64,000 nucleotides of DNA from an uncultured Spirochaetota bacterium (GTDB lineage Bacteria; Spirochaetota; Spirochaetia; SZUA-6; CAVTHK01). The notes beneath the pieces were generated by a model. That model had not been told where the DNA came from and ran no database searches. It worked only from the letters and a program-made list of their open reading frames with translations. Positions 1 through 64,000 of the stretch are shown piece after piece. The translations under genes and the position numbers were made by a program. The number at the start of each line of letters is the position of its first letter. Positions within the stretch are counted from its first letter, which is position 1. Location of the stretch: assembly GCA_963734495.1 (NCBI GenBank), contig CAVTHK010000001.1, positions 1 to 64,000 on the forward strand. Reading direction: 5' to 3'.

Positions 1-58
1 TTGCGTTCTCCCCCGCGGCAAAGTACTCCAGCCAGGCGCTCGAGTCGATGACGTTCAT
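1..58 (-). CDS. vapC: VapC-like PIN toxin, N-terminus only (runs off window)
   Basis: Reverse strand from 58 reads MNVIDSSAWLEYFAAGENA, a PIN N-terminal xDSSxW motif; overlaps the stop of the upstream antitoxin. Confidence 0.8.
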   Translation of the reverse strand, partial: MNVIDSSAWLEYFAAGENA

Positions 59-261
59 ACCCTATCGGCATCCCTGTCGATATGGGTGTCGATCCCCTTG
101 AGGAAGCCCCGCATTTTCTTGACTGGCCTGATCGGTATCAGCTCGATTCGCCCCTCATAGGCGACGGCTTCCACCTTCTGGCCCGGAGACAGTTGCAGCT
201 TTTCGCGTATTTCCTTGGGGATAACGACCTGATACTTGGGGGAGATTGTGACAGCAGCCAT
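55..261 (-). CDS. AbrB/MazE/SpoVT-family antitoxin (cassette-borne TA)
   Basis: MAAVTISPKYQVVIPKEIREKLQLSPGQKV is an AbrB-type motif; AGGAGG RBS upstream. Confidence 0.88.
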   Translation of the reverse strand: MAAVTISPKYQVVIPKEIREKLQLSPGQKVEAVAYEGRIELIPIRPVKKMRGFLKGIDTHIDRDADRV

Positions 262-304
262 AGAGCAGCCTCCTCCTAGTCGAAAAGAGCCCGGTACCGA
301 CGAA

Positions 305-333
305 ACTATATCGATCGACGCTGGGTAAGTCAA
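305..333 (-). promoter_or_regulatory. sigma70-type promoter of the AbrB-VapC cassette
   Basis: Minus strand TTGACT-N17-TATAGT just upstream of the antitoxin. Confidence 0.65.
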
Positions 334-487
334 CGGTCACTATGCGAGTGCCTCCGTGTCCCGACATGAGAACCCTGAGGCTGGCTCGTCACCCTACGTG
401 CATACGGATCTTCGCATAGCCCGGACACGGTAGGCGGGCCGCTGGCACCCAAGAGTGTCTTTGGCAGGGCCGCCCTCTTCATATGCC

Positions 488-600
488 ATGTAACATAGAG
501 TTGAGTCGCGCCGCCGCAAGCTCCCGATCACCCAGTCTATACGAGCCTGGGCTTCCGTGCCAGCGACGGTTAAGGCGTCGACTCCAACGATTTGTTATGT
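488..600 (-). repeat. attC: attC site 1 (empty)
   Basis: + strand TAACATAGAGTTGAG...CTCCAACGATTTGTTATGT; imperfect palindrome shared across the array. Confidence 0.9.
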
Positions 601-620
601 TTACCCGTCTTTCTCCCTCG

Positions 621-1273
621 CTACCATGTCCAGTCGGTGGGGTTCAAGACCGTGATTCTATCCTTCGGGAAGTCGCCGGTGTTACGGGTTATCAGAGTAA
701 GGATGTCGTTCCTGAGGGCGCAGTGGTACTGGAGGCTGTCCTCGAAGTCCTTGTGGGGCGCTGCAAGAGCTGCGTCGACTACTGTTTCGTCGACGGCGGC
801 AACACCCACCAGCCGGCGCAAGCGTCGGATTCGTTCCAGAGCGTAGGGCTTGTTTCGCAGCTTAGCCAGCAGATAGTACAGGTTCGCCACCACCACAGGA
901 GAGGTCAGACACCTGGCTTTCGACTTGTGCAGTTGGGAAAACAGCTTCAGCGCCATGCCGTGATGCGGTTCACGGCGAACGAAGAGATCAAGAATCACGT
1001 CCGTGTCCAGGAAGACGCTACGCACGCAGGTACTTGTCCCTAGGTAGCGGAACTTTGGGTCGTCGTGGGGAGGCGGTCGGTCCAGCGGGATCTCGTCTGC
1101 GATCTCGAGAACGACTGGGTCGATATCAGACGCGTCGGAAGCCTCGGCCGTCACGTGCCTGAGGTAGTTGGTTACCAGCTGGGACAGGCTCTTTTTCTGC
1201 TTGCGGGCGTATCGTTTGGCCTTCTCCACGACTTGGCGATCTACACTCTCCTTAGGGTGAGCTTTGTGGTCAT
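621..1273 (-). CDS. DUF6364-like antitoxin plus PIN toxin (two genes that appear fused or shifted by probable indels)
   Basis: MTTKLTL...EKAKRYARKQKKSLSQLVTNYL (antitoxin), then RSVFLDTDVILD...DFEDSLQYHCA...ITRNTGDF (PIN); frame breaks near 1250 and 1040. Confidence 0.8.
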
Positions 1274-1283
1274 TGACCCATCC

Positions 1284-1322
1284 TTACGTATGAATGTAGT
1301 ATCCCCATATACGTAATGTCAA
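1284..1322 (-). promoter_or_regulatory. TA promoter with overlapping operator inverted repeat
   Basis: Minus strand TTGACA-N18-TACATT; inverted repeat TTACGTAT (1284-1291) / ATACGTAA (1309-1316). Confidence 0.65.
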
Positions 1323-1444
1323 GGCCGAGAACACGCATCCCATAGCGCCCCGTGCCAGCGACCGCCACAGATCTCCCCGTTCCAGCGGCAGCAGCCACTT
1401 CCTTGCCGTGACCATCAAACGCTATCCGGCAAGCGCTCGGGTAA

Positions 1445-1557
1445 ACATAACATAGAGTTGAGTAGCGCCGCCGTCGCCTCACTGGCCACAGTGTACACGC
1501 GCCCAATCGACCGTGCCAGTCACGACTTCAGGCGTCTACTCCAACGATTTGTTATGG
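1445..1557 (-). repeat. attC: attC site 2 (empty)
   Basis: ACATAACATAGAGTTGAG...CTCCAACGATTTGTTATGG. Confidence 0.92.
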
Positions 1558-1578
1558 CGCAACCGGGTCGTCACGCAC

Positions 1579-2292
1579 CTACACGCGAGCTATACTGTAC
1601 CGGTCGCTGACTCTGACTTGAACCGCTCCTTTCTCCGAAATTGCCATGGGAGACCATTCGACTGCGGGAGTGCCCTCAAGATAGAACCTAATCGCCCTGC
1701 CGGTAGGCTCAATCTGCAGACTGGCTTCTGTTGTCATCAGCTGTTCCAGCTGCTCGTCAAGCGAATGCGCCGCTCTTTCGAGCCCGTTTGGTTCACTGAA
1801 TATCAACTTGTCGCGACCTACTTTCGGCATATCGGGGTACCTGCCCAGAACGTCTGCGGGTGCTTCCCACTGCACTGTCCGACAGAGGTCCCTCCCCTTC
1901 AGTGGCGGCACACCGTCTATGTCGAATCTGTCGTACCTGCCGAGTATTCGAACTAGCTCGATAGCGGTACTGTCGCCAAAGAATGGACAGCCCCTTGAGG
2001 AGATGAACGCCGGCGTTGAGTACTCGTTTCTTTCCCGGGCACCGATTTCCATCTCAGAGAAAGCAGGAGTGAAGATGATCGAAGTTCCTACTCTCCTTAT
2101 CTGGATCCAGTCGCCGCTCTTGCAGTGGATCGTCCCGCACTCCTCACATATGATTGACTGAGTACGGTCTGGCTCGACACTTGTGAGCTCGAGGTGCATT
2201 GAAGAGCTGCGTGTCGTCAGCGAATAGCGCGTCAGAAGGGTGCAGCCCGCCTCCACTTGAGGAGAAATCAAGTACGTGCTTGCGAACTTCAA
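1579..2292 (-). CDS. cassette hypothetical protein with CxxC...C motif
   Basis: ORF fills cassette 1551-2394; ICEECGTIHC motif; start uncertain. Confidence 0.6.
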   Translation of the reverse strand: MKFASTYLISPQVEAGCTLLTRYSLTTRSSSMHLELTSVEPDRTQSIICEECGTIHCKSGDWIQIRRVGTSIIFTPAFSEMEIGARERNEYSTPAFISSRGCPFFGDSTAIELVRILGRYDRFDIDGVPPLKGRDLCRTVQWEAPADVLGRYPDMPKVGRDKLIFSEPNGLERAAHSLDEQLEQLMTTEASLQIEPTGRAIRFYLEGTPAVEWSPMAISEKGAVQVRVSDRYSIARV

Positions 2293-2387
2293 GCCTAACT
2301 ACGACCCACACTGACACCCTCCTTTGCAGGGTCGTGAGACGACTCCGCATGATGCATCGGCGCCGCGACCTGCTTTTGGCTTTTGCG

Positions 2388-2495
2388 CCATAACATAGAG
2401 TTGAGCTGCGCCGCCGCTATCTACCGGGCAGCAGTCTATACTAGCCCAATCGACCGTGCAAGTCGGCGACTTAAGGCGTCAGCTCCAACGATTTG
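2388..2495 (-). repeat. attC: attC site 3, interrupted by IS110 copy 1 (remainder at 4039-4045)
   Basis: CCATAACATAGAG...CAACGATTTG then IS; GTTAGGC resumes after the IS. Confidence 0.92.
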
Positions 2496-2577
2496 ATACT
2501 TATTAAGGCCTCCCCCTCGGAGGTACGGTAGGATACCTACCGTCGCTCAACTAAACGATTTTGAGGAGGAGGCCACG

Positions 2578-3624
2578 ATGCACTTCTACAGCCGACAGCA
2601 CCGATTCTATTGCGGGATCGATCTGCACGCAAGGAGCATGTACGTCTGCATCATCGATTCTTCGGGGGCGGTGGTCTTCCACCGCAACCTGCCCACCGAC
2701 CGCCAGCAGCTCGTGGAGGCGATCGGGCCCTACAAGGAGGACATCGTTGTCGCGGTCGAGTGCATCTTCACCTGGTACTGGATCGCCGACGTGTGCGCCG
2801 AGCAGGCGATCCCGTTCGTCCTGGGTCACGCGCTGTACATGAAGGCGATTCACGGCGGCAAGACCAAGAACGACAAGATCGACTCACAGAAGATCGCGGG
2901 GCTGCTGCGCGGCGGCCTGCTGCCTCTCGCCTACGCTTACCCCCAGGCCATGCGCTCCACCCGCGATCTGCTTCGCCGCCGCATGTACCTCATGCACCAC
3001 CAGAGCGAGCTGCTGGCCCACATCCAGAACACCAACGCGCAGTACAACCTGGCGGCCTTTGAGAAGCGCATCAACTACCGTGGTAATCGGGCCGAGCTCG
3101 GCGAGCATTTCCAGGACCCGATGGTGAGAAAGAGCGTCGAGGCTGACAGCGAGGTCCTCGACACTCTCCACAAAGTGCTGCTGAAGCTCGAGGGCGCGGT
3201 CCTGGAGCAAGCCCGTGATCACGATCCGGCGACTCTGCAGTTGATCCGCAGCGTTCCCGGCATCGGCAAGGTGTTGTCTCTGGTGATCCTCTATGAGATC
3301 CAGGACATCGGCCGCTTCCCCACGGCGGGAAACTTCATCTCCTACGCGCGGCTGGTCAAATGCGCCCGCGAGTCTTCAGGAAAGAAGAGTGGATCGCGCA
3401 ACTCAAAGATCGGCAACGTCCACCTCAAGTGGGCCTTCTCCGAGGCGGCCGTGACGTTCTTGCGCAACAACGAGCCCGCCCAGCTCTATCACCACAAGCT
3501 CGTCGCCAAGTACGGCAAGGCCAAGGCTCTGTCGATCATCGCGCAGAAGCTCGGCCGCACCCTCTACTTCATCCTCAAGCACAAGGAGGCTTTCGACCCC
3601 CTGCGTTTTTACCAAGGAGGTTGA
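2578..3624 (+). CDS. IS110 DEDD recombinase/transposase
   Basis: GIDLH, VAVEC and KNDKID acidic motifs; VPGIG and RESSG (candidate catalytic Ser) in the C-terminal domain; GAGGAGG RBS. Confidence 0.96.
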   Translation: MHFYSRQHRFYCGIDLHARSMYVCIIDSSGAVVFHRNLPTDRQQLVEAIGPYKEDIVVAVECIFTWYWIADVCAEQAIPFVLGHALYMKAIHGGKTKNDKIDSQKIAGLLRGGLLPLAYAYPQAMRSTRDLLRRRMYLMHHQSELLAHIQNTNAQYNLAAFEKRINYRGNRAELGEHFQDPMVRKSVEADSEVLDTLHKVLLKLEGAVLEQARDHDPATLQLIRSVPGIGKVLSLVILYEIQDIGRFPTAGNFISYARLVKCARESSGKKSGSRNSKIGNVHLKWAFSEAAVTFLRNNEPAQLYHHKLVAKYGKAKALSIIAQKLGRTLYFILKHKEAFDPLRFYQGG

Positions 3625-3910
3625 TGAGAGAAAGGGACAGGGTGTGCAGCAAACCTGTCACGCCTAACTGGACTGCCATCCCTGTGCGCGCTCTATGTTC
3701 GGGCAAGTCCCACGATTTGATTGGTCGCACACCCTGGTCCCGTTTTCTCTGTGCACGACAACGGAACACCGATACGCGGTCTGCCCCGCGCCGAGCCGCA
3801 AAAGTAACTGAGGCACCGCGAGGTGACCCCCTTTTTTGATTCGGACGGCGGTCGGGCACCAATAGTCTTCTAGAGCGCTTCGGGCGACTCTCGATACGTG
3901 TTTGGTGCAG
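3625..3910 (+). ncRNA. putative bridge/seek RNA of IS110 copy 1 (same in copies 2-3, slightly diverged in copy 4)
   Basis: Hairpin 3627-3750 whose internal loop holds GCCTAAC and ACGATTTG (attC target); second hairpin 3856-3908 holds ATACGTG (IS end plus core); RNA boundaries approximate. Confidence 0.75.
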
Positions 3911-4237
3911 GCTGCGTTCCTGCACCCATCGCAGAAACCAAGTCGGACCAACTTGTCGGGTGTTCTTGCGCAGTCCCGAGGCAGCCACACGGTTGTCAGG
4001 ACTTCTCACGCCTCTTGACGAGGGAAGGCCTTATACGTGTTAGGCTGCCAACGCAGCCAGCCAACGCTCCACGGACTTGCAGCCTTGGCTTTGGCCGGCC
4101 TCCGTGATGCTGAACCTGGCCTGGTTGGGCTTGTCACCAGTCTGCACCGCCATCACGGAGATGAGTCTATCCGGCCCATCGACGGAGCGGTGGTGATCTG
4201 TGCGTTGCCCAGGACGTAGTGGCAACGGCGAGTAGCT

Positions 4238-4474
4238 CTACAGTGAATGAACACAGTATTTGTACAACAACCCTCTGATGAGCAGCTTTGTGGTTCCGTC
4301 TGCCGCGATCAAGTAGCAGGGTGGAGAGGGGCTCTGCACCATTTCGATGAGCAGACCCTTCTCCTTGAGCGCACCAAGAGTCTTGTAGAGCGCAGGAGCG
4401 TTCTCGGCCACGGTCTTGTTGATGTCCGGCAGCCGGTTTCGATAGATGGCTTGGCCCATCCCGTATGGCGCCAC
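4238..4474 (-). CDS. short or truncated cassette ORF, unknown function
   Basis: Best ORF in cassette 4039-4587; no clear start or RBS. Confidence 0.35.
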   Translation of the reverse strand: MAPYGMGQAIYRNRLPDINKTVAENAPALYKTLGALKEKGLLIEMVQSPSPPCYLIAADGTTKLLIRGLLYKYCVHSL

Positions 4475-4580
4475 GACTGCAAGCTCTGCGCATGCTTCGC
4501 CCTCTTTGGCCAGTGTAGCGTGCGCAGACGGCGGGCGATCAGCAAGCCCATAGGCACGCCGCTCGGTCGCGTTCGACGCG

Positions 4581-4687
4581 ACATAACATAGAGTTGAGTA
4601 GCGCCGCCGAGGCTCCCCAGCTCACAGTGTAGTCGAGCCTCGCCGACCGTGCCAGTCGGCCCTTCAGGCGTCTACTCCAACGATTTG
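4581..4687 (-). repeat. attC: attC site 4, interrupted by IS110 copy 2 (remainder at 6231-6237)
   Basis: attC consensus ending CAACGATTTG; GTTATGC after the IS. Confidence 0.92.
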
Positions 4688-6229
4688 ATACTTATTAAGG
4701 CCTCCCCCTCGGAGGTACGGTAGGATACCTACCGTCGCTCAACTAAACGATTTTGAGGAGGAGGCCACGATGCACTTCTACAGCCGACAGCACCGATTCT
4801 ATTGCGGGATCGATCTGCACGCAAGGAGCATGTACGTCTGCATCATCGATTCTTCGGGGGCGGTGGTCTTCCACCGCAACCTGCCCACCGACCGCCAGCA
4901 GCTCGTGGAGGCGATCGGGCCCTACAAGGAGGACATCGTTGTCGCGGTCGAGTGCATCTTCACCTGGTACTGGATCGCCGACGTGTGCGCCGAGCAGGCG
5001 ATCCCGTTCGTCCTGGGTCACGCGCTGTACATGAAGGCGATTCACGGCGGCAAGACCAAGAACGACAAGATCGACTCACAGAAGATCGCGGGGCTGCTGC
5101 GCGGCGGCCTGCTGCCTCTCGCCTACGCTTACCCCCAGGCCATGCGCTCCACCCGCGATCTGCTTCGCCGCCGCATGTACCTCATGCACCACCAGAGCGA
5201 GCTGCTGGCCCACATCCAGAACACCAACGCGCAGTACAACCTGGCGGCCTTTGAGAAGCGCATCAACTACCGTGGTAATCGGGCCGAGCTCGGCGAGCAT
5301 TTCCAGGACCCGATGGTGAGAAAGAGCGTCGAGGCTGACAGCGAGGTCCTCGACACTCTCCACAAAGTGCTGCTGAAGCTCGAGGGCGCGGTCCTGGAGC
5401 AAGCCCGTGATCACGATCCGGCGACTCTGCAGTTGATCCGCAGCGTTCCCGGCATCGGCAAGGTGTTGTCTCTGGTGATCCTCTATGAGATCCAGGACAT
5501 CGGCCGCTTCCCCACGGCGGGAAACTTCATCTCCTACGCGCGGCTGGTCAAATGCGCCCGCGAGTCTTCAGGAAAGAAGAGTGGATCGCGCAACTCAAAG
5601 ATCGGCAACGTCCACCTCAAGTGGGCCTTCTCCGAGGCGGCCGTGACGTTCTTGCGCAACAACGAGCCCGCCCAGCTCTATCACCACAAGCTCGTCGCCA
5701 AGTACGGCAAGGCCAAGGCTCTGTCGATCATCGCGCAGAAGCTCGGCCGCACCCTCTACTTCATCCTCAAGCACAAGGAGGCTTTCGACCCCCTGCGTTT
5801 TTACCAAGGAGGTTGATGAGAGAAAGGGACAGGGTGTGCAGCAAACCTGTCACGCCTAACTGGACTGCCATCCCTGTGCGCGCTCTATGTTCGGGCAAGT
5901 CCCACGATTTGATTGGTCGCACACCCTGGTCCCGTTTTCTCTGTGCACGACAACGGAACACCGATACGCGGTCTGCCCCGCGCCGAGCCGCAAAAGTAAC
6001 TGAGGCACCGCGAGGTGACCCCCTTTTTTGATTCGGACGGCGGTCGGGCACCAATAGTCTTCTAGAGCGCTTCGGGCGACTCTCGATACGTGTTTGGTGC
6101 AGGCTGCGTTCCTGCACCCATCGCAGAAACCAAGTCGGACCAACTTGTCGGGTGTTCTTGCGCAGTCCCGAGGCAGCCACACGGTTGTCAGGACTTCTCA
6201 CGCCTCTTGACGAGGGAAGGCCTTATACG
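4688..6229 (+). mobile_element. IS110 copy 2
   Basis: Appears identical to copy 1 (offset 2192); TG flanks. Confidence 0.95.
4770..5816 (+). CDS. IS110 transposase
   Basis: Identical 348-aa protein. Confidence 0.96.
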   Translation: MHFYSRQHRFYCGIDLHARSMYVCIIDSSGAVVFHRNLPTDRQQLVEAIGPYKEDIVVAVECIFTWYWIADVCAEQAIPFVLGHALYMKAIHGGKTKNDKIDSQKIAGLLRGGLLPLAYAYPQAMRSTRDLLRRRMYLMHHQSELLAHIQNTNAQYNLAAFEKRINYRGNRAELGEHFQDPMVRKSVEADSEVLDTLHKVLLKLEGAVLEQARDHDPATLQLIRSVPGIGKVLSLVILYEIQDIGRFPTAGNFISYARLVKCARESSGKKSGSRNSKIGNVHLKWAFSEAAVTFLRNNEPAQLYHHKLVAKYGKAKALSIIAQKLGRTLYFILKHKEAFDPLRFYQGG

Positions 6230-6303
6230 TGTTATGCGGCTCCAGGTTGAATGACAACCAAGCCGACTGCGTCATTGTGGTACGGCCTGACTACTCGGCG
6301 GTG

Positions 6304-6840
6304 TCATAGGCTCATCCTCATGTGGATATCATCAGGCTCGCGCGCGTACATCTCCGGGTCAGCTTGCGCGGTCGGGAGGAAGCCGACGCTCGTGTAGAAC
6401 CTGATCGTATTCTCCGACGGCGTAGCCGAAACATAGAGATACTTGGCGCCTAGCCTGCGGGCGTCGTCCTTGATCAGCGCGACCAGCTGCGTGCCGACCC
6501 CGATACCTCTGTAGCCTTTGCTGACCCAGAGGCCCGATAGGTTGACCATGTTCCTATCGGACTCCATTGGGTTGCGATTCAGGATCGCCATCCCCACAAG
6601 CCGGGTGCCATCTCGGGCACCGTAGACGGCGGCACCCTCGGACAGGCGCCGCCTGATCCTTTCGACGCGACAAGCCTTTTCCTGCGGCTTCCAGTCAGGT
6701 ATGTCCTGGTGGTCGTCATGGAGAGTAAGTCGACCATTGTGCATTCGAAACACCCGGTCGACCTTTTCGCTGCGATCGAGGTCAATAAGCTGTGGAATAT
6801 CGGCGTCGGTAAGCTCTTTGTAGAGTATGGACGAACTCAC
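6304..6840 (-). CDS. GNAT N-acetyltransferase cassette
   Basis: LWVSKGYRGIGVGTQL acetyl-CoA motif A; NTIRFYTSVGF; GTG start after GGAGG. Confidence 0.9.
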   Translation of the reverse strand: MSSSILYKELTDADIPQLIDLDRSEKVDRVFRMHNGRLTLHDDHQDIPDWKPQEKACRVERIRRRLSEGAAVYGARDGTRLVGMAILNRNPMESDRNMVNLSGLWVSKGYRGIGVGTQLVALIKDDARRLGAKYLYVSATPSENTIRFYTSVGFLPTAQADPEMYAREPDDIHMRMSL

Positions 6841-7041
6841 GGGTCGCCTCCCATAGGGTATGCCGCTCATGCGGCAAGAACCTGCAACGGTACCTGGGGA
6901 TCACGAGGAGGAAGGCGGGAACAGGATGTGGCGTTGCGGGCGACCTGTCAACTCATCGTTTCGTGACAGAAGCGTTGTCGGAAAGGCACTCCCGACCGTC
7001 ATGAGGCAGGGCTGTTTGCCTTTCGATCAACCCTCTGAGCC

Positions 7042-7149
7042 GCATAACATAGAGTTGAGTAGCGCCGCCGAGTAGCTCCCAGGCCCACAGTATAGTCGAG
7101 CCTCCCCGACCGTGCCAGCGGCCCTTCAGGCGTCTACTCCAACGATTTG
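7042..7149 (-). repeat. attC: attC site 5, interrupted by IS110 copy 3 (remainder at 8693-8699)
   Basis: attC consensus; GTTAGGT after the IS. Confidence 0.92.
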
Positions 7150-8691
7150 ATACTTATTAAGGCCTCCCCCTCGGAGGTACGGTAGGATACCTACCGTCGC
7201 TCAACTAAACGATTTTGAGGAGGAGGCCACGATGCACTTCTACAGCCGACAGCACCGATTCTATTGCGGGATCGATCTGCACGCAAGGAGCATGTACGTC
7301 TGCATCATCGATTCTTCGGGGGCGGTGGTCTTCCACCGCAACCTGCCCACCGACCGCCAGCAGCTCGTGGAGGCGATCGGGCCCTACAAGGAGGACATCG
7401 TTGTCGCGGTCGAGTGCATCTTCACCTGGTACTGGATCGCCGACGTGTGCGCCGAGCAGGCGATCCCGTTCGTCCTGGGTCACGCGCTGTACATGAAGGC
7501 GATTCACGGCGGCAAGACCAAGAACGACAAGATCGACTCACAGAAGATCGCGGGGCTGCTGCGCGGCGGCCTGCTGCCTCTCGCCTACGCTTACCCCCAG
7601 GCCATGCGCTCCACCCGCGATCTGCTTCGCCGCCGCATGTACCTCATGCACCACCAGAGCGAGCTGCTGGCCCACATCCAGAACACCAACGCGCAGTACA
7701 ACCTGGCGGCCTTTGAGAAGCGCATCAACTACCGTGGTAATCGGGCCGAGCTCGGCGAGCATTTCCAGGACCCGATGGTGAGAAAGAGCGTCGAGGCTGA
7801 CAGCGAGGTCCTCGACACTCTCCACAAAGTGCTGCTGAAGCTCGAGGGCGCGGTCCTGGAGCAAGCCCGTGATCACGATCCGGCGGCTCTGCAGTTGATC
7901 CGCAGCGTTCCCGGCATCGGCAAGGTGTTGTCTCTGGTGATCCTCTATGAGATCCAGGACATCGGCCGCTTCCCCACGGCGGGAAACTTCATCTCCTACG
8001 CGCGGCTGGTCAAATGCGCCCGCGAGTCTTCAGGAAAGAAGAGTGGATCGCGCAACTCAAAGATCGGCAACGTCCACCTCAAGTGGGCCTTCTCCGAGGC
8101 GGCCGTGACGTTCTTGCGCAACAACGAGCCCGCCCAGCTCTATCACCACAAGCTCGTCGCCAAGTACGGCAAGGCCAAGGCTCTGTCGATCATCGCGCAG
8201 AAGCTCGGCCGCACCCTCTACTTCATCCTCAAGCACAAGGAGGCTTTCGACCCCCTGCGTTTTTACCAAGGAGGTTGATGAGAGAAAGGGACAGGGTGTG
8301 CAGCAAACCTGTCACGCCTAACTGGACTGCCATCCCTGTGCGCGCTCTATGTTCGGGCAAGTCCCACGATTTGATTGGTCGCACACCCTGGTCCCGTTTT
8401 CTCTGTGCACGACAACGGAACACCGATACGCGGTCTGCCCCGCGCCGAGCCGCAAAAGTAACTGAGGCACCGCGAGGTGACCCCCTTTTTTGATTCGGAC
8501 GGCGGTCGGGCACCAATAGTCTTCTAGAGCGCTTCGGGCGACTCTCGATACGTGTTTGGTGCAGGCTGCGTTCCTGCACCCATCGCAGAAACCAAGTCGG
8601 ACCAACTTGTCGGGTGTTCTTGCGCAGTCCCGAGGCAGCCACACGGTTGTCAGGACTTCTCACGCCTCTTGACGAGGGAAGGCCTTATACG
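7150..8691 (+). mobile_element. IS110 copy 3
   Basis: Near-identical to copy 1 (one T>A amino-acid change, DPAT>DPAA); TG flanks. Confidence 0.95.
7232..8278 (+). CDS. IS110 transposase
   Basis: 348 aa with DEDD motifs. Confidence 0.96.
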   Translation: MHFYSRQHRFYCGIDLHARSMYVCIIDSSGAVVFHRNLPTDRQQLVEAIGPYKEDIVVAVECIFTWYWIADVCAEQAIPFVLGHALYMKAIHGGKTKNDKIDSQKIAGLLRGGLLPLAYAYPQAMRSTRDLLRRRMYLMHHQSELLAHIQNTNAQYNLAAFEKRINYRGNRAELGEHFQDPMVRKSVEADSEVLDTLHKVLLKLEGAVLEQARDHDPAALQLIRSVPGIGKVLSLVILYEIQDIGRFPTAGNFISYARLVKCARESSGKKSGSRNSKIGNVHLKWAFSEAAVTFLRNNEPAQLYHHKLVAKYGKAKALSIIAQKLGRTLYFILKHKEAFDPLRFYQGG

Positions 8692-8768
8692 TGTTAGGTG
8701 GACCCCGTCCGCGAGCGAGTCCGACTAGCGAGCTGCCGCCAGCACGAAGCCACGCGGCTGCCTAGGGG

Positions 8769-9372
8769 TCAGCGGGTCCTGAGTGCCCGATCGTAGACGT
8801 ACTTCTGCATGGAGTAGTCGTCTGGATACTCGCGTTGTGCACGGCCTTTCGCTGGCGAGCTCGTCGACACGGCTCATGTATGACTTTGCGGAAAACTGCT
8901 GGTCATAGGCGTACTTTTGCATCGAATAGTCGTCGGGATACTCCCGTACGGCGATCCCTTTGACTTCCGGATCTCCGACCACAGCCATGTAGCGCTTTGC
9001 CGAAAGTTGTTGATCGTAGACGTATTTCTGCATGGAGTAGTCGCCGGGATGCTCTCTGGCGGCAATGGCCTTAATTTCGGCGTCGTCAACCGTTCCGATG
9101 CATCGTTTTGCCGCGGTCTGTTGGTCGTACACGTATTTCTGCATCACGAAGTCCTCGGGGTGCTCGCGAAGCGCAATTGCCCTGGTCTCTGGGTCGGCCA
9201 CCGTGCCCATGTAGCGATACGCAGACAGCTGCTGATTGTAGACGTACTGCTGCAGGTGCGCATCGTTAGGGTATTCGCGTTCCGCAAACGCCCGTAGACG
9301 CGACTCAATCGGCTGCGCGGCCGCAGCCGCGGAGAGGCAGAGAACGAGAATCCACGCCGGTGCCTTTCTCAT
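8769..9372 (-). CDS. secreted 37-aa tandem-repeat protein cassette (frameshift near 8855)
   Basis: Signal peptide MRKAPAWILVLCLSAAAAA; repeats RE(H/Y)PxDYxMQKYVYDQQ; fifth repeat continues in another frame to a TGA at 8769. Confidence 0.8.
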
Positions 9373-9389
9373 GCAAACCTCCAAGGGCC

Positions 9390-9504
9390 ACATAACATAG
9401 AGTTGAGTAGCGCCGCCGAGGAGCTACCTGATCCACAGCATAGTGAAGCCTTTCCGACCGTGCCAGTCGGCCTCTCAGGCGTCTACTCCAACGATTTGTT
9501 GGGC
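9390..9504 (-). repeat. attC: attC site 6 (empty)
   Basis: ACATAACATAGAG...CAACGATTTGTTGGGC. Confidence 0.92.
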
Positions 9505-9516
9505 AGGCACCGGCGG

Positions 9517-9879
9517 TCACCGGGTGTCACGTCGGATGACAATAGCGTGCATGCCGGCCTCGTTATGCTTTTCGTGGATCAGATCCATCTCTTCCGGAGT
9601 GCACGACACCAGCAGCTTGATCTCTGCATCCATCTTGTTGAGATCCACGGTGCATGCGATAGCGTCGATTCGCCCGGAACCACTTGTGCCTTGCCATACG
9701 TCCGTTTCGTGTCCGTCCGCGGAGATGGTCTCTGCCAGGTAGCCGTAGTCCACGGGATAGACGAAATCTGCGAATCGGGGATGGCGACTGCCCTTTGGTC
9801 GATCGATAATGATGCGCTTCGACTGAACAAGGGTGTCGAGGGCTTGCCAATAGGCGGCATTGTCAGCGTTTGAAGCCAA
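9517..9879 (-). CDS. small inorganic pyrophosphatase-like protein cassette
   Basis: IDRPKGSRHP...YPVDYGYL...DGHETDVW motif; probable TTG start after GGAG. Confidence 0.8.
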   Translation of the reverse strand: MASNADNAAYWQALDTLVQSKRIIIDRPKGSRHPRFADFVYPVDYGYLAETISADGHETDVWQGTSGSGRIDAIACTVDLNKMDAEIKLLVSCTPEEMDLIHEKHNEAGMHAIVIRRDTR

Positions 9880-10217
9880 AGAGATCTCCTGCCCTGGCGT
9901 CACAATTTGCGCACAGCCACGCCGCGCGGTTGCTTGCAGCGATTCTATGTCCGTTGGCGCAGTCCTGCAACATTGGTGTTGGGCACTCGCACGTTGGGAA
10001 ACGGAGCCCAACGGTTGCGCGCCACAAAGCGAAGCTGAGACGAGGTCAAGGCCGTATTGATGGTACGCCGCCAGGCCACCCGAGGAGGCAGCTGCGATCT
10101 CAGCGGGGATCTCGGCATGCGTGAGCGAGGGGTGTTGTGTCTCGCTTGCGCAACGTTCCTTCCGGCTCCGGGTCGCCCGCGGCGAAGACTTTGATCGCAT
10201 GGCTAAGCGTCGTGACT

Positions 10218-10331
10218 GCCCAACATAGAGTTGAGTAGCGCCGCCGAGTAGCTCCCCAGCTTCCATGTACTGTAGCCTCCTCGGCCGTGCCAGCCGGCCC
10301 TTCAGGCGTCTACTCCAACGATTTGTTGGAT
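10218..10331 (-). repeat. attC: attC site 7 (empty)
   Basis: GCCCAACATAGAG...CAACGATTTGTTGGAT. Confidence 0.92.
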
Positions 10332-10403
10332 GGCCTTCGTCTGCAGCATGCTGCGCTGCCCTTGCGTACAGTGGACTCCGAGCAGGCCAACGGGTACACT
10401 CTC

Positions 10404-10844
10404 TTACGCGCCTCGCGCCCGCTTCCAGGTAACCCTGACCGTTGGCGATTTGCCCTTCACTTGAGCCGCCGGGCCAGTAAGTATCAACCTGTCGCCGTCG
10501 AGCGTTACGGCTCGCTCGATAGCGGTACCCGCCCAGTTTGGAAACAGGCTAACTTCGATTCGATGCACTACGCCGTCGCGGCCCGTCTCATACCTGCCGC
10601 TGTATGATAGGTAGCCGTCAAATGCGGTGGCCTTTTCCTGCGGTGTACCGTCATGGCCAGCGAATCCGCTCGCCACAAACGGCGGACGGTCACCCGACAT
10701 CACGGCAACGGACATGAAGCCGTCTGCGGCGTATAGAATGTACCCAACTGGCGTCTGCCCATAGGGGTACCGAATCTCGCCAGTGTCAGCTATGACTTCG
10801 AACGAGATAAGGGACCACCTGCCAACAAGTGGGGACCCGGCCAT
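10404..10844 (-). CDS. lipocalin-like domain protein cassette
   Basis: LVGRWSLISF...GYILYAADGFMSV...YLSYSGRY...PNWAG pattern. Confidence 0.85.
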   Translation of the reverse strand: MAGSPLVGRWSLISFEVIADTGEIRYPYGQTPVGYILYAADGFMSVAVMSGDRPPFVASGFAGHDGTPQEKATAFDGYLSYSGRYETGRDGVVHRIEVSLFPNWAGTAIERAVTLDGDRLILTGPAAQVKGKSPTVRVTWKRARGA

Positions 10845-11137
10845 TGCTTCCCTCCCAATTTGGGATGTCGAGGTTGCTGCGGCACCTATGTGCACCGTTT
10901 CCAATACAAACCCACGGCCCGCTGTCGCCTAATAGGTACCGGAGCCTTGGCGCGCCCGTTGGTGGGCGGCCGCGTTCCATACTGTAGTCGCCAAGCCTCG
11001 CGCTCGCAAGTCAATCGGTTCGCTTCAGTTGCTGCCCGTCGGCGTAGCGGGGCCTGGCACGAGCGTTACTGTAGTAGCAGCCCCACTCCATGGCTGGACG
11101 GTCGAGTGCCCCCGATCAGTAACCGAAACTCAGGTCC

Positions 11138-11261
11138 ATCCAACGAAGAGTTGAGCAGCCGCGGATTAATTACCGAAGTGGCTACCTGCACACATTGTAA
11201 CGCCCCCTCGGCTCACCGTGCCAGCGGGATCATAGCGGTCTGCTCAAACGACTTGTTATGT
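11138..11261 (-). repeat. attC: attC site 8 (variant type, empty)
   Basis: ATCCAACGAAGAGTTGAGCAGCCGC...GCGGTCTGCTCAAACGACTTGTTATGT. Confidence 0.88.
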
Positions 11262-11938
11262 GCGCCAGTCTCACCGCCACTCGCCCAGCCAGCCGGGGGG
11301 CTCATGTCTGCGGCAGGGGTCGTCGACCCCGGGCTTGCGCCACCCTGTCAGGCGCCCCTGGCTCCGTGAGGCCCGTCGGCTACCAGGGTGTCTATGGCGA
11401 GGGCGGCGAGAGCCGCGGTGGCGAGCAGCAGCGCGCAGTTACTTTTCGCCCTGGGAGGGCCGCCTCCATCGCGTTTCGGCTCGCCGAAGCGGACAGATGC
11501 GCCTGCGATCCTGTGGCGGCTCGCACCGTAGATGGGCGGGCCTGCCCGCTGCGCTGCGTAGTGAGCCGCGGCGGGTCATGGGCTGCGAGCCGTTGCATGA
11601 GCAAGGATGCCTTTCGATGTCGGCTCGGGTGTATGGAGCGAGTCTGAAGGAGAGCAGTTCGGCGGTGACGGTTAACAGGCTGGTCCCGAGCCGCCGAGAA
11701 AGAGCAGTCCCCTCCCAGGGCGAACAGGACGCTGAAAGCGTAATCTTTCAAGCCCTGCCCCCCGGGTGCAGCGGAGGGTAGGCAGTGACGAGGCGGAACA
11801 TGTGGCGATAAGGAAGGCAGAGAACCGGGCGAGGGCCGCGGGCGAACGGTGTCCGACCCCAAGGATACTTCCCTGCCCAGTTCGCTGTGAGCCTATCGAT
11901 CTCTGATGCCGGCCAAATCGCGACAGGGTGCACATAAC
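11255..11938. other. ORF-less cassette, copy A (candidate structured ncRNA)
   Basis: Bounded by GTTATGTGC / GCACATAAC; no convincing ORF shared with copy B; many internal inverted repeats. Confidence 0.75.
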
Positions 11939-12046
11939 GAAGAGTTGAGCAGCCGCGCCGAAGTGGCTACCTGAACACATTGTAACGCCCCCTCGGCTCA
12001 CCGTGCCAGCGGGATCTTAGCGGTCTGCTCAAACGACTTGTTATGT
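11932..12046 (-). repeat. attC: attC site 9 (variant type, empty)
   Basis: Near-identical to attC 8. Confidence 0.88.
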
Positions 12047-12725
12047 GCGCCAGTCTCACCGCCACTCGCCCAGCCAGCCGGGGGGCTCATCTCTGCGGCA
12101 GGGGTCGTCGACCCCGGGCTTGCACCACCCTGTCAGGCGCCCCTGGCTCCGTGAGGCCCATCGGCTGTCAGGGTGTCTATGGCGAGGGCGGCGAGGGCCG
12201 CGGTGGCGAGCAGCAGCGCGCAGTTACTTTTCGTCCTGGGAGGGGCCGCCTCCATCGCGTTTCGGCTCGCCGAAGCGGACAGATGCGCCTGCGATCCTGT
12301 GGCGGCTCGCACCGTAGATGGGCGGGCCTGCCCGCTGCGCTGCGTAGTGAGCCGGGGCGCGTCATGGGCTGCGAGCCGTTGCATGAGCAAGGATGCCTTT
12401 CGATGTCGGCTCGGGTGTATGGAGCGAGTCTGAAGGAGAGCAGTTCGGCGGCGACGGTTAACAGGCTGGTCCCGAGCCGCCGAGAGAGAGCAGTCCCCTC
12501 CCAGGGCGAACGGGACGCTGAAAGCGCAATCTTTCACGCCCTGCCCCCCGGGTGCAGCGGAGGGTAGGCAGTGACGAGGCGGAACATGTGGCGATAAGGA
12601 AGGCAGAGAACCGGGCGAGGGCCGCGGGCGAACGGCGTCCGACCCCAAGGATACTTCCCTGCCCAGTTCGCTGTGAGCCCGTCAGGTCTCTGATGCCGGC
12701 CAGTTCGCGACAGGGTGCACATAAC
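12040..12725. other. ORF-less cassette, copy B
   Basis: Tandem, slightly diverged duplicate of 11255-11938. Confidence 0.75.
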
Positions 12726-12827
12726 ATAGAGTTGAGCTGCGCCGCCGCAAGCTCCCGAGCATCCAGTCTATACCAGCCCTGCCGGCCGTGCCAGGTCGGC
12801 CGTTAAGGCGTCAGCTCCAACGATTTG
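12719..12827 (-). repeat. attC: attC site 10, interrupted by IS110 copy 4 (remainder at 14370-14376)
   Basis: attC consensus; GTTAGGT after the IS. Confidence 0.92.
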
Positions 12828-14368
12828 ATACTTATTAAGGCCTCCCCCTCGGAGGTACGGTAGGATACCTACCGTCGCTCAACTAAACGATTTTGAGGAG
12901 GAGGCCACGATGCACTTCTACAGCCGACAGCACCGATTCTATTGCGGGATCGATCTGCACGCAAGGAGCATGTACGTCTGCATCATCGATTCTTCGGGGG
13001 CGGTGGTCTTCCACCGCAACCTGCCCACCGACCGCCAGCAGCTCGTGGAGGCGATCGGGCCCTACAAGGAGGACATCGTTGTCGCGGTCGAGTGCATCTT
13101 CACCTGGTACTGGATCGCCGACGTGTGCGCCGAGCAGGCGATCCCGTTCGTCCTGGGTCACGCGCTGTACATGAAGGCGATTCACGGCGGCAAGACCAAG
13201 AACGACAAGATCGACTCACAGAAGATCGCGGGGCTGCTGCGCGGCGGCCTGCTGCCTCTCGCCTACGCTTACCCCCAGGCCATGCGCTCAACGCGCGATC
13301 TGCTTCGCCGCCGCATGTACCTCATGCACCACCAGAGCGAGCTGCTGGCCCACATCCAGAACACCAACGCGCAGTACAACCTGGCGGCCTTTCAGAAGCG
13401 CATCAACTACCGTGGTAATCGGGCCGAGCTCGGCGAGCATTTCCAGGACCCGATGGCGAGAAAGAGCGTCGAGGCTGACAGCGAGGTCCTCGACACTCTC
13501 CACAAAGTGCTGCTGAAGCTCGAGGGCGCGGTCCTGGAGCAAGCCTGTGATCACGATCCGGCGGCACTGCAGTTGATCCGCAGCGTTCCTGGCATCGGCA
13601 AGGTGTTGTCTCTGGTGATCCTCTACGAGATCCAGGACATCGGCCGCTTCCCCACGGCGGGAAACTTCATCTCCTACGCGCGGCTGGTCAAATGCGCCCG
13701 CGAGTCTTCAGGAAAAAAAAGCGGATCGCGCAACTCAAAGATCGGCAACGTCCACCTCAAGTGGGCGTTCTCGGAGGCGGCCGTGACGTTCTTGCGCAAC
13801 AACGAGAGCGCCCAGCTCTATCACCACAAGCTCGTCGCCAAGTACGGCAAGGCCAAGGCTCTGTCGATCATCGCGCAGAAGCTCGGCCGCACCCTCTACT
13901 TCATCCTCAAGCACAAGGAGCCTTTCGACCCCGTGCGTTTCTACCAAGGAGGTTGATGAGAGAAAGGGACAGGGTGTGCAGCAAACCTGTCACGCCTAAC
14001 TGGACTGCCATCCCTCTGCGTTCTCTGTATTCGGGCAAGTCCCACGATTTGATTGGTCGCACACCCTGGTCCCGTTTTCTCTGTGCACGACAACGGAACA
14101 CCGATACGCGGTCTGCCCCGCGCCGATCCGCCAAAAGTAACTGAGGCTCCGCAAGGTGACCCCCTTTCTTGATTCGGACGGCAGTCGGGAACCAAATGTC
14201 TTCTAGAGCGCCTCGGGCGACTCTCGATACGTGTTTGGTGCAGGCTGTGTTCCTGCATCCATCGCTGAAACCAAGTCGGACCAGTTTATCGGAGTTCTTC
14301 CCAGGCCAGCGGCAACCACACGGTTGTCAGGACCCGTTACGCCTCTTGACGCCGGGAGGCCTTATACG
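12828..14368 (+). mobile_element. IS110 copy 4 (diverged variant)
   Basis: Same termini and TG flanks; scattered substitutions from about 13290 onward. Confidence 0.95.
12910..13956 (+). CDS. IS110 transposase (variant)
   Basis: 348 aa with a few substitutions relative to copy 1. Confidence 0.95.
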   Translation: MHFYSRQHRFYCGIDLHARSMYVCIIDSSGAVVFHRNLPTDRQQLVEAIGPYKEDIVVAVECIFTWYWIADVCAEQAIPFVLGHALYMKAIHGGKTKNDKIDSQKIAGLLRGGLLPLAYAYPQAMRSTRDLLRRRMYLMHHQSELLAHIQNTNAQYNLAAFQKRINYRGNRAELGEHFQDPMARKSVEADSEVLDTLHKVLLKLEGAVLEQACDHDPAALQLIRSVPGIGKVLSLVILYEIQDIGRFPTAGNFISYARLVKCARESSGKKSGSRNSKIGNVHLKWAFSEAAVTFLRNNESAQLYHHKLVAKYGKAKALSIIAQKLGRTLYFILKHKEPFDPVRFYQGG

Positions 14369-14424
14369 TGTTAGGTTGTTCCCGTTCGCCCTGGGCGGTT
14401 CCGGTGCGAACCGAGCTGGTCTCA

Positions 14425-15273
14425 TCACATGACTCGACCCGCGATCGCGACCCTGTACCAGAACATCAGGCCGAAAGGGTGCTCCTTAAGGACACGCATT
14501 TCGGACTCAGCAGACCGGAACTCCTCCACGCGAATTAGCCCGGTAGATATCAGCTGATCCCGCCAATTGTCTGGAATGCTTGAGTCAAAGAAAGCCCGGA
14601 TGGTCTTGCCCCTGTCGCCGAAGGTACCCGATAGCCGCAGTGCAACATTGTCGGCAGGAAAGTATGGGTTGACTTCGATTTCGGTCAGGCCCACTGCGGC
14701 AAAAGACGCGTGCAGATGCCTGCCACAGCGAAAGTCGAGGTAGCGGGTGTCGGCTGCGGGAGTCAGGTTCTGGGCCAGCCCTTCAAGCACCTTGATAACC
14801 GAGGGACAGTCGGGGTATAGGAACAAGTCTGATAGGCTTGCCACTATCGCGAGCACTTGGCCACCCGAACGAGTGACTCGTTTCTGTTCCCGCAGAGCCT
14901 TCAGCGGGTCACGTAACCAGTCGAACAAACCGTTGGTGTAGCACAGGTCAAATACGCCGTCCTGATACGGGAGAGCATACGCGTCGCCTACGTCAAAGGT
15001 TGCGTTTCGCACGCCCGCGTCCGTGGCTATGGAAGCGCACCGGGCTATGTTGGCCGCCACAGAATCAAGCCCCTTGACTTCGCCGGGCTGGACAACGGAG
15101 GCGACGTCAACGGTTATCTGTCCCTCACCACATCCAACGTCGAGAACCGACATGCCGGGATGGAGGAATTCGACTAACGGTTGGCAGCTGTCGTGCAAGG
15201 TGCGAGTCCGAAAAGCGCCCATTCGGTCGAACTTCCCGAACTCGTCGCCCTCCGTCTCTGCCGGTTGCTTCAC
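14425..15273 (-). CDS. class I SAM-dependent methyltransferase cassette
   Basis: VLDVGCGEG motif I; GDAYALPYQDGVFD; probable GTG start after GGAGG. Confidence 0.9.
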   Translation of the reverse strand: MKQPAETEGDEFGKFDRMGAFRTRTLHDSCQPLVEFLHPGMSVLDVGCGEGQITVDVASVVQPGEVKGLDSVAANIARCASIATDAGVRNATFDVGDAYALPYQDGVFDLCYTNGLFDWLRDPLKALREQKRVTRSGGQVLAIVASLSDLFLYPDCPSVIKVLEGLAQNLTPAADTRYLDFRCGRHLHASFAAVGLTEIEVNPYFPADNVALRLSGTFGDRGKTIRAFFDSSIPDNWRDQLISTGLIRVEEFRSAESEMRVLKEHPFGLMFWYRVAIAGRVM

Positions 15274-15462
15274 GCGTGACCTCCAACGCCGAGCCGCAGA
15301 GAGACATTGCAGCCGCGCCTGAAGCTGCTCAGCCAGAAGTCTAGCGTATGGCGGCAGTGAAAACAATAGTCATGGGGGAACGGACGCCTAAGGCGCCCGA
15401 GAAGGTTGTCCACGTGATGGTTACCGCACCGCGACAAAGCCCCACCGTCCAGCGCCTGAACA

Positions 15463-15577
15463 ACCTAACATAGAGTTGAGTAGCGCCGCCGAATTGCTAC
15501 CCAGCTCACAGCATAGTTGAGCCTCCCCGACCGTGCCAGCCGGCCCTTCAGGCGTCTACTCCAACGATTTGTTATGT
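15463..15577 (-). repeat. attC: attC site 11 (first in array, empty)
   Basis: ACCTAACATAGAG...CAACGATTTGTTATGT. Confidence 0.92.
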
Positions 15578-15616
15578 CTCTCCAGCCTGAGTGGCGGACC
15601 TGTCGCACACAGCCGG

Positions 15617-16471
15617 CTACTTGAGTGATTCCGCCAAGAAATCCCAAACGGTCTGATCCAATTGGTCTGTGTGGCCGCGCCCACTCTCTACTATCAGCGT
15701 GTGAGACGCGCCCGCTTTCTTCATTCGTGCGTCCAGCAGCAGCGCCTGATCCAGGGAGACGGAGACATCCTTGTCCCCATGGATGGTCAATATTGGCGTC
15801 GTGCCCGGTTTGACATAGTTGATGGGACTTGCCTTTTCGTACTCTTCACGCTTCGCCTGAAGAGAGCCCCCTAAATACGCACTCACGTATGGTTCTCGGT
15901 TCCAACTAACGAGGTCCGTTGCCCCCGAGAGATTGACGACCGCTTGCACGGAGCTCGAGTACTGAAGATAGTCGTCCCGCCCTTCGAGCCCGTCTGCCGG
16001 AACCGTCAGCCCCAGCAGCAGCGCCAAGTTTCCTCCTGATGAGAAGCCAACGACGCCAATGCGTGCTGGATCGATGTCATACTGCGCAGCATTTGCCCTG
16101 AGAAACCGTATGGCGCTCTTGACATCATAGACTTGCGCCGGGAAGATCCCGATAGGTCGGCGGTTGGAGTTCTCTACCGACGCACTATAATCTACAGCGA
16201 CTCCGACATATCCCCTCTGATTGGCAAGATCCAGGGCGTACCAGAATCCCTCCCGGTTAAGAGTCTTGTCGTATCCCCAACCGTTGCCGCAAAGAAACAC
16301 AATTGCCGGCTTCGCAACGCCTAGCGGCTGAGGTCTCTGAATGTCCATCTGAAGTTCTCTGCCATTTATCACCCGATAGGGGACCGCATAGGTTTCAACG
16401 GACGTCTGCGCATGTAGGGATGCAACCGAAACCGACACAATGATGGACACGCCAATGATGCTGACTTTCAC
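15617..16471 (-). CDS. secreted alpha/beta hydrolase (esterase/lipase), first cassette
   Basis: GFSSGG nucleophile elbow, HGDKD, GRGH; signal-like N-terminus. Confidence 0.88.
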   Translation of the reverse strand: MKVSIIGVSIIVSVSVASLHAQTSVETYAVPYRVINGRELQMDIQRPQPLGVAKPAIVFLCGNGWGYDKTLNREGFWYALDLANQRGYVGVAVDYSASVENSNRRPIGIFPAQVYDVKSAIRFLRANAAQYDIDPARIGVVGFSSGGNLALLLGLTVPADGLEGRDDYLQYSSSVQAVVNLSGATDLVSWNREPYVSAYLGGSLQAKREEYEKASPINYVKPGTTPILTIHGDKDVSVSLDQALLLDARMKKAGASHTLIVESGRGHTDQLDQTVWDFLAESLK

Positions 16472-16599
16472 CGACCTCTCCACCTTACTATGCGACCGCG
16501 GGCCGCGACTCAGAAGAGTCTGCCGGAGGCACCTTCTTCTGTCAACGCCCCCCGCCGCAAAGCGTTTCCGTCGCACCGATCAACGACACAATCAGAGAG

Positions 16600-16660
16600 A
16601 CATAACATATTGTGTCGCCGGCAGCCGTCGACCGCTTGCACAACGTTGTCGACCGACTCG
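16600..16660 (-). other. attI: attI site (approximate)
   Basis: ACATAAC core closes the first cassette but is not followed by attC consensus; lies directly upstream of intI. Confidence 0.7.
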
Positions 16661-16761
16661 CGAAGCGTCGAGGCGCGCCACATGGGCGGCGACGCATGCA
16701 GCAGAACCTCAGCCCGCGTTTATCTTATGTGGCCACTGGCGAAAACGCAAACGGGAAAGGG

Positions 16762-18042
16762 ATGCCGCCGCAAGGACTTCCCTTTGAGCTCTACCTTCTG
16801 CGGGTCGCACGGATGCCCGTCAGGATCATCCCATGGATGCGCCACTGGGTGAGGCAATACCCCAGCGTGGCGGATACCCAACCCGCAGGGCGCGCGGCGG
16901 CGCTGGAGCGATTGGCATCTGAGCTGTCCCCCAAGCATGAGCGTGCAGCAGTAGAGCAGGCGTGCCAGGCGGTCAGACACTACTGGTTCTGGCTGGATCG
17001 CTGGCGCCCCGCCGGTGACCCGCAGCACCAGGCGGCGCCAGAGGACGATCGGGAACGGCTGATCGACGAGGCCTGTCGGCTCATGCGCCTGCAGCACAAA
17101 TCGTACCGTACGGAAAGGACTTATCTCGCCTGGATACGGCGCTTCTTCTCGTTTCCGCCGACAGCCAGGAGCCCAGCGATCGACGGGAGCTGCCTTACCC
17201 GCTACCTGACCTTCCTCGCCGTGGAGCGCAGGGTGTCTTCGTCCACACAGCAGCAGGCCTTCAATGCCCTGCTCTTTCTCTTCCGGTCCGTCCTGAATCA
17301 GTCCGTTGATGGGATTGCCTGCGCAGTCAGGGCACGTAGAACGTCGCGTCTCCCTGTCGTGCTCTCGCCGGGTGAAGTAGCGGGGTTGATCGGTCACCTC
17401 TCGGGGCAGTCCCGGCTCATGGCCGAGGTGATCTACGCCGCAGGTCTCCGTCTCCACGAGTGTCTATCGCTCCGCGTGCAGGACCTGGACTTCGACGCTG
17501 AAACTCTCACGGTGCGTCGAGGCAAGGGCCAGAAGGACCGGAGGGCCCTCTTCCCGCCGACGTTGCACAAGGCGATGCAGGGTCACCTGCGCCACGTGCG
17601 CGCGATCTACGAGCAGGACCGCCGCAGCGGCCTTCCCGGGGTACCGCTGCCGGACGCACTGGAGCGCAAGTACCCGAACGCGACCACCGAGTGGCGCTGG
17701 TTCTGGGTTTTTCCATCCGGTCGGCACTCGATCGATCCCCGCACCGGCAAGGTCTACCGATACCACGTCTACCCGACGACTCTTCAAAAGAAGGTGCAGC
17801 AGGCAGTCCGCGAGCTCGGTTTTGCGAAGCAGGCCACCGTGCACTCGCTGAGACACAGCTTTGCGACCCATCTGATCGAAGCTGGCTACGACATCCGTAC
17901 GATTCAGGAATTGCTGGGGCACTCGCACGTGGAGACAACCATGATCTATACTCATGTCGCTCAGCGCAACAAGGCGGGAGTGGTGAGCCCCTTGGAGCGG
18001 CTCAACGCGCGCTACCCTGCGCCCGGTCGTCCGGACGGCTGA
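16762..18042 (+). CDS. intI: integron integrase
   Basis: Tyrosine recombinase motifs (GLRLHE, HSLRHSFATHL, LLGHSHVETTMIYTH) plus the IntI-specific LPDALERKYPNATTEWRWFWVFPS insert; divergent from the cassettes; start uncertain. Confidence 0.96.
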   Translation: MPPQGLPFELYLLRVARMPVRIIPWMRHWVRQYPSVADTQPAGRAAALERLASELSPKHERAAVEQACQAVRHYWFWLDRWRPAGDPQHQAAPEDDRERLIDEACRLMRLQHKSYRTERTYLAWIRRFFSFPPTARSPAIDGSCLTRYLTFLAVERRVSSSTQQQAFNALLFLFRSVLNQSVDGIACAVRARRTSRLPVVLSPGEVAGLIGHLSGQSRLMAEVIYAAGLRLHECLSLRVQDLDFDAETLTVRRGKGQKDRRALFPPTLHKAMQGHLRHVRAIYEQDRRSGLPGVPLPDALERKYPNATTEWRWFWVFPSGRHSIDPRTGKVYRYHVYPTTLQKKVQQAVRELGFAKQATVHSLRHSFATHLIEAGYDIRTIQELLGHSHVETTMIYTHVAQRNKAGVVSPLERLNARYPAPGRPDG

Positions 18043-18179
18043 TCGTCCGACCGACCGCGGACGCACGGGGGGACGCATGGAGGTTGCCGTCACTTGCTCC
18101 GAAAGTTGTGCTGCCACGCGCGCGAGCGCAGACATGGGTGCGCGCAGCCGGCGTACCGCGCTCTCGGCGTAGTCAGCGC

Positions 18180-18642
18180 CTAGTGCACGTGGCCGTGATC
18201 GAGCTCTTCGGCGGTCGCTTCGCGGACGTCCTTGATTTCCACGTCAAAGTGAAGGCCCACGCCCGCCAGTGGATGGTTCCCATCGACCGTGACCTGCTCG
18301 TCGCCGATCTCGGTGACGGTAAAGATCTTCTCGCCGTCGTCGGTGCTCACATGGAACCGCGATCCGACTTCGAGGTCCTTGACCTCGCTGAACTGCGAGC
18401 GCGCGACCTGGACCACGAGTCTCTCGTCGCGCTCGCCGTAGCCGTCGGCCGCGGCCAGCGACACCTCCCGTCGATCGCCCGGGCTGGCGCCCTCGAGCGC
18501 CGACTCGAGGCCGGTGATGATGTGCCCGTTCCCGTGCAGGTACCGCAAGCGGCTCCCGCCCCTGCGACGAATCGAGGACGGTGCCCGAGCTGTCCTTGAG
18601 GGTGTAGTCGATCGCGACCACCCTGTTCCTGGCGACCTGCAT
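18180..18642 (-). CDS. slyD: SlyD-like FKBP peptidyl-prolyl isomerase (frameshift near 18548)
   Basis: VVAIDYTLKD...YLHGNGHIITGLE...DGNHPLAG...EELDHGHVH. Confidence 0.88.
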
Positions 18643-18755
18643 GAGTCCTCCGCCTGAAAACAAAGAGCGCCGGAAGCGGAGCTTCCCGCCCGCCCCAGCG
18701 CTCATCAAGAGCCTGCCGCGAAACCAGGCCTGTGTGGCACTACGCGAGACGCGAC

Positions 18756-19016
18756 CTACCCCGGTTTCGCCTCGTTGCCCTCGTTGCCGCCTTCCGCGTC
18801 GTCGCCCTCGCCCTCCGCGCCTTCCGCGTCAGCGGCCTCATCCTCCGGCTCCGCCGGGAGTCCGAGATACTCGCGCACGAGGGCGTCGGCGTCTTCAGCC
18901 GGCTCGGCGCCCGGCTCACCCTTGTGAAGCCGGCGCTCGCGCTTGGCCGCCTGCTTGGCCTGTCGTTCCTTTTCCTTGCGCCGCTTGGCTGCGTTGTGCT
19001 GTGATCCTCTTGGCAC
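18756..19016 (-). CDS. small basic/acidic hypothetical protein
   Basis: KRRKEKERQAKQAAKRERR followed by an acidic tail; directly downstream of the RRM gene. Confidence 0.6.
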   Translation of the reverse strand: MPRGSQHNAAKRRKEKERQAKQAAKRERRLHKGEPGAEPAEDADALVREYLGLPAEPEDEAADAEGAEGEGDDAEGGNEGNEAKPG

Positions 19017-19019
19017 CTG

Positions 19020-19439
19020 CTATTCCTCTCGACGGGCGAACGGCCGCCGGCCTTCGCGCGAGAGGTAGCCGCGAGACTCGTACCCGCCGCGGCCGTAGCC
19101 GCCGCCGCCGCCCCCGCCGCCCCCGCCGTAGTCGTCGCGTCCGCCGCCGCCGTAACCACCGCGTCCGCCGCCGCCGCCGCCCCGGCCTTCACCCTGGGGC
19201 TTCGCCGCGTTCACGCGAAGCTGGCGCCCGCCAACTTCCTGGCCGTTCAGCGCGTTGATGGCGCCATCGGCGGCCTCGCTGGTCCCCATCTCGACGAACG
19301 CGAACCCCCGCGGCCTCCCGGTCGCCCGGTCGTACACGACGCTGACGCTGACGACCTCGCCATACGGCGCGAACAGGTCGCGCAGCTCGTCTTCGGTGGT
19401 CGAGTAGCTCATGTTGCCCACGTAAATCTTGCTCGGCAC
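19020..19439 (-). CDS. RRM RNA-binding protein with Gly-rich tail
   Basis: KIYVGNM (RNP2) and RGFAFVEM (RNP1). Confidence 0.93.
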   Translation of the reverse strand: MPSKIYVGNMSYSTTEDELRDLFAPYGEVVSVSVVYDRATGRPRGFAFVEMGTSEAADGAINALNGQEVGGRQLRVNAAKPQGEGRGGGGGGRGGYGGGGRDDYGGGGGGGGGGYGRGGYESRGYLSREGRRPFARREE

Positions 19440-19713
19440 AGATCCTCCCTCCGCCGCTCCCCCGCGACGAAGCCATGCAGTAAGCGCCGCCCTTCCAGCG
19501 GACGCCCGACGCCCTTTACACGGGCGCCATTCTTTCTACAGAGCGGTTACCGGCTGTGTCAGGAGTTGAATCGACGAGCCGACCGCGCTGCTGCATCTGC
19601 GGCCTCATACGGCGGCGGGATTCAAAGCCATGCGGACCTGCGGGGCTCCACTCACCAAAAGAACGACGGGCAAAGAACGTCTTTCGAGCGCACAAGCGCC
19701 CTTTTCGCCGGTG

Positions 19714-19742
19714 AGTATACCCAATTAACGGTTTTCGGTCAA
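19714..19742 (-). promoter_or_regulatory. sigma70 promoter for the RRM gene
   Basis: Minus strand TTGACC-N17-TATACT. Confidence 0.7.
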
Positions 19743-19890
19743 AGGACAAAAGTGAAGGCGGCCGCCCCCCGCCCCGCTCCCCCGGCGGTCTCGCGCTGCC
19801 GCCGCGGGCAATCTGCCGCCGCCCTCAAGCGCCTCGCGGCGCAAGGGGCCGCGCCGCGGCCGCGGGCAACGGGCGCGCCCGGCGACCGCG

Positions 19891-21375
19891 TCAGTAGGCC
19901 CTGACCCGCCGGACCCCCGCGCCACTGGTGGCCATGACCGCGTCGATGTGCTGCTTGAGGAGCCGGCAGCGCAGCTGATCGAGGCCCGGCCGGTCCCACA
20001 GGTTGTCGAACTCGCCGGGATCCTGCTCCAGGTCGTAGATCTCGCCGATCTCGTGTCCGTGGTACAGGGCGACCTTGTACCGGCCGTCGAAAGACATCGT
20101 GCCGTGCGACGCGTCGTAGCCGCGGCCGGTGGTGCCCGTGCCCATGGCGTCGTTGTACTCGCTCACCACGATCCGCTTGTGGCTGTGCAGGTCGGAGCGC
20201 CCTTCCAGGAGGCCCGCGAGCGATCTGCCCTGCACGGTGTCGGGGATCGCGAGCCCCGCCAGCTCGAGCAGCGTCGGAGCGACGTCGACCAGCTCCACGA
20301 GCGCGCTGCTCACGGAGCCCTCGAGCACGGCGCGCGGCCGCGAGACGATCAGCGGGACGTGGACCAGCCCCTCGAAGAAGCGGCAGCCCTTGAACAGCAG
20401 GCCGTGGTCGCCGAGGAGCTCGCCGTGATCGCTCATGAAGACGACGATCGTGTCGTTCGCCTGGCCGCCCTCGTCGATCGCCTCCAGGATGCGTCCGAGC
20501 TGCGTGTCTACGAGCTCGATCTCGCCGTAGTAGCAGGCCTTGAGCAGCCTCGGGTCGTAGCCACCGGGCGGCGTCGACGCCAGCCGGTCCCTCGGCAGGT
20601 CGAGCTTCGCGCCGGCGCGGCGCTCGGCCTCGTGCGGGCTCACGGCCTCGACGGTCTGCTGGTCGATGGATGCGAAGAGCCGCTGCCTCGCGACGTCGCT
20701 CTCGCGGAAAAGCGGATAGGACAAAGCCTGCGGGTCGTAGCGCTCCAGGAACTCCCGCGGGGGATGAAAGGTCGGGTGCGGGGCGAAGGGGTTGACGCTC
20801 AGCAGCCAGGGCTGATCGCGTTTGCGGCGGATGAACTCGATGGCCTTCTCCGTGCACCACGTCGTCTGGTGCAGCTCCGCGGGGAGGCCGACGCCGTAGG
20901 AGCCGCTGATGGCCGAAAAAGCCTCCACGGGGTCAACGCCCTTCGCGTCGCGCAGCCAGTCGGTGTACTCGTTGCCCTCGATGTCGGGGTACGGATGGTG
21001 GCTCCAGGCGTAGGTGCGGTAGCCGTCGTCCGAGCGGCGCTCGCGCTCGCCCTTGGAGGCGGCCAGGTGCAGCTTACCCACGAGGCCGCAGTCGTAGCCC
21101 GCGTCGGCGAACATGCGGGTCACCAGCGTCTCGCCCGGCGGGAAGTACTCGTTGCCGTTGCGGTGCACATGGTGGGTGGCCGGGTAGCGGCCGGTCAGGA
21201 ACGAGGCTCGGCTCGGCGTGCAGATCGGCGACTGGCAGTAGGCCCTGCGGAACGCGACCCCGCTCGCCGCGAGGCCGTCGAGCACCGGCGTGTGGATCTC
21301 CCGCGCGCCGAGGGCGTGGATCGTGTCGGAACGCTGCTGGTCCGTGCAGTACCAGAGGATGTTGGGTCGGTTCAT
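19891..21375 (-). CDS. sulfatase
   Basis: PNILWYCTDQQR, CTPSRAS (FGly motif), GKLH, SDHG. Confidence 0.93.
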   Translation of the reverse strand: MNRPNILWYCTDQQRSDTIHALGAREIHTPVLDGLAASGVAFRRAYCQSPICTPSRASFLTGRYPATHHVHRNGNEYFPPGETLVTRMFADAGYDCGLVGKLHLAASKGERERRSDDGYRTYAWSHHPYPDIEGNEYTDWLRDAKGVDPVEAFSAISGSYGVGLPAELHQTTWCTEKAIEFIRRKRDQPWLLSVNPFAPHPTFHPPREFLERYDPQALSYPLFRESDVARQRLFASIDQQTVEAVSPHEAERRAGAKLDLPRDRLASTPPGGYDPRLLKACYYGEIELVDTQLGRILEAIDEGGQANDTIVVFMSDHGELLGDHGLLFKGCRFFEGLVHVPLIVSRPRAVLEGSVSSALVELVDVAPTLLELAGLAIPDTVQGRSLAGLLEGRSDLHSHKRIVVSEYNDAMGTGTTGRGYDASHGTMSFDGRYKVALYHGHEIGEIYDLEQDPGEFDNLWDRPGLDQLRCRLLKQHIDAVMATSGAGVRRVRAY

Positions 21376-21466
21376 GCACCCGATGCTACGCCCGTTGCCG
21401 GCGGCGCACAAGCGGAAAGCGGTTGCGGCCTGCGCCTCGCCCGTGCGACACTGCGGCGCGAGGGCG

Positions 21467-22507
21467 ATGGTGAAGCGCATCCTCATCATCCACACGGGCG
21501 GCACTTTCGGCATGGTCCCGGCGGAGCCCTCGCGCCCGCTGGCGCCGGGCGACGTCCAGGGGCAGCTTCTCCGCCACGTGCCGGAGATCGCCCGCATCGC
21601 CGAAATAGAGACCGCGGTCGCCTTCAACCTCGACAGCTCGAACATGACGCTCGGCCACTGGCGCCTTCTGGCGGGAATGATCGCGGAGCGCAGGGACGGC
21701 TACGACGGCTTCGTCGTGATCCACGGCACGGACACGATGGCGTACACGGCGTCGGCGCTCTCGTTCATGCTGCAGGGGCTGGGCAGGCCGGTGATCCTCA
21801 CGGGCTCGCAGCGCCCGCTCGTGAGCATCAGGAGCGACGCGCGGGGCAACCTGGTCAACGCGGTCGAGATCGCCACGACCGATCTGGCCGAGGTGGGGAT
21901 CTTTTTCGGCACGCGGCTGTTTCGCGGCAACCGCACCACCAAGATCTCGGCCGAACGGTACGACGCGTTCGCCAGCCCGAACCTCGCGCCGCTGGCCGAG
22001 GTCGGCGTCGACATTCGCTTCGCGGCGCATGCGCGGCGGGCGGGCGGGGCGGGAGCCTTCAACCTTTTTCTCGACCTCGTTCCGTCGGTGGCCGTGCTCG
22101 TCGTGTACCCCGGGCTGCCCCCGGCGCTGCGGGACGCGGCGCTGGCGAGCGGCGCCCGCGCCTTCGTGGTCCTGGGCTACGGCCCCGGCAACGTGCCGAT
22201 CGAGGACGAGTCGCTCCTGCCGTTCATCGAGCGGGCGGTCGCGGCCGGACGACTCGTCGCGATCAACACGCAGTGCGCGGAGGGACGCGTCGATCTCGCC
22301 CTCTACGAGTGCGGAAGGCGGGCAGCCGAGCGCGGCGCGCTCAGCTCGGGCGACATGACGGTCGAAGCTTCCATCACCAAGCTCATGTACCTGCTCGGCC
22401 GCTGCCGGTCGACCGAGGAGGCGGCGGGTCTCTTTGTTACCGACGTGGCCGGCGAGCTTTCGCCGCCCTCGCCGAGGCTCGAGGAGTCGAACGCCCGGCC
22501 GGCGTGA
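21467..22507 (+). CDS. ansA: L-asparaginase type I
   Basis: HTGGTFGM, HGTDTMAY, LTGSQ. Confidence 0.92.
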   Translation: MVKRILIIHTGGTFGMVPAEPSRPLAPGDVQGQLLRHVPEIARIAEIETAVAFNLDSSNMTLGHWRLLAGMIAERRDGYDGFVVIHGTDTMAYTASALSFMLQGLGRPVILTGSQRPLVSIRSDARGNLVNAVEIATTDLAEVGIFFGTRLFRGNRTTKISAERYDAFASPNLAPLAEVGVDIRFAAHARRAGGAGAFNLFLDLVPSVAVLVVYPGLPPALRDAALASGARAFVVLGYGPGNVPIEDESLLPFIERAVAAGRLVAINTQCAEGRVDLALYECGRRAAERGALSSGDMTVEASITKLMYLLGRCRSTEEAAGLFVTDVAGELSPPSPRLEESNARPA

Positions 22508-22739
22508 ACGGCGGCTGGACAGCCGCCCCCGCCTCTGGTATCCTGTGCGAGTCCCGCTTGAGCGGGACGCCGCAGCTGCGGCTATCTCTGCGAATCAGGA
22601 GGGAGTGAATGACGGCGCGTGATCTTGTCGCCCGGGGACTCTTTCCCAGGAAGTCACAGGGGTAGGGGCGGCCTTCTCCAAGAGCACCTCGCATCCTCTG
22701 TGACGGGCATTCGACCCGAACGACAGAGGACATCCAACA

Positions 22740-23849
22740 TTGATTTCCGGACAGCTCAACGATCTCGTTCCCTTCGGCTGGAGCGGCAGCTTCGAGCGTC
22801 CGCTCGCGGCGCTCCAGGATTCCGGCATCGAGCCCGGCCGCGTCGTGGCTTCGTCGCGCGACCTCACCCTCGTGCAGACCCGTGCCGGCGAGCTGTGGTG
22901 CAGGCCGACCGGCCGCTTCCGGGTGGAGTCTGAGGCCGAAGGCACGGTGCCCTGCGCTGGCGACTGGGTCGCGCTGCGCCGATACCCCGACGGGTCCGGC
23001 GGGGCGCTCGAGGCCCTGCTGCCGCGGCTCTCCGTGCTGGCGCGTGCCGAAACCGGCGGCCGCGACCGGCGCTCCGGCGGCCGCAGCCGCGCGCAGGCGC
23101 TGGCCGCCAACGTCGACTTCACCCTTCTCCTGATGGGGCTCGACGCCAACTACAACCCGGCGCGCATGGAGCGCATGGCGGCCGTGGCCTGGGCGAGCGG
23201 GGCTCAACCCGTGGTCGTGCTGACCAAGGCGGACCTCGTCGACGACCCCGCCTCCTACGCGCGGTCGATCGAGGCGTCGGCGCCCGGCGTGCCGGTGCAC
23301 TGCGTCTCGGCGGTGAGCGGCCTGGGGACCGCCGACCTGCGCGCCGTAATCGCTCCGGGCCGGACCGCCGTGCTGATCGGCTCGTCGGGAGTCGGCAAGT
23401 CCACGCTGCTCAACCTCTTTGCCGGCGAGGAGCTCCGGGCGACGGCCGAGGTGCGCGCCGCTGACGGCCGCGGCCGCCACACGACGTCGCTCCGCGAGCT
23501 CTTCCTGCTGCCGGGCGGCGGCTGCCTGATCGACACCCCGGGCCTGCGCGAAGTGGGGCTGTGGGACGACGGCGGCAGCCTGGAGCAGGCCTTCGCGGAC
23601 GTCGCCGCCTTCGCGGCTTCCTGCCGCTTCCGCGACTGCAGCCATCACGAGGAGCCGGGGTGCGCGGTCAAGGAGGCGCTCGCCTCCGGGGCGCTCAGCC
23701 CCGAGCGATACGAGAGCTACCTCAAGCTGCGCCGCGAGGCGCGCTCCGCGGCCGGCCGCGCGGACGACAGGCTGCGCCGCGAGCGGCAGCAGCGCGAAAA
23801 AGCCATCGCCCGCTTCTCGCGCTCCTTCAACAAGAGCCGCCGTGGGTAG
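22740..23849 (+). CDS. rsgA: ribosome small-subunit-dependent GTPase A
   Basis: TKAD, GSSGVGKST, GRHTT, DTPG and CRFRDCSHHEEPGC motifs. Confidence 0.93.
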   Translation: MISGQLNDLVPFGWSGSFERPLAALQDSGIEPGRVVASSRDLTLVQTRAGELWCRPTGRFRVESEAEGTVPCAGDWVALRRYPDGSGGALEALLPRLSVLARAETGGRDRRSGGRSRAQALAANVDFTLLLMGLDANYNPARMERMAAVAWASGAQPVVVLTKADLVDDPASYARSIEASAPGVPVHCVSAVSGLGTADLRAVIAPGRTAVLIGSSGVGKSTLLNLFAGEELRATAEVRAADGRGRHTTSLRELFLLPGGGCLIDTPGLREVGLWDDGGSLEQAFADVAAFAASCRFRDCSHHEEPGCAVKEALASGALSPERYESYLKLRREARSAAGRADDRLRRERQQREKAIARFSRSFNKSRRG

Positions 23850-23853
23850 GGGC

Positions 23854-24210
23854 ATGGCCGAATTCCGAGCGGGTCGCCGGTCCGCGGCGGCGCCCGAGCG
23901 CGGCGGCGCGTTCGTGTGCGCCCGCTGCGGGGCGACCGTGCTGCCGCAGGCCCCCGGCACGACGCAGCGCAACCATTGCCCGGTGTGCCTGCACAGCCTT
24001 CACGTGGACATCACGGTGGGCGACCGGCGCAGCCTGTGCCGGGGGCTGATGGAGCCGATCGCGCTCTGGGTGAGGGGGCGCGGCGAGGTGAGCCTTCTCC
24101 ACCGCTGCTCGCGATGCGGCGTGATCCGCGCCAACCGCCTGGCCGGCGACGATCGCGAGGAAGCCGTGCGCCTGCTGGCGCGCCGCCTCCGGACGGGAGC
24201 CGGCCGCGGA
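23854..24210 (+). CDS. RNHCP-domain protein (true stop unclear)
   Basis: FVCARCG...QRNHCPVCLHSLHVD...HRCSRCG. Confidence 0.8.
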
Positions 24211-25482
24211 CTACGGCAGCCGCCGCATCCAGGGCGCCCGGAACCAGATCACCGCCGCCACCACGGCGAGGGCAGCGACGTTCAGCCAGACAGCGGCGGC
24301 GAGGCCCAGGTGGTCGGCGAGCTCGCCGATCAGCAGCCCGCCCACGGGCAGGAACCCGAAGAACGTGAGGCTGTAGATCCCCATGACCCTGCCGCGCATC
24401 CGGTCCTCGACCAGGGTCTGAACGAGGGAGTTCGCTATGTTGTAGACCGCGATCATGAGGCCGCCGACAGCCAGCAGGGCGGCCATCGCCACGAACAGCG
24501 ATCGCCCGATGGCGAACAGGCCGATCGACGCAGGCAGGGCGACGACGCAGGCGATCAGGGGCAGGCCGCGGAAGCGCAGCCTCGGCCCCAGGGCCGCGAT
24601 GGCGAACGCGCTCACGACGGAGCCCACCCCGCGCGCCGACTGCAGCAGCCCGTTCGTCTGCGCGCCCCCCTTGAGGATCTCGACGGCCCACGCGGGGAAC
24701 AGCGTGAACACCGAGAACCCGAAGAGCGTGACGATGCTCACGACGAGGACGACCCCCCGGATGTCGCGGTGGCCCCAGGCGTACCGCACGCCTTCGACGA
24801 GGTCGGCGACTTGCGTGACGCTCCGGACCGTGGCCGCCTGCCTCGTGATTCGCATTGACACCAGCGCCGAGACGGTGGCGAGCGGGGTCAGCACGCCGAC
24901 CGCGAAGCAGGCGCCCGGGCCGAGGAGCGCGTACAGGAGGCCGCCGAACGCGGGGCCCAGCGCCGTGCCGAGGTTGAACATCGTGGAGTTCAGGGCGATC
25001 GCGTTCACGAGGTCGTCCCTGACGACGAGCTCGAGGACGATGGCCTGCCGGGCCGGAGCGTCGAACGCGACGGCCGTGCCGCTCATCGCGGCCAGCACGA
25101 GGATGTGCCAGGGCCGCACGGCGCCGGTAAACGTGAGAACGACCAGGATCACGGCGATCAGGGCGGAAGCCGACTGCGTGACCACGAGGATGGCGCGGCG
25201 CGGGAAACGGTCGGCTGCCAGGCCGCCGATGAGCATCAGCAGCCACGAAGGCAGGCCGCTCACGAGCGAGAGGTAGCCGAGGAGCGCGGCCGAGCCCGTG
25301 AGCTCGTACACGAGAAAGCCCTGCGCCGTGGTCAGGGTCCACATGCCGAACACGGAGACGAGCTGGCCGACGAACCAGAGGCGGTAGTTGCGGTGGCGGA
25401 AAGAGCGGAGCGCGGTCGCGAGCGCTCCGCCGCCGTCCGCCGCAGAGGCTGGGCCGGGACGGTCAGCAGGCGCGTCTGTCAC
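24211..25482 (-). CDS. MFS transporter
   Basis: FRHRNYRLWFVGQLVS, GGLAADRFPRR; many hydrophobic segments. Confidence 0.9.
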   Translation of the reverse strand: MTDAPADRPGPASAADGGGALATALRSFRHRNYRLWFVGQLVSVFGMWTLTTAQGFLVYELTGSAALLGYLSLVSGLPSWLLMLIGGLAADRFPRRAILVVTQSASALIAVILVVLTFTGAVRPWHILVLAAMSGTAVAFDAPARQAIVLELVVRDDLVNAIALNSTMFNLGTALGPAFGGLLYALLGPGACFAVGVLTPLATVSALVSMRITRQAATVRSVTQVADLVEGVRYAWGHRDIRGVVLVVSIVTLFGFSVFTLFPAWAVEILKGGAQTNGLLQSARGVGSVVSAFAIAALGPRLRFRGLPLIACVVALPASIGLFAIGRSLFVAMAALLAVGGLMIAVYNIANSLVQTLVEDRMRGRVMGIYSLTFFGFLPVGGLLIGELADHLGLAAAVWLNVAALAVVAAVIWFRAPWMRRLP

Positions 25483-25651
25483 GATGAAAAACCCTCCGGC
25501 TGGCTCTCGAGCAGGCGCCGCCGCGAAGCGTACCCTGCCATCATAGCACCGCCGCGCGGGCGCTGCCCAGAGGACCCGCCCGGCCCGGGCCGCCGCCCCT
25601 TCCGCGCGGGCGCGGTTGACTCGCCCGCGGTCCCCTGTCAGGGTGGCCGTC

Positions 25652-26663
25652 ATGGACGGCAGGGAGCGCTACGTGCGCGCCCTCACCTTCGCCGGGCCGG
25701 ATCGCGTTCCGGTCATGCACCACGCGCTGGCCGGCGCCCGCCGCGTTCACGGGCCGGCCCTGGACCGGCTGTATGCCGAGCACCCGGCCGACGCGCTGGG
25801 GCCCTGGGCGTTCGGCGACTGCCCTCGCGGCCGCTGGGCCGGCGGCGCCGCGACCCGTGACGACTGGGGCTGCGACTGGCTCTGGAGCACCGCCGACCAC
25901 ATGGGGCAGGTCTCGCGAAGCCCCTTCGCCGACTGGGCGGCCCTCGACGGCTACCGGGCTCCCGACCCCGCGAAGGGCGCCGAGGCGCTCACCGAGCTCC
26001 GGCGCGAGGTGGCCCGCGAAGGCCACCACCGCTTCGTGTTCGCGGACGGCGGAGAGCTCTTTCAGCGCATGTTCTTCCTTCGCGGCATCGAGGACCTTCT
26101 TGTCGACCTGCTGGAGGACCGCGCCGAAGTCTATGCGCTGCGCGACCTCGTGCTCGCGCATTCGCTCGAGCGGATCGGGATGCTGGCCGACACGGGAGTC
26201 GTCGACGGGATCGTCTTCCGCGACGACTGGGGATCGCAGGCCGCGCTGCTCGTGCGCCCCGGCGATCTGGCGGCGCGTGTTCAAGCCGGCGTACGCGAAG
26301 CTGGTCGCGGCCATCCACGACACTGGCGCGTACGCGAGCTTCCACTCCGACGGCATGATCGCGGAGATCGTCCCCGACCTCATCGAGCTCGGATGGGACG
26401 AGATCAACCCGCAGGTCGCCCTGATGGGGATCGAGCGGCTCGGCCGCGAGATCGGCGGCCGGGTATGCGTGCGGGCCGACATCGATCGGCAGGCGACGCT
26501 GCCCCGCGGCAGCCCGGCCGAGGTGGCCGCCCTGGTGCGGCGGCTCTTCGACGCCTTCGGCCGCTTCCACGGCGGCTACGTCGGCTGGGGCGAGATGGCG
26601 GCCGACGTGCCGCTCGCCAACTGCCGCGCGATGCTCGAGGCGCTGTCCGGCCTGCGGTACTGA
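25652..26663 (+). CDS. uroporphyrinogen decarboxylase-family protein (frameshift near 26258)
   Basis: DDWGCDW...LRGIEDLLVDL...DDWGSQ, then FHSDG...INPQ in another frame. Confidence 0.8.
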
Positions 26664-26878
26664 GTCCCGCGTCCGGCCGACGCGAGGCGCGTTTTCCGCG
26701 CCCTCAGCGTCCGCCCGCCCCGCCGCCGCCCCGCCCGGCCCGATTCCTGACCCCCGCAGAAAACTATTGACGACGGCACCGGCCCGGTGGCAAATTCGCG
26801 ATCAGGTCGCCTTAGGCGGACGCGCATTCTCTGGTTCGTCGGGGGCTCCGCGGAGGAGACTTTCTCGGGAGGTCCGGG

Positions 26879-27847
26879 ATGGAGCCGACAAGGCGCGACA
26901 TTCTGCGCGGCAAGGCGACCGCGCCTCAGCATACCTTCTTCCAGACCGGCCCCGGGGCCCGGACGGATTCCATGGGCACGCCTGCGTCCCAGGCAGCGCC
27001 CGGCGCACAGCCGCAGCAAGCACCGTCGCAGCCCGCGGAGCCGCGGCCGCGCGCCCGCGTTGCGCGCCGCCTCCGCGAGCTGGCGCTCGTCGGGGCGGGG
27101 CTCGCCCTCGCAGCCGGCGTCATGCTGCTCGCGCGCGCGATCTGGCCTCCCGCCAGGCCGATGTCCCAGCAGGACGTCGCGAACGTCGTGCAGAAGGTCC
27201 TCAAGGACAGGAAGCCCGACCCCTCGATCGGGTCCGTGGCCTATGAGAAGGTCAGGCCCTCGCTCGTGCTGGTCAAGGCGGAGCGCGTCGACCCCAAAGG
27301 CGGGCCGGGCCTCGCGATCGGCACCGGCGTCGTCGTGGAGGAGGAGACGGGCCTCATCCTCACGGCGCTCCACGTCGTGCGCGACTCGACCGCCATTCAG
27401 GTGGTCTTTTTCGACGGGCTCGAGAGCGCGGCCGCGGTGGTCAACGCGCAGCCGCAGAACGACCTCGCGGTGCTCAAGCCCGCCGTCATCCCCGACGACC
27501 TCGCGGCCGCGACGCTCGCGGGCTCGACCCAGCTCCGCGTCGGCGACGACGTCGTGGCCGTCGGCAACCCGTTCGGCATCTTGAACTCGGTCTCCGAAGG
27601 CGTCGTGTCCGGCCTCGGCCGCAGCTTCAAGGAGCCGCAGACCGGCGAGACGCTCAAGAACCTCATCCAGTTCGATGCCGCCGTCAACCCCGGCAACTCG
27701 GGCGGGCCGCTGCTCGACCGCAACGGCGAGGTCGTCGGGATCGTGTCCGCGCTCCTGAACCCGACCGACCAGGAGTTCTTTGTCGGCATCGGGTTCGCGG
27801 TCACGATCGAGACGGCGGCCGGCGCGCTCGGCCTCCCACCCTGGTAA
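26879..27847 (+). CDS. membrane-anchored trypsin-like (S1C) serine protease
   Basis: TALHV, NDLAV and NPGNSGGPL triad motifs. Confidence 0.9.
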   Translation: MEPTRRDILRGKATAPQHTFFQTGPGARTDSMGTPASQAAPGAQPQQAPSQPAEPRPRARVARRLRELALVGAGLALAAGVMLLARAIWPPARPMSQQDVANVVQKVLKDRKPDPSIGSVAYEKVRPSLVLVKAERVDPKGGPGLAIGTGVVVEEETGLILTALHVVRDSTAIQVVFFDGLESAAAVVNAQPQNDLAVLKPAVIPDDLAAATLAGSTQLRVGDDVVAVGNPFGILNSVSEGVVSGLGRSFKEPQTGETLKNLIQFDAAVNPGNSGGPLLDRNGEVVGIVSALLNPTDQEFFVGIGFAVTIETAAGALGLPPW

Positions 27848-27858
27848 AAGGAAGAATC

Positions 27859-29871
27859 ATGGACCAACTGAGATCCGCCTCGCCCGCCCTCCCCGACGAC
27901 GCTCCCCTCACGCAGCAGATCCTCTATGAGGTGAAGAAGGTCATCGTCGGCCAGGATCATCTGCTCGAGTGCGTCCTCATCGCGCTCCTGGCGCAGGGGC
28001 ACCTGCTGGTCGAAGGCGTCCCCGGCCTCGCCAAGACGCTCACGATCAAGACGCTCGCCCAGGCGCTGCAGTGCACGTTCAAGCGGATCCAGTTCACTCC
28101 GGACCTCCTGCCCGCGGACCTCGTCGGGACGCGCATCTTTAACCAGCGCACGGGCGAGTTCAGCACGTGGCTCGGCCCCGTCTTCACGAACCTGCTCCTG
28201 GCCGACGAGATCAACCGCTCCCCCGCCAAGGTGCAGAGCGCGCTGCTCGAGGTCATGCAGGAGCGGCAGGTCTCGATCGGGGGCCAGACGCACAAGGTGC
28301 CGGAGCCCTTCCTCGTCATGGCAACTCAGAACCCCATCGAAACCGAGGGAACCTACGCGCTGCCGGAGGCCCAGGTCGACCGTTTCATGATGAAGGTGCT
28401 CGTCGACTACCCGAACGAGCTCGAGGAGTTCGTGATCGTCGAGCGCATGACCGGCCGGCTCGACCAGGTGCGGCAGGTCATGAGCATCGAGCAGCTGCTC
28501 GCCCTGCGCGCGGAGGCCGACAACGTCTACGTGGACCCGTCGATCATCGAATACTCGGTGCGCCTGGCGACCGCGACGCGCTTCCCGGACCGGTACGGCC
28601 TGCCCGACCTGGCGAGGTACATCACCTACGGGGCGAGCCCCCGCGCCTCGATCAACCTGATCCTCACCGGACGCGCGCTGGCCTACGTGCGGGGCCGCAG
28701 CTACGCGATCCCGCAGGACGTCGCGGACATGGCGCTCGACGTGATGCGGCACCGCCTCGTGCTTTCCTACGAGGCACTCTCCGACTCGGTCACCGCCGAC
28801 GCGATCCTCTCGCGGATCCTCGAGGCGGTGCCGGCGCCTTCGCTGCCGATGCAGGGCCGCGCGCCGGTCGCGGCCGAGCCGCCGCGCGAGGCAGCCGGCC
28901 CGGAGGCCGGCGACGGACGCGCGGCCGGGGCGCGGGCGACGCGGGGGCGCAGGCGAATGCCGCAGCAAGCAAGGAACCCTGAAGCCATCCTGCGGCGCCT
29001 GGACTGGACGGTGATCCGCCGGCTCGACGGATTGCTGCAGGGCGACTACCGCACCCTCTTTCAGGGCTTCGGCCTGGACCTGGCCGACCTCCGGGAGTAC
29101 CAGTTCGCCGACGACGTGCGCTGCATCGACTGGAACGTGACCGCGCGGATGCAGGAGCCCTACGTGCGCCGCTACCTGGAGGACCGCGAGGTCACCGCGT
29201 GGTTCCTCCTCGACCTGAGCCCTTCGGTGGATTTCGGGACCGTGGAGGTCCTCAAGCGCGACCTGCTGATCGATTTTGTCGGCGTCCTCGCGCGGCTGCT
29301 CACGCGGCACGGCAACCGCGTGGGCGCCATCGTCTACGACGGCAACCGGCAGAAGCTGATCCCCGCCCACGCGGGCCGGGCTCAGGTGCTGCGCCTCGTC
29401 CACGAGCTGCTGGCGCAGCCCCGCCTCGACCGCTCGCCCCCGACGGACCTCGCGCTTCTGCTCGACAACGCGGCCCGCGCGATCCGCAGGAGGGCGCTGC
29501 TCTTCGTGGTGTCGGACTTTATCAGCACGCCGGGCTGGCAGAGGCCCCTCGGGCTCCTCAGCCGCAGGCACGAGGTGCTCGCGGTGCGGCTCTTCGACCC
29601 TCGGGAGACGGAGCTGCCGGACATCGGCCACGTCGTCTTCGAAGACTCAGAGACCGGAGAGCAGCTGTTCTTCGACACCCATGACCGGGGCTTCCGCCTG
29701 AGGTTCGTGGAGGCGGTCCAGCGGCGCGAGGCCGCCCTGGCGGCGGCGTTCCGTGCGAGCGCCGTCGACGCCCTCGCCCTGTCCACCGAAGGCGACCTGG
29801 TCAGGGGGATTCTCCGGTTCGCGGCGCTGCGCAGGCAGCGCAAGGCGAGCCCCGCCGCGTTCGCGCGGTAG
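27859..29871 (+). CDS. moxR: MoxR AAA+ ATPase in frame with a DUF58 protein (likely two genes; DUF58 from 28957)
   Basis: EGVPGLAKT, DEINR, ATQNPIE; then DLREYQFADDVRCIDWNVTAR. Confidence 0.88.
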   Translation: MDQLRSASPALPDDAPLTQQILYEVKKVIVGQDHLLECVLIALLAQGHLLVEGVPGLAKTLTIKTLAQALQCTFKRIQFTPDLLPADLVGTRIFNQRTGEFSTWLGPVFTNLLLADEINRSPAKVQSALLEVMQERQVSIGGQTHKVPEPFLVMATQNPIETEGTYALPEAQVDRFMMKVLVDYPNELEEFVIVERMTGRLDQVRQVMSIEQLLALRAEADNVYVDPSIIEYSVRLATATRFPDRYGLPDLARYITYGASPRASINLILTGRALAYVRGRSYAIPQDVADMALDVMRHRLVLSYEALSDSVTADAILSRILEAVPAPSLPMQGRAPVAAEPPREAAGPEAGDGRAAGARATRGRRRMPQQARNPEAILRRLDWTVIRRLDGLLQGDYRTLFQGFGLDLADLREYQFADDVRCIDWNVTARMQEPYVRRYLEDREVTAWFLLDLSPSVDFGTVEVLKRDLLIDFVGVLARLLTRHGNRVGAIVYDGNRQKLIPAHAGRAQVLRLVHELLAQPRLDRSPPTDLALLLDNAARAIRRRALLFVVSDFISTPGWQRPLGLLSRRHEVLAVRLFDPRETELPDIGHVVFEDSETGEQLFFDTHDRGFRLRFVEAVQRREAALAAAFRASAVDALALSTEGDLVRGILRFAALRRQRKASPAAFAR

Positions 29872-29900
29872 CCCGCCCTCGAGCGGGCACGGAGGAGGCG

Positions 29901-30920
29901 ATGACGTTCCTGTGGGCGCGCATGCTCTGGCTGCTGCTGCTGATACCCGCGCTGGCGGCCGCTTACATCCTCGCTCAGCGCAGGCGCCAGAAGTACGCTC
30001 TGCGCTACGCGAGCCTCTCCCTCGTCAAAGAGGCGCTCGGCAAGGGCCCCGGGTTCCGGCGCCATGTTCCCCCGATCCTCTTTCTCGCGGGCATGACGGT
30101 CATGGTCGTCGCGCTGGCGCGGCCGACGGCGGTGGTCGTGCTGCCCTCCCAGCAGGGGACGATCATCCTGACCCTCGACAATTCCGGCAGCATGCGCGCG
30201 AACGACGTGCAGCCGAGCAGGCTCGAGGCGGCCAAGGCCGCGGCCAAGTCGTTCGTTGCGAAGCAGCCGAGGAGCCAGAGGATCGGCGTCGTCGCCTTCG
30301 CCGGGACCGCGTCGCTGGTCCAGCCGCCGACGACGAACCACGACGCGATCAACAGGGCGATCGACCGGCTCACGCTGCAGCGGGCCACCGCCATCGGAAG
30401 CGGGATCCTCACGTCCGTCAACGCGATCCTCGAGGAGTTCGGCGAAAAGCCGGTCTCCCTCCAGCTCGAGCCCTTCGGGCTCGGGGTCCAGGGCCAGGAG
30501 CCGACACCGGCTGCTCCAAATGAGAACCTCAAGACGGCCATCATCGTGCTCATGAGCGACGGCCAGAGCAACACCGGGCCCGACCCGCTGGACGTCGTCG
30601 ACCAGGCGGCGAGCCGCGGGATCAAGATCTACACCGTGGGCCTCGGCAGCCCCGACGGGACCATCATCACCTTCTACAACCGCTCGATGCGCGTGCGCCT
30701 CGACGAGACCACTCTCAAACGCATCGCGGAAAAGACCAACGCGAGCTACTTCAGGGCGACGAGCGACACGGACCTCAGGCAGATCTACGAGAACCTCGGC
30801 ACGCGCCTCGTCTTCAAGCCGGAGCGGACCGAGATCACCGCGATCTTCGCCGGCCTCGCGGCTCTCCTGCTCCTCGCCTCCAGCGGCTTGTCGCTTCTCT
30901 GGTTCAACAGGCTGCCGTAG
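29901..30920 (+). CDS. VWA-domain protein (BatA-like)
   Basis: DNSGSM MIDAS motif, TAIGSG, SDGQSN; terminal TM segments. Confidence 0.9.
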   Translation: MTFLWARMLWLLLLIPALAAAYILAQRRRQKYALRYASLSLVKEALGKGPGFRRHVPPILFLAGMTVMVVALARPTAVVVLPSQQGTIILTLDNSGSMRANDVQPSRLEAAKAAAKSFVAKQPRSQRIGVVAFAGTASLVQPPTTNHDAINRAIDRLTLQRATAIGSGILTSVNAILEEFGEKPVSLQLEPFGLGVQGQEPTPAAPNENLKTAIIVLMSDGQSNTGPDPLDVVDQAASRGIKIYTVGLGSPDGTIITFYNRSMRVRLDETTLKRIAEKTNASYFRATSDTDLRQIYENLGTRLVFKPERTEITAIFAGLAALLLLASSGLSLLWFNRLP

Positions 30921-30966
30921 CGCAGCCGGCCAGCCTGGCGAGTACGCTAGGCAAGCCTGGCTGGCG

Positions 30967-32241
30967 CTAGGCCAGCAGCATCCGCGCGAGGTAGCGCGAC
31001 TTGAGCTGCCGGCTCGCCAGGGCCTGCTTGATCGGGGGGAGCTTCAGGATCACTCCCAGGATCGCGGCCATCGCCCGGTGGCTCGCCAGCGCCTGGTTGT
31101 CGAAGATGAGGTTCTGCAGCGTGCCGCGCTCGATCGCCATCAGCACGGCTCGGTGGGCAGAGTTGACGGGCGTGATGACGCGCTCCGCCCGGACGGCGAG
31201 CGCCAGCGCTCCAGCCGGGCAGGCGCGCACGCACACGCCGCAGCCCAGGCAGATGCTCTCGTCGACGCGCGCCTTCCTCCTCTTCGGGTTGCGCGGCTCG
31301 TTCGCGGAGACCAGGCCGACAGCCTCGATGGGACAGGCGTTGACGCAGGCGCCGCATCCGGTGCACTTCGCCGGGTCCGCCGAAGGCAGGAAGCCCGTCG
31401 TGTGGATGGGGTGGAGCACGGCGAATCGCCGCGCCGCGATCATCGCCTCGCAGCAGCAGCCGCAGCAGTTGCAGATAAAGCTCACGCCCCGCTGCACGTT
31501 CTCGCCGAACTGCACGAGGCCCCGGCCCTGCGCCTCCTCGATGATGTCGATCGCCTCGCTCGCGTCGATCGCCCTCGCAAAGCCGTGCCCGGTGAGGGAG
31601 GCGGCCGCCGTGTTGAAGGTCAGGCAGTTGACCTTGGGCGCGTCGCAGTCGCGGCCCACGTGCTCCATCTTGTGCCGGCAGTAGCAGACGCCGACCCCGC
31701 GGGCGCTCGCGCCGCGGGCCACCTCGCTCGCCCGCTCGTGGTCGAGCACGGTGAGCCCGGCGTCGGCCGGCAGGACCGCCTCCTGTACGAAGGCGCGGCC
31801 GAGCTGCGTCTCGCCGCCGGCGAACAGCGCCTTGATGAACTCCTCCTCCACGTTCAGGTACTGGAAGAAGAGCTCGGCGAGCAGCTTCTGGTTCACGTCC
31901 GAGCGGATGCGCATCATCGAGAACTCGAAGAACCCGGCCATGGGCGGCGGAAGGAAATACGTCGGGCGGCCGCGCGGGTCCTCCACGTCCAGCAGGATCG
32001 CGCGGCCGGCCAGCTCGTCGAGCGTCGCGCGTGCCTCGGGCTCACGCACGTGCCACGCCCGCGCGGCCTGCCCCGCGGTGAACGGCCTGATGGGCAGCAA
32101 CGCGACCAGGCGCGCCTCGCGCTCGCTGAAGAGAAGAGCGAGGATCTTGTACAGCACCTCGGAGGCGGGAGCGCCCTGCGGGAACCTGTTCAGCCGCTCG
32201 ACGAGAGACGCGTAACCCGACCTGAGCGTCGCGTGGGCCAC
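30967..32241 (-). CDS. 4Fe-4S dicluster protein
   Basis: CNCCGCCC and two CxxCxxCxxxCP motifs. Confidence 0.88.
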   Translation of the reverse strand: MAHATLRSGYASLVERLNRFPQGAPASEVLYKILALLFSEREARLVALLPIRPFTAGQAARAWHVREPEARATLDELAGRAILLDVEDPRGRPTYFLPPPMAGFFEFSMMRIRSDVNQKLLAELFFQYLNVEEEFIKALFAGGETQLGRAFVQEAVLPADAGLTVLDHERASEVARGASARGVGVCYCRHKMEHVGRDCDAPKVNCLTFNTAAASLTGHGFARAIDASEAIDIIEEAQGRGLVQFGENVQRGVSFICNCCGCCCEAMIAARRFAVLHPIHTTGFLPSADPAKCTGCGACVNACPIEAVGLVSANEPRNPKRRKARVDESICLGCGVCVRACPAGALALAVRAERVITPVNSAHRAVLMAIERGTLQNLIFDNQALASHRAMAAILGVILKLPPIKQALASRQLKSRYLARMLLA

Positions 32242-32296
32242 TTCGGCAGCATGATAGCCGGAGCCCGCCGCGCGGTAAAGGCGCGGACAGGGACCC

Positions 32297-32878
32297 TCAC
32301 GAGCCTGAGCGCCACAGCCGCGGCGGCCGGCGCATGTCCCGCACCTCGGCTTCGGCCATGGCCGCCGACGCTCGAGCGAGAGCTTCCCCTATCCCTTCGG
32401 TGGACGCGTCGGTCGCCTGTCCGTAGGTCAGAGACATCGCCATGCCGATCGTGAAGATCCACATCCGGTCGCACAGCCGGTCCACGGCGGCCGGAGGCAG
32501 CCTCCGCGTTGCGGGCTCCGCCCGCAGGCGGTCGGCGAGGGCCGCGCGGAAGCGGGAGCGGAGCTCGAAGCGGTAGCCTCCCGCCTGGTGGATGGCGAGG
32601 GAGAGCTTCGGCTCGTCGCGGCCGAACACGGCGACGCCGACGCCCAGGTTGAGCAGCGGGTCCGCGGCGTAGGTCCGCGACACGGCCGACTCCAGCATCC
32701 GGGAGGCGGCCTCGAGCACGTGCCGCCTGAGCTCCGCCATCGAGCCGAACGCCGTGTAGACGGGCGCCACCGAGCACCCGATCCGCTGCGCGACGGCCCG
32801 TGCGGTCAGAGCCTGCAGGCCCTCCTGGCGCACCAGGGCGAACGCCGCGGTTCCGATCAGGTTTTTCGAAAAGGCCAC
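32297..32878 (-). CDS. TetR/AcrR-family regulator
   Basis: GLQALTARAVAQRIGCSVAPVYTAF HTH. Confidence 0.88.
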   Translation of the reverse strand: MAFSKNLIGTAAFALVRQEGLQALTARAVAQRIGCSVAPVYTAFGSMAELRRHVLEAASRMLESAVSRTYAADPLLNLGVGVAVFGRDEPKLSLAIHQAGGYRFELRSRFRAALADRLRAEPATRRLPPAAVDRLCDRMWIFTIGMAMSLTYGQATDASTEGIGEALARASAAMAEAEVRDMRRPPRLWRSGS

Positions 32879-33018
32879 GCTTCTGGACAGGCACCTTCTC
32901 CTAACATGCGTTATTATAACACCTGCTATTTTCAGCCTCAGGCCGCGGGAGAGGCTTGCGCGGCTCCGTGTCAGACTGCCCGCGATGGTCTATCCTTTGA
33001 TCAAGGAGACGACCGGCC

Positions 33019-33936
33019 CTGGAAGGCGAGCTTCAACTCGCCAGGATCGTCAACTCGCGGGACTTTGCGGCGGTCCTGGCCGAGACTCTGAGGATCTACC
33101 AGCTCCACTATCCTGAAAGCGGCGCGAAGACGCTGAGAGAGCGCTATCGGCACGCCGAGTCGCTGTACGCAGGCACGTTCCCGGGCTACCGCCAGTGTCT
33201 GGTCGAGTACCACGACTTCCGCCACACGATGGACGTCACGCTCGCCACGGCGCGGCTGATCGACGGCTACAACCTGGCGTCGGCGCCGCTCGAGGTCGAG
33301 GTGGCGAGCGGCCTGCTGCTCGCGGCCCTCCTGCACGACACCGGCTACATCCAGGAGGACTGGGACGCCGAGGGCACGGGCGCCAGGTACACCAAGGAGC
33401 ACGAGCGGCGCAGCGTGGAGTTCATGTGGAAGAACGCGGGCGTGTTCGGGATCGAGTCGGCCGCGCTTCCCGGCCTCGCGCGCATGATCCAGGCGACCGA
33501 CCTCAAGCTGGCTTTCGCCGACATCCCCTACTCCTCCGCGCAGGAGCGGACCGCCGGGGCGATCCTGGGGTCCGCGGACCTCCTCGGGCAGATGGCCGAC
33601 CGAGAGTACCTGGAAAAGCTGCTCTTTCTCTACTACGAGTTCCGCGAAGCCGGCATCCCGGGGCACAACACCGAGTTCGACATCCTGCGCAAGACGCGTG
33701 GCTTCTACGAGAGCACGCGGGAGCGCCTCGCGCGGACGCTGCTGGGCGTGCACGAGGTGGCCCGCCTGCACTTCCGGGAGCGTTTCGGCGACGATCGTGA
33801 CCTCTACGACGTGGCGATCGAGAGGCAGATGGCCTATCTCGACGGGATCATCGCGGACTCGACGACGAACTTCCGCCACAAGCTGCACAGGGGCGATCAG
33901 AGGAGGCTCCACGAGCGCCGCGCCCCGGCGGCCTGA
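33019..33936 (+). CDS. HD-domain phosphohydrolase-like protein
   Basis: YHDFRHT...LLHDTGY...ADLLGQMA; start uncertain. Confidence 0.75.
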   Translation: MEGELQLARIVNSRDFAAVLAETLRIYQLHYPESGAKTLRERYRHAESLYAGTFPGYRQCLVEYHDFRHTMDVTLATARLIDGYNLASAPLEVEVASGLLLAALLHDTGYIQEDWDAEGTGARYTKEHERRSVEFMWKNAGVFGIESAALPGLARMIQATDLKLAFADIPYSSAQERTAGAILGSADLLGQMADREYLEKLLFLYYEFREAGIPGHNTEFDILRKTRGFYESTRERLARTLLGVHEVARLHFRERFGDDRDLYDVAIERQMAYLDGIIADSTTNFRHKLHRGDQRRLHERRAPAA

Positions 33937-34004
33937 GCCCGATCGCCGCGCGTCTCGGGCGCGGACCGACAGACCCCGACGCCCGAAAACAGCGGGGGCG
34001 CGGA

Positions 34005-34382
34005 TCAGGCGGCCGGCCGCCTGATCGAGTAGGTCATGCGGTCGACCGACCACTCGCGTTCGATCGCGCCCGTCCGCTCGAGCTCAAGAAGCCGCTCTGC
34101 GACGAGCTTCGCGGGAAGGCCGAGAGCGGCCGACACCGCGGTCTGGTCCACTTGGCCGCCTCTCTGGGCGATCAGCGCCGTCACCTGGGCCTCGAAATCG
34201 CCGAGCGTCTCCCGCTGAGCCTCCGAGAGCGCCGCGGCCGTCGCCTTTCGCTCCCTCGCCCGTGCGATCCACCACGCGGCCGCCGACGCGATGATCAGCA
34301 GCGTCGCGCCGGCGATCACGGGCACGATCCACGTTTCCCACCCGAAACCGAACAAATGGTATCCATAGTATCCGCCACGCAT
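34005..34382 (-). CDS. small membrane protein with C-terminal wHTH-like segment
   Basis: One TM helix, then DQTAVSAALGLPAKLVAERLLELERTG. Confidence 0.6.
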   Translation of the reverse strand: MRGGYYGYHLFGFGWETWIVPVIAGATLLIIASAAAWWIARARERKATAAALSEAQRETLGDFEAQVTALIAQRGGQVDQTAVSAALGLPAKLVAERLLELERTGAIEREWSVDRMTYSIRRPAA

Positions 34383-34619
34383 TTTCTGTGCTCCTTGCTC
34401 GATTCTGTGCACGCACCGTGCCATGCCGACACGCACCTGGCCGCCGCCGACCAACTCTCCATGCAGCGGTGAATTGCGTAAGGTCACGGCGAGCACCGCG
34501 CGTCGTGGCTGATCGGGACGAGTGCGCGGATCCTGCGCGGTTCGCCGGGCTCGGCACTCGCTGCGCACACGGCCTCGACCGGGCGACTGCCTGCTCCGCC
34601 GGCGCGGAACATCCGCAGG

Positions 34620-35565
34620 TCACCCCTCGTCGCCGATGCCGTCCCGGGCGACCTTTGCCGGCGCAGGCGCGTCGGGCAGGAGATGCCGGGGCAGGAAAGC
34701 CATCCCCGCGATGAGCGTCGGCACGACGGCGCTCGCTATGACGACGGCCACGAGGAACGAGTACTGGCCCCGCGTTACGATTCCGTGCGAGAGACCATAG
34801 AGCGCGGAGATCGAGCCAAAGGTCAAACCCGTCGACATCATCAGCGTGTAGTACCATCGCTCACTGCGGTCACGGCGGAACCGCGAGACGACCGGGACGA
34901 GGCCGAAGATCTTTGAAAGCACCTTGCCCGCGAGAAGCGCGACAAACACCAACGGAGCGGCGACCAGGGCCGGCAGAGAGACAAAGGTTCCCGCTCGCAG
35001 AAAGTAGAACGGCGTGAGGAATCCGACCGTCAGAGTCCGCAGTCGGCGAATCCAGTGCGCGTCCGTGCTCGAGAACTCAGCCAGGATCATCCCGATCAGA
35101 TACGCCGGAAGCACCGCCTCGCTTCCCGACCACGCGGCAAGCGCGCCGAGCCCGAAGAGGACGAGGATGACCCACTTGGTCCGGATGGCGGCCGTGCGGT
35201 GGGCGTAAGTGCGGGCCAGCCTGCGCGTCAAGAGCGGAAGGAGCGCAAGCGCAACCGCCGTCGCCACGACAAAGACCACCGACTTCCAGGTGAACGGCGC
35301 GAACAGCAGTCCTAGGGCAATCACAGTCCCGAGGTCATTGACGAAGCAGGCGCCGAGGATGCCCTTGCCGAACGCAGTCTTGTTGAAGCCGGTCTCGATC
35401 ATGACCGAGTAGACCACGGCCATCGAGGTCGTGGAGAGCGCCACGCCGCAGAGCAGGCTGGCGCGGGCGTCCCAGCCCAGCAGGAAATGCGCGATCGCGG
35501 CGCACCCCGCGAACGGAGCGAGGAAGCCGACGAGACCGACCGAGATCACCTCCCTGGCCTTTGCG
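34620..35565 (-). pseudogene. cation:proton antiporter, C-terminal part (interrupted by RIT)
   Basis: ALSTTSMAVV, ACFVNDLG; joins the N-terminal part at 38967-39224 as EVMRA|KAREVISVG. Confidence 0.88.
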
Positions 35566-35688
35566 GCGTTATGCCGACATCGGCATAACGTGCATTATGC
35601 CGACCGCCGGATTATGCCGACTTCGGTGGTCCACGGCCTATCGGGTCGCGGTGAAGAACGGTTTTCTCGGCTTGGGCTGGCGGCATAA

Positions 35689-36684
35689 TCAAAGCGTGCT
35701 GAGAAAGGCCAGCAGGCGGTCAGGAGGTCGGTAACGGCGGGCGGCCGCGAGGCTGGGAGCTGTCTTCGCCAGGGCCCGTTCCTTCGCGGCGAGGTCGACT
35801 GCGAGATAGACGTGGGTGGTTTCCACCGACTCGTGTCCGAGCCACAGGGCGATGACCGCGGAATCGATGCCGGCCTCGAGCATCCGAACCGCTCTGGTGT
35901 GCCGAAGAACGTGGGGGGAGACGCGTTTGTTGGCGAGCGAGGGACAGGAGGCGGCTGCGGCCTTGCTGGCATGCCTGTGCAGCCGCTTTTCGACGGCGTC
36001 GCGGCTCATGAAACCGCCACGCTGGCTTGGGAAGAGCGGATCCGTGGGCTGAGCGGGCTGTGCCCTGAGCCAGGCTCGCAGGACGCCGACGGTCTCTTTC
36101 CTCAGCGGGGTCATTCGCTCCTTCCGCCCCTTGCCCATGCAACGGACGTGGGCCCCGGGCCCTTCGAGTTCCAAGTCGGCCTGCGTCAGCCGAGTGATCT
36201 CGGAGACACGCAGTCCGGTCTGCTCGGCGAGTAGGAGCAGAGCGTGGTCGCGGCGGCCGATCCAGCTGGAGGTGTCCGGTGCCGCGAGCAAGGCATTGAT
36301 CTCCTGCTGGGTGAGGAACTCGACTGTCTTTCGGTCGAACCGCTTCTGGGGGATCGCCAGCACGCGCTGGATCAATGCGCTGTGCTCGGGAACCTCGGTG
36401 GCCGCGTAGTGGAAGAAGGCGCGGATAGCCGACAGTCGCGCGTTGCGCGAGCGGGGGGAGTTGTTCCGCTCGGTCCCCAAGGAGTCGAGGAAGGCGGTGA
36501 CCATTGGGGCTTCGAGGTCGGCGAGCAGGAGGTCTGAGGGTTTCTTCCCCAGCTCTTTCTCCGCGAATCGGAGCAGCAGCCGGAAGGTGTCGCGGTAGGC
36601 GGCGATGGTGTTCGGGCTGGCTTGGCGTTGCTTGCCGAGCCGCACCAGGAAGAATGCCTCGAGAAGGGGTGCGAGGGCGCTCAT
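35689..36684 (-). CDS. ritC: RIT tyrosine recombinase C
   Basis: TGLRVSE, GKGRKER, HVLRHT, LGHESVETTHVY. Confidence 0.92.
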   Translation of the reverse strand: MSALAPLLEAFFLVRLGKQRQASPNTIAAYRDTFRLLLRFAEKELGKKPSDLLLADLEAPMVTAFLDSLGTERNNSPRSRNARLSAIRAFFHYAATEVPEHSALIQRVLAIPQKRFDRKTVEFLTQQEINALLAAPDTSSWIGRRDHALLLLAEQTGLRVSEITRLTQADLELEGPGAHVRCMGKGRKERMTPLRKETVGVLRAWLRAQPAQPTDPLFPSQRGGFMSRDAVEKRLHRHASKAAAASCPSLANKRVSPHVLRHTRAVRMLEAGIDSAVIALWLGHESVETTHVYLAVDLAAKERALAKTAPSLAAARRYRPPDRLLAFLSTL

Positions 36685-37604
36685 GTGTGCACCTCATGGG
36701 AGCGCCGGCAGCGCTCGCTGACCAAGGCGAGAAGCTCCGGAACCGCGGTCAGATACCAGTAGGTCATGGTCGGGTTGAGGTGGCCCAGGTAGGTCGACAG
36801 CAGTGGCAGCCTTGATTCCACGTCGACACCGCAGCGATACCAGCCGATGAGCGTGCGGACGGCGAAGGTGTGGCGGAGGTCGTGGATGCGCGGGCGGCGT
36901 GGGCTGCGGTTGGCGAGACCCGCCCGGTCGATGAGGCGATGGAAGCGCAAATGGACGTTGGCGTAGATGAGCGGCTTGCCGGCTCGCGAGAGGAACAGAC
37001 GCGAGGAGTACTGGATGGGCAGGAGGCGGTCGCGATTGCGGGCATAACGGCCGAGGGCCTCGACGCTCGACGGGTGAAGCGGGATCTCGCGGGACTTGCC
37101 GAACTTTGACCCACGCACGACGAGCAGGCCTCGGTCGTGGTCGAGGTCACGGCGGTCGAGCCTTATGGCCTCGCCCACACGCATGCCTGTGACGGCGAGC
37201 AGGGCGAGAAGGGTCGCGTCGGTAAAGGCGCTGTGGTGATCCCGCTGTGAGCGCGCCGCCTCAAGGAGCCTGTCGATGTCGTCCTTAGAGTAGATGTAGG
37301 GCCTCAGGCGCCGGGATGCGGGCGGCAGAAGATGATGAGGCGGGACCTCGGTGCGGGGGTCAAAGGACTGTGCGTAAAGAGCGAACTGGCGGATGATGCC
37401 TAAGCGTGTGGCCCACCACCGGGGCGATGCCGCGGCCGGTTTGGTAGCCCACTGGAGGGCGAGCTTCGTCGTGATCGAGTTGCTGCCGGCAGCGAGCACT
37501 GAGTTGACGAACTCGTGCAAGCGCCTGCCGACGTGCTGGAGCTTGTACCCCGTGGCGTGACGGGTGGCGAGGTAGTCGTCGAGGATCTGGTGGAGGTTGC
37601 TCAT
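36681..37604 (-). CDS. ritB: RIT tyrosine recombinase B
   Basis: TGMRVGE, SKFGKSR, HDLRHTFA, LSTYLGH, TYWY. Confidence 0.92.
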   Translation of the reverse strand: MSNLHQILDDYLATRHATGYKLQHVGRRLHEFVNSVLAAGSNSITTKLALQWATKPAAASPRWWATRLGIIRQFALYAQSFDPRTEVPPHHLLPPASRRLRPYIYSKDDIDRLLEAARSQRDHHSAFTDATLLALLAVTGMRVGEAIRLDRRDLDHDRGLLVVRGSKFGKSREIPLHPSSVEALGRYARNRDRLLPIQYSSRLFLSRAGKPLIYANVHLRFHRLIDRAGLANRSPRRPRIHDLRHTFAVRTLIGWYRCGVDVESRLPLLSTYLGHLNPTMTYWYLTAVPELLALVSERCRRSHEVHT

Positions 37605-38812
37605 GCCGCACCTCCGGGCCACGGCTGCGCGAGCTCGTGCAACCGGCAGTAGTCCACCTTGGCGTAGATCGCCGTGGTCGCGTGGTGGCGGTGACGGAGG
37701 GCCTGCGCGATCTCATCAAGGGTCGCTCCCCGGCGCAGCATCGTGGTGGCGGCGCTGTGCCGCAGCCGGTGAGCGCCGACCGGTGGCAGCTGGACGCGCT
37801 TGCAGGCGTCCCGGACGATAGAGGTAACAGCGCTGCTGCCGAGTGGGCCGTGGGGGACGTGATGGCCCAGGAACAAGGAGCGCCAGCTCGTCTTCCTGCG
37901 CCGCCGCAGATAGGAGGCGAGCGCGCTGCCCACCTCCTCCAGAAGCGGCATGCGGTCCTCCCGCCCGCCTTTGCCACGGATGAGCAGGATGCCCTCCCGC
38001 CAGTTCACGTCGTCGAGGCTCAGAGACGCGACCTCCTTCGCTCGCAGTCCCATACGAGCCAGGAGCAAGAGGACCGCGTAGTCGCGGCGGCCGAGGGTGG
38101 AGCGCCTGTCGCAGCTGTCGACGATGGCGTTTACTTGCTCGGGAGCGAGGTACTTCGGCAGTGAAGCCATGCGGCTGCCGGCGACCTTGGGGACGGCGCC
38201 CCTGAGGTCCATGGTGATGTCGCCCCGTAGCTGCAGATAGCGCAGGAATGAGCGAAGGCCGGTGAGCGTCGCCCGGGTCTGGTCGACGTTAGATCCCCGT
38301 GAACTGTCGAGGACGTAGCGCTTGACCGTAGCGCCGTCGAGCGAGGACAGATCCAACTCGCCAGACGGTGAGGTCTTCACCAGCAACTGCCGGGCTTCGG
38401 CGCGGTACTTCCGAGCCACACCAGGGGTGAGCCCCTGATCGTGGATCAGCGAGCCCTCGTACTCGCTCAACAGCTGCTCGAGTGGCGTCAGTGGGGAGAG
38501 TGGCGCGGCCGGGGAAGGCTCGGGTATCAGCCCCGCTCCGGCAAGGAAGCGGAGAACCGCAACGAGGCTTCCCCGGCTCAGGAACTGGGTGTAGCCTCTA
38601 TCTCGCCTCGCGCAAAGGAACGAATCGACCTGCTCATCGGACAGGTCCTGTAGCCCGAGACTCTGCTCCTCGAGCCATCGGCTCAGATGACTCGCCACTC
38701 CCAGCAGATTCCTGCACGAGAGGATCGCGTAGCCCTGTCGAAGCAGGTCTGACCTGAGCTCTCGGACGTGATGCGCCAGGGGTCCGGAAAACCGGACGGT
38801 AGGAAACCGCAT
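37601..38812 (-). CDS. ritA: RIT tyrosine recombinase A
   Basis: GLRAKEV, GKGGRED, HRLRHSAAT, LRHRHHATTAIYAKVD. Confidence 0.92.
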   Translation of the reverse strand: MRFPTVRFSGPLAHHVRELRSDLLRQGYAILSCRNLLGVASHLSRWLEEQSLGLQDLSDEQVDSFLCARRDRGYTQFLSRGSLVAVLRFLAGAGLIPEPSPAAPLSPLTPLEQLLSEYEGSLIHDQGLTPGVARKYRAEARQLLVKTSPSGELDLSSLDGATVKRYVLDSSRGSNVDQTRATLTGLRSFLRYLQLRGDITMDLRGAVPKVAGSRMASLPKYLAPEQVNAIVDSCDRRSTLGRRDYAVLLLLARMGLRAKEVASLSLDDVNWREGILLIRGKGGREDRMPLLEEVGSALASYLRRRRKTSWRSLFLGHHVPHGPLGSSAVTSIVRDACKRVQLPPVGAHRLRHSAATTMLRRGATLDEIAQALRHRHHATTAIYAKVDYCRLHELAQPWPGGAA

Positions 38813-38966
38813 CGTGACCTCCCTTCCCAACCAGTGGTCGGGACGAGGTCACTATGTGCCAAGCAGCCCGGATTATGCCGCCAAGGGGATCGAGAAAAAC
38901 CCTATCCGCGGCAGGAAAACCGCAGACTCGACCGAGTGAGTCGGCATAATCCGGCGGTCGGCATAA

Positions 38967-39224
38967 TGCGCGCATCACCTCCGGTTCGAGCTCGGCGCCC
39001 GCGAGAAAAGTGAGCAGGACGGCGCCCGAGGAAGCGAGGAAACGCAGCCACTCGAGGTCCGCGCCGAGGGCCTGGCCCTTTCCGAGCGCCCCGGCCGCCG
39101 CCGCCGCCGCGACGCCGACGCAGATCTCCACGAGGGCGATCGAGACCCTCAGGTGGTAGGCGATGATCGCGGATGCTACGGCGAGCCCCAGCCAGAGGGC
39201 GGCCACGGTGAATGCCTGCTCCAC
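38967..39224 (-). pseudogene. cation:proton antiporter, N-terminal part
   Basis: VEQAFTVAALWLGLAV...LLTFLAGAELEPEVMR. Confidence 0.85.
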
Positions 39225-39225
39225 A

Positions 39226-39903
39226 TCAGAACACTCCTCTGCGACCTGTCGCGACTTCGATGGCCCGCAGCCACGAGTCGCTCTCTTCCGCGTCCGCTTC
39301 GGCGGCGAAGCGGTAGTCCTGTTTTCTCTGGTACTCCTCGAGCATATGCAGCAGGACGGACAGTTTGGGACGATGGACCTCCATGAGCCGCGCTCGCCGG
39401 CGCTCGTCCGCCTGCCCGGCCGCGACGAGCAGGTGCGGGTAGCAGAGCCCGCCCGACCCCCGCAGCGCTTCGTGCATGTCCGCATCATCCAGCGCGTCCA
39501 GCAGCGTCCGCGTGTTGCGAGCGCGCGTCTGCTCGGCGAAACGGCAGGCAGGGCAGCGGGCGGAGCGGTCCGCAATCGAGGTCCGCCCGCGGCGGGCTTT
39601 CGCGGCTGCCGAGCCGTCTTTCTCCAGCGCGTCGAGGATCCTCCTGATCTGGTCCTGGTAGAGAATCGCCGTGCCCAGCCCGTCGCCGAGGTCGGCAAGC
39701 CGGTGGGCGTGGCGGGCGCAGAAGCCTCCCGACTTTTTCAAGTCGTCGCGGATCGACTGGTCGTTGACCTTCTCGTAGAGAATCCCTTCGAGGTAACGCT
39801 TGACGGCGCCGTCTTCCAGGGCACACAGCGCACAGCCCTTCGAGCCCTGGAGAGCTTCGAGCACCCGAAAGTAGGGCAGATGCTTCTCATGAATCCGCTT
39901 CAA
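39226..39903 (-). CDS. DUF6062-like Cys/His-motif protein
   Basis: CALC...GFCARH...CPAC...LCYPH duplicated motifs; start uncertain. Confidence 0.75.
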   Translation of the reverse strand: MKRIHEKHLPYFRVLEALQGSKGCALCALEDGAVKRYLEGILYEKVNDQSIRDDLKKSGGFCARHAHRLADLGDGLGTAILYQDQIRRILDALEKDGSAAAKARRGRTSIADRSARCPACRFAEQTRARNTRTLLDALDDADMHEALRGSGGLCYPHLLVAAGQADERRRARLMEVHRPKLSVLLHMLEEYQRKQDYRFAAEADAEESDSWLRAIEVATGRRGVF

Positions 39904-40035
39904 GTCGGTGGCCTTCCGGTTCGTGCAGGACACGGGCAGGGGAGGCAGGACGCAAGCGCCGGAGGCCGCTTCCGTACGAGAAAGAGCGCCTGCCTGTGCG
40001 ACGCGCCGGCCAATGGAGCCTCCTACCACTGCGCG

Positions 40036-40090
40036 AGGTAGGAGTCATCAGCCTTGCGGGCGGTTGGACGAGGGGGACTCCATCCCCTGA
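40036..40090 (-). promoter_or_regulatory. fluoride riboswitch (crcB motif)
   Basis: Minus strand GGGGATGGAGTCCCCC-N6-AACCGCCCGCAAGGCTGATGACTCCTAC fits the crcB consensus, including the GGAGTC/GACTCC pseudoknot. Confidence 0.88.
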
Positions 40091-40174
40091 GGGCACAACC
40101 TTACCGCGGCGATTCCGCGATCGTCAAGGCAGAGAGCGCGGCGCCCTCTTGCGCCGGGGGAGCGGAGCGACACA

Positions 40175-42874
40175 ATGAGAACCATGCAGACTCGCTCTGA
40201 ATGCAGGCCTGTCAGGCTGCGGTGCGACTGGCAGGAGAACCCCATCGGCACGGACAACCGCGGCCCGCGCCTGTCGTGGGCGCTCGAGGACGGCCGCATC
40301 GGCGCGCGGCAGACGGCTTACCGCGTGCAGGCGGCACGCGACCCCGCGGGGTTCGACGGCGGCGGCCTGCTCTGGGACAGCGGCCGCGCGCGGAGCGGGC
40401 GCGGCGTCGGCATCCGCTACGAGGGGCCGGCGCTCGCGTCCCGCACCCGCACCTGGTGGCGCGTGCGGGTGTGGGACGCGAGCGGCGCGGAATCAGCGTG
40501 GAGCGAGCCCGCGTTCTGGGAGACGGGGCTGCTCGATGCTTCGGAGTGGAAGGCGCGCTGGATCGGGCGAAAGCAGGCCGCCGAGGGCAGCGTGCCCTGC
40601 CCTCACTTGCGCCGCGTCTTTTCCCTCGGCGCCGCCCCGCGGCGCGCCCGCCTCTACATCACCGCTCGCGGGCTCTTCGAGCCCTGGATCAACGGGAAGC
40701 TCGCCACCGAAGACTGCTTTGTCCCGGGATGGACCGACTACCGCAGGCGTATCGACGTGCTCGCGTACGACGTGACCGCGCTGCTCCGCGAGGGAGACAA
40801 CGCGATCGGCGTGATCCTCGGCGAAGGGTGGTACAGCGGCTACCTGCTGTGGTACGGCACGAAGAACCACTACGGGGACACCCCTGCCCTTCTCGCGCAG
40901 CTCGTGGTCGAGGCCGCGGACGGCCGCACGGAGCTGATCGCGACGGACGAGCGATGGAAAGCGGCCTCCGGCCCGCTGCTCGCCTCGGACATCTACCAGG
41001 GCGAGACCTACGACGCGCGCCTCGAGATGCCGGGCTGGAGCGAGAGCGGATTCGACGATTCGGCGTGGCGTCCCGCCGAAGTGCTGCCGGCCCCGCAGCC
41101 CGCGCCGGCCCTGAGCAGCAGAAGCACTCCCGCGGTGAGGCGCATCCAGGAGCTTGCGCCGCGGTCGGTGAGCGAGCCGGTCCCGGGCGCCCGCGTGTTC
41201 GACTTCGGGCAGAACATGGTCGGCCGGGTCCGCCTGCGCCTCACAGCGCCCCGCGGCACGGAGGTGACGCTGCGGTTCGCCGAGATGCTGAACCCGGACG
41301 GCACGCTCTACACGGCGAACCTGCGCACGGCGCGGGCGACCGATCGATACATCTGCCGCGGCGGCGGCGAAGAGGTCTACGAGCCGCGCTTCACCTTTCA
41401 CGGGTTCCGCTACCTGGAGGTAAAGGGCCTGGCCTCTCCGCCCGCCGAGGCGACGGGAGTCGTGCTGCACTCCGCGATGGAGCCGGCGGGCGAGCTCGCC
41501 ACCTCCGACCCGCTGCTCGACCGGCTCTGGAGCTGCATCGTCTGGGGGCAGAAGGGCAACTTTCTCGAGCTTCCCACCGACTGCCCGCAGCGCGACGAGC
41601 GCCTCGGGTGGACGGGCGACGCGGAAGTCTTTATGCCGACGGCGGCCTTCAATTTCGACGTCTCCTCCTTTTTCGCGAAGTGGCTGCGCGACCTCGAGGA
41701 CGCGCAGAGCGCGGACGGCGCGTTCCCTCACGTCGCCCCCGACGTCCTCACGCCCACGGTCGGCCGCTGGAGGGATGCCCCCGCCGCCGGCGCCGCCGCC
41801 TGGGCGGACGCGGGCGTGATCTGCCCGTGGACGCACTACGTCTACTACGGCGACGCCGCCGTGCTCGAGGCGCGCTACGAGAGCATGAAGCGCTGGATCG
41901 GGTTCCAGGAGCGCACGAGCCGCGGGCTGATCAGGCCGTCCGACGGCTTCGGCGACTGGCTCGACCCGGACGTGACGAAGCCCGGCATCGCGCCCACGCC
42001 CAAGGACCTGATCGGCACGGCGTACTTCGCGCACACCGCCGGGATCATGGCGAAGGTCGCGCGCGTGCTCGGCCGCTCCGAAGATGCGAGCGCGTTCGCG
42101 GAGCTCCGCGGCCGCGTCGTTCGCGCGTTCCGCCGCGAGTACGTGAGCCCGGCGGGACGAGTCGTGGGCGACACGCAGACCGGCTACCTCCTGGCGCTCG
42201 CCTTCGACCTGCTGCCCGCGGCCATGGTCGAGACGGCGTTCGCGCACCTCGTGCGGCTCGTCGAGGCGCGGGGCCGGCACCTCGCCACGGGCTTCGTCGG
42301 CACTCCGCTGCTGCTGCCGGTGCTCACGCGCTTCGGCAGGCATGACCTCGCCTTCGACGTGCTCTTCCAGAAGGACACCCCCGGGTGGCTCTACCCCGTG
42401 ACCAACGGCGCGACGACCATGTGGGAGAGGTGGAACAGCTGGACAAGTGAAGGCGGATTCGGCGACGTCGGCATGAACTCCTTTAACCACTACGCGTACG
42501 GGGCGGTGGGGGTCTGGATGGCGGCCGCGATCGGAGGGATCGCGGTCGACGAGCGGCACCCGGGCTTCGGGCGTTTCGTCGTCGAGCCGCTGCCCGATAA
42601 ACGCATCACGAGCGCGCGCTGCAGCCATCGCTCGCCCCTCGGCGAGATCCGCACGCGGTGGGAGCGCGCGGGCGGCGAGCTTTCGCTGGAGCTGACCGTG
42701 CCGCCGGGAAGCGGCGCGGAGGTGCGCCTCGCCGCGAGCGACCCTGCCGCGGTCCGCGTCGGCGGCCGGCCCCTCGCCGAAGCCGAAGGGGTCGCCGCGC
42801 GCCGCGCCGAGCCGGGGCTGGCGGCGTTCGCCGTGGCAGCCGGCAGCTTCCGCATCACCTGCCCCGAGCGGTGA
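40175..42874 (+). CDS. alpha-L-rhamnosidase (GH78)
   Basis: DFGQNMVG, PRFTFHGFRY, PTDCPQRDERLGWTGD, ATTMWERW, MNSFNHY. Confidence 0.93.
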   Translation: MRTMQTRSECRPVRLRCDWQENPIGTDNRGPRLSWALEDGRIGARQTAYRVQAARDPAGFDGGGLLWDSGRARSGRGVGIRYEGPALASRTRTWWRVRVWDASGAESAWSEPAFWETGLLDASEWKARWIGRKQAAEGSVPCPHLRRVFSLGAAPRRARLYITARGLFEPWINGKLATEDCFVPGWTDYRRRIDVLAYDVTALLREGDNAIGVILGEGWYSGYLLWYGTKNHYGDTPALLAQLVVEAADGRTELIATDERWKAASGPLLASDIYQGETYDARLEMPGWSESGFDDSAWRPAEVLPAPQPAPALSSRSTPAVRRIQELAPRSVSEPVPGARVFDFGQNMVGRVRLRLTAPRGTEVTLRFAEMLNPDGTLYTANLRTARATDRYICRGGGEEVYEPRFTFHGFRYLEVKGLASPPAEATGVVLHSAMEPAGELATSDPLLDRLWSCIVWGQKGNFLELPTDCPQRDERLGWTGDAEVFMPTAAFNFDVSSFFAKWLRDLEDAQSADGAFPHVAPDVLTPTVGRWRDAPAAGAAAWADAGVICPWTHYVYYGDAAVLEARYESMKRWIGFQERTSRGLIRPSDGFGDWLDPDVTKPGIAPTPKDLIGTAYFAHTAGIMAKVARVLGRSEDASAFAELRGRVVRAFRREYVSPAGRVVGDTQTGYLLALAFDLLPAAMVETAFAHLVRLVEARGRHLATGFVGTPLLLPVLTRFGRHDLAFDVLFQKDTPGWLYPVTNGATTMWERWNSWTSEGGFGDVGMNSFNHYAYGAVGVWMAAAIGGIAVDERHPGFGRFVVEPLPDKRITSARCSHRSPLGEIRTRWERAGGELSLELTVPPGSGAEVRLAASDPAAVRVGGRPLAEAEGVAARRAEPGLAAFAVAAGSFRITCPER

Positions 42875-42957
42875 GCTCGGGCGACAAAAATGCCCGCAGC
42901 GGACGGGCGGGGTCGGTGTCCGACCGCATGCGGGCGGGGCTCAGCCGGGCCCGTGAC

Positions 42958-44251
42958 TCAGGAGCTGAACGACACCTCGTTCGAGTACGTGCTCTCGGTC
43001 CCTCCGGAGTTGTACGAGGTGGCGACAAAGTAGTAGGTGACGCCCGGCTGGAGCCCCGTCACCGTGACGCTCGTCGAGGGTCCGGCGTCGACGACCTGGT
43101 CGTAGACGCCGGCGGTCGTGCCGTAGTGCACCTTGTAGCCGGCCACGCCGGTGGTGTCCGCGGGCGCGATCCCAGGCCAGCGCGACCAGGCTCGCCGCGG
43201 GCGCAGGGGTCACCGTGAGCGAGGTCGTGGCGCTCCCCGCCCGCAGCCCGTCGGCGGTAAACGCCGCCACGTCGATGCGGTAGGTGCCGGGGGTCAGGGT
43301 CGCCGGCACGGCATACGAGGCCCCCGTGCTGCTGAAGCCGCCGTTCAGGTACCACGAGTAGACGACTCCGGTGACGCCCGCGACGGAGGCCTGGAGCGTG
43401 AACCCCGTGCCTTGCACGACCGACGCCCTCTGGCCGGACAGGGTGACCGTGAGAGGATTCGCCATGCTGGGCGTTATGCTCACCTGCATGTTCCCCGGCG
43501 CCGGGTTGACCTGGCTGAAGGCGAACGTGCCCGCGGTCGTCTGGTCCTTCAGGATGCGGACGATCTCGATCGCGCCCGCGACGGGCACGGTGCCGTCCAG
43601 CACCTGGAGCGACAGCGTGTGGTAGCCGACGGGGATGCTGGTCGTGGCCGAGCCGGCCGTCCCGGAACCCAGAGTGAAGGTCAGCGCCCGCGTGGCGCCC
43701 GCCGCAGGCACGAGCTGGGCGGTGACCGAAGCGCTGGTCACCAGGGCCGCCGGCCAGTTCACCGTGAGCTGCAGCGTTCCGTACCCGCTGAGCGGCTTGA
43801 CGGTGATCGAGACGTTGCTCTGGTTTCCCGCCGTGAGCGTCACCGTCGTCGTTCCATCGCCGATGACTGTGGCCGCGGCGTTGAGGGCCTCGACGGTCAC
43901 GCTCCAGGCGCCGGCGGCGAGGTCCTTGATCTGGACGGGCGCGGTGGCGGTCGTCTGAACGAAATTGGCCCCGCTCGGGCCGCGGCCCGTGATCGTGTAG
44001 GAGGCTGCGGTCATGTCGAGCGCCGGGACGAGCGTGTACGCGAGCTGGTTGTCAAAGGCGACCACCAGTACCGCGGGGCCCGTGCCGCTCGGGTCGTTGC
44101 TTTCTATGCCCAGCTGGTTTGCCGCCCACACCAGGGCAGGGGGAAGGCATCCGTTGAGCGTGAGCGAAACAAGCATCAGGAGAACCGCGCACAGAATGCG
44201 CAGCCTATTGCCCGGCCGGATCGGCAGGCGGGTGTTTGTCGTTTGGGTCAT
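42958..44251 (-). CDS. beta-rich lipoprotein with C-terminal fibronectin III domain (frameshift near 43165)
   Basis: LTLNGC lipobox; LAWD...AGYKVHYG...VTGLQPGVTYYFVATSYN. Confidence 0.75.
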
Positions 44252-44589
44252 AACGGCTCCTCCGTCTCGCAGGAATCACCGCTCGACGCAGGCACCGTTT
44301 TAGGAAGCCGTATCGAGTCGGCAGCCGTGCAACCATTTCGGGTCCTGGACCCGAGGCAGGCCACGTGCTTTGCGCCCCCTCCTTTCGGAAGGTTCGCCTT
44401 TTTCGACGTTGACTTCTAAAGCAAGCGACGTGCCAAACCGATGTTGTCCCTAACCTGCTCTTGGATCGTGAGTTACGGGATCACGGTCGGGAACTGTGCG
44501 ACGGAGGGGTTACAGATACGTTACCGGGGCGCGATCCCGGCGTTACGGCAGCGTGACCCCAGGGGTGGCCCCGGGTCGGGCCGCAGCCG

Positions 44590-47172
44590 TCACTGCTCGT
44601 GGTGCTCCGCATGGTCGTGCAGCGGCGCGTGGCGGTGGAAGGCCCCGGCCCGGTGCATCCGCTGGTGCAGCCGGTTGTAGGCCGACTCGAGCTCCGCGCG
44701 CAACCGCTTGTACGCTTGAGCCTCCGGCCGCGGCGCCAGGGTGTCCACGTAGGCGATCGCGCCCTGTATCTGGTCGAGCACGAGGTCCGCGTCCTTCTGC
44801 GAGAACAGCGGCGCGCCGCCAGACAACCACCTGCACGGCGCTGGTGTGGGCCGCGATCTCGCCGGAGCGGCCGCGGCAGCTGCCCCGCACGCGCAGCGCC
44901 ACCCACGTGGAGGCGCTCACGCGGAGGCTCGCGGTCCCCGAAGCGGCGAGCGCTCCGCCGGCGTTCGTCTGCTCGGCGGTGAGGCCGCCCGCGACGACCT
45001 CGACCTGCTCGATCGGGACGCTCACCGACTCGACGCTCCAGCTGACCGCTACGGTCCCTCCGCCGGCGGGCAGGTGGAGCCGGCCGCCGGGACGCACGCC
45101 TTGGACGGCGACCGAGGCGAGGGGACCGACGGTGACGAACGTGTCGCCGCCGCGGACCGCCTTGATCCAGCCTTCGTAGGTAAAGTCGTGCTCGCCGAGG
45201 AACGCGTACGTGCGGATGCCGCCTAACAGCGACGAGGCCTGCATCTTGTCCGAGCCGCCCACCACCGGGACGTGGTAGCCGAGGTTGAGATAGCGGTACC
45301 AGTCCGCGATCCCGTACGGGTTGATCTGGAGGTAGGCGGGGTTGAGCGGGTTAAAGGTGCTCATCTCGACCGCGCTGATGAGGTCGAGCACGATGTCGGC
45401 GGCCCGCTCGGCCTGCGGGTTGGGCGAGTGCGGGAGCACCGTGAGGCCGCCCTGCTCGAGGCAGCGGCGCGCCCACTCGCTCATCGTGTTCTCCAGCGGG
45501 TCGCCGATCGCGGACTCGGTGGGCCCTCCGGTGGTGAGCGGCTGGATCATGCGGCCGGAGTAGCCGAGCAGCGAGATGTGGCCGAGCACCTGCATGCGGT
45601 TCTCGGTGCCCACGCGCACCAGGAACTCGCCGCTGCCGCCCATCTCGCGCGAGCCGAGGGTCGTGGCGCCGTCGAAGTCGCCGACGTTGGTAAAGAGCTC
45701 GCCCCACTGGCTCGCGAGCAGGTTCACCACGTTGACGCCTTCGGCGCCGCCCTCGAGCAGCGCGGTGTGCGGGCTGAGGAAGTGCACGTGCGTGTCCGCG
45801 CTCACCCAGCCCTTCTCGCGCCAGTGCAGGACCTTCTCGAGGGAGAGGGTCACCCAGTCGGTGGCGGGCGTCACCTCGAAGCGGGTCCGCAGCGGCGTGA
45901 CCTCGTAGCCACGGCTGGCTTCGGCGTACACGGGGCCGAGCGGGAGGTCCACGACGCACTCGCCCGGAACGTAGCAGTACTGGTTCGCGCCGTTCACGAA
46001 CTCGGCGTAGTTGTCCTCGAACCAGTACGGGTTGACCCTGCGGTGGTGGCCGCGGGGCGGGAGGTATTCGCCGGACCTGCCATGAAGGTGAAGGCGGACC
46101 GGCACCGGCTGCCCCGTCGCCTTGTCGACGATGCGCAGCGTCACAGGCTTGTGCGCGGGGGCGATCACCTGCACGCCCGGCTGCGCGTCGCGGACTCCAG
46201 GGCGGCGATCTCGTACGAGACGAGGCTCGACGGGCCGGTGCGCACGTACAGGAGCGCCGCGGGGTGCGCGGCGTACTCGACGATCACGTCGCGCTCGCTC
46301 CGCGCGGGCTGCACCTGCGGCGCGCCGGGCTTCCACGCGGCCTCGTCGTAGTCGAGCGCCGCGCGGGCCGAGATCACCGTGCCGAGGTCGATGCCGATCT
46401 CCTCGAGCTCGCCGAGGGCGTTGAGCGACGCCCCGGCAGGCAGGGTGAGGCGCAGCTTGCGCCGCACGCCGGGCCGCAGCGGGTGCTCGGCGAGCTGCGT
46501 GAGGGACACCGCGTACACGACGGAGCGCTCGGCGCCAGGCGCGAGCTGCACGCTGCGGATGGGGCGGTCCGCGTGCCGCAGCGGCAGCGCGTACACCCAG
46601 AGCTTCTCGGGCGTGCGATCGCGGCCGGAGCGGTGACGCGTCTCGCCGCGGCCCCAGGCCTCGCCCCCGAGGCGGCCCAGCTCGTGCTCCTCGGTGGCGC
46701 TCGGGAAGACGAGCGGCGAGGCAGCCGGCATCGCGGCGAACGCGCTCGCGCCCCAGCCGGTGCGGCTCTGCTGGATGCCGAAGCGCCTGTAGACCGGGGT
46801 CGCGTCGCGCGAGCCGTCGGCGTACTCCACGGTGTAGTCCGAGACGCGGCCGCCGAGGTCGTTGCCGTGGACGCCGGAGTCGGCGAGCCCCTCCTGGTAG
46901 GCGTCGGGCCGGTCCTCCACCGCGTGCAGGAAGATGATGTACGAAGCGGTCGCACCGCCGAGATCGATGGTCACCGGCGCTTTGTCGAGCAGGATCACGT
47001 CGGGGCTGCCCGGCTCGCCGAGCCGGAACGGGATGCCGAGGAACGCCTGGCTGCCGTGGCCCGGGTCCATGTTCGCCGGCGTTCGCAGCGCCTCCGGCAG
47101 ATCCGTGCGGCGGGCGTTGAACGCGTCGTCGAGACGGACAGGGGTAAAGTGGGGCGAAGGCGGGATCGTCAT
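44590..47172 (-). CDS. CehA/McbA-like PHP-fold metallohydrolase (frameshifts near 46165 and 44820)
   Basis: GWVSADTHVH, GHISLLG, WYRYLNLG, GGSD, GDTFVTVGP. Confidence 0.78.
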
Positions 47173-47301
47173 GCGGCCTCCATCGCGGGCGTGGGACATC
47201 ATAGCGCTCCGCGGCCGCCGGCGCGAGCACGTGCGGGTGCCATGCGGCCACATGCGCGCCCGCGCTGGTGCCCGGGCCGCGGCGCCGGTATACTCACCGT
47301 C

Positions 47302-48129
47302 GTGCGGCGCAGGGGCGTGGCGGCTGCCTTCCTTCTATTTATAGTCTCTGTCGCTCCCTGTGCCTTCGCGGACACCGACACCGAAGACCAGGGCGACCGC
47401 AAGATCCGCGACACCGTCGACCGCGCGAAGGAGGCGGAGGACCGGGCGAAGGACAAGAAGCGGCCTCCGGCCGACGCGGACGACCCGGACGAACGGGACG
47501 ACGACGAGCCGGGGCTCCTCGGGATCATCGCCCGCGCCTTCTTCGAGGCGCTCTTTCAGGTCACGTTCGAGAACGCCGCGACGCTGCGCTTTGCCGCGTA
47601 CCCCTACTCGATCGGAAGCCGGTACATCCACAACACGTCCACCTGGCTCCTGCCGGAAGAGCGCAAGTGGGTGTCGCTCGAGATCGCCTCCAGCGCGGCG
47701 ACCCACCTGGACGGCACCTGGGGCGTCAGCAGCCGCGCCGTGGCGCAGCTCGCCGGGCTGCACGTCAACGCGTACGACCTCGAGATCTTCTCAGCCTCCG
47801 AGGCGTTCACCGTGCTCTCGGCGAACGCGGGCATCACGTTCTTCGTTCCCGACTTCATGCTCAGCGCGTTCGCGGGCGCCTACGCGCTCGACGCCCTGGA
47901 CTCCGCGCATCTCTCCTTCGGCTTCCTCTGCCAGCTCTTCCTGCCTCCGCGCGTGCACGTCGATCTCTTCGACCTGAACGCGGTGGTCGGGGACCAGATC
48001 TTCAGCCACTGGGAAGCGACCGTCGAGCTCTCGCTCTGGCGCTTCGCGCTGGGCGCGGGCTGGCACCACAACGTGATCGCGGGCACGCTGTATTCGGGCC
48101 CCTGCCTGCGGGCGAGCTTCTGGCTGTAG
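47302..48129 (+). CDS. secreted or outer-membrane hypothetical protein
   Basis: Signal peptide; amphipathic beta-strand C-terminus ending FWL. Confidence 0.6.
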   Translation: MRRRGVAAAFLLFIVSVAPCAFADTDTEDQGDRKIRDTVDRAKEAEDRAKDKKRPPADADDPDERDDDEPGLLGIIARAFFEALFQVTFENAATLRFAAYPYSIGSRYIHNTSTWLLPEERKWVSLEIASSAATHLDGTWGVSSRAVAQLAGLHVNAYDLEIFSASEAFTVLSANAGITFFVPDFMLSAFAGAYALDALDSAHLSFGFLCQLFLPPRVHVDLFDLNAVVGDQIFSHWEATVELSLWRFALGAGWHHNVIAGTLYSGPCLRASFWL

Positions 48130-48276
48130 GCCGCGGCGGGCGGCACGATGCGGGTGGCGGCGGACGGCGACCGTGGCAGACCGTGGCCTTTACGAGCGGC
48201 CCTCCAGCCTTTAGACTCCCGAGTTGGACAAAGGGTTTTCGCCGCAACGGACGCGGCGGAGGGCAAGGAGGTCTGT

Positions 48277-49911
48277 ATGCTGATGAGAGTTGTTTTTGCG
48301 CTGCTGGCGCTCGCGCTTGCGCAGGCGCCGCTGATGGCGGGGCCCCAGGCGGAGAAGCCGGGGCCGGCTGCCGCGGCCGCAACCGCCGCGGGGGCGCCGG
48401 AGCCGCTCACGCTGCCGATCGTCAAGGAGCCGCTCACGCTCACGTTCTTCAGGTCGCTCGACGGCAAGGTGGCGGCGACCATGAAGAGCCAGGAGGAGCA
48501 GGCCGCCTATCGCGAGATGGAGAAGCGGACCGGCATCAAGGTCAAGTTCATCCATCCCCCGATCGGGCAGGACAGGGAGCAGTTCAACCTGATCCTGGCG
48601 TCGGGCGACCTGCCGGACATGATCTTCTGGAGCTGGATGAGTCTTCCCGCCGGACCCGCGGGCGCGCTCGCGGACAAAGTGATCATCCCGTTGAACGACC
48701 CGATCGCCAGGTACGCGCCGAACCTGTCGAAGATCTACGCCGACTACCCGGAGGCCAACCGCCAGGTCATGCTCGACGACGGGACGAAGTTCAATTTCCC
48801 GATGCTGCAGCTCGACGACTACATCAAGGCGGGCGGTCCGATCATGCGCAAGGACTGGCTCGACAAGCTGGGCCTGCCGCTGCCCAGGACGGTCGACGAC
48901 TGGTACGCCATGCTCAAGGCCTTCAAGACCAGGGACCCCAACGGCAACGGCAAGCCGGATGAGCTGCCGCTCGTCGCGATGAAAGGCAACCCGCTCGAAG
49001 GAATCACGAGCTTCACGGCCCCCTGGGGCGTGATCCAGGGCTTCTACCAGGAGAAGGGCGTGGTCAAGTTCGGGCCCGTGGAAAAGGGCTACGCCGACTA
49101 CCTCGGGACGATGGCCAGGTGGTACGCCGAAGGCCTGATCGACCCGGACTTCCCCGCCACCGACCAGAAGGGCTTTGACGCCAAGGTCACGGGAAGCCGC
49201 GGCGGCGCCTACATCGGCCGCGTCAACAACACCCTCGGCCGCTACCTCACTCTGGTGCGGCCCAAGGACCCGAAGTTCAACCTGACCGGGTCCGGGTGGC
49301 CGATCGGACCCGCGGGCAAGCCCTACAACATCCGATCGAACATGGTCGCCATCGCCGACGGAACGGGAGCCGCCGTCAGCACCAAGAACAAGCACGTCAG
49401 GGAGACCGCCAAGTGGCTCGACTATCACTACAGCCCCGACGGCCACCTGCTGATGAACTTCGGCATCGAGGGCGAGAGCTACGTCATGGACAAGGGCTAC
49501 CCCCGCTACACCGACCTGATCCAGAAGAACCCGCAAGGGCTGGCCAACCTCGACGCGCTCGCGCGCTACGCGCCGTCGGCGTTCAGCGGGCCCATGGTGC
49601 AGGACCGCCGCTATTTCGAGCAGACCCTGACCTGGCCCGAGCAGAGGGCCACGATCGACCTCTGGGCCTCCGGGAGCGACGTGTCGCTGCTGCTGCCGCC
49701 GATCACGCCGACGATCGAGGAGAGCAAGAAGACCACCTCCGTGATGAACGACGTGAACACCTACGTCTCCGAGATGTCGGTCAAGTTCATCATGGGCACG
49801 GAGCCCCTGTCCAAGGTGCCTGACTTCGTGGCGAACCTGAAGAAGATGGGCATCGACGACATCATCAAGCTCCAGCAGGCGGCCCTCGACCGCTACAACA
49901 AGCGGAAGTAG
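48277..49911 (+). CDS. sugar ABC transporter substrate-binding protein
   Basis: LILASGDLPD, RKDWLDKLGL, DPNGNGKPDE, NFGIEGESY. Confidence 0.9.
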   Translation: MLMRVVFALLALALAQAPLMAGPQAEKPGPAAAAATAAGAPEPLTLPIVKEPLTLTFFRSLDGKVAATMKSQEEQAAYREMEKRTGIKVKFIHPPIGQDREQFNLILASGDLPDMIFWSWMSLPAGPAGALADKVIIPLNDPIARYAPNLSKIYADYPEANRQVMLDDGTKFNFPMLQLDDYIKAGGPIMRKDWLDKLGLPLPRTVDDWYAMLKAFKTRDPNGNGKPDELPLVAMKGNPLEGITSFTAPWGVIQGFYQEKGVVKFGPVEKGYADYLGTMARWYAEGLIDPDFPATDQKGFDAKVTGSRGGAYIGRVNNTLGRYLTLVRPKDPKFNLTGSGWPIGPAGKPYNIRSNMVAIADGTGAAVSTKNKHVRETAKWLDYHYSPDGHLLMNFGIEGESYVMDKGYPRYTDLIQKNPQGLANLDALARYAPSAFSGPMVQDRRYFEQTLTWPEQRATIDLWASGSDVSLLLPPITPTIEESKKTTSVMNDVNTYVSEMSVKFIMGTEPLSKVPDFVANLKKMGIDDIIKLQQAALDRYNKRK

Positions 49912-49974
49912 CAGACCTGGTGAGGTGCGCTCCCCCGGGCCTCCGCTCGGGGAGCCCGGGGGAGCCTGTTTCCC

Positions 49975-50937
49975 ATGAGAGCCGTCAACGCATCGTCCCG
50001 ACCCGGCCGCGCCGCGGGCGCGCCGGCCCGCTGGCTCGCCTGGCTCGGGCGCGACCTCGCGCGCAACCGCACGGTCTACCTCCTCGCGCTGCCGATGGTG
50101 CTGTACTACCTGCTGTTCCACTACCAGCCGATGTACGGCGCGATCATCGCGTTCAAGGACTTCGCGCCCGGCCGCGGGATCTGGGGCAGCCCCTGGGTCG
50201 GGATCGAGCATTTTCAGAGCTTCTTCCGCAGCATCTACTTCGTGCGCGTCGTGCGCAACACGGTCCTGCTGAGCGTGCTCAACCTCGTCTTCGGCTTCCC
50301 GGCGCCGATCCTCCTCGCGCTCCTGCTGAACGAGGTCCGCAACCGCGCCTTCAAGCGCACGGTGCAGACCGTGAGCTACCTCCCGCACTTCGTGTCGATC
50401 ATGGTGATCTGCGGGATGATCATCGACTTCACGTCGCGCGACGGGCTGGTCAACGACATCGTCGCCTTCCTCGGCGGCGAGCGGGTCACGATGCTGCTCA
50501 AGCAGGAGCTGTTCCGGCCGCTCTACGTGACCACGGAGATCTGGCAGCGGGTGGGATGGCAGTCCATCATCTACCTGGCCGCGCTCACCTCCATCGACCC
50601 GCAGCTCTACGAGGCGGCGACCATCGACGGCGCCGGGCGCCTGCGCCAGACCTGGAGCATCACTTTGCCCGGGCTCCTGCCGACGATCGTGATCATGCTC
50701 ATTCTGCGCATCGGACAGATGATGAACATCGGCTTCGAGAAGATCATCCTGCTCTACAACCCGACGATCTACGAGACCTCGGACGTGATCTCCTCGTACG
50801 TCTACCGCAAGGGGCTGCTGGACTTCAGCTTTTCGTTCTCGACGGCGGTCGGGCTGTTCGACTCGGCCATCAACTTCGGGCTGCTGATCTCGGCGAACGC
50901 CCTGAGCCGGCGGGTCAACGAGACGAGCCTCTGGTAG
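49975..50937 (+). CDS. sugar ABC permease
   Basis: SYLPHFVS; LYEAATIDGA EAA motif. Confidence 0.92.
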   Translation: MRAVNASSRPGRAAGAPARWLAWLGRDLARNRTVYLLALPMVLYYLLFHYQPMYGAIIAFKDFAPGRGIWGSPWVGIEHFQSFFRSIYFVRVVRNTVLLSVLNLVFGFPAPILLALLLNEVRNRAFKRTVQTVSYLPHFVSIMVICGMIIDFTSRDGLVNDIVAFLGGERVTMLLKQELFRPLYVTTEIWQRVGWQSIIYLAALTSIDPQLYEAATIDGAGRLRQTWSITLPGLLPTIVIMLILRIGQMMNIGFEKIILLYNPTIYETSDVISSYVYRKGLLDFSFSFSTAVGLFDSAINFGLLISANALSRRVNETSLW

Positions 50938-50945
50938 GAGGACGA

Positions 50946-51824
50946 ATGCCCGCCCCCACCGCCGCCCAGCGCGCCTTTACCGTGGTCAACGCCGTCGCGA
51001 TGGTCCTGCTGATGGTGGCCACCGTCTACCCGTTCGTCCACGTGGCCGCCAGCTCGCTCAGCCTCCCATCGCGGCTGATCAGCCACCAGGGTCCGGTGAT
51101 CTGGCCGCTCGGCTTTACAACGGGTGCCTACAAGATGGTGCTCGAGAATCCGATGATCGTGACAGGCTACGGCAACACGCTCGTCTACGTCCTCGCGGGG
51201 ACCGCGGTCAACATGATCGTCACCTGCACCGGCGCGTACGTGCTCTCGCGCCGCGGGCTCGGCCTGCGCAACGTGCTGATGTTCATGGCGGTCTTTACCA
51301 TGTTCTTCTCCGGCGGCCTCATCCCGTACTACCTGCAGGTCAAACGGCTCGGGCTGGCGGACACGCGGTGGTCGCTGATCTTTCCGCCGGCGCTGAACAC
51401 CTTCAACCTGATCGTGATGAGGACCTACTTCCTCGGGCAGCCCGAAAGCCTGGAGGAGTCGGCGCGCATCGACGGCGCCGGCGACCTCACGATCCTCCTG
51501 CGCATCGTGCTGCCGCTGGCCATGCCGGTCGTGGCGGTGATGGTGCTCTTTTACGGCGTCGCGCACTGGAACTCGTGGTTCAACGCCATGATCTTCCTTC
51601 GCACCCGCGACCTCTACCCGCTGCAGCTCGTGCTGCGCGAGATCCTGATCGCGAGCAGCACCTACGACATGACCACCGAGGTCTCCGGGACGGACAAGGA
51701 GCTCGTCGGCGAGACGGTCAAGTATGCGACGATCATGGTCGCGACCCTGCCCATCCTCTTCGTCTACCCCTTCCTGCAGCGCTACTTCGTGCAGGGCATG
51801 ATGATCGGCGCGCTCAAAGGCTGA
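50946..51824 (+). CDS. sugar ABC permease
   Basis: FSGGLIPYY, LEESARIDGA, YPFLQRYFVQG. Confidence 0.92.
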   Translation: MPAPTAAQRAFTVVNAVAMVLLMVATVYPFVHVAASSLSLPSRLISHQGPVIWPLGFTTGAYKMVLENPMIVTGYGNTLVYVLAGTAVNMIVTCTGAYVLSRRGLGLRNVLMFMAVFTMFFSGGLIPYYLQVKRLGLADTRWSLIFPPALNTFNLIVMRTYFLGQPESLEESARIDGAGDLTILLRIVLPLAMPVVAVMVLFYGVAHWNSWFNAMIFLRTRDLYPLQLVLREILIASSTYDMTTEVSGTDKELVGETVKYATIMVATLPILFVYPFLQRYFVQGMMIGALKG

Positions 51825-51888
51825 GGGTCAACGCCGCGACGCCGTAGACGCCGTTGACGCCGCGCCCGGGGGCGCCTAGACTCGGGGC

Positions 51889-52728
51889 GTGAGGCACGGT
51901 ATGCGCGGGGGGACACGTGCTCGCCTGCACTTCCGGCGCGGCGCGGCTGTCGCGTCGGCGCTGCTGGCGCTGGCGGCTTGCGCCACGCAGCAGGCGCGCG
52001 ACCCGGGCGTGGTCGCGGTCAAGCCGGTGACCGGCCTCAAGGTGCCCGAGGAGAGCAGGAAGGTCATCTCGGTGATGAAGTTCGACGATCGCACCACCGA
52101 GAGCGGCCAGTACCGCGCGTGGGAGCTGGGCATCCCCGACATGATCATGGAGGCCCTCGGCGCGATCCCTTACTACAAGGTGATCTCCCGCGACTCCCTG
52201 GTCGAAAAGGTGCTCGAGGAGCAGCAGTTCCAGCTCGCCGGCGTGACCGACGCCGCCACGGCGGTCAAGGTGGGCGGGCTCCTGAACGCGCAGCTCATCG
52301 TCGTCGGCTCCTATCTCGTGCTTGGCGACAAGCTGCAGATCAACGCGAAGGTGCTGGACGTCCAGAGCGGCGAGATCGTCGCACAGGCAAGCTCCGATGG
52401 CCCGGTCGGCAGCTTCTACACCCTGCACAACGACATCGCCATCCGGATCACCCAGGCGTTGAACCTCGAGCTCGATGAGAGCGCGAGAGAAAAGCTGCGC
52501 GAGCGCCGCGACACGACGGTCGTCGCCGCGTCCCTTGCGAACTACGAGGGGCAGGACAGGATCGAACAGATGAAGGCGCTCGAGCAGCAGAAGCGCGCGG
52601 CCGACGCGGCCAGGGCCAGGGAAGAGGCCCGGAAGCTGTTCGAGACGGCTGTCCAGTACGACTCGAAGTACGAGAAGGCGAAAAAGAACCTCGCGAGGCT
52701 CAGCCTCGCGATCCCGATGACGCTATAG
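51889..52728 (+). CDS. CsgG/TolB-N-like lipoprotein
   Basis: LAAC lipobox; VISVMKF...AVKVGGLLNAQLIVVGSY...KVLDVQSGEI. Confidence 0.75.
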   Translation: MRHGMRGGTRARLHFRRGAAVASALLALAACATQQARDPGVVAVKPVTGLKVPEESRKVISVMKFDDRTTESGQYRAWELGIPDMIMEALGAIPYYKVISRDSLVEKVLEEQQFQLAGVTDAATAVKVGGLLNAQLIVVGSYLVLGDKLQINAKVLDVQSGEIVAQASSDGPVGSFYTLHNDIAIRITQALNLELDESAREKLRERRDTTVVAASLANYEGQDRIEQMKALEQQKRAADAARAREEARKLFETAVQYDSKYEKAKKNLARLSLAIPMTL

Positions 52729-52859
52729 GAGCCTGTCGGACTTTCGGCAGGCCTTCGCTCGCGCCGCTGCCGGTTGTCTGGCTGCGGCGGACCGCGGCCG
52801 GACTGGCGCGCGGCTGCGGGGCCCGCGGCGGCCCGGGGGACGAGCCCGGAAGGCGCCCG

Positions 52860-53657
52860 TTACCGGTGCAGGTAGACCACCGCCAGCACCGGACCGTGCG
52901 CCTGGTCGTCGACGCCGAACTCCATGCCGTTGCTCTTGGTCGTGATGTGGAGCCATTCGTATCGATATCCCGCCTGGACGAACAGCCGTTCGAACGCGAG
53001 GTAGTTCAGCGTGGCCTCCGCCGCAAGACCCCAGGGGTTCCGGACGCTGCCCGGGTCCTGACGCTGGCCCGACTTGTTGTCGATCAGGTCGATCGTGTAG
53101 AACGCGTAGCGGCCTCCGGCCTGCCCGCTGACGGACAGTTGCTCGGTCAGCGGGTAGCTGAACCCGGCGCCCAGCACGGGGATCACGGCCGTCACGGGCT
53201 GACTGAACCAGCTCGCCGTCGGACTGTAGTCAACGAAGATGTCGAACGACGACTGCATGTACTTGCACCCGGCGTAGAGCTTGAGGTAGCTCGACACGCT
53301 GTACGTGAAGGCCAGGTCGACGTCCGTACGCTTGAGGCGGGTGAAGATCTTCATCGGGAGGCCCAATAAATCGGCGCTGGCGTTCTGATCGAAATTGCTG
53401 ACGAGCATCATGGCGAGGCTCAAGGACCATCGGCCCGAAGGCGCCTGGTACCCGTAGACCGGCCCCATCAGAAAGCCCGTTCCCGTCGGCGCGTCTGCCT
53501 CGAACCCCTGCTCCTCCAGCGTCTGCTTGAGGTTGTCCATGACGACCGAGTCCCAGAACGTCCACCAGACCTTGACGCCCTGGTAGAAGGTGCCGGTCTC
53601 GGCTTCGAGGCCGAAGATGCTCGCGACGAGGAACACACCCAGCAGCGCACGCCTCAT
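52860..53657 (-). CDS. putative outer-membrane beta-barrel protein
   Basis: Signal peptide; alternating aromatic beta strands. Confidence 0.6.
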   Translation of the reverse strand: MRRALLGVFLVASIFGLEAETGTFYQGVKVWWTFWDSVVMDNLKQTLEEQGFEADAPTGTGFLMGPVYGYQAPSGRWSLSLAMMLVSNFDQNASADLLGLPMKIFTRLKRTDVDLAFTYSVSSYLKLYAGCKYMQSSFDIFVDYSPTASWFSQPVTAVIPVLGAGFSYPLTEQLSVSGQAGGRYAFYTIDLIDNKSGQRQDPGSVRNPWGLAAEATLNYLAFERLFVQAGYRYEWLHITTKSNGMEFGVDDQAHGPVLAVVYLHR

Positions 53658-53755
53658 GCCGACGCCTCCCCGACGATCGGCTTTCAGTATAGGTCGAGCT
53701 CCCGCGCGGTCAAGCAAGCATCGCGCGTCCCGTCGCGTCGCGCGTCCGCCCTGGC

Positions 53756-56329
53756 TCAGCGCGCCTCTGCCGGCTCCAGCCTCAGCTCGCCGCGCGCCAT
53801 GCGCCGCAGGCTCTCCGCACCCCAGCCGGCGGCGTGATAGGTATGCCTGCGCCACGGCGTCATGAAGTCGCTGTAGTGCCGGCTGGCGGGATGCCCGCTC
53901 TGCCCCGGCACGTGGACCCAGAGCGACCGGTCCAGGTCGCCGAGGTCGATGATCTCGCGCAGCATCGCGATGTGGATCACGTCGAAAGGCTTGTCCGGGC
54001 TCCAGGCCGAGACGCTCAGCTCGCTCAGCCCTCCGCCGACGGGTACGGCCCTGTTGAACAGGGCCTCCACCGGCTTGATGCCCGAGGAGCCGAGGGTCGC
54101 GCTGCGGAACGTCGCCTTGTGCAGCTTGCGCCACTGCCAGCGCCGCTCATCCTTGCCCAGCCTTTTCGTGGCGAGCTGGTAGCCCTTGCGGAAGGCGCGG
54201 CCGAGCATGTCGTCGCGTCGCTCGCGGACGCTCGGGGTGCGGTTGTCGTCCCACCAGGCGTTCGTCTCGTCCTTGAGCAGGAACCAGAAGTCGTTCTTGA
54301 GCCGGCTGCGGTCGGTCGCGGGCCAGCGCGACTCCGGGTACTGGTCGCGGAAGACCTCTTCGATGAGCTTCTGGAAGACGCAGGCAAAGAGGGCCGCGTC
54401 GCCGCTCTCCTCGGCCATCCTGCCGTCCCAGGCGAGGAGCCGCTCCCGCGCCTTGTGCATCGCCGCGATCTCCCTGCCGTCGGCCTCCGCGGCCTTGCGC
54501 CGCTTTGCCTCCGAGAGATCCTTGCGATCCTCCTCGCGCTGTTTGAGCTCGACGGCGTCGGGCTCCAGGCTCACCGGGCGGAAGTACGGCAGGACTTCGA
54601 GCGCCCACGTGTCCAGCACGTCGGCCTGCATGCCCTTCATGTCGTCGACCGAGAAAGCGCCGCCCTTGGCCTGGATGAGCTGGACGATGCGGCGCGCGCG
54701 GTAGCCGTAGTCCGCTTCCGAATCGATCGGGTAGCGGTATTCGGGCGCGGCAACCGCGTTGTTCGCCGAGACGATGTAGCCCTTGGCCGGATTGTAGGTG
54801 CGGGGCAGCGTGTCGAAGGGGATCATGCCGGACCAGTCGTAGGTGTCCACCCAGCCCGGCACCGGGGTGCGGCCGTCGCCGCGGGGCCTGATCGGGTAGC
54901 GGGCCACGACCTGGAAGCCAATGTTGCCATCGATGTCCGCATAGGAAAAGCTCTGCGTCGGGCCGTCCCAGGTGGAGAGCGCCCGGCGGAACTCCTCGAA
55001 GTTGCGCGCGCGGTCGAGGCGGAGCGCGGCCGCGACGGCGCCTCCCGGCGCGAGGCCCGGCCACCGCAGCGCCACTGCGGTCATGGTCATGCCCTGCGGC
55101 GGGACCTTGTCCGGACGCAGCTCGTAGCCCTGCAGCACGTCGTAGGACCCGTGGTCGCTGATGATCGGCCCGTGCCTCGTGGAGCGGACGCGCAGGACGT
55201 AGGGCTCCGTCTCCTTGCGGATCTTGATCGTCTCGTAGGCGACATCCATGTCGACCCAGCGCCCGTTGTGCTCGTACTGGTCCGGGTTCTCCGGGTTCAC
55301 CCGTTCCATGTACAGGTCCTGGACGTCGCCCGCGCAGACCGTCAGACCCCAGGCGATCCGCTCATTGTGCCCGATGACGACTCCCGGGACGCCCGGCAGC
55401 GAGAACCCGCGCACCGTGAAGCGGTCGGACTCGGCGGGGGCGTCGCACTTCAGCTGCACCTCGTACCAGAGCGACGGCATCGAGATCGGAAGGTGCACGT
55501 CGTTGGCGAGGATCGGTTTGCCTGAGCTCGTAAGCCTGCCTGACAGCACCCAGCAGTTGGAGCCCAGCCCGCCAGGGTCGCCCGCGGGCGCGGCGCCGGG
55601 CGCGCGGCGCGCAAGGGGCGTTCCGCGCAGCTCCGCCGGCAGCTCGCTCGCCGCGACCACGACCGGCATCTCCGGCCGCAGCGGCGAGAAGAAGTCCGCT
55701 GCGGCGCGCAGCCCCGCGGAGCGGATGAGCGCAAGGTGCAGCCGCTCGATCGCCTTGTAGCCGGCCAGGCTGTCGTTCATGATCTTCGACCAGACGATGG
55801 TGTCAGGGCCGGTCCAGGGCCTGACCTTCGCCTTGACCCCCTGCAGCCGCAGCAGGGCGAACTCGAGAGCCAGGCGGGAGGGCGGCCGGCGCGATATCCA
55901 GGCGTTGACGCCGGCGGCGTACGCATCGACCTCGCGCCTGGTTCCCGCGTCGAGAGTCTCGTACTCCCGCGTCGCGGTTCGCCGGAAGCCCATGGTCCGC
56001 AGGTAGATGTCGGTCTCCTTGAGCTTCGCGCCGAAGAGCTCGCTGAGCTCCCCGTTGCCAGTGCGCCGGTTCATCTCCATCTGCCAGAAACGGTCCTGGG
56101 CGTGCGCGTAGCCCTGAGCGAAAAAGAGATCCTCGGCCGACTTCGCGGTGATGTGAGGCACGCCGTAACGGTCCCTCACGATCGTCGCACCGGAGCCTAT
56201 TCCGCTCACCTTGACCCGGCCGCGGGTCGCCGGCAGCGGAGCCATCCAGAACCATAGGCTGATTCCTGCGACGAGCAGCAGCACGACGAGCAACGTCAGT
56301 CCTACGATTCGGCCGACAGTTCGTTTCAT
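53756..56329 (-). CDS. penicillin acylase-family Ntn hydrolase
   Basis: RDRYGVPHI, GYAHAQDRFWQM, GSNCW nucleophile, ILANDVHL, PGQSGHP. Confidence 0.93.
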   Translation of the reverse strand: MKRTVGRIVGLTLLVVLLLVAGISLWFWMAPLPATRGRVKVSGIGSGATIVRDRYGVPHITAKSAEDLFFAQGYAHAQDRFWQMEMNRRTGNGELSELFGAKLKETDIYLRTMGFRRTATREYETLDAGTRREVDAYAAGVNAWISRRPPSRLALEFALLRLQGVKAKVRPWTGPDTIVWSKIMNDSLAGYKAIERLHLALIRSAGLRAAADFFSPLRPEMPVVVAASELPAELRGTPLARRAPGAAPAGDPGGLGSNCWVLSGRLTSSGKPILANDVHLPISMPSLWYEVQLKCDAPAESDRFTVRGFSLPGVPGVVIGHNERIAWGLTVCAGDVQDLYMERVNPENPDQYEHNGRWVDMDVAYETIKIRKETEPYVLRVRSTRHGPIISDHGSYDVLQGYELRPDKVPPQGMTMTAVALRWPGLAPGGAVAAALRLDRARNFEEFRRALSTWDGPTQSFSYADIDGNIGFQVVARYPIRPRGDGRTPVPGWVDTYDWSGMIPFDTLPRTYNPAKGYIVSANNAVAAPEYRYPIDSEADYGYRARRIVQLIQAKGGAFSVDDMKGMQADVLDTWALEVLPYFRPVSLEPDAVELKQREEDRKDLSEAKRRKAAEADGREIAAMHKARERLLAWDGRMAEESGDAALFACVFQKLIEEVFRDQYPESRWPATDRSRLKNDFWFLLKDETNAWWDDNRTPSVRERRDDMLGRAFRKGYQLATKRLGKDERRWQWRKLHKATFRSATLGSSGIKPVEALFNRAVPVGGGLSELSVSAWSPDKPFDVIHIAMLREIIDLGDLDRSLWVHVPGQSGHPASRHYSDFMTPWRRHTYHAAGWGAESLRRMARGELRLEPAEAR

Positions 56330-56419
56330 GACTGTCCTCCTCCTCGTACTCGCGGACACGTGCGCGGGGGCGCGTTCGGCGGCCTGGTTGATCCGTTGTC
56401 GCACGGGTTCCAGCTCATG

Positions 56420-58177
56420 TCAATCTTGCGAGACCGCTGGCGCCGCGGGGCGCATCCGGTAGATCCAGACATCCTCCCCGGGTCCCATCACGATCTTCTC
56501 GAAGCGGACTCCCGGGAACGACCGCAGGTACTCCTCAGGGGCGAGGGTGGCGACCGCCTCGACCGTCGCCGAGGGGTCCTGCAGCAGGTAGAGCTGGTCG
56601 AGGACCGCCTTCTCCGGGTGCTCCGCGGAGGCGGTGAACACCGGCTCGCCGCTCGCAAGGCACCGGCGGAGCTCCTTCGCGACCCGCTTCGCTTCGACGT
56701 CCGTGAGCAGCGGGATGAAGAGCGAGTGGTACACGATATCCGTCCGCTCGTGCTTGATGTCCCGGTAGTAGTAGCGCAGGGGGTAGTCGGCGCGGCTGTC
56801 GGCGCTCAGGAAGTGCGCGCCCGCGGGCAGAAGCGCGAACAGCTTTTCCGCGTACCGGTCCACTCTGTCGTAGTGCCGCCGTTCCGGCCGCATCACGAAG
56901 TCGACCGCGTCGAACGTGCCCCTGGTCCACGCGACTTCGGGGTAGCTGTCGAAGTACCGCCGCACGATCCCGCCGTCCCTGTACCACGCCCCGATGCGCG
57001 GATAGACCCAGATCGGGAGCGCGAACGCGGGCAGGCACGCCAGCAGGATCGCCCGCCGGACTCTCCCTCCGCTGCGGAGCCATTCCACCGCGAGGGTGAG
57101 AGGCACCGCGAGCAGGACGAACACGGGAAGGGCAAACGCGTACATGTCCCAGATAAAGTAGTTCGCGGACCACGCGGCTTGCGCGAGGAGGCCGGCAGCG
57201 AAGAACACGAACGTGAGACGCCGGCTCCGCTGCCGGGCAAAGACGACAATCCCGAACCATGCGAGCGGCAAGGCGGGCGACGGGTAGTTCAGGACGTGCA
57301 GCACGAGGTAGTTGAGCCTCCAGAAGAGGATCCGGTCCGCGGGCATGCCACCGGAGAACATGTACTTCCTGAAGTAGCTGCCCGTGGCATCGTCCGCCGT
57401 CGCGGCGATCCCTCTCCAGAGCGCGGCGAGGCGCGAGCCGGGGGCGGCGCCGATCCTCGCGGCCGCATCGCGCGCGAAGACGAACAGGTAGAGGCCGAAC
57501 CCTGCCGCGAAACACAGGGCTGCGATCGCGAGGCGGGAAACAGCCGGTCGCCCGTCCTGGACCGCAACCGCAACGAGCAGAGCGCCAAAGGCGAATACAA
57601 ATAGCCCCATCAGCATGTGGTTGCTGCAGCCCAGACCGAAGAAAAGGAAGGCCGCAAACAGGAAGCACGGCCTGCGCGTCCTGTCGAAGCGCACCACGAA
57701 GTAGAGAAACACCGCCATCAACGCCGTGTTCAGCGTGTAGACCTCCACGGTCGTCGAGTGCCACCACAGCGACTGCGAGATCATCAGCACCAGGGCGCCT
57801 GTGCCGGCGCTGAGCGGGCTGGAGGTGAGCTCCAGGCCGGTCAGGTACACGAAGTGCACCGTGACGGCGCCCAGCAGGGCGGAGAGCACGACGACGGCGA
57901 AGTGCACGTTCGCCGGCCGGAGGACCGCGAGCCAGAGATGGCCGAGCAGGTGGAACAGGTTGTGGGTGTTGACCCACGAGTTCAGCTCGAGGTCGACGAC
58001 ATTCGAGACGATCATCGTGGCGTCGAGCCAGCAGGGCGTGCGGCAGGCGGTCGCAACGTAGAACGCCGCCGGAATGACCCAGAACGCCAGGCGCGACGCG
58101 CGACCCGCCGCCGGACCCAGACGCCGCAGTCGAGACAGCACGCCTTCTCCCGTAAAGCCCCTCATCGCTCCGTTCAT
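56420..58177 (-). CDS. multi-TM GT-C/DUF2723-like membrane glycosyltransferase
   Basis: Multiple TM helices; WWHSTTVEVYTLN, GLGCSNH. Confidence 0.7.
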   Translation of the reverse strand: MNGAMRGFTGEGVLSRLRRLGPAAGRASRLAFWVIPAAFYVATACRTPCWLDATMIVSNVVDLELNSWVNTHNLFHLLGHLWLAVLRPANVHFAVVVLSALLGAVTVHFVYLTGLELTSSPLSAGTGALVLMISQSLWWHSTTVEVYTLNTALMAVFLYFVVRFDRTRRPCFLFAAFLFFGLGCSNHMLMGLFVFAFGALLVAVAVQDGRPAVSRLAIAALCFAAGFGLYLFVFARDAAARIGAAPGSRLAALWRGIAATADDATGSYFRKYMFSGGMPADRILFWRLNYLVLHVLNYPSPALPLAWFGIVVFARQRSRRLTFVFFAAGLLAQAAWSANYFIWDMYAFALPVFVLLAVPLTLAVEWLRSGGRVRRAILLACLPAFALPIWVYPRIGAWYRDGGIVRRYFDSYPEVAWTRGTFDAVDFVMRPERRHYDRVDRYAEKLFALLPAGAHFLSADSRADYPLRYYYRDIKHERTDIVYHSLFIPLLTDVEAKRVAKELRRCLASGEPVFTASAEHPEKAVLDQLYLLQDPSATVEAVATLAPEEYLRSFPGVRFEKIVMGPGEDVWIYRMRPAAPAVSQD

Positions 58178-59064
58178 CGAGATCCTCCGCAGGATGCGGC
58201 CCAGAAGAGCAGGACGACCACGCTGACGGTCCAGAACAGCACGTCCAGCGCGATCGGCCGGTCCTTCATGAGCGCTTCGGCAAGATCAGACTCCACGTCT
58301 CCCCGGTAGGCCAGGTAGAGGTAGCGGAACACGCCGAACACGACAAAGGGGATCGTGGCCGCGAATCGCTCCGACCCCAGCTCCCGCATGTTCTCCGACA
58401 GGAGCACGTACAGCACGTAGGTCATGATGGTCAGCGAGGCCGTGACGATGAGCAGGCAGTTGAGCAGCTCGCCGCTGAGTTGCTCGAGCACGGCCCGGTG
58501 CTCCTTGCACCCGTTGGTCGCGATCATCTCGCCCCGCCTCTTGCTGAAGCCGAGGAAGAGCGAGAGGAAATACGTGGTGAGGAGCATCCAGCTCGAGAGC
58601 GCGACGCCCGCGGCGGCCGCCCCCGCGGCGATCCGCAGCAGGAAGCCCACGGCGACGATCATCACGTCGACGAAGAGCTGCTTCTTCAGCAGCAGGCTGT
58701 AGACCAGGTTCATGGCGATGTAGGCGGCGACGACAAAGGCCGGGGCCGCGCCGAGCGACAGCGCCGCCGCAAGCGCGAGGATCGCGAGGACGACGGCGAG
58801 CGCGAGCGCCCCTTTGACCGGAACGGCGCCGCTGGCGACCGGCCGGTTCCTCTTCTGCGGATGAAACCGGTCGCGGACGCGGTCGGTGACGTCGTTGACG
58901 GCGTAGACGCACGATGCGGCGAGGCAGAACGCGACGAGCATCACGGCGGTCCTGCGGACGGGGCCGGGCGCGCAGAAGTTGAGCGAGAACGCGACCGGAG
59001 CGAGAACGAACGCGTTCTTGATCCAGTGCCTGATGCGCATCAGCCGGACGTAGTCCGCAAGCAT
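58174..59064 (-). CDS. UbiA-family polyprenyl-phosphate phosphoribosyltransferase
   Basis: RHWIKN, NDVTDRVRDRFHPQKRNRPVASG, SKRRGE. Confidence 0.9.
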   Translation of the reverse strand: MLADYVRLMRIRHWIKNAFVLAPVAFSLNFCAPGPVRRTAVMLVAFCLAASCVYAVNDVTDRVRDRFHPQKRNRPVASGAVPVKGALALAVVLAILALAAALSLGAAPAFVVAAYIAMNLVYSLLLKKQLFVDVMIVAVGFLLRIAAGAAAAGVALSSWMLLTTYFLSLFLGFSKRRGEMIATNGCKEHRAVLEQLSGELLNCLLIVTASLTIMTYVLYVLLSENMRELGSERFAATIPFVVFGVFRYLYLAYRGDVESDLAEALMKDRPIALDVLFWTVSVVVLLFWAASCGGSR

Positions 59065-59075
59065 CGCGCGCCCCC

Positions 59076-60113
59076 CTACATCAGCATCCGCACGAGCCGC
59101 AGGATGCCGTGCTTCCACGGCTCGCGGTGGGTCACGCCGCGACCGGTGGCCGCCCCGGCGCCGCTGCGGAGGTACCACTCGTAGTTGCGCAGCAGCGCCT
59201 GCCTGTTCGAGTACCGCGGGTCGAAGCCCAGCACGGAGCAGGCCTTCTCGATGCTCACGACGGAGTCCTTTGCGGCGGTTCTGTAGATCCAGCCGTAGAG
59301 CGGCGAGAGACGCAGCAGCTCCATGAGCCGCAGCGCGCTTGTCGCCAGCCGGCGCGGGGTCGCAACGATGCGTCCGCCCTTGCCGGCCGCGTCGAGGACC
59401 GACTGGAAATCCTCCGCGAGCGTCGCGAAGTCGCGCGCCCCGATGTTGAAAACATCGTTGACGCGCTCGCGCGGCAGCGTCAGGCAAAGGTGGATCGCCT
59501 GGCACAGGTCCTCGACGTCCAGGAGCTGGTACCGATTGCGGCCGCTGCCGATGACAGGAAAGCATCGCCCTTCGCTGGCCCAGCTGTAGAGCAGCTCGAA
59601 GGCTCCCAGCCTCTCGGGACCGATGAACGACTTGGGCCTGAGCACGCTGACGCACAGGCCCTTCTCGCGGAACCCGGCGCACAGGTCCTCGGCCTGGATC
59701 TTCGCCCGGCCGTAGACTCCGACGCCGGTCCGCCTGTCCGACTCGGAGATCGGGCAGCGATCGGGAACTCCGTAGACGGCCGTCGACGAGACAAAGACAA
59801 AGCGCTCCACGCCGCCGCGGTGTGCTTCTTCCAGAAGGATCCTCGTTCCCGTGACCTCGGTCGACAGGACGTCGTCCGCGCCGCACAGCGGAAGCGCGGC
59901 CGCCGCGTGCACGAGCAGGTCGGTCCCGGGGATCAGCGCGCTCACGAGCTCCCTGTCGCGGATGTCGCCGCTCACGAACCGGATGAGCTCTCTTTCCGGG
60001 TAGTCGAGCTCCGCCCGGTCGAGCGCCGTGATCGGCCCGCACCCTCTTGCGAGCAGATAGCGCACGAGATTGATCCCGAGAAAGCCCGCGCCTCCGGTTA
60101 TCAGCACGCTCAT
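59076..60113 (-). CDS. NAD-dependent epimerase/dehydratase
   Basis: ITGGAGFLG, SSTAVYG, YGRAK. Confidence 0.92.
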   Translation of the reverse strand: MSVLITGGAGFLGINLVRYLLARGCGPITALDRAELDYPERELIRFVSGDIRDRELVSALIPGTDLLVHAAAALPLCGADDVLSTEVTGTRILLEEAHRGGVERFVFVSSTAVYGVPDRCPISESDRRTGVGVYGRAKIQAEDLCAGFREKGLCVSVLRPKSFIGPERLGAFELLYSWASEGRCFPVIGSGRNRYQLLDVEDLCQAIHLCLTLPRERVNDVFNIGARDFATLAEDFQSVLDAAGKGGRIVATPRRLATSALRLMELLRLSPLYGWIYRTAAKDSVVSIEKACSVLGFDPRYSNRQALLRNYEWYLRSGAGAATGRGVTHREPWKHGILRLVRMLM

Positions 60114-60370
60114 GTCGCACCCCCGCTCTCTGCATGAGAGCAAGGCTCGTGCCAATCCTGTTTTCGGACGCCTAGCTAACTCACACCGGTATAATGAGTT
60201 AAGTTGAAGGCAACCATCCCGCCTTCGCGACCGGTATCAAAGGACGGCGCTCGTTCGGAGCGCGTCTGCTGTCCTTCTCGTTGTCGTGCAACGAGTTGGC
60301 GACGCGCGACGCGCCCGGCGGAACGACGGACGTTGAGCACGGTGGGTTGCCCCGCCGCCGCTCGCGCGGC

Positions 60371-61534
60371 ATGATGGGCCGCATGGACAGGATCCGCACG
60401 CTCACAAAGGGACCGCGGTCCCACTTCTACGGCTACTACGGCTTCAACCCGTGGGACGCGACGGGCCGCCTTCACCTCGCGCTCGAGACCGACTTCGACC
60501 GGAGGGCGCCGCTCGCGAACGACTCGGCGCGCGTGGGCGTGGTGGACCGCGACAGCGGCGAGTTCCGCGCGCTCGCCGAGACGAGGGCCTTCAATTTTCA
60601 ACAGGGGAGCATGCTCCACTGGATCGACGCGGGCTTTGGCGAGGAGATCACGTACAACGACTGGGACGCGGGCGTCGTGATCTCGCGCGCGCTCGACCCG
60701 AAGACCGGGCGCACGCGCCGCATCAGCCGCGCGGTCACCGACGTGGCGCCCGACCGGCGCACGGGGCTCGGCGTCGACTACCGCAGGCTCTACCACTGCC
60801 GCAAGGTCGTCGGCTACGCGAACACGGCCGACGGCCCGGTCGATCCCGCGCCCGAGGACAACGGCATCTGGCTGATCGACCTGGTGAGCGGCGCGAGCCG
60901 GCTCGTGCTCTCGATCGCGACGGTGGCCCGCGCCGCCGGCGTCAAGCCGACCGCCGAGACCCCGATCTGGATCAACCACGTCACGTTCAACCCGAGCGGC
61001 ACGCGCGTGCTGTTCCTGTTCCGCATGCGCACGGGACCGGCGAACAACGAATGGACCACTTCGTTCTGGACCGTGAACCCCGACGGCTCCGGGCTCGAGT
61101 GCCGGATCCCGCTCGGCGGCTGGGTCTCGCACTACGCCTGGCAGGACGACCGGCAGCTCCTCGTCACGACCGACATGCAGGGCGAGAAAGGCTTCCTGCT
61201 GATGGAGGACCGCACGCCCCGCTGGCGCCGCTTCGGGGAGGGGGCGATGCCCTCCGACGGCCACGCGTGCTACTCGCCCGACCGCCGCTGGGTCGTCTGC
61301 GACACCTACCCGCGCGGCTCCGGCCGCGAGCAGGAGCTCCTGCTCTACCACCCGGAATCGCAGGAGAAGGTGGTCCTCGGAAAGTTCGTCTCCGAGCCGG
61401 TGTTCACCGGTGACGTGCGCTGCGACCTGCACCCGCGGTGGTCCGCGGACGGCCGCAGCGTCACGATCGACTCGGTGGCGGGCGGCGACCGGCAGGTCGT
61501 GCTGATCGACGTGAGCGACATCGTGGCGCGATGA
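60371..61534 (+). CDS. beta-propeller protein (TolB/oligogalacturonate-lyase-like)
   Basis: HFYGYY, AFNFQQGSML, DGHACYSPD, RCDLHPRWS. Confidence 0.7.
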   Translation: MMGRMDRIRTLTKGPRSHFYGYYGFNPWDATGRLHLALETDFDRRAPLANDSARVGVVDRDSGEFRALAETRAFNFQQGSMLHWIDAGFGEEITYNDWDAGVVISRALDPKTGRTRRISRAVTDVAPDRRTGLGVDYRRLYHCRKVVGYANTADGPVDPAPEDNGIWLIDLVSGASRLVLSIATVARAAGVKPTAETPIWINHVTFNPSGTRVLFLFRMRTGPANNEWTTSFWTVNPDGSGLECRIPLGGWVSHYAWQDDRQLLVTTDMQGEKGFLLMEDRTPRWRRFGEGAMPSDGHACYSPDRRWVVCDTYPRGSGREQELLLYHPESQEKVVLGKFVSEPVFTGDVRCDLHPRWSADGRSVTIDSVAGGDRQVVLIDVSDIVAR

Positions 61535-61625
61535 CCGCTTTTCCCGACCCCGCCCGCCGTGCTATTCTCGTGGGGCCCATGAAGCCCCATGACCCTGGGC
61601 GACCCTGCACCACGGGGCGGCCCTG

Positions 61626-62553
61626 ATGACCCTGCAGGAGCGCTGGCATCGCCAGCTCGCTCGCTACCGCTACTACAGGCAGATCTACCTGCTCTGCTCG
61701 CCTCGGGCTGATCTACTTCGCGGTCTTCAAGCTGGCCCCGCTGTGGGGGCTCGCCGTGGCGTTCGTGGACTTCAGCCCCTACAAGGGCGTGCTCGGCAGC
61801 CCCTGGGTGGGTTTCAAGCACTTCATCGACTTCTTCAACAGCCGGTACTTCCACGCAGATGCTGCGCAACACCCTGGTCATCAACCTGATGAACCTGGTG
61901 TTCTTCTTTCCCGCGCCGATCGCCCTCGCGCGTCCTGCTCAACGAGATCCGCAGCGAGCGCTTCAAGCGCCTCAACCAGACGCTGCTCTACATGCCCCAC
62001 TTCATGTCGTGGGTCGTCATCACCGGGCTCACCTTCTTCATCCTCTCGGTCGACGTCGGGCCTGGTGAACAAGGCGATCGTCGCGCTGGGCGGCGAGAGG
62101 ATCTCGTTCCTGTCCAACAAGCGTCTCTTCTGGTGGATCGTGCTCGCGCAGAACATCTGGCGCGAGATCGGCTGGGGCACGATCATCTTTCTCGCGTCGA
62201 TCTCGCAGATCGACCCTTCGCTCTACGAGGCGGCGACCATCGACGGCGCGGGGCGCGTGCAGCAGATCTTCCGCATCACGCTGCCTTCGATCCTGCCGAC
62301 GATCGTGGTTCTCTTCATCCTGCGGATGGGCCGCATCATGGAGGTGAGCTTCGAGCAGATCCTGCTGATGTACAACCCGTACGTGCGGGAGGTGGCCGAG
62401 GTCTTCGACACCTACGCCTACACCCTGGGCGTGCAGCAGGGCAACTTCAGCATCGGCGTGACGGTCGGGATCTGCAAGAGCTTGATCGGCCTGGCCATGG
62501 TGGTCGCATCCAACGCCGTCATCAAGCGACTCGGCCAGGAAGGCATCTACTGA
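61626..62553 (+). CDS. sugar ABC permease (several frameshifts)
   Basis: SPWVGFKHF, YMPHFMSW and LYEAATIDGA spread over frames. Confidence 0.8.
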
Positions 62554-62580
62554 TGTTCCCGCTGAGGAGGGTCCGCTAGC

Positions 62581-63461
62581 GTGGCCGTCAGACGCTTTTC
62601 CCTGCTCGACCTCTTCGCGAACGTCGTGGTCACGGTGATCCACGGCTGGTGTGCATCGTGCCGTTCATCTACGTCGTGAGCGTGTCGCTGACCGATCCCT
62701 CCGTGTACGTGCCCTTCCGGCTGGAGATCATCCCGCGCAAGATCTCGTTCGACGATCTACCGCTACATCCTCTCGACGCCGCAGTTCCTGAGCGCGCTCA
62801 AGAGCACGGTCTACATCACGGTCGCTCGGGACGATCATCAACATCGTCGTCACCTTCTCCATGGCGTGGGGCCTGACCAAGCGGCGAGCTGCCTCACCGC
62901 AGGATCATCATGGGGGTGGTGATCTTCGCCCTGCTCTTCGACGTGGGGCTGATCCCGAACTACCTGCTCGTGCGCTCGCTGGGCCTGATGAACACCTACT
63001 GGTCCATCTTCCTGCCCGTGGCGACCAACTCCTGGAGCCTCATCGTGGCGCGGAGCTTTCTCGACAGCATCCCCGGCGAGCTCGAGGAGTCGGCCAAGAT
63101 CGACGGCTGCTCGGACATCACGATCTTCGCGCGCATCATCATGCCGCTGTCGGCCGCGGCGGTGGCGACGCTGACGCTGTTCTTCGCGGTCGGCCACTGG
63201 AACGTCTACGTGCGGCCGATGATCTACATCTCGGACAGCGCCAAGCGGACGCTGCAGGTCTACGTGCGCTCGCTCGTCGTGGACGCTTCCGTGGGCGGAG
63301 CGGGCAACGCCCAGTCGCTCGGTCTCGAGGAGGACGCGCTGCCGTCGGAGACGATCCGTCTCGCGACCGTCGTGCTGGCGATGCTGCCGATCCTCATCGT
63401 CTACCCGTTCCTGCAGCGCTATTTCATGAAAGGCGTGATGCTGGGCTCGGTCAAGGGGTGA
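62581..63461 (+). CDS. sugar ABC permease (frameshifted)
   Basis: GLIPNYLLV, LEESAKIDG, YPFLQRYFMKG. Confidence 0.8.
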
Positions 63462-63710
63462 CCCCCAAGGGTCGAGGGACCGCGGATGCAGGGGCTGCCC
63501 GTGAGCCCGGACAACAGGACCGCCGGGGGTCCGGAGCGCCTTCGCGGCGCGCCTCGGAGGAGGGTAGGGGCAATCGAGCGCGCGCGAAATGCCCGCTCGG
63601 CGTCAACAGAGGGAAACCACCGGCTGTATAGCCGGGACTTTGAATCAAGCGGGCCTCCCGGGTGCGGGAGGCCCGGGACCTGGCGGGGACGCCAGGTCGA
63701 AGGAGGATTC

Positions 63711-64000
63711 GTGAACAAGGTACTCGCAGCGATCGTCTGCCTGTTCCTGGTCGCGGCCAGTTCGCCATGGCCGCGGGCAGCGGCGAGACCGCCGGCCGCG
63801 GGAGCCACGGGCGGACCGGTCAAGATCAGGGGAATGGCCAACCAGTACAAGTACGCGCCCGCCCAAGGACAGCGAGTTCTGGAAGGCCATGGAGAAGCGG
63901 TACAACGTCGACTACACGGTCGACTGGGTCCCCAACGACAGCTACAACGAGAAGGTCGACCTCGTCCTCGCTTCGGGCGACCTGCCCGACACCATGCAGG
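63711..64000 (+). CDS. sugar ABC substrate-binding protein (partial, frameshifted)
   Basis: GTG after AGGAGG; signal peptide; LVLASGDLPD at the window edge. Confidence 0.75.
   Translation, partial: MNKVLAAIVCLFLVAASSPWPRAAARPPAAGATGGPVKIRGMANQYKYAPAQGQRVLEGHGEAVQRRLHGRLGPQRQLQREGRPRPRFGRPARHHA

Follow-up and report, generated by a model that had tools for sequence, protein, structure and literature searches.

Graded occupancy of attC sites by a predicted RNA-guided IS1111-type element in the chromosomal integron of an uncultured bacterium

Results

Cassette array and attC sites

The window (the whole stretch of 64,000 nucleotides analysed here) contains the cassette array of a chromosomal integron. 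Its integrase gene intI is located on the + strand at 17065–18003 and codes for a tyrosine recombinase of the IntI type, as an integron has (TIGR02249, 385.6 bits against a cut-off of 265 bits). The ORFs of the cassettes lie on the minus strand, and intI is divergent from the array. The cassettes are separated by imperfect palindromes with the ends RYYYAAC...GTTRRRY, as expected for the attC sites of an integron array. There are 11 attC sites in the window, and nhmmer gives 30 matches genome-wide. Read by eye, two unpaired extra-helical bases lie in the 3' arm of the + strand.

All 11 sites are on the minus strand; in the following the + strand is quoted, and the G mentioned is the first base of the heptamer at the insertion point. 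Empty sites are attC 1 (481–600, nhmmer match 481–594), which reads ACGATTTG-TTATGT with its G at 594, attC 2 (1438–1557, found by nhmmer and in the sequence), which reads ACGATTTG-TTATGG with G at 1551, attC 6 (9384–9504; ACGATTTG-TTGGGC, G at 9498), attC 7 (10213–10331; TTGGAT, G at 10325) and the site nearest to intI, attC 11 (15457–15577; TTATGT, G at 15571). Also empty are two variants reading ACGACTTG-TTATGT, attC 8 (11132–11261, G at 11255) and attC 9 (11925–12046, G at 12040), the latter within a tandemly duplicated cassette. The occupied sites are split, with the main part to the left of an insertion sequence (IS) and the complement of R'' to its right. These are attC 3 (minus strand, 2383–2495, G at 2495; TTAGGC at 4040–4045) with IS copy 1, attC 4 (4577–4687, G at 4687; TTATGC at 6232–6237) with copy 2, attC 5 (7036–7149, G at 7149; TTAGGT at 8694–8699) with copy 3 and attC 10 (12712–12827, G at 12827; TTAGGT at 14371–14376) with copy 4. 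Hence the heptamers are GTTAGGC, GTTATGC, GTTAGGT and GTTAGGT at the occupied sites, and GTTATGT (594 and 15571), GTTATGG, GTTGGGC and GTTGGAT at the empty ones, apart from the two variants. The original prediction had named the same 11 sites, four of them occupied, and the same heptamers; sequence and nhmmer agree with it exactly.

The bases in which the sites differ belong to the attC of the cassette itself, being the complement of its inverse core R''. The alternative that they are exchangeable first bases of the next cassette was rejected, on the grounds of the minus-strand cassettes, the position of intI and the extra-helical bases.

The IS1111-type element

The element in four of the 11 window sites is 1.54 kb long, and a fifth copy on another contig (C9) completes the genome total of five. 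Copy 1 (2496–4039, + strand, 1544 bp counting one TG core) has the ends ATACTTATTAAGGCC (left) and GGCCTTATACGTG (right). Over a 1535-base internal query, copy 2 (4688–6231, +) matches copy 1 at 100% identity and copy 3 (7150–8693, +) at 99.9%, while copy 4 (12828–14370, +) has diverged to 96.4% but retains an intact 348-aa ORF and unchanged guide segments (13994–14000 and 14044–14051). The transposase of copy 1 (2578–3624, +, 348 aa) has the domains DEDD_Tnp_IS110 (PF01548, 2.1e-15) and Transposase_20 (PF02371, 3.7e-19). It is preceded by an 82 nt non-coding 5' leader (2496–2577) and followed by 415 nt of non-coding sequence (3625–4039). Subterminal inverted repeats are found at a distance of 8 nt from the left end (TAAGGCC) and of 6 nt from the right end (GGCCTTA); they are likewise present in relatives, in which the left end is conserved. 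Both transposase domains, the downstream non-coding region and the subterminal repeats place the element in the IS1111 family. All five copies in this genome (G000) are inserted at the identical point of attC, on the R'' side, with the transposase gene antisense to the cassettes. In a tblastn search of plasmids with the transposase every match was below 60% amino-acid identity and none was a named IS. For the host's family two genomes exist, and a search with the IS DNA found no copy in the second one.

Predicted seekRNA and its guide segments

A predicted seekRNA or target-binding loop, in which a long stem closes an internal loop, lies downstream of the transposase gene (3626–3749, +). It is supported by its fold and by covariation, with compensatory changes at 14 of 15 predicted pairs of the closing stem among 27 sequences. 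The internal loop would present two guides: the T segment GCCTAAC (3662–3668, +), complementary to the + strand GTTAGGC right of the insertion point, and the B segment ACGATTTG (3712–3719, +), identical to the + strand left of it. Guide-like segments are present in every IS copy. The T segment stands 5' of the B segment, and published IS1111 seekRNAs are described with the same layout, a top-strand match 5' of a bottom-strand match (Siddiquee et al. 2024, PMC11187229). An Rfam scan of copy 1 and its flanks found no bridge RNA or seekRNA family, the sole match being a chance lncRNA (E 0.12).

We compared guides and flanks in 61 related insertions, for which guides and ends were parsed by regular expressions; from the first set of relatives we dropped seven loci as mis-registered, and the guides of the second set may include mis-picks. 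Mismatches between guide and right flank total 79, compared to a shuffled mean of 106.8, and not one of 20000 shuffles reached 79. When wobble pairs are scored as matches the total is 47 compared to 71.4, again with 0 of 20000 shuffles. As many as 32 of the 79 mismatches are wobble-compatible; G-T and U-G wobbles probably count as matches. Covariation with the left flank is weaker: for the left-half guide (the 8 nt before ATTGG) 170 mismatches compare to 223 after shuffling at 55 loci, many of which show 3–5 mismatches or a one-base register shift. The guide assignment holds as a sequence-based prediction on four grounds, the position of the RNA, its fold, the covarying stem and the covariation of guide and right flank in the 61 relatives. 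For this element, expression of the seekRNA, base pairing and insertion kinetics are what we infer from these features.

The relatives also tolerate mismatches. At least two strict mismatches are found at 26 of the 61 related insertions, compared to 13 at perfect sites, and position 7 is mismatched in 29 of 61. Among the 26 relatives with the same guide as the element described here, GTTGGGC is used four times and GTTCGGC five times; the idea that GTTGGGC stays empty in the window due to a mismatch near the core is contradicted by this usage. A search for empty neighbour sites by left-flank similarity at 80 genome loci gave candidates at 7 loci, which were uninformative.

Occupancy of attC sites in two genomes

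Of the window sites with no more than one mismatch to the guide 4 of 5 are occupied, of those with two or more 0 of 6 (one-sided Fisher p = 0.015). This exceeds chance expectation, but the sample is small and, as for the occupancy tests in general, the mismatch threshold was picked after the data had been seen. For the whole genome the numbers are 5 of 12 compared to 0 of 17 (Fisher p 0.0067), and 5 of 11 compared to 0 of 10 if only sites with a perfect left half are counted (p 0.023). Leaving out the copy on C9 yields p 0.043. These figures stand for few independent events, as copy 2 and the C9 copy have 115 nt of right flank in common; the diverged copy 4 may have arrived together with its cassette. 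There are six empty sites with one mismatch, and in five of these the left half is perfect. GTTGGGC is empty at two sites of this genome although its mismatch is a U-G wobble, and an empty GTTATGC site (C9 at 26559, perfect left half) has the very heptamer of an occupied site.

Two attC sites of this genome carry a 4-bp ATAC footprint, one of them being a poorly matched site. With both scored as formerly occupied, the genome-wide comparison gives p 0.043. A crude scan for ATAC-type footprints in the relatives gave 276 matches, mostly irrelevant, and no clear case.

A second spirochaete genome (G002), unrelated to the first, harbours a related IS with the guide GCATAAC. Over the query its eight copies show 100% identity, one of them being 3 bases shorter, and paralogous right flanks are seen in just one pair of occupied sites. 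Here 6 of 6 sites with at most one mismatch are occupied compared to 2 of 10 others (p 0.0035). Exchanging the guides abolishes the signal in both directions (G002 with the guide of G000, p 0.5; G000 with the guide of G002, p 0.6–0.7). The effect is illustrated by GTTATGT: one mismatch away from the guide of G002, it has an IS at 4 of 4 array sites there, whereas in G000, where it has two mismatches, 0 of 8 sites are occupied and one is scarred. In a third genome (G004), eight copies read by hand have 1, 1, 3, 2, 2, 1, 1 and 2 mismatches; it has 10 transposase matches, one of them partial, and attC sites too heterogeneous for an occupancy test. Its empty sites could not be listed because a profile built from the occupied sites recovered occupied sites alone. 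G007 and five further genomes have too few clustered copies for an occupancy comparison.

The original prediction that occupancy follows the guide match extends from the window to the whole genome, recurs in G002 with a different guide and is lost when guides are swapped. Its stronger form, that the mismatch count decides occupancy, is contradicted by the six empty one-mismatch sites and by the relatives at sites with two or more mismatches. The tabulation across genome and relatives that had been proposed gave a divided answer: both G000 and G002 are enriched at sites with at most one mismatch, but the 26 of 61 relatives are not in line with a strict limit. Likewise, the terminal bases said to seal the fate of an attC do belong to the cassette's own site, as the complement of R'', but exert a bias on occupancy and not a decision.

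Discussion

A model for graded site preference

The anatomy of the locus, the covariation of guide and flank and the occupancy statistics are established by the data. The reading that we prefer, with a probability of about 75%, is that an RNA-guided IS1111-type element invaded the integron array and that the match between guide and R'' gives a graded preference among sites. The DEDD transposase would act with a downstream structured RNA (a seekRNA or bridge-RNA target loop) containing two short guides, of which ACGAUUUG would pair with the spacer/L'' side of attC and GCCUAAC with the complement of the inverse core R''. Insertion would then occur at the TG between both halves, close to the attC 5' end and antisense to the cassettes, and a site would be struck more often when its R'' matches the guide. 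Positions 4 to 7 would be tolerant of mismatches, GTT being almost invariant. Because the left half is nearly invariant among the attC sites of G000, differences between cassettes should arise mainly from the four variable R'' bases. In view of the empty one-mismatch sites and of the relatives at sites with two or more mismatches, the guide match biases occupancy and does not decide it.

It could be argued that the left half ACGATTTG together with GTT suffices for targeting, and that chance events and local hopping did the rest, the correlation at positions 4 to 7 being coincidental. The mismatches in the relatives (26 of 61 with at least two, 29 of 61 at position 7) and the six empty one-mismatch sites would fit, as would the placement of three of the four window copies at the adjacent sites 3, 4 and 5. 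Furthermore, many off-target insertions of IS621 reportedly require the substrate to match no more than one half of the bridge RNA (10.64898/2026.08.31.748434, a 2026 preprint). We nevertheless consider such targeting unlikely, since the occupancy bias was replicated in G002 (p 0.0035) and vanished with swapped guides, and since in the 61 relatives the guide covaries with the right flank at just these positions 4 to 7 (0 of 20000 shuffles).

The pattern might also have been produced by the cassettes, if the IS had spread along with duplicated or imported ones, or if insertions survived beside dispensable ones. Such an origin is suggested by the right flank common to copy 2 and the C9 copy, by the 3.6% difference of copy 4 from the others and by the truncated cassette which the C9 copy adjoins. 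However, copies 1, 2 and 3 are 99.9–100% identical and yet their flanking cassettes are unrelated, and the eight near-identical copies of G002 include a single paralogous cassette pair, itself diverged. Selection on cassettes would not track the IS's own guide in two genomes with different guides, and we regard this origin as very unlikely. Finally, cause and effect could be reversed, if the flanking bases had been altered in the direction of the guide during insertion or later. Read by eye, the window has 10 cassettes, and in 8 of them the heptamer at the right end of a site and the one at the left end of the following site are exact complements. The two exceptions are the cassettes adjoining copies 1 and 3, each with a deviation toward the guide, although both would be IS-adjacent by chance with a probability of 6/45 = 0.13. 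A search of the genome for paralogues of these two cassettes found none. Against rewriting, copies 2 and 4 retain the complement, as do at least four of eight occupied G002 sites (by eye), and exceptions free of any IS exist on contig C18. As we read the strand-exchange model for the IS110 family, flanks beyond the core are left unaltered, which also speaks against it. Rewriting therefore appears highly unlikely.

Starting from the preferred reading of a graded preference, one may tentatively go further, to a proposal that we find possible but somewhat doubtful. The four variable R'' bases would form a susceptibility code borne by the cassette, and IS lineages would adapt the 7-nt T guide to whichever R'' sequences their host contains. 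Any array with several copies would then act as a natural specificity assay revealing the tolerance of each position, with GTT fixed, position 7 nearly free and wobble equal to a match, and the ATAC footprints would record past visits. If they do, elements can leave, if imprecisely.

Relation to known systems

Several IS copies within one chromosomal array, as observed here, were reportedly already seen by Tetu and Holmes in 2008. The IS1111-attC group (ISPa21, ISPst6 and ISKpn4, with ISPa25 more distant) likewise has a DEDD transposase, a long downstream non-coding region and subterminal inverted repeats. According to PMC3001079 its members insert antisense to the cassettes and 'near the 5'-end' of attC, which is the same fixed insertion point and orientation as here. 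Judged by its sequence, the element behaves like this group, which does not imply membership in a clade with ISPa21 and ISPst6. In contrast to the group, the present lineage is unnamed, with its best plasmid-borne relatives below 60% amino-acid identity, and resides in an uncultured bacterium. To the work on the IS1111-attC group the present analysis adds a comparison, site by site, of how well occupied and empty attC sites match the guide, replicated in a second genome.

IS621 and the IS110 bridge RNA recombinases also have a two-part guide flanking a core dinucleotide, an internal loop and a closing stem (Durrant et al. 2024, PMC11208160), and their target choice by base pairing is described as tolerating some mismatches (Hiraizumi et al. 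2026, PMC13626964). In the element described here, however, the predicted RNA lies 3' of the transposase gene, the order of the guides is reversed (the IS1111 arrangement) and the target is a structured recombination site. In this last respect it resembles ISPpu10, an IS110-family element with repeated hairpin-forming natural targets, for which a 'sequence-structure dual match' with base pairing as one of two specificity layers has been put forward (bioRxiv 10.64898/2026.03.19.712850). By analogy, attC secondary structure could explain well-matched empty sites such as GTTGGGC.

The gain is incremental, since mechanism and attC tropism were already known. A literature search that left aside supplementary files and both founding studies of the attC group found no published mismatch profile for IS1111-type guides. 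IS1111-attC elements disable or reshape cassette arrays, clinical ones included, and their guide RNAs are under development as programmable recombinases. If the R'' match governs targeting, natural arrays would show at no cost how far IS1111-type guides tolerate mismatches and wobbles, and vulnerability to the element would travel with the cassette, which retains its R'' when recombined by IntI.

Structure of the cassette array

The window, the first 64 kb of contig C1 in a draft genome of 5.4 Mb, holds 11 repeats of ~115 nt each (481-15577), which start with ...(A/C)TAACATAGAGTTGAG and end with ...CTCCAACGATTTG followed by TTNNNN. Between these attC repeats single ORFs are found, throughout on the minus strand, coding for a PIN-domain protein, a GNAT acetyltransferase, a lipocalin-like protein, a methyltransferase and several products without a Pfam match. 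An integron integrase gene, intI, is located on the plus strand (17065-18003; TIGR02249, 385.6 bits, cut-off 265). The region is therefore a classical integron, in which intI and a leftward-running cassette array diverge. The cassette (top) strand is the minus strand, where every site opens with RYYYAAC (R''). When the arms of site 11 were paired by eye, two bases stayed unpaired in the arm adjoining the RYYYAAC end, as expected for the R''-L'' arm.

A candidate attI core, the motif ACATAAC at ~16600 (16595-16610; GTTATGT when read on the minus strand), is located between intI and a hydrolase ORF (15617-16576, minus strand), which would then be the first cassette. One cassette, with a variant attC (ACGACTTG), is present as a tandem duplicate (11173-11756 and 11958-12542, 97-98% identity), and a minus-strand cassette ORF of 222 aa without a Pfam match (8725-9393) contains five in-frame repeats with a period of 111 nt, 70-91% identical to a reference copy over a 43-nt core. 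The same genome has a second integron integrase (C11:2484-3419, 425 bits). attC sites lie at the extreme start of contigs C11 (1-3419), C18 (961-6104) and C1 (1-600); contig ends thus interrupt the arrays, probably because of the repeated IS and attC sequences.

The insertion sequence and its predicted guide RNA

One element splits four attC sites of the window at the identical point (copies 1-4 at 2496-4039, 4688-6231, 7150-8693 and 12828-14370), and contig C9 has a fifth one. The insertion point is the R'' end of attC and the orientation is antisense to the cassettes. The transposase of 348 aa has both IS110-family domains; the non-coding parts are a leader of 82 nt and a 3' region of 415 nt. 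Subterminal inverted repeats read TAAGGCC/GGCCTTA, with TG at each junction. When compared over an internal query of 1535 bases, copy 4 has 96.4% identity and the other four 99.6-100%. In copy 4 the transposase ORF is intact and the guide segments are identical; its divergence suggests either a second sublineage or that it arrived along with its cassette.

Directly 3' of the transposase stop codon the RNA strand is predicted to form a long stem, in which 3626-3647 pair with about 3727-3749, closing a loop with GCCTAAC (3662-3668) in its 5' side and ACGATTTG (3712-3719) in its 3' side. On the plus strand ACGATTTG stands left of the insertion point and GTTAGGC, the complement of GCCTAAC, right of it. 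This guide order is that of the IS1111 seekRNAs, including those of the attC-seeking ISKpn4, ISPst6 and ISPa25, in which the top-strand match comes first according to Siddiquee et al. (PMC11187229). The same attC end and antisense orientation are described for ISPa21 and ISPst6 in a 2010 paper (PMC3001079). From its sequence, the window element can be classified as an IS1111-type, attC-seeking, RNA-guided IS, whose behaviour resembles that of the IS1111-attC group.

The C9 copy (C9:21535-23195) and copy 2 have 115 nt of right flank in common (95.7%) and diverge beyond; of the GNAT cassette beside the C9 copy only the last few codons are present. The arrangement resembles a cassette truncated at the edge of an array, or the outcome of an IS-mediated rearrangement. 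An isolated stretch of 56 nt (C16:278653-278708) shares 86% identity with the IS right end; with no transposase nearby, it seems to be a solo right end left over from a related element. Outside the window, two attC sites are empty except for 4 additional bp, ATAC, precisely where the IS inserts (C9 near 24146, minus strand, …GATTTG-ATAC-TTATGT; C13 near 212020, plus strand, …GATTTG-ATAC-TTATGC). The IS left end also opens with ATAC, and the cassette from window 595 onward, which has no scar, is paralogous to the right flank of the C9 site. Possibly, these insertions are excision footprints.

Conservation and covariation among relatives

Relatives with 53-76% amino-acid identity were collected from genomes (80 loci) and metagenomes (80 loci). 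In an alignment of 27 relatives, 14 of 15 predicted pairs of the closing stem show compensatory changes that maintain pairing; both guides are framed by conserved motifs, AAC-TGG and TTG-ATTGG, preceded by bases that vary. The IS left end, GATACT(C/T)AT-TAAGGCC, is conserved among relatives and the flank preceding it varies, therefore the left boundary of the IS is fixed. Relatives L020, L027, L036, L046, L090 and L095 and the copies of genome G007 have TG before the left end and GG or AG at the right junction. At these loci only the G is common to both junctions; the core may be a single base or may lie elsewhere than the originally predicted TG.

At 61 loci both the guide heptamer and the right junction could be parsed: 29 of a first set, in which 29 of 30 pairs were kept because an IS present twice was counted once, seven mis-registered loci having been dropped beforehand, and 32 of a second. 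Strict mismatches totalled 79 versus a shuffled mean of 106.8, and wobble-aware mismatches 47 versus 71.4; in both cases 0 of 20000 shuffles reached the observed value. Clear compensation was seen, for instance, for one guide predicting GTTGTGC and one predicting GTTATAC, which reside at GTTGTGC and GTTATAC sites, respectively. The fit is loose. There were 13, 22, 21 and 5 loci with 0, 1, 2 and 3 strict mismatches, and 25, 27, 7 and 2 when G-T or U-G wobbles (32 of the 79 mismatches) were scored as pairs. Heptamer positions 1-7 contributed 0, 1, 0, 19, 11, 19 and 29 mismatches. Right flanks of the 26 relatives sharing the window guide read GTTAGGC (7), GTTCGGC (5), GTTGGGC (4), GTTAGCC (2) and eight others once each, GTTATGT among them.

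Occupancy of attC sites

A profile built on the 11 window sites found 30 sites in this genome (E < 0.001; on C1, C9, C11, C13 and C18), those on C11 adjoining the second intI; 29 were tabulated, leaving out a partial C9 match without the relevant end. The one site without strict mismatch to GTTAGGC was occupied (0 scarred, 0 empty). At one mismatch, 4 sites were occupied, 1 scarred and 6 empty, at two 0, 1 and 12, and at three 0, 0 and 4. The observation that occupied and empty window sites follow the guide match was confirmed (one-sided Fisher test, ≤1 versus ≥2 mismatches, p 0.015, n=11). For all 29 sites p was 0.0067, and for the 21 with a perfect left half 0.023; p was 0.043 for the latter minus the C9 copy, whose flank is common to copy 2, and again 0.043 for the 21 with the two scarred sites scored as once occupied. 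With wobbles allowed, scoring of the perfect-left-half sites by hand gave occupied fractions of 3/5, 2/12 and 0/4 for 0, 1 and ≥2 mismatches, respectively.

The complete spirochaete genome G002, home of relative L021-L023, has nine IS copies, 100% identical over the query, eight of them inside one 38-kb array. Its guide GCATAAC leads to the expected target GTTATGC. Among 16 attC sites found by profile search, the 8 occupied ones have 2, 1, 2, 1, 1, 1, 0 and 1 strict mismatches and the 8 empty ones 3, 2, 2, 3, 3, 2, 2 and 2, hence 6 of 6 sites at ≤1 mismatch are occupied versus 2 of the 10 remaining ones (p 0.0035; Mann-Whitney p 0.0015). Right flanks are related in a single pair of occupied sites, where they are diverged, unlike the IS copies; the insertions thus happened separately and recently. 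The signal was absent when G002 sites were scored with the window guide (p 0.5) or sites of the window's genome with the G002 guide (p 0.6-0.7). The heptamer GTTATGT is occupied in 4 of 4 G002 array sites versus 0 of 8 in the window's genome.

Bias, gate or consequence

The original prediction went further and let the match to the guide decide occupancy. Its direction is right but the wording is too strong, as no IS copy is present at five sites of the window's genome (two GTTGGGC, one each of GTTATGC, GCTAGGC and GTTAGTC) whose left half is perfect and which have one mismatch; these sites count against a simple match rule. The guide match is a bias on insertion and no gate, because eight copies with readable ends in Desulfosarcina alkanivorans (G004) occupy sites with 1, 1, 3, 2, 2, 1, 1 and 2 mismatches to their guide (by hand), and because the ninth G002 copy (G002:C1:2735938-2737498; L021, L096) lies outside every attC found by the array profile. 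This copy has GTTATGT on its right side and may mark an off-array target. Reasons for a bias are suggested by IS621, for which a half-match of the substrate to the bridge RNA can be enough (preprint 10.64898/2026.08.31.748434), and by ISPpu10, with the hairpin structure of the target as second layer of specificity (preprint 10.64898/2026.03.19.712850).

The match could also hint at a consequence of occupancy, the flank being rewritten toward the guide. By eye, a site's right-end heptamer is the exact complement of the next site's left-end heptamer in 8 of 10 window cassettes, and both exceptions flank copies 1 and 3, each deviating toward the guide. However, the complement is intact at copies 2 and 4 and, also by eye, at at least 4 of 8 occupied G002 sites, and IS-free exceptions are present on C18. 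Paralogues of the cassettes beside copies 1 and 3, as a test of rewriting, were sought in the same genome and none was found.

For the bias itself, the choice of the cassette's own terminal bases as decisive has to be corrected: the bases involved form R'' in the attC of that cassette, and IntI recombination never separates R'' from its cassette. The element is of an already known kind and offers a natural, useful read-out of guide tolerance.

Follow-up and report, generated by a model that had tools for sequence, protein, structure and literature searches.

An attC-specific IS1111-type insertion sequence with a predicted seekRNA-type RNA occupies adjacent attC sites of a chromosomal integron in an uncultured Spirochaetota bacterium

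Introduction

Does an insertion sequence (IS) that settles in attC sites fix integron cassettes in place, and might it also move them without IntI? The question is raised by a run of interrupted attCs in a 64,000-nucleotide stretch of DNA (the window) from an uncultured Spirochaetota bacterium (GCA_963734495.1, CAVTHK010000001.1:1-64000). An earlier note on this sequence proposed both locked cassettes and an RNA-guided route of cassette mobilisation layered on the integron. Integrons are usually regarded as shuffled by IntI only. The paper of Tetu and Holmes in 2008 is reportedly the defining one for the IS1111-attC group, with its clade of ISPst6 and ISPa21, and Post and Hall are said to have described attC-targeting IS1111 elements in 2009. 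Elements of this kind, their seekRNA and the idea that a disrupted attC may immobilise cassettes are all already published.

Results

A chromosomal integron read on the minus strand

The locus is a chromosomal integron with at least 11 cassettes, which lie on the minus strand and extend to the contig start. An IntI-type integrase stands beside attC-bounded cassettes, and 11 attCs lie in the window; attC folds and complementarity between R'' and cassette start agree with this. Since intI (approximately 17.03-18.04 kb) is on the plus strand, the cassettes read on the minus strand. Cassette starts on that strand are complementary to their own R'' over 9-14 nt in 8 of 10 cassettes, and in every intact attC folded (4 of 4) the plus strand adopts the shape classically formed by the bottom strand, in which two bases of the 3' arm are left unpaired. 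Features of the array are as follows.

17032-18042, plus: intI integron integrase, divergent from the array (TIGR02249, 384.2 bits versus a cut-off of 265)
15617-16576, minus: BD-FAE esterase ORF of the first cassette
15467-15571, minus: intact attC of the first cassette (attC listing and fold)
2388-2495, minus: attC_A body, comprising the R' image CCATAAC (2388-2394), L', loop, L'' and spacer, shaped as in the folded intact attCs
4039-4045, minus: displaced R'' of attC_A, GTTAGGC on the plus strand and GCCTAAC on the array strand
4040-4587, minus: cassette X body, 548 bp, whose own attC is attC_A; ORFs without Pfam match
4581-4687, minus: attC_B body
6232-7048, minus: cassette Y, R'' image GTTATGC at 6231-6237; GNAT acetyltransferase ORF at 6304-6870 (minus)
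7042-7149, minus: attC_C body
8694-9396, minus: cassette Z, R'' image GTTAGGT at 8693-8699; ORF at 8725-9393 (minus)

The ORF of cassette Z has no Pfam match and contains five internal repeats of about 111 nt each. We considered cassette X as a chimera on account of its poor R''/start match; its 5 of 7 R-box matches fall in the normal range, and the idea was dropped.

Array orientation alters how the interrupted sites are read. The boxes GTTAGGC, GTTATGC and GTTAGGT are indeed split off, with their G at 4039, 6231 and 8693, and the separation of about 1.5 kb reported by the earlier note is 1,544 bp at each of the three sites. The displaced box had been taken for the terminal (crossover) core R'; because the array reads on the minus strand, it is instead the inverse core R'', at the attC 5' end in array sense. 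Cassettes had accordingly been placed at the same three positions, which mark R'', whereas cassette boundaries lie at the opposite attC end. Nor is each stretch between IS copies, viewed by the earlier note as a whole cassette, one in integron terms: it is a circular permutation made of R'', cassette body and the upstream cassette's attC body.

Five copies of one element at one attC position

Three successive attCs are plugged by 1,544-bp IS copies, as the earlier note had recognised, and a fourth attC of the same array holds a more divergent copy.

2496-4039, plus: IS copy A, 1,544 bp, antisense to the cassettes, severing the attC_A body from its own R''; TG core at 2494-2495 and 4038-4039
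4688-6231, plus: IS copy B, identical to copy A
7150-8693, plus: IS copy C, differing from copy A only by A737G, which the copy on contig C9 also has
12828-14370, plus: IS copy D, in the fourth attC; 55 differences from copy A, 348-aa ORF open

Element ends were fixed by comparison with intact attCs. BLAST of the element against the window returned 2485-4038, 4677-6230 and 7139-8692 at 100, 100 and 99.94% identity, and 12817-14369 at 96.5%. A genome search added a fifth full copy at C9:21653-23206 (99.6% identity) and a 61-nt remnant of the IS right end on contig C16. All five full copies have an open 348-aa ORF and identical termini (start ATACTTATTAAG, end GCCTTATACGTG), with 0, 1, 6 and 55 differences from copy A, and the element is presumably active. 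Copy D represents an older lineage. Copies A, B and C differ by 0-1 nt, and thus appear to be recent insertions into adjacent attCs. Their adjacency is only weakly non-random, since 64 of the 330 arrangements of 4 occupied sites among the 11 of the array contain a run of at least three (0.19), and the simulated chance is approximately 0.05 when 5 of 28 attCs are occupied genome-wide.

Could the tandem trio instead result from misassembly of a repeat within the metagenome bin? The source genome is a GC-rich, environmental, metagenome-type assembly of 18 contigs (83% complete, 4.7% contamination), three of which (C1, C11 and C18) end within cassette arrays. However, each copy has unique flanks, the four surrounding cassettes are single in the genome, no Ns are present, copy C differs by one base, and similar adjacent pairs occur in independent assemblies. 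An artefact is therefore scarcely credible.

All copies face the same way, as had been claimed, and the agreement extends to the whole genome, where 5 of 5 copies share site and orientation. In the window, each copy of the adjacent trio is preceded by ...CTCCAACGATTTG and followed by TTAGGC, TTATGC or TTAGGT, with TG at both junctions. The seven window attCs without an insert read ...GATTTG/TTRRRY (slash, insertion point), and all five full copies sit at ...CTCCAACGATTTG/TTRRRY, the fixed position and orientation of attC-targeting IS1111 elements. By hand count, all 5 occupied sites have at most one mismatch to GTTAGGC, against only 3 of 10 among unoccupied sites that share their left flank. 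One contig from another sample (X2) joins an attC body straight to TTATGCGGCTCCAGG..., the flank common to copy B and the C9 copy; it is an uninterrupted site, and may correspond to either locus.

At two attCs in other parts of the genome, the insertion point itself is marked by a 4-nt scar, ATAC, which interrupts the GTT of R''. Separately, two homologous cassettes, K and K', have unrelated attC bodies, and their similarity breaks at the IS site.

An IS1111-type transposase and a predicted guide RNA matched to attC

The element was read by the earlier note as an RNA-guided IS, and domain searches together with the match of guides to flanks confirm an attC-specific IS110/IS1111-type element. 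Its two functional parts in copy A are given below.

2578-3624, plus: transposase gene, 348 aa, DEDD IS110-family RNA-guided recombinase (Pfam and NCBIfam)
3626-3749, plus: seekRNA/bridge-RNA-like region in the 3' non-coding part (fold, alignment of 41 relatives, permutation test)

The transposase contains the DEDD_Tnp_IS110 and Transposase_20 domains (PF01548, E 2.1e-15; PF02371, E 3.7e-19) and scores 192 bits against NCBIfam NF033542 (cut-off 140). The gene has 82 nt of non-coding DNA on its upstream side (2496-2577) and 415 nt on its downstream side (3625-4039). A long downstream and short upstream region is the arrangement that excerpts of PMC11187229 and PMC11208160 use to tell IS1111 within IS110/IS1111. 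Subterminal inverted repeats, another IS1111 trait, lie by the left end (TTAAGGCCTCCC) and the right end (GGGAAGGCCTTA) and are kept in relatives.

Within the predicted RNA, a long closing stem encloses two guides. Guide 1 occupies 3662-3668 and reads GCCTAAC, the right flank GTTAGGC in reverse complement. Guide 2, at 3710-3719, reads CCACGATTTG and agrees in the same sense, at 9 of 10 positions, with CAACGATTTG of the left flank. This order, a top-strand match 5' of a bottom-strand match, is that given for the ISEc11, ISPa11 and ISKpn4 seekRNAs in PMC11187229. The predicted architecture is conserved in an alignment of the non-coding regions of 41 relatives. Guides agree more closely with their own flanks than with permuted ones, the observed values being reached by only 1 and 2 of 2,000 permutations, in a set where 34 of 41 relatives were anchored, 7 were unanchored, some anchors are visibly wrong and the relatives are not mutually independent. 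A naive longest-common-substring comparison of guides and flanks gave no signal (5.98 versus 5.92; 5.79 versus 5.61), and a search of Rfam found no matching family, the sole match being a spurious lncRNA (E 0.14).

Relatives target the same attC position

Relatives are encoded in 433 of 445 candidate stretches from species-representative genomes, the best 80 with 55-76% transposase identity. Copies from many phyla occupy the same attC spot, so targeting of this position extends across the clade. Left flanks read ...GCTGCAGCGnnTTG. In 57 relative copies both ends are present and the right flank extends for 6 nt or more; that flank begins with TT in 49 of these copies and conforms strictly to TTRRRY in 23. 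DNA and protein searches of a plasmid collection found no close relative (best match 58% amino-acid identity); beyond the marine/Manganitrophus group, matches were 34% or less and no clinical attC-targeting IS was recognised. A hit on a Pseudomonas aeruginosa plasmid (H22, 34% identity) lies outside any integron context. An exact-pattern scan of metagenome contigs for the left end retrieved two contigs only, one with a single copy (88% identity) and one with a fragment. IS-cassette-IS arrangements recur in 4 of 79 loci: L056 holds a pair of copies with 668 bp between them, L060 also holds a pair, and at L028 as at L048 two left ends are present.

Probable consequences for IntI recombination

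At each plugged site R'' would be unable to pair locally with R', and IntI recombination at the three attCs should therefore be strongly reduced. Cassettes W, X, Y and Z would thereby likely be held as single units. Locking of this kind is a reasonable expectation from attC anatomy, and the published form of the hypothesis is accompanied, in a section of PMC11616780, by the statement that experimental evidence is limited. Conversely, IntI might still use plugged attCs if the element folded out via its subterminal inverted repeats, leaving the cassettes unlocked. Folding of attC_B as whole-length single-stranded DNA gives this picture: R' pairs with R'', IS positions 4696-4714 pair with 6203-6225, and the subterminal repeats pair with each other. 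However, R'/R'' pairing across the element was kept in only 1 of 3 plugged attCs, which makes the folds equivocal as to residual IntI activity, and such a fold requires about 1.7 kb of single strand with the junction inside the R box. Furthermore, cassette order is conserved where attCs are disrupted by ISPa21 (PMC11616780, same section). We consider continued IntI use improbable, and favor locked cassettes.

Possible cassette loss or movement between IS copies

Direct repeats may make the region deletion-prone through homologous recombination or, possibly, through action of the recombinase on ends of different copies. In the second case, as the earlier note envisaged, the recombinase would join a left end and a right end that belong to different copies, release an IS-cassette-IS circle and let the seekRNA insert it into another attC. 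All junction pairs are sequence-identical and co-oriented, so any left/right pair is an equivalent substrate on paper. A circle formed from outer ends would carry a normal RE-LE donor junction, and would leave behind the attC_A body, TG and the R'' of the later cassette. Such a composite route would be logically sound and plausibly fits known IS110 biochemistry. Excerpts of three reports supply precedents: in ISPpu9, circles arise from alternative pairs of ends and a passenger module is moved (bioRxiv 10.1101/2025.01.17.633520), IS621 inserts multi-kilobase cargo with rare deletions or inversions between insertion sites (PMC11208160), and excision depends on bridge RNA, although IS621 excises less efficiently than it inserts (PMC13626964). 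The IS-cassette-IS arrangements of other genomes and the mismatch between the attC bodies of K and K' also accord with an outer-end or inter-copy event.

Several observations weigh on the other side. The genome assembly contains no deletion alleles or duplicated IS-cassette-IS units, and the inter-IS segments X and Y are unduplicated in the genome except for attC matches and one 115-nt stretch. The circle-junction string is likewise absent from the assembly, where none is expected anyway. K and K' are a single case, which homologous recombination between copies or attC gene conversion could equally produce. Logan contigs from four public runs displayed no joint across 2496-4039, no 4039>2496 back-joint and no deletion allele; being of low coverage and from other samples, they are unable to reveal such products and carry no weight in either direction. 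In a word search of public runs the best share was 0.24, with none reaching half and no RNA run among the matches listed. Overall, we regard RNA-guided transfer of cassettes at this locus as unlikely. If it occurs, subsequent excision of single copies would give a cassette flanked by two working hybrid attCs, and the organism would have a second, IntI-independent cassette route that swaps attC bodies at the R'' boundary.

RecA-dependent recombination has a better claim, and may be what co-oriented copies mainly undergo, although we stop short of giving it an even chance. It would delete one copy and a cassette and leave a single IS in a hybrid attC, with no RNA-guided transfer. With a single base of difference across 1,544 bp, copies A, B and C are ideal substrates. 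From the IS110 mechanism, a RecA-type circle would not serve as donor because it lacks an abutted RE-LE junction. The K/K' pair and its junction scar would fit, given later imprecise IS loss. On the other hand, no deletion allele was observed and, as three copies are still present, such a deletion has yet to happen in this lineage. The RecA route is compatible with the other readings.

Discussion

Very probably, an attC-specific IS1111-type IS with a seekRNA-type RNA invaded this chromosomal integron, with cassette locking, deletion and scarring as inferred consequences. Two RNA guide segments would pair with both sides of the attC R''/spacer junction, and this pairing would direct every insertion to the same TG near the attC 5' end, in antisense orientation relative to the cassettes. 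The three adjacent copies would be recent insertions into neighbouring attCs. Loss of the IS may not always be clean, with 4-nt ATAC scars staying behind.

Like attC-targeting IS1111 elements (ISPst6, ISPa21, ISKpn4 and ISPa25), the element combines a DEDD transposase with subterminal inverted repeats and a long non-coding region at its 3' side. As with ISPa21 and ISPst6 in an excerpt of PMC3001079, insertion is at a fixed point near the attC 5' end, antisense to the array, and as with the IS1111 seekRNAs covered in part of PMC11187229, a 3' RNA matches the top and then the bottom strand of the target. On this likeness in description the element may belong to the IS1111-attC group; what differs here is occupation of three adjacent attCs, in an environmental genome rich in GC. 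Outer-end recombination has its closest precedent in ISPpu9, an IS110 element of Pseudomonas putida, whose alternative end boxes yield circles of varied content, termed "modular transposition" in an excerpt of bioRxiv 10.1101/2025.01.17.633520. ISPpu9, however, targets REP sequences, has its alternative ends inside one composite element rather than in separate full copies, and carries no integron cassette. The IS621 bridge recombinase shares RNA-guided recognition of target and donor, a common core dinucleotide, RNA-dependent excision and multi-kilobase cargo (PMC11208160 and PMC13626964, in part), but belongs to the IS110 subgroup, with a left-end RNA, CT core and REP-type target, whereas here a right-end RNA goes with a TG core. 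Group IIC-attC introns likewise home to attC antisense to cassette transcription, but are retroelements that use another mechanism (PMC3001079, same excerpt).

With three identical copies in one orientation, an intact intI and unoccupied targets, this locus is a compact natural test bed for two questions: whether IS1111 insertion truly blocks IntI recombination, for which the passage of PMC11616780 calls evidence limited, and whether an RNA-guided IS110-family recombinase can combine ends from separate copies and so carry a passenger. More generally, attC-homing elements can fix stretches of an array in place, join cassettes together and leave scars in recombination sites, and they perhaps also move cassettes.

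A fixed insertion point within attC sites

BLAST of a 1,544-bp element against the window located four copies (A, 2496-4039; B, 4688-6231; C, 7150-8693; D, 12828-14370), and a genome search found a fifth on contig C9 of the same assembly. Copy B shows zero differences from copy A, and copy C shows a single change, A737G, which is shared by the C9 copy; relative to copy A, the C9 copy carries 6 changes and copy D carries 55. All five copies retain an open 348-aa frame and identical termini. The left flank of every copy ends in ...CTCCAACGATTTG and the right flank reads TTAGGC, TTATGC or TTAGGT, and in the seven uninterrupted attC repeats of the window ...GATTTG is followed directly by TTRRRY. 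Comparison of these sequences places TG at both element junctions, as expected for an IS110-family core common to donor and target. The three consecutive plugged attCs described in an earlier note are real, and its coordinates 2388, 4039, 6231, 8693 and 8699 and its separation of about 1.5 kb are correct. Genome-wide, 28 attCs of this type were found, five of which hold the element. By hand count, all five occupied sites are at most one position off GTTAGGC, which is true of only 3 of the 10 free sites that share the left flank. A solitary 61-nt right-end remnant with 84-85% identity (G000:C16:278645-278708, in the same genome) stands apart from any recognisable attC array.

Reading direction of the array

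The integron-integrase model TIGR02249 matched the ORF at 16612-18042 (plus strand) with 384 bits against a cut-off of 265 in a profile search; the integrase-homologous part starts near 17032. A second integron-integrase gene, 54% identical, occupies C11:2469-3434, with attCs that run off the contig start (G000:C11:1-3434). Contigs C1 (at the window start), C11 and C18 (C18:961-6095) end within cassette arrays, and CALIN-like attC clusters occur on C9 and C13.

Recognisable cassette ORFs, encoding a BD-FAE esterase, a methyltransferase, a lipocalin-like protein, a GNAT protein and a PIN protein, are all on the minus strand. The first bases of minus-strand cassettes are complementary to their own far box over 9-14 nt in 8 of 10 cases, with weaker complementarity in X and Z, two of the four cassettes (W to Z) around copies A to C. 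Such complementarity is expected, since in a free cassette R' is made complete by the bases at the cassette start. Moreover, the plus strand of intact attCs folded at all four sites analyzed into an R stem, a 4/4 internal loop, an L stem and two unpaired bases on the 3' arm. The recombining attC bottom strand has this same folded shape, with R'' and L'' on the 3' side. Both tests, which are independent of each other, show minus-strand reading of the array; thus, the plus strand is the attC bottom strand. GTTAGGC, GTTATGC and GTTAGGT, labelled terminal core boxes in the earlier note, must on both tests be relabelled as inverse-core (R'') images, located in the array sense at the attC 5' end. 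The cassette limits drawn there likewise move to the opposite, low-coordinate attC end, where the boundaries (between G and TT of R') are at 2394, 4587 and 7048, and each element lies antisense to the cassettes. The same placement is already described, in passages of PMC3001079, for ISPa21 and ISPst6, near the attC 5' end and antisense to the array.

Element family and predicted guide RNA

The transposase contains the Pfam domains DEDD_Tnp_IS110 and Transposase_20 and passes the NCBIfam "IS110 family RNA-guided transposase" model. Element layout is of IS1111 type, with 82 nt ahead of the gene, 415 nt behind it and subterminal inverted repeats. In a fold of the 3' region, a long stem (3626-3749) encloses two short segments that fit the target flanks:

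Predicted guide segments of copy A
3662-3668, plus strand: predicted guide 1, GCCTAAC, the reverse complement of right flank GTTAGGC
3710-3719, plus strand: predicted guide 2, CCACGATTTG, matching left flank CAACGATTTG at 9 of 10 positions

The two matches follow the order reported for the seekRNAs of ISEc11, ISPa11 and ISKpn4 in passages of PMC11187229. At 3778-3838, downstream of the guides, a GC-rich hairpin and the T run behind it may serve as terminator for a longer RNA form. Judged by its sequence, the element adds a new member to a known class, the attC-seeking, RNA-guided IS1111-type elements.

A scan of species-representative genomes gave 445 candidate stretches, 433 of which encode relatives; the best 80 of the 433 are 55-76% identical and span many phyla. 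Alignment of 41 distinct non-coding regions showed the same RNA architecture throughout. In the 34 of these 41 relatives where both guides could be anchored, agreement of the guides with their own flanks exceeded that with shuffled flanks: of 2,000 permutations, just 1 and 2 did as well as the real pairing, in a test where some anchors are wrong and the relatives are not independent. Right flanks of at least 6 nt were available for 57 relative copies complete at both ends; 49 of these flanks begin with TT and 23 with strict TTRRRY. Left flanks (...GCTGCAGCGnnTTG) are typical of an attC arm. Conservation of flanks and guides indicates that the whole clade targets the same attC point. One relative, 59% identical, resides in an attC-like site of a record labelled as a Heimdallarchaeota MAG (L051, 613-2265), which could reflect bin contamination or an archaeal integron.

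Probable scars and mismatched attC bodies

Two attCs outside the window, at C9:24146-24248 (minus) and C13:211920-212020 (plus), read GATTTG-ATAC-TTATG. The extra ATAC lies exactly at the insertion point, equals the first four bases of the element and breaks the GTT of R''. Because TTAT follows ATAC in the element and is likewise present in R'', ATAC was probably left behind when the IS was lost imprecisely through this microhomology.

Cassette K (595-1448) and its homologue K' (G000:C9:23410-24141) are 86% identical over 730 nt and share R'' and downstream sequence, with a clean site in K and the extra ATAC in K'. Identity drops to 73% between their attC bodies, which puts them at the 29th percentile of 351 attC pairs and at the level of random pairs; the duplicated cassettes at 11256 and 12041, by contrast, have attCs that are 90% identical. 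The break in K/K' homology falls at the IS site. In this single case, either recombination between copies or excision between outer ends would be expected to produce such a break, and a tract of gene conversion among attCs would stop at the same place.

Several cassettes have additional features. The product of the K ORF (621-1229, minus) combines a PIN domain with an N-terminal DUF6364 part, and K is likely a toxin-antitoxin-type cassette. The tandem duplicates, each with its attC (11256-11935 and 12041-12722), are 96.8% identical, with a 9-nt indel in one attC copy. The cassette Z ORF (8725-9393, minus) comprises five repeats of ~111 nt (37 aa each) and had no Pfam match. The 115 nt right of copy B (6232-6346; R'' and the 3' end of the GNAT cassette) reappear with 95.7% identity beside the C9 copy, again on its right (G000:C9:21535-21651); beyond them lies non-cassette DNA with GGDEF/EAL matches.

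Possible consequences for cassette mobility

With R'' displaced by 1.5 kb, the R box would not form locally. If IntI action were thereby abolished, four single-cassette excisions would be blocked, those of W (1552-2394), X, Y and Z, and movement would be left to a larger unit bounded by the intact attCs at 1449-1551 and 9394-9498. Locking of cassettes by plugged attCs is plausible. When plugged sites were folded as whole single strands, R'/R'' pairing was kept in one of three, where the element is looped out by its subterminal repeats; some residual IntI activity at plugged attCs may persist. Others have already proposed locking for ISPa21 in class 1 integrons, in passages of PMC11616780 that also call the experimental evidence limited.

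The earlier note also envisaged excision between ends of different copies to release an IS-cassette-IS circle. Were the left junction of copy A joined to that on the right of copy B or C, what remained would be the body of the copy A attC, TG and a foreign R'', and the circle set free would carry the usual RE-LE donor junction. At a new site, two later single excisions would place a hybrid attC on either side of the passenger. Once the box is corrected, this logic holds on paper. The inter-IS segments X and Y had no second copy in the genome beyond attC matches and the one 115-nt stretch, and the circle-junction string was absent from the assembly, where such a junction would not be expected. 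Contigs of four public runs, at low coverage and from other samples, showed neither skipping nor back-joining of the element and carry no weight either way. Elsewhere, IS-cassette-IS arrangements occur at 4 of 79 loci, and one such genome holds four copies, two of them 669 bp apart. A full-text literature search found no proposal of this route for integron cassettes. The route has precedents in passages of published reports: ISPpu9 forms circles from alternative end pairs (bioRxiv 10.1101/2025.01.17.633520), IS621 inserts multi-kilobase cargo, with deletions between insertion sites being rare (PMC11208160), and excision is RNA-dependent and less efficient than insertion (PMC13626964). Without support in the present data, composite IS-cassette-IS mobilization would fairly be regarded as a testable extension of known biochemistry.

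Follow-up and report, generated by a model that had tools for sequence, protein, structure and literature searches.

The segment at positions 3625-3750 is very probably the target-binding module of a guide RNA (seekRNA or bridge RNA), by which an IS1111-type insertion sequence (IS) homes to the attC sites of the integron that carries it. The window, meaning the whole 64,000-nt stretch of DNA that was analysed, comes from an uncultured Spirochaetota bacterium. An earlier note on this DNA had proposed an RNA-guided recombinase aimed at this attC family, and all predictions of that proposal that can be read at the level of sequence hold, covering domains, ends, guide order and covariation. The observation is confirmed, but the mechanism is already published and the finding is not new in kind. 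For IS1111-type elements, RNA-guided attC targeting goes back to a proposal of 2009 and a demonstration of 2024, leaving little mechanistic gain. What looks new is a tail with three similar loop modules (target, middle target-like and donor) and a transposase lineage apparently distant from the clinical group.

The insertion sequence and its integron

An integron cassette array spans window positions 1 to about 16600 and contains four copies of the insertion sequence. The features of the element and its surroundings are as follows.

2483-2495, + strand: left flank of copy 1, the attC end CTCCAACGATTTG, on the R''/L'' side of the attC in cassette orientation
2496-4039, + strand: IS copy 1, IS1111-type, 1544 bp, delimited by end-to-end alignment of the four window copies, whose flanks diverge exactly there
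2502-2514, + strand: left subterminal inverted repeat ATTAAGGCCTCCC, pairing with 4022-4034
2578-3624, + strand: transposase gene, 348 aa, with DEDD (RuvC-like) and Transposase_20 domains
4015-4020, + strand: TTGACG, about 20 nt from the right end; TTGAC(A/G/T) is kept in the 16 relatives displayed
4022-4034, + strand: right subterminal inverted repeat GGGAAGGCCTTAT, read from the sequence
4040-4045, + strand: right flank TTAGGC of copy 1, which with the preceding G gives a GTTRRRY-type attC core
4688-6231, + strand: IS copy 2, listed as 100% identical to copy 1
7150-8693, + strand: IS copy 3, listed as 100% identical to copy 1
12828-14370, + strand: IS copy 4, 96% identical to copy 1
17065-18003, + strand: integron integrase gene (TIGR02249, 385.6 bits against a cut-off of 265)

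The integrase gene lies on the plus strand, so the cassettes are read from the minus strand, and CAACGATTTG followed by TTRRRY is thus the R''/L'' (5') end of each attC in cassette orientation. Nine attC sites in the window, each about 110 nt long, carry the exact terminal word CAACGATTTG, and all nine of these ends terminate in the 8 nt ACGATTTG. At empty sites the word is followed by TTATGT, TTATGG, TTGGGC, TTGGAT or again TTATGT, and the junction has the form G/TTRRRY. A pattern search of the genome found 29 attC ends of this family, seven of which run into the left end of the IS, with a full copy present at five of the seven. The other two adjoin only the first bases of the left end (on contig C9 near 24158, minus strand, and on contig C13 near 212008), and the right end of the IS is absent there within 1.6 kb. 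A solo 64-nt relic resembling the right end, with 84% identity, lies at C16:278645-278708. The genome also encodes a second integron integrase at C11:2484-3419 (TIGR02249, 425 bits), with attC sites of the same family at C11:92 and C11:1066 and more on C13 and C18. Within the window array, a cassette of about 786 bp is duplicated in tandem (11173-11756 and 11958-12542, 97-98% identical) and bears an attC variant ending in CAAACGACTTG. Five direct repeats spaced by about 111 nt at 8789-9276, inside the minus-strand frame 8725-9393, suggest a cassette encoding a repeat protein.

The element has the domain content and layout of the IS1111 type. The transposase matches PF01548 (2.1e-15) and PF02371 (3.7e-19), as well as the NCBIfam model NF033542 for the IS110 family RNA-guided transposase (192 bits, the cut-off being 140). 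It thus combines the N-terminal DEDD and C-terminal Transposase_20 domains within the 330-350 aa typical of the type. Judged by eye, the C-terminal motif GL-P----S(T)G is only partly recognizable in the protein at ARLVKCARESSGKK, where SG is present and G and P are off the consensus places. The inverted repeats lie 6 and 5 nt inside the ends, in line with the 7-17 bp repeats and short terminal extensions of IS1111-type elements. Non-coding DNA is also distributed as in that type, with 82 nt upstream and 415 nt downstream of the transposase gene. The earlier note spoke of an IS110 guide RNA; within the ISfinder IS110 family the element is of the IS1111 type and not IS110 proper.

An own-genome search recovered five full copies, four in the window and one on contig C9. 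The C9 copy is listed with 100% identity and sits between CTCCAACGATTTG and TTATGC. The boundary of copy 1 is ambiguous by TG (at least G), which is common to the end of the left flank and the right end of the IS. All five full copies are inserted between CAACGATTTG and TTRRRY in one orientation, with the transposase gene running antisense to the cassettes and the insertion point near the attC 5' end. Both the fixed position near the attC 5' end and the single antisense orientation are those described for the IS1111-attC group (PMC3001079).

The window element might owe its match to the past alone, with an RNA that once guided it and copies that the host array now retains as inactive relics. 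The two left-end-only stumps and the solo right-end relic elsewhere in the genome would fit such a history, which we nevertheless judge very unlikely. Three window copies and the C9 copy are listed as 100% identical and have open 348-codon genes, which suggests recent movement. Copy 4 is the diverged one, with 55 positions differing from copy 1 over the element, and its transposase frame is still open and its guides are intact.

The transposase lineage appears remote from the clinical IS1111-attC group. A translated search of 72,556 plasmids returned 472 records, all below 60% identity. The best matches were in Ca. Manganitrophus (58%) and in marine Vibrio, Pseudoalteromonas and Alteromonas (about 50%); the remaining matches reached at most 34%, and some of these are annotated as ISGsu4 family. 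Pseudomonas, Klebsiella, Escherichia and other enterobacterial genera were absent from the ten commonest genera in this plasmid search. Klebsiella, Escherichia and Pseudomonas are the carriers of clinical IS1111 elements. The survey suggests that the lineage is distant from, or outside, the clinical IS1111-attC clade. Tetu and Holmes reportedly recognized in 2008 a monophyletic IS1111-attC clade of ISPst6, ISPa21 and ISKpn4. A match on a P. aeruginosa plasmid (34% identity) lies outside any integron.

The probable target loop and its matches to attC

The target loop, or module 1, begins directly after the transposase stop codon, its stem starting 2 nt past the stop. It consists of the following parts.

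3626-3647, + strand: outer stem, 5' strand, from the fold; 14 of 14 outer-stem pairs are changed on both sides in a 58-sequence alignment
3662-3668, + strand: T guide GCCTAAC, the complement of top-strand G+TTAGGC right of the insertion point
3670-3677, + strand: inner stem, 5' strand GGACTGCC, seen in copy 1 when the fold is constrained and in copy 4 in its best fold
3678-3702, + strand: apical loop, short, 25 nt
3703-3711, + strand: inner stem, 3' strand GGCAAGTCC, pairing with 3670-3677
3712-3721, + strand: B guide ACGATTTG (3712-3719), the same as the left flank; the next two bases, AT, are those with which the IS left end begins
3727-3749, + strand: outer stem, 3' strand, from the fold and covariation

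The 126 nt at 3625-3750 fold with -53.7 kcal/mol (z = -4.13), a value that none of 200 shuffled sequences equalled. The pairing of GGGACAGGGTGTGC (3634-3647) with GCACACCCTGGTCCC (3727-3741), which the earlier note had read from the letters, is part of a longer stem that extends over 3626-3647 and 3727-3749. Both guide segments lie where they had been placed. The inner stem thought to close an internal loop forms unaided in the best fold of copy 4 but not in the unconstrained fold of copy 1, in which part of both guide segments is paired with neighbouring bases. With the guide segments held open, copy 1 forms the inner stem GGACU/AGUCC. A window search of Rfam gave no family for the tail RNA at the gathering threshold. 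The only families it recovered were a fluoride riboswitch (40032-40096, minus strand, 53.1 bits) and a c-di-GMP-I riboswitch (44317-44408, minus strand, 61.6 bits), both above the Rfam gathering score.

As the earlier note had read, copy 4 retains both guides unchanged at 13994-14000 and 14044-14051 and has mutated in the apical loop between them. All five differences from copy 1 within 3625-3750 fall in this loop (3684, 3689, 3690, 3695 and 3697). The 101 nt of stems and guides in this segment show no difference. The distribution is a purifying pattern.

The two guides match the two sides of the insertion point. ACGATTTG is identical to 8 nt of the attC left flank at every copy. GCCTAAC had been described as the reverse complement of GTTAGGC across the insertion point, and this is exact for copy 1 only. 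The right flanks of copies 2, 3 and 4 and of the C9 copy (GTTATGC, GTTAGGT, GTTAGGT and GTTATGC) each match the T guide at 6 of 7 positions. The two matches overlap at the core G, and the complement of the top strand lies 5' of the complement of the bottom strand; such paired matches are the mark of seekRNAs and bridge RNAs. Of 20000 random 126-mers, 2 matched both the left flank over at least 8 nt and the right-flank complement over at least 7 nt, which excludes chance.

Site occupancy in the genome is biased towards sites that match the T guide well. The five occupied attC sites score 6, 6, 6, 6 and 7 of 7, while the 22 empty sites score 4/7 (four sites), 5/7 (twelve) or 6/7 (six), a difference with a one-sided Mann-Whitney p of 0.002 (5 vs 22 sites). 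Restricting the empty sites to the 14 with a perfect B match gives p = 0.007. Copy 2 and the C9 copy have the same right flank and perhaps represent one insertion event rather than independent ones. Speaking against the guide model, four of the five full copies occupy sites with one T-guide mismatch.

Covariation among relatives and the rest of the tail

Relatives of the transposase are widespread, and their tails share one plan. A scan of one genome per species gave 445 candidate stretches, 433 of which encode a relative, and the best 79 of these 433 loci (55-76% protein identity, many phyla by record titles) formed the comparative set. Nearly all 79 loci show, 3' of the stop codon, a stem, [RYYYAAC]TGG, an apical part, [N5-6 TTG]ATTGG and again a stem. 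Their left flanks resemble attC ends, for example gctgcagcgcTTG followed by ATACTCATT, and their right ends read ATA[N]G[TG]G followed by TTRRRY. The attC-like left flanks and TTRRRY right flanks indicate that the whole transposase family homes to attC ends. Among the window element and the 79 loci, 62 yielded both guide anchors by pattern; in the others the contig is short, the gene is broken, or the locus belongs to a Treponema subgroup whose 5' strand is variant. In most relatives the apical part of module 1 is about 85 nt long and contains a small covarying hairpin (columns 101-104 and 126-129), whereas the window element and one relative (L059:4053-4140) have a short apical part devoid of this hairpin.

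The structure is conserved by compensatory change. An RNAalifold consensus of 58 aligned module-1 sequences contains the outer stem, and in most relatives the apical hairpin. The inner stem was not recovered in this 58-sequence consensus, probably owing to alignment slippage around the variable apical part. Over 18 pairs in the 58 sequences, 84.6% of cells are paired, compared to 64.9% after shuffling and 45.5-51.8% with partners slid. All 18 pairs are changed on both sides, compared to 15.7 after shuffling (9 of 500 shuffles reach 18) and 12-17 with partners slid. The earlier proposal had looked to homologs for stem covariation, and it is present there, with a score of 0.618 against 0.261 for shuffled alignments (0/500 reach) and 0.15-0.19 for slid partners.

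Both loop strands track each relative's own flanks, as the guide reading had predicted, and in neither case did any of 20000 permutations reach the observed agreement, though these counts overstate independence given the shared phylogeny of the relatives. For the B guide against the left flank at positions -8 to -4, 53 loci gave 128 matches of 265 (permuted 78.0 +/- 7.6). For the T guide against G plus the right flank, 49 loci gave 279 of 343 (permuted 258.8 +/- 3.9). The B-guide set comprises the 55 loci with anchors and a left flank, minus two identical pairs; L041 and L046 were dropped for a mis-called anchor. The T-guide set excludes L037 and L050, whose right end had been mis-called, and L069, which has an odd flank. 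The window element has the best B-guide match to its left flank (9/10), and many relatives reach only 3-6/10. Guides that change with the target on stems that are kept are what characterizes seekRNAs and bridge RNAs, and this is the pattern across the relatives.

These comparisons bear on two further explanations of the segment. The hairpin could mainly be a transcription terminator or a message-stabilizing stem of the transposase gene, with incidental attC matches in its loop. A long G+C-rich stem 2 nt past the stop codon, whose 3' strand runs into GTTTTCTCT, is what such a role would call for, but the T-rich run itself belongs to the stem. Incidental matches are also at odds with the rarity of the joint loop match in random sequences and with loop strands that track the flanks of relatives, and termination would require neither that the internal loop be conserved nor that two similarly designed modules follow. 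As the main function, termination therefore has a slim chance, even though terminator and guide roles are compatible with each other. Scarcely credible is a captured or mimicked piece of attC DNA acting at the DNA level, for example as an integron integrase site: GCCTAAC does have the attC core form (RYYYAAC) and ACGATTTG equals the neighbouring attC bases, but the order and relative strand of the pieces are wrong for an attC copy (the one complementary to the right flank is 5' of the one identical to the left flank), the GTTRRRY partner is absent, 43 nt of unrelated stem-loop separate the two, the flanking stem shows compensatory changes typical of RNA, and the same layout is experimentally RNA in ISKpn4 and ISPst6, as reported in PMC11187229.

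A guide RNA thus remains the preferred reading of module 1, and an alignment of 43 tails revealed two further modules of the same design downstream of it.

3781-3858, + strand: module 2, target-like loop, with AAAAGTAAC at 3800-3808, a hairpin at 3809-3828 and CCCTTTTTTG at 3829-3838 followed by ATTCGG
3859-3905, + strand: module 3, donor-type loop, with CCAATAGTCTTC at 3859-3870, a hairpin at 3871-3892 and GATACGTG plus TT at 3893-3902, then TGG

Module 3 contains segments that match the element's own ends and is, on this sequence criterion, the predicted donor loop. Its 3' strand repeats ATACGTG, the right end, and then TT, with which the right flank starts. At the variable base of the internal ATA[N]GTG, where all four bases occur, 42 of 49 loci agree with their right end, compared to a permuted mean of 17.4 +/- 3.1, and none of 20000 permutations reached 42. 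The 5' strand CCAATAGTCTTC is related to the complement of G plus the left end. Covariation with the left end is weak for this strand: 38 loci gave 260 of 456 matches (permuted 249.6 +/- 4.0; 135 of 20000 permutations reach this). L062 has 10/12 matches and the window element 6/12. Donor-binding bases in multi-loop structures of IS1111 elements have been noted by Durrant et al. (PMC11208160).

Module 2 lies between the target loop and the donor loop and occupies the same place in L012-L086. Its constant marks ..AAC/TGG..TTG/A.T.GG occur in most of the 43 tails, with exact TAAC and TTTG in most rows. Its arms were compared with both flanks and both ends of the elements, and agreement stayed at the permuted level throughout, apart from a weak signal of the B2 arm with the left flank (84 of 266 against 71.6 permuted; 457 of 20000 permutations reach this). 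Pairing between the two arms gave no clear signal. A generic scan of the 250-nt flanks for module 2 matches lacked power, missing even the true B guide. An exact left-end complement near ..TAAC was considered as a left-end guide and rejected, as this motif is part of module 2 and varies independently of the left end. Module 2 might be a second programmable loop, of a kind undescribed in bridge RNAs and seekRNAs, that provides a second target specificity or reads a junction at excision only, but we regard this reading of the sequence as rather unlikely. Plasmid copies in Vibrio campbellii and Alteromonas macleodii have the same three tail modules.

Proposed mechanism and relation to known systems

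By analogy with published systems, the guide RNA would be transcribed with or after the transposase message and then held by the transposase. At an empty attC end, its internal loop could read both DNA strands, with the 3' loop strand ACGAUUUG pairing with the bottom strand left of the crossover and the 5' loop strand GCCUAAC with top-strand G+TTAGGC to its right. Such two-strand pairing would account for insertion between ...CGATTTG and TTRRRY, in a single orientation antisense to the cassettes. Module 3 (3859-3905) may carry the matching pair for the element's own ends and thus act as the donor loop. Transcription, processing, transposase binding and strand-exchange chemistry of this RNA are presumed here from the related elements. 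Five runs of RNA libraries hold 0.04-0.07 of the sampled words of the element. Contigs from four RNA runs are short, derive from relatives that are 88-99% alike, and cover parts of the gene as well as 3470-3794, 3740-3959 and 3833-4030. They come without ends or strand from libraries that can hold DNA, and are no more than compatible with transcription through the tail. TTGACG is a candidate -35 box of a promoter that may be completed when the IS ends join as a circle; a junction promoter formed by joined ends has been described for IS1111 elements (PMC11187229).

The closest precedents are the IS1111 elements studied by Siddiquee et al. (2024), who purified transposase-bound RNAs from the tails of ISEc11, ISPa11, ISKpn4 and ISPst6 and reprogrammed ISEc11 (PMC11187229). 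As described there, these seekRNAs present a top-strand match and then a bottom-strand match, an order also predicted for ISPa25, and the targets of ISKpn4, ISPst6 and ISPa25 are one end of attC sites. According to PMC11208160, Post and Hall (2009) had linked conservation of the right end to target choice. The window element shares with ISKpn4, ISPst6 and the diverged ISPa25 a DEDD transposase of about 340-350 aa, subterminal repeats and a long 3' non-coding region, and its predicted RNA likewise begins just past the stop codon. As in the IS1111 seekRNAs of PMC11187229, the top-strand match lies 5' of the bottom-strand match and the two overlap at the insertion point. In contrast, the window transposase seems distant from those of the three elements, as judged indirectly from plasmid matches that all stay below 60% identity. 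A literature search found no account of this transposase lineage or of a three-module tail. Natural reprogramming in ISEc11 and ISXne4, where according to PMC11187229 the stem is kept and loop segments change with the target, resembles what was found at 53 loci here. The relatives of the window element differ in that they keep one target class (attC ends), and only the variable bases change.

The bridge RNA of IS621 is a more distant parallel. As described in 2024 by Durrant et al. (PMC11208160) and Hiraizumi et al. (PMC11208158), its internal-loop strands also read opposite DNA strands around a short shared core, and its target loop is likewise separate from its donor loop. The AT after the B guide and the TT after the right-end match, which fit the other DNA partner, recall the handshake guides of IS621. 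In IS621, however, the handshake bases stand beside the right-side guides, whereas they follow left-type guides in the window element. The window RNA further differs from that of IS621, as published, in lying 3' rather than 5' of the gene, in the reversed order of its guide strands and in having three loop modules rather than two, and the window element has long subterminal repeats. Group IIC-attC introns are also RNA-guided and enter attC near the 5' end, antisense to cassettes (PMC3001079). They do so as retrohoming ribozymes with a reverse transcriptase, whereas the window element would combine a DEDD recombinase with a guide RNA.

The value of this element lies in its natural history, as a clean multi-copy example in a genome where filled sites stand next to empty ones. 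The family counts at least 433 relatives from many phyla, all with an attC-type guide, and RNA-guided insertion sequences may therefore be general parasites of chromosomal integrons outside the clinic. Their natural pairs of guides and flanks can be compared to work out how IS1111-type guide RNAs base-pair. Among these pairs are 1-nt register shifts and mismatches tolerated within the variable RRRY portion of the core, and the third loop adds to the set. At five left junctions (L018, L028, L048, L063 and L084) the B guide matches well only with one extra DNA base, which lies between the distal match and TTG. The extra base could be bulged, or these elements could have inserted into a non-cognate attC variant.

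Follow-up and report, generated by a model that had tools for sequence, protein, structure and literature searches.

We propose that two adjacent units of about 790 bp at 11144-12724 of the analyzed DNA (a stretch of 64,000 nucleotides, hereinafter the window) are paralogous copies of a single gene-less integron cassette, which are drifting apart without a selected fold; we place the probability of this reading at roughly 0.7. Both units, termed cassettes A and B, are true integron cassettes: each has an attC site on both sides and none inside, and their array adjoins an integron integrase gene (intI). An earlier note on this DNA had described them as tandem, diverged, ORF-less copies that specify a selected structured RNA or single-stranded DNA of about 680 nt on the + strand. 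Its recognition of the diverged tandem copies is borne out, the contents of A and B agreeing at 97% identity and differing by 20 substitutions and two 1-nt indels. The proposed + strand molecule found no corroboration on any count that could be applied, namely matches to Rfam, compensatory changes, wobble-keeping changes and the z-scores of the predicted folds.

A chromosomal integron has its cassette array in the stretch from the start of the window to about 16.6 kb. The integrase gene (16612-18042, + strand) codes for a protein with Pfam Phage_integrase (1.6e-34) and Phage_int_SAM_4 (6.3e-18) domains, and the ESM Atlas clusters closest to this ORF carry the name 'integron integrase family protein' (score 0.99); its real start probably lies downstream of 16612. 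A repeat of about 115 nt recurs across 1-15600, and five of these array repeats (486, 1443, 9388, 10216 and 15461) were used to construct an attC covariance model, which, when searched against 1-20000, recovered 11 + strand sites at E<1e-9, spanning 486-15579. These include the three sites that border the cassette pair (S1, S2 and S3), and neither cassette content contains a match. The genes situated between attC sites lie on the minus strand, namely those for a BD-FAE hydrolase (15617-16576), a methyltransferase (14425-15366), a lipocalin-like protein (10404-10904), a GNAT protein (6304-6870) and a PIN protein (621-1229), which indicates that the reading direction of the array is that of the minus strand and leads away from the divergently oriented intI. 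The orientation of the cassette ORFs and of intI thus upholds the earlier view that the + strand runs antisense to the array direction. The array further carries four copies of an IS110-family insertion sequence of about 1.54 kb, placed at the same position within four attC sites; the copy nearest to the cassette pair occupies 12828-14369 on the + strand (ends approximate to 1-2 nt; Pfam DEDD_Tnp_IS110 and Transposase_20) and codes for a 348-aa transposase at 12910-13956. The window begins at the start of the contig, and the array continues off the contig end; further attC clusters are found on contigs C9, C11, C13 and C18 of the same genome, which is 5.38 Mb in size.

Counted from the intI end, cassettes B and A are the 3rd and 4th cassettes of the array and lie side by side. 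With boundaries set at G|TT within the core sites, cassette A measures 794 bp (11144-11937, minus strand) and comprises content at 11263-11937 followed by attC S1, and cassette B measures 787 bp (11938-12724, minus strand) and comprises content at 12048-12724 followed by attC S2, each content thus accounting for about 670 nt. Scored with a model from which both had been left out, S1 (11136-11263), at the 3' end of cassette A in the array direction, attains 43.1 bits (E 3.2e-10) and S2 (11930-12048), belonging to cassette B, 65.3 bits (E 1.9e-16); S1 folds as an imperfect hairpin, and S2 has a DNA fold z-score of -2.65. S3 (12717-12835; 100.6 bits), the attC site of the upstream methyltransferase cassette, belongs to the type prevalent in the array and is split by the insertion sequence at about 12828. 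As S1 and S2 are alike except for a 9-nt AT-rich insertion in S1 and two substitutions, whereas S3 is of the other type, the duplicated unit consists of the content together with the attC site to its left, which is consistent with the minus-strand direction of the array. The cassettes end in GTTATGT and ACATAAC, which are mutually complementary, each half being one position removed from the integron core-site consensus GTTRRRY / RYYYAAC.

Among the 20 substitutions between the contents, compared over 11263-11929 and 12048-12716, 15 are transitions, and one of the two indels sits in a G run (GGG/GGGG; 11459/12244), where it could be an assembly error. The GC content of the pair is 66-67%, as against 67.8% in the genome and 56-60% in the other cassettes; that the pair resembles the genome and departs from the other cassettes tells against the reading proposed here. 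We infer that the second copy may have arisen when the integrase excised a cassette and inserted it again, or else through an unequal exchange involving attC sites, and that the two would since have diverged by about 3% with no detectable constraint on either reading frame or fold.

The cassette pair appears to carry no credible gene, a very small or fully decayed one being improbable. The description of the units as ORF-less accordingly holds in this sense and fails in its literal one: frames with a start codon of up to 173-174 aa exist on both strands, as expected at 66% GC. Of 1000 dinucleotide shuffles, 211 and 239, respectively, attained the longest open stretches, of 181 and 193 aa, so that open frames of this length are to be expected by chance from the base composition. 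GC by codon position in the long ORFs ranges from 0.68/0.65/0.68 to 0.69/0.68/0.70 with no periodicity; for comparison, 8 genuine genes in the window have a second-position GC of 0.38-0.54. In all six frames the codons that changed between A and B divide into 3-7 synonymous versus 11-15 nonsynonymous, a comparison whose power is low with two copies. Among 10 stop-to-stop frames none rose above noise against Pfam (best E 0.073) and none gave a credible match to NCBIfam (best E 0.028, at 13.7 bits versus a 550-bit cut-off); three frames had no match in a word index of 5.8 billion proteins, and none of 10 candidate ORFs has its exact sequence on record. A phmmer search of an 89-aa frame against 1.84 billion representative proteins returned two matches (E 8e-9 and 1.3e-5), both of which we judge to be spurious, as they are to tandem-repeat pseudo-proteins aligned in six stretches. 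When 27 translated fragments were compared with the organism's own genome by tblastn, only attC matches and a single off-frame match were recovered; the latter (C1:140751-140972; E 0.002) falls within a 91-aa junk frame and was set aside.

We then examined the pair for structure. An Rfam scan of 10900-12950 with 4227 families, a check the earlier note had itself suggested, returned nothing at the gathering score or even at E<=10. Whole cassettes folded with their ends gave z-scores of -6.1 (A, + strand), -3.5 (B, + strand) and -1.8 (both minus strands), with 20 shuffles each; two ordinary coding cassettes folded likewise gave -0.20 and -0.03 on the + strand and -3.25 and -0.44 on the minus strand, so that the + strands of A and B are more negative than three of the four control cassette strands. 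The outermost helix in the whole-cassette folds, of 12 bp, pairs GTTATGTGCGCC with GGTGCACATAAC, which are the two attC core halves. Such core halves flank every cassette, and an end helix of this kind is hence common to all. The strong whole-cassette scores depend on this helix and on a single inverted repeat described below, and drop once the helix is removed: for the contents alone the z-scores are -2.09 (A+), -1.71 (A-), -1.14 (B+) and -0.77 (B-), with 2, 3, 8 and 18 of 60 shuffles, respectively, folding as well as the content. These values are unremarkable, and the folding comparison with dinucleotide shuffles on each strand lends little support to the proposed RNA. Among 83 sliding windows of 150 nt across 8700-12800, no content window lies below z -2.3, the value reached at 11450 and 11500 in copy A; the equivalents in copy B stand at only -0.7 and -0.6. 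The + strand contains 244 G versus 206 C, and it is mainly this G-richness that makes it fold more stably, the shuffles carrying the same shift.

Comparison of the two copies points the same way. RNAalifold reported no compensatory pairs among 225 on the + strand or 211 on the minus strand, for an alignment of two copies that are 97% identical. In the + strand fold of A, 14 of the 20 substitutions fall in pairs, 7 keeping and 7 breaking them, as against 5.8 kept and 6.2 broken when substitutions are placed at random. On the minus strand, 3 pairs are broken versus a null of 7.2 with copy B as reference (P 0.008), and 9 versus 7.7 with copy A as reference; we give no weight to the former value, as it is one of four tests, involves fewer substitutions in pairs and is unmatched with copy A. 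The substitutions of copy B raise its GC, and its fold is 2 kcal/mol stronger than that of A, where shuffles gain 10 kcal/mol. The change of TTCGCCC to TTCGTCC, which had been adduced as preserving pairing on the + strand alone, does yield a G.U pair there and an A.C mismatch on the minus strand; the wobble examples of the earlier note are genuine, and wobble-keeping changes occur at the chance rate. The five complementary pairs quoted in the earlier note are all present at the places given for them, save that GCCCCCCGG starts at 11757 and not 11758. As a set, however, they are not clearly in excess of chance: exact inverted repeats of at least 9 nt number five per 667 nt, a count reached by 6 of 300 shuffles of A and 10 of 300 of B, and also by 509 of 2949 random genome windows and 2 of 18 control segments taken from the window, so that such a number is ordinary and only a single 15-nt repeat stands out.

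This 15/16-bp inverted repeat is the one unusual feature of the cassette pair. Its left arm lies at 11445-11459 in copy A and 12230-12245 in copy B, the latter arm carrying a C>T substitution and an additional G, and its right arm at 11710-11724 and 12495-12510. In A the arms form a perfect 15-bp match (18 bp with one mismatch) that encloses about 250 nt, and in B a 16-bp match with one G.T. A repeat of this length occurred in none of 300 shuffles, and 21 of 2949 random genome windows of 667 nt contained one as long or longer. Both left-arm changes of copy B fit pairing on the + strand, one as U.G and the other as an additional G-C pair. The repeat-closed domain (11440-11729) has fold z-scores of -4.5 (A+), -2.75 (A-), -3.65 (B+) and -3.28 (B-), and its interior without the stem -1.91 (A+), -0.19 (A-) and -0.65 (B+). 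As the interior alone is weak, the excess of the domain is that of the repeat itself, which is available to both strands. We suggest that the appearance of structure on the + strand could be compounded of three elements: the attC core halves, which complement each other at either end of the cassette; a genuine inverted repeat of 15/16 bp with about 250 nt between its arms; and chance complements in DNA of 66% GC, to which the G-richness of the + strand would contribute additional G.U pairs.

Searches for relatives found nothing in the organism's own genome beyond copies A and B, and only low-complexity matches of 20-45 nt in 60 relatives and in order-wide and phylum-wide sets of 92 and 401 genomes. 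A genome of the same genus (G001) shares one attC-like site with 8700-18100 of the window and nothing else. Frame scans of metagenome and genome contig collections on the + and - strands, which are sensitive to close relatives only, gave 349, 577, 448 and 198 pattern matches, none of which was confirmed, and a plasmid collection searched in a distant mode gave no match. Among the sequencing runs listed as sharing words with the cassette none is of RNA. Two DNA runs of soil metagenomes, belonging to separate studies, contain a minor part of these words; contigs from them cover 11929-12129 (201 nt, 11 differences) and 11936-12080 (151 nt, 6 differences), that is, attC S2 with the first 30-80 nt or so of the content, at 94-96% identity. 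The remainder of the cassette is without cover in these runs, barring low-complexity matches at 12181-12220. Judging from these matches, which show no more than this, a relative of at least the attC-proximal end exists.

The reading of the pair as gene-less and free of a selected fold has to be weighed against several others. That the cassette harbors a small or decayed protein gene appears improbable to us. One candidate is an 87/89-aa minus-strand frame (11672-11935; 12458-12727), which is open in both copies, has its ATG in or beside the core site, sits at the cassette's 5' end as the array is read, and includes a hydrophobic stretch; however, neither ATG is preceded by a Shine-Dalgarno-like sequence, about 400 nt of the cassette would be left noncoding, and the 89-aa version has only the spurious phmmer matches and no exact sequence on record. 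An alternative candidate is a 174-aa + strand frame, interrupted in copy A by the G-run indel that might be an assembly error. Against a small or decayed gene stand the absence of GC periodicity and the prevalence of nonsynonymous changes in all frames. A structured noncoding RNA or a single-stranded DNA form of the + strand, whether the entire ~680 nt or a ~280-nt stem-closed multi-hairpin domain, is in our estimation unlikely, and for the ~680-nt structure in particular the evidence leaves selection unsupported rather than disproved, with the odds well against it. In favor of such a form one may cite the rarity of the 15-nt inverted repeat, the fold z-scores of the repeat-closed domain on the + strand, the C>T change of copy B that gives a G.U pair on the + strand alone, and the slight excess of stability over shuffles that the + strand of A displays throughout (z -2.09 in the content, -1.91 between the repeat arms, and -2.3 in two windows of 150 nt). 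The + strand is, moreover, the bottom strand, which is the one that folds in attC recombination. These points are offset by the lack of an Rfam match at E<=10, the absence of compensatory pairs, the near-null rates of keeping and breaking pairs, and the gain of only 2 kcal/mol in the fold of B over that of A where shuffles gain 10. Furthermore, no promoter-like or terminator-like site was found, and in the 201-nt soil contig four differences fall in predicted pairs, three of which would be broken provided that the unobserved partner base is the same. The domain excess, being that of the inverted repeat itself, is a DNA-level feature acting on both strands, and its z-score is inflated by the domain having been picked after its ends were known. 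The narrower version, in which the ~280-nt + strand domain with its 15/16-bp stem (11445-11724; 12230-12510) would be a selected antisense regulatory RNA, or a single-stranded DNA fold that affects handling by the integrase, is a shade less probable still; if true, the cargo of the cassette would be a structure and not a gene, in a lineage without a described example.

The same repeat might instead mark a DNA-level element, its arms being the ends of a miniature transposable element or part of a protein-binding or recombination site, which we regard as very improbable. The terminal style of an inverted repeat around about 250 bp, and the fivefold occurrence of CGGCTCG or its complement between the arms, are what such an element might display; yet the 5.38-Mb genome holds no further copy by BLAST, nhmmer or word-7 blastn, no target duplication is seen at the flanks, and relatives are lacking in the 92 order-level and 401 phylum-level genomes. 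A MITE was rejected on the ground that, while inverted repeats are present, dispersed copies are absent from the genome. The remaining contender concerns function: the pair could be a promoter or transcription-modulating cassette, acting in sense or antisense on neighbors such as the downstream lipocalin-like gene, the two copies doubling the effect. By analogy with published Vibrio and Treponema gene-less cassettes that act as promoters, this would be the most plausible function for the pair, if a tentative one that we hold to be distinctly less probable than none. The insertion sequence in S3 separates Pc from cassettes B and A, and downstream cassettes may consequently need a promoter of their own. 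To be set against this are the scarcity of AT-rich sequence at 66% GC and a consensus scan of 10900-12950 that found no sigma-70-like promoters on either strand, versus a shuffle mean of 0.3; this negative is weak, as the host promoter type may differ and in-silico prediction has mismatched experiment elsewhere (PMC11014356). Returning to the drifting gene-less pair, we lean modestly toward a neutral passenger, which would persist because any DNA joined to an attC site can be moved and copied. This is a default and not a demonstrated state, and the retention of two copies after 3% divergence could reflect selection.

Gene-less cassettes are a recognized but poorly understood share of integron arrays, with roles almost wholly obscure outside Vibrio, Treponema and Xanthomonas, and the pair contributes one of high GC content whose source is apparently soil. 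The pair further illustrates three ways in which gene-less cassettes can mimic a large structured RNA, namely pairing of the core halves, chance complements in GC-rich sequence, and G.U pairs on a G-rich strand. Were it a promoter or RNA cassette, those mechanisms would be extended to a new lineage; as the evidence stands, it is an ordinary orphan cassette.

With respect to known systems, the GTGCG at the start of the + strand, in antisense orientation, brought to mind a group II intron, group IIC-attC introns being antisense to cassettes. We rejected this candidate, as there is no Rfam group II match at E<=10, a complete attC site on both sides in place of one split site, and no reverse-transcriptase ORF or domain. 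Such introns are attC-associated structured RNAs (PMC8876359). A closer precedent for an RNA product of an ORF-less cassette is sRNA-Xcc1, a trans-acting sRNA from an integron cassette of Xanthomonas campestris (Chen et al. 2011, as cited in PMC8876359 and PMC6557892); the RNA proposed here would be far larger than this sRNA, at ~280-680 nt. The cassette pair matched no Rfam family. As regards promoter cassettes, published work reports sense-strand promoter activity for most of 29 gene-less cassettes from four Vibrio superintegrons, with in-silico promoter prediction disagreeing with experiment (Blanco 2024, PMC11014356), and a promoter function for ORF-less cassettes of Treponema (Tansirichaiya 2019, PMC6557892). 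Likened to these by their description, the present pair is similarly gene-less, within an array and upstream of coding cassettes, but differs in having no consensus promoter and no relative in the scans of genome collections.

The closest correspondence is to the noncoding cassettes of Vibrio superintegrons, which account for 6-49% of Vibrio arrays, tend to occur as paralogs inside the same array, and have homologs that are either very close or absent (Boucher 2006, PMC1382264). The published criteria for a gene-less cassette exclude any ORF above 150 bp (Boucher 2006, PMC1382264) or above 210 bp (Blanco 2024, PMC11014356); the pair exceeds both limits and hence falls outside the literal definition, solely on account of its GC content. 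On the other criteria it agrees: translated matches are lacking in any frame, the two phmmer matches being judged spurious, and no synonymous-site pattern is seen between the copies, a comparison of low power with only two of them. Differences from the Vibrio cassettes as there described (PMC1382264) lie in the high-GC (67.8%), apparently soil-dwelling host, the two copies as opposed to up to 45, the length of about 790 bp with chance ORFs above 150 bp, and cross-species conservation, which is not seen here. In common with them (PMC1382264), the pair is bounded by attC sites, lacks a credible gene, consists of within-array paralogs and has no distant homologs; cassettes A and B are, in short, new and orphan representatives of an integron cassette class already described, that of gene-less paralogs.

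The gene-less cassette pair of the integron array (cassettes A and B) has a host-like GC content of 66-67%, unlike the protein-coding cassette segments (window 1-16600), whose GC content of 56-60% contrasts with the 67.8% of the whole genome. S1, the attC site of cassette A, carries an AT-rich 9-nt insertion (GATTAATTA) at window 11162-11170, which its twin in cassette B, S2, lacks, and with a covariance model built from five other attC sites of the array it scores 43 bits, below the 65 bits of S2. Outside C1, the contig that begins with the window, we observed attC-like sites of the array's type on four further contigs of the bacterium's own genome, namely C9 (23.2-26.7 kb and 62.4 kb), C11 (1-1080), C13 (215.8-217.0 kb) and C18 (956-6097). 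Either C11 or C18 probably holds the continuation of the array; there are also separate small attC clusters elsewhere in the genome.

Among the other cassette ORFs, one of 222 aa (8725-9393, minus strand) is made up of five tandem 111-nt (37-aa) repeats, and its only match, a faint one, is to DUF7928. A 202-aa frame (621-1229, minus strand) combines a DUF6364-like N-terminus with a PIN domain, an arrangement that may represent a toxin-antitoxin pair read as a single frame, or a fusion. Elsewhere in the window, Rfam models detected, at gathering score, a c-di-GMP-I riboswitch (44317-44408, minus strand, 61.6 bits) and a fluoride riboswitch (40032-40096, minus strand, 53.1 bits).

The array additionally harbors four near-identical plus-strand copies of an IS110-family insertion sequence of ~1.54 kb (about 2496-4038, 4688-6230, 7150-8692 and 12828-14369), which encodes a transposase of 348 aa. 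All four are inserted at the same attC position, directly after ...CAACGATTTG and adjoining the G|TT crossover, and in this they resemble the IS1111-attC group, which characteristically inserts at a fixed attC point. Furthermore, IS1111-type elements encode a guide RNA in the non-coding stretch after the transposase gene, and the array's element has a non-coding stretch of about 410 nt at the corresponding place, 3' of its transposase gene.
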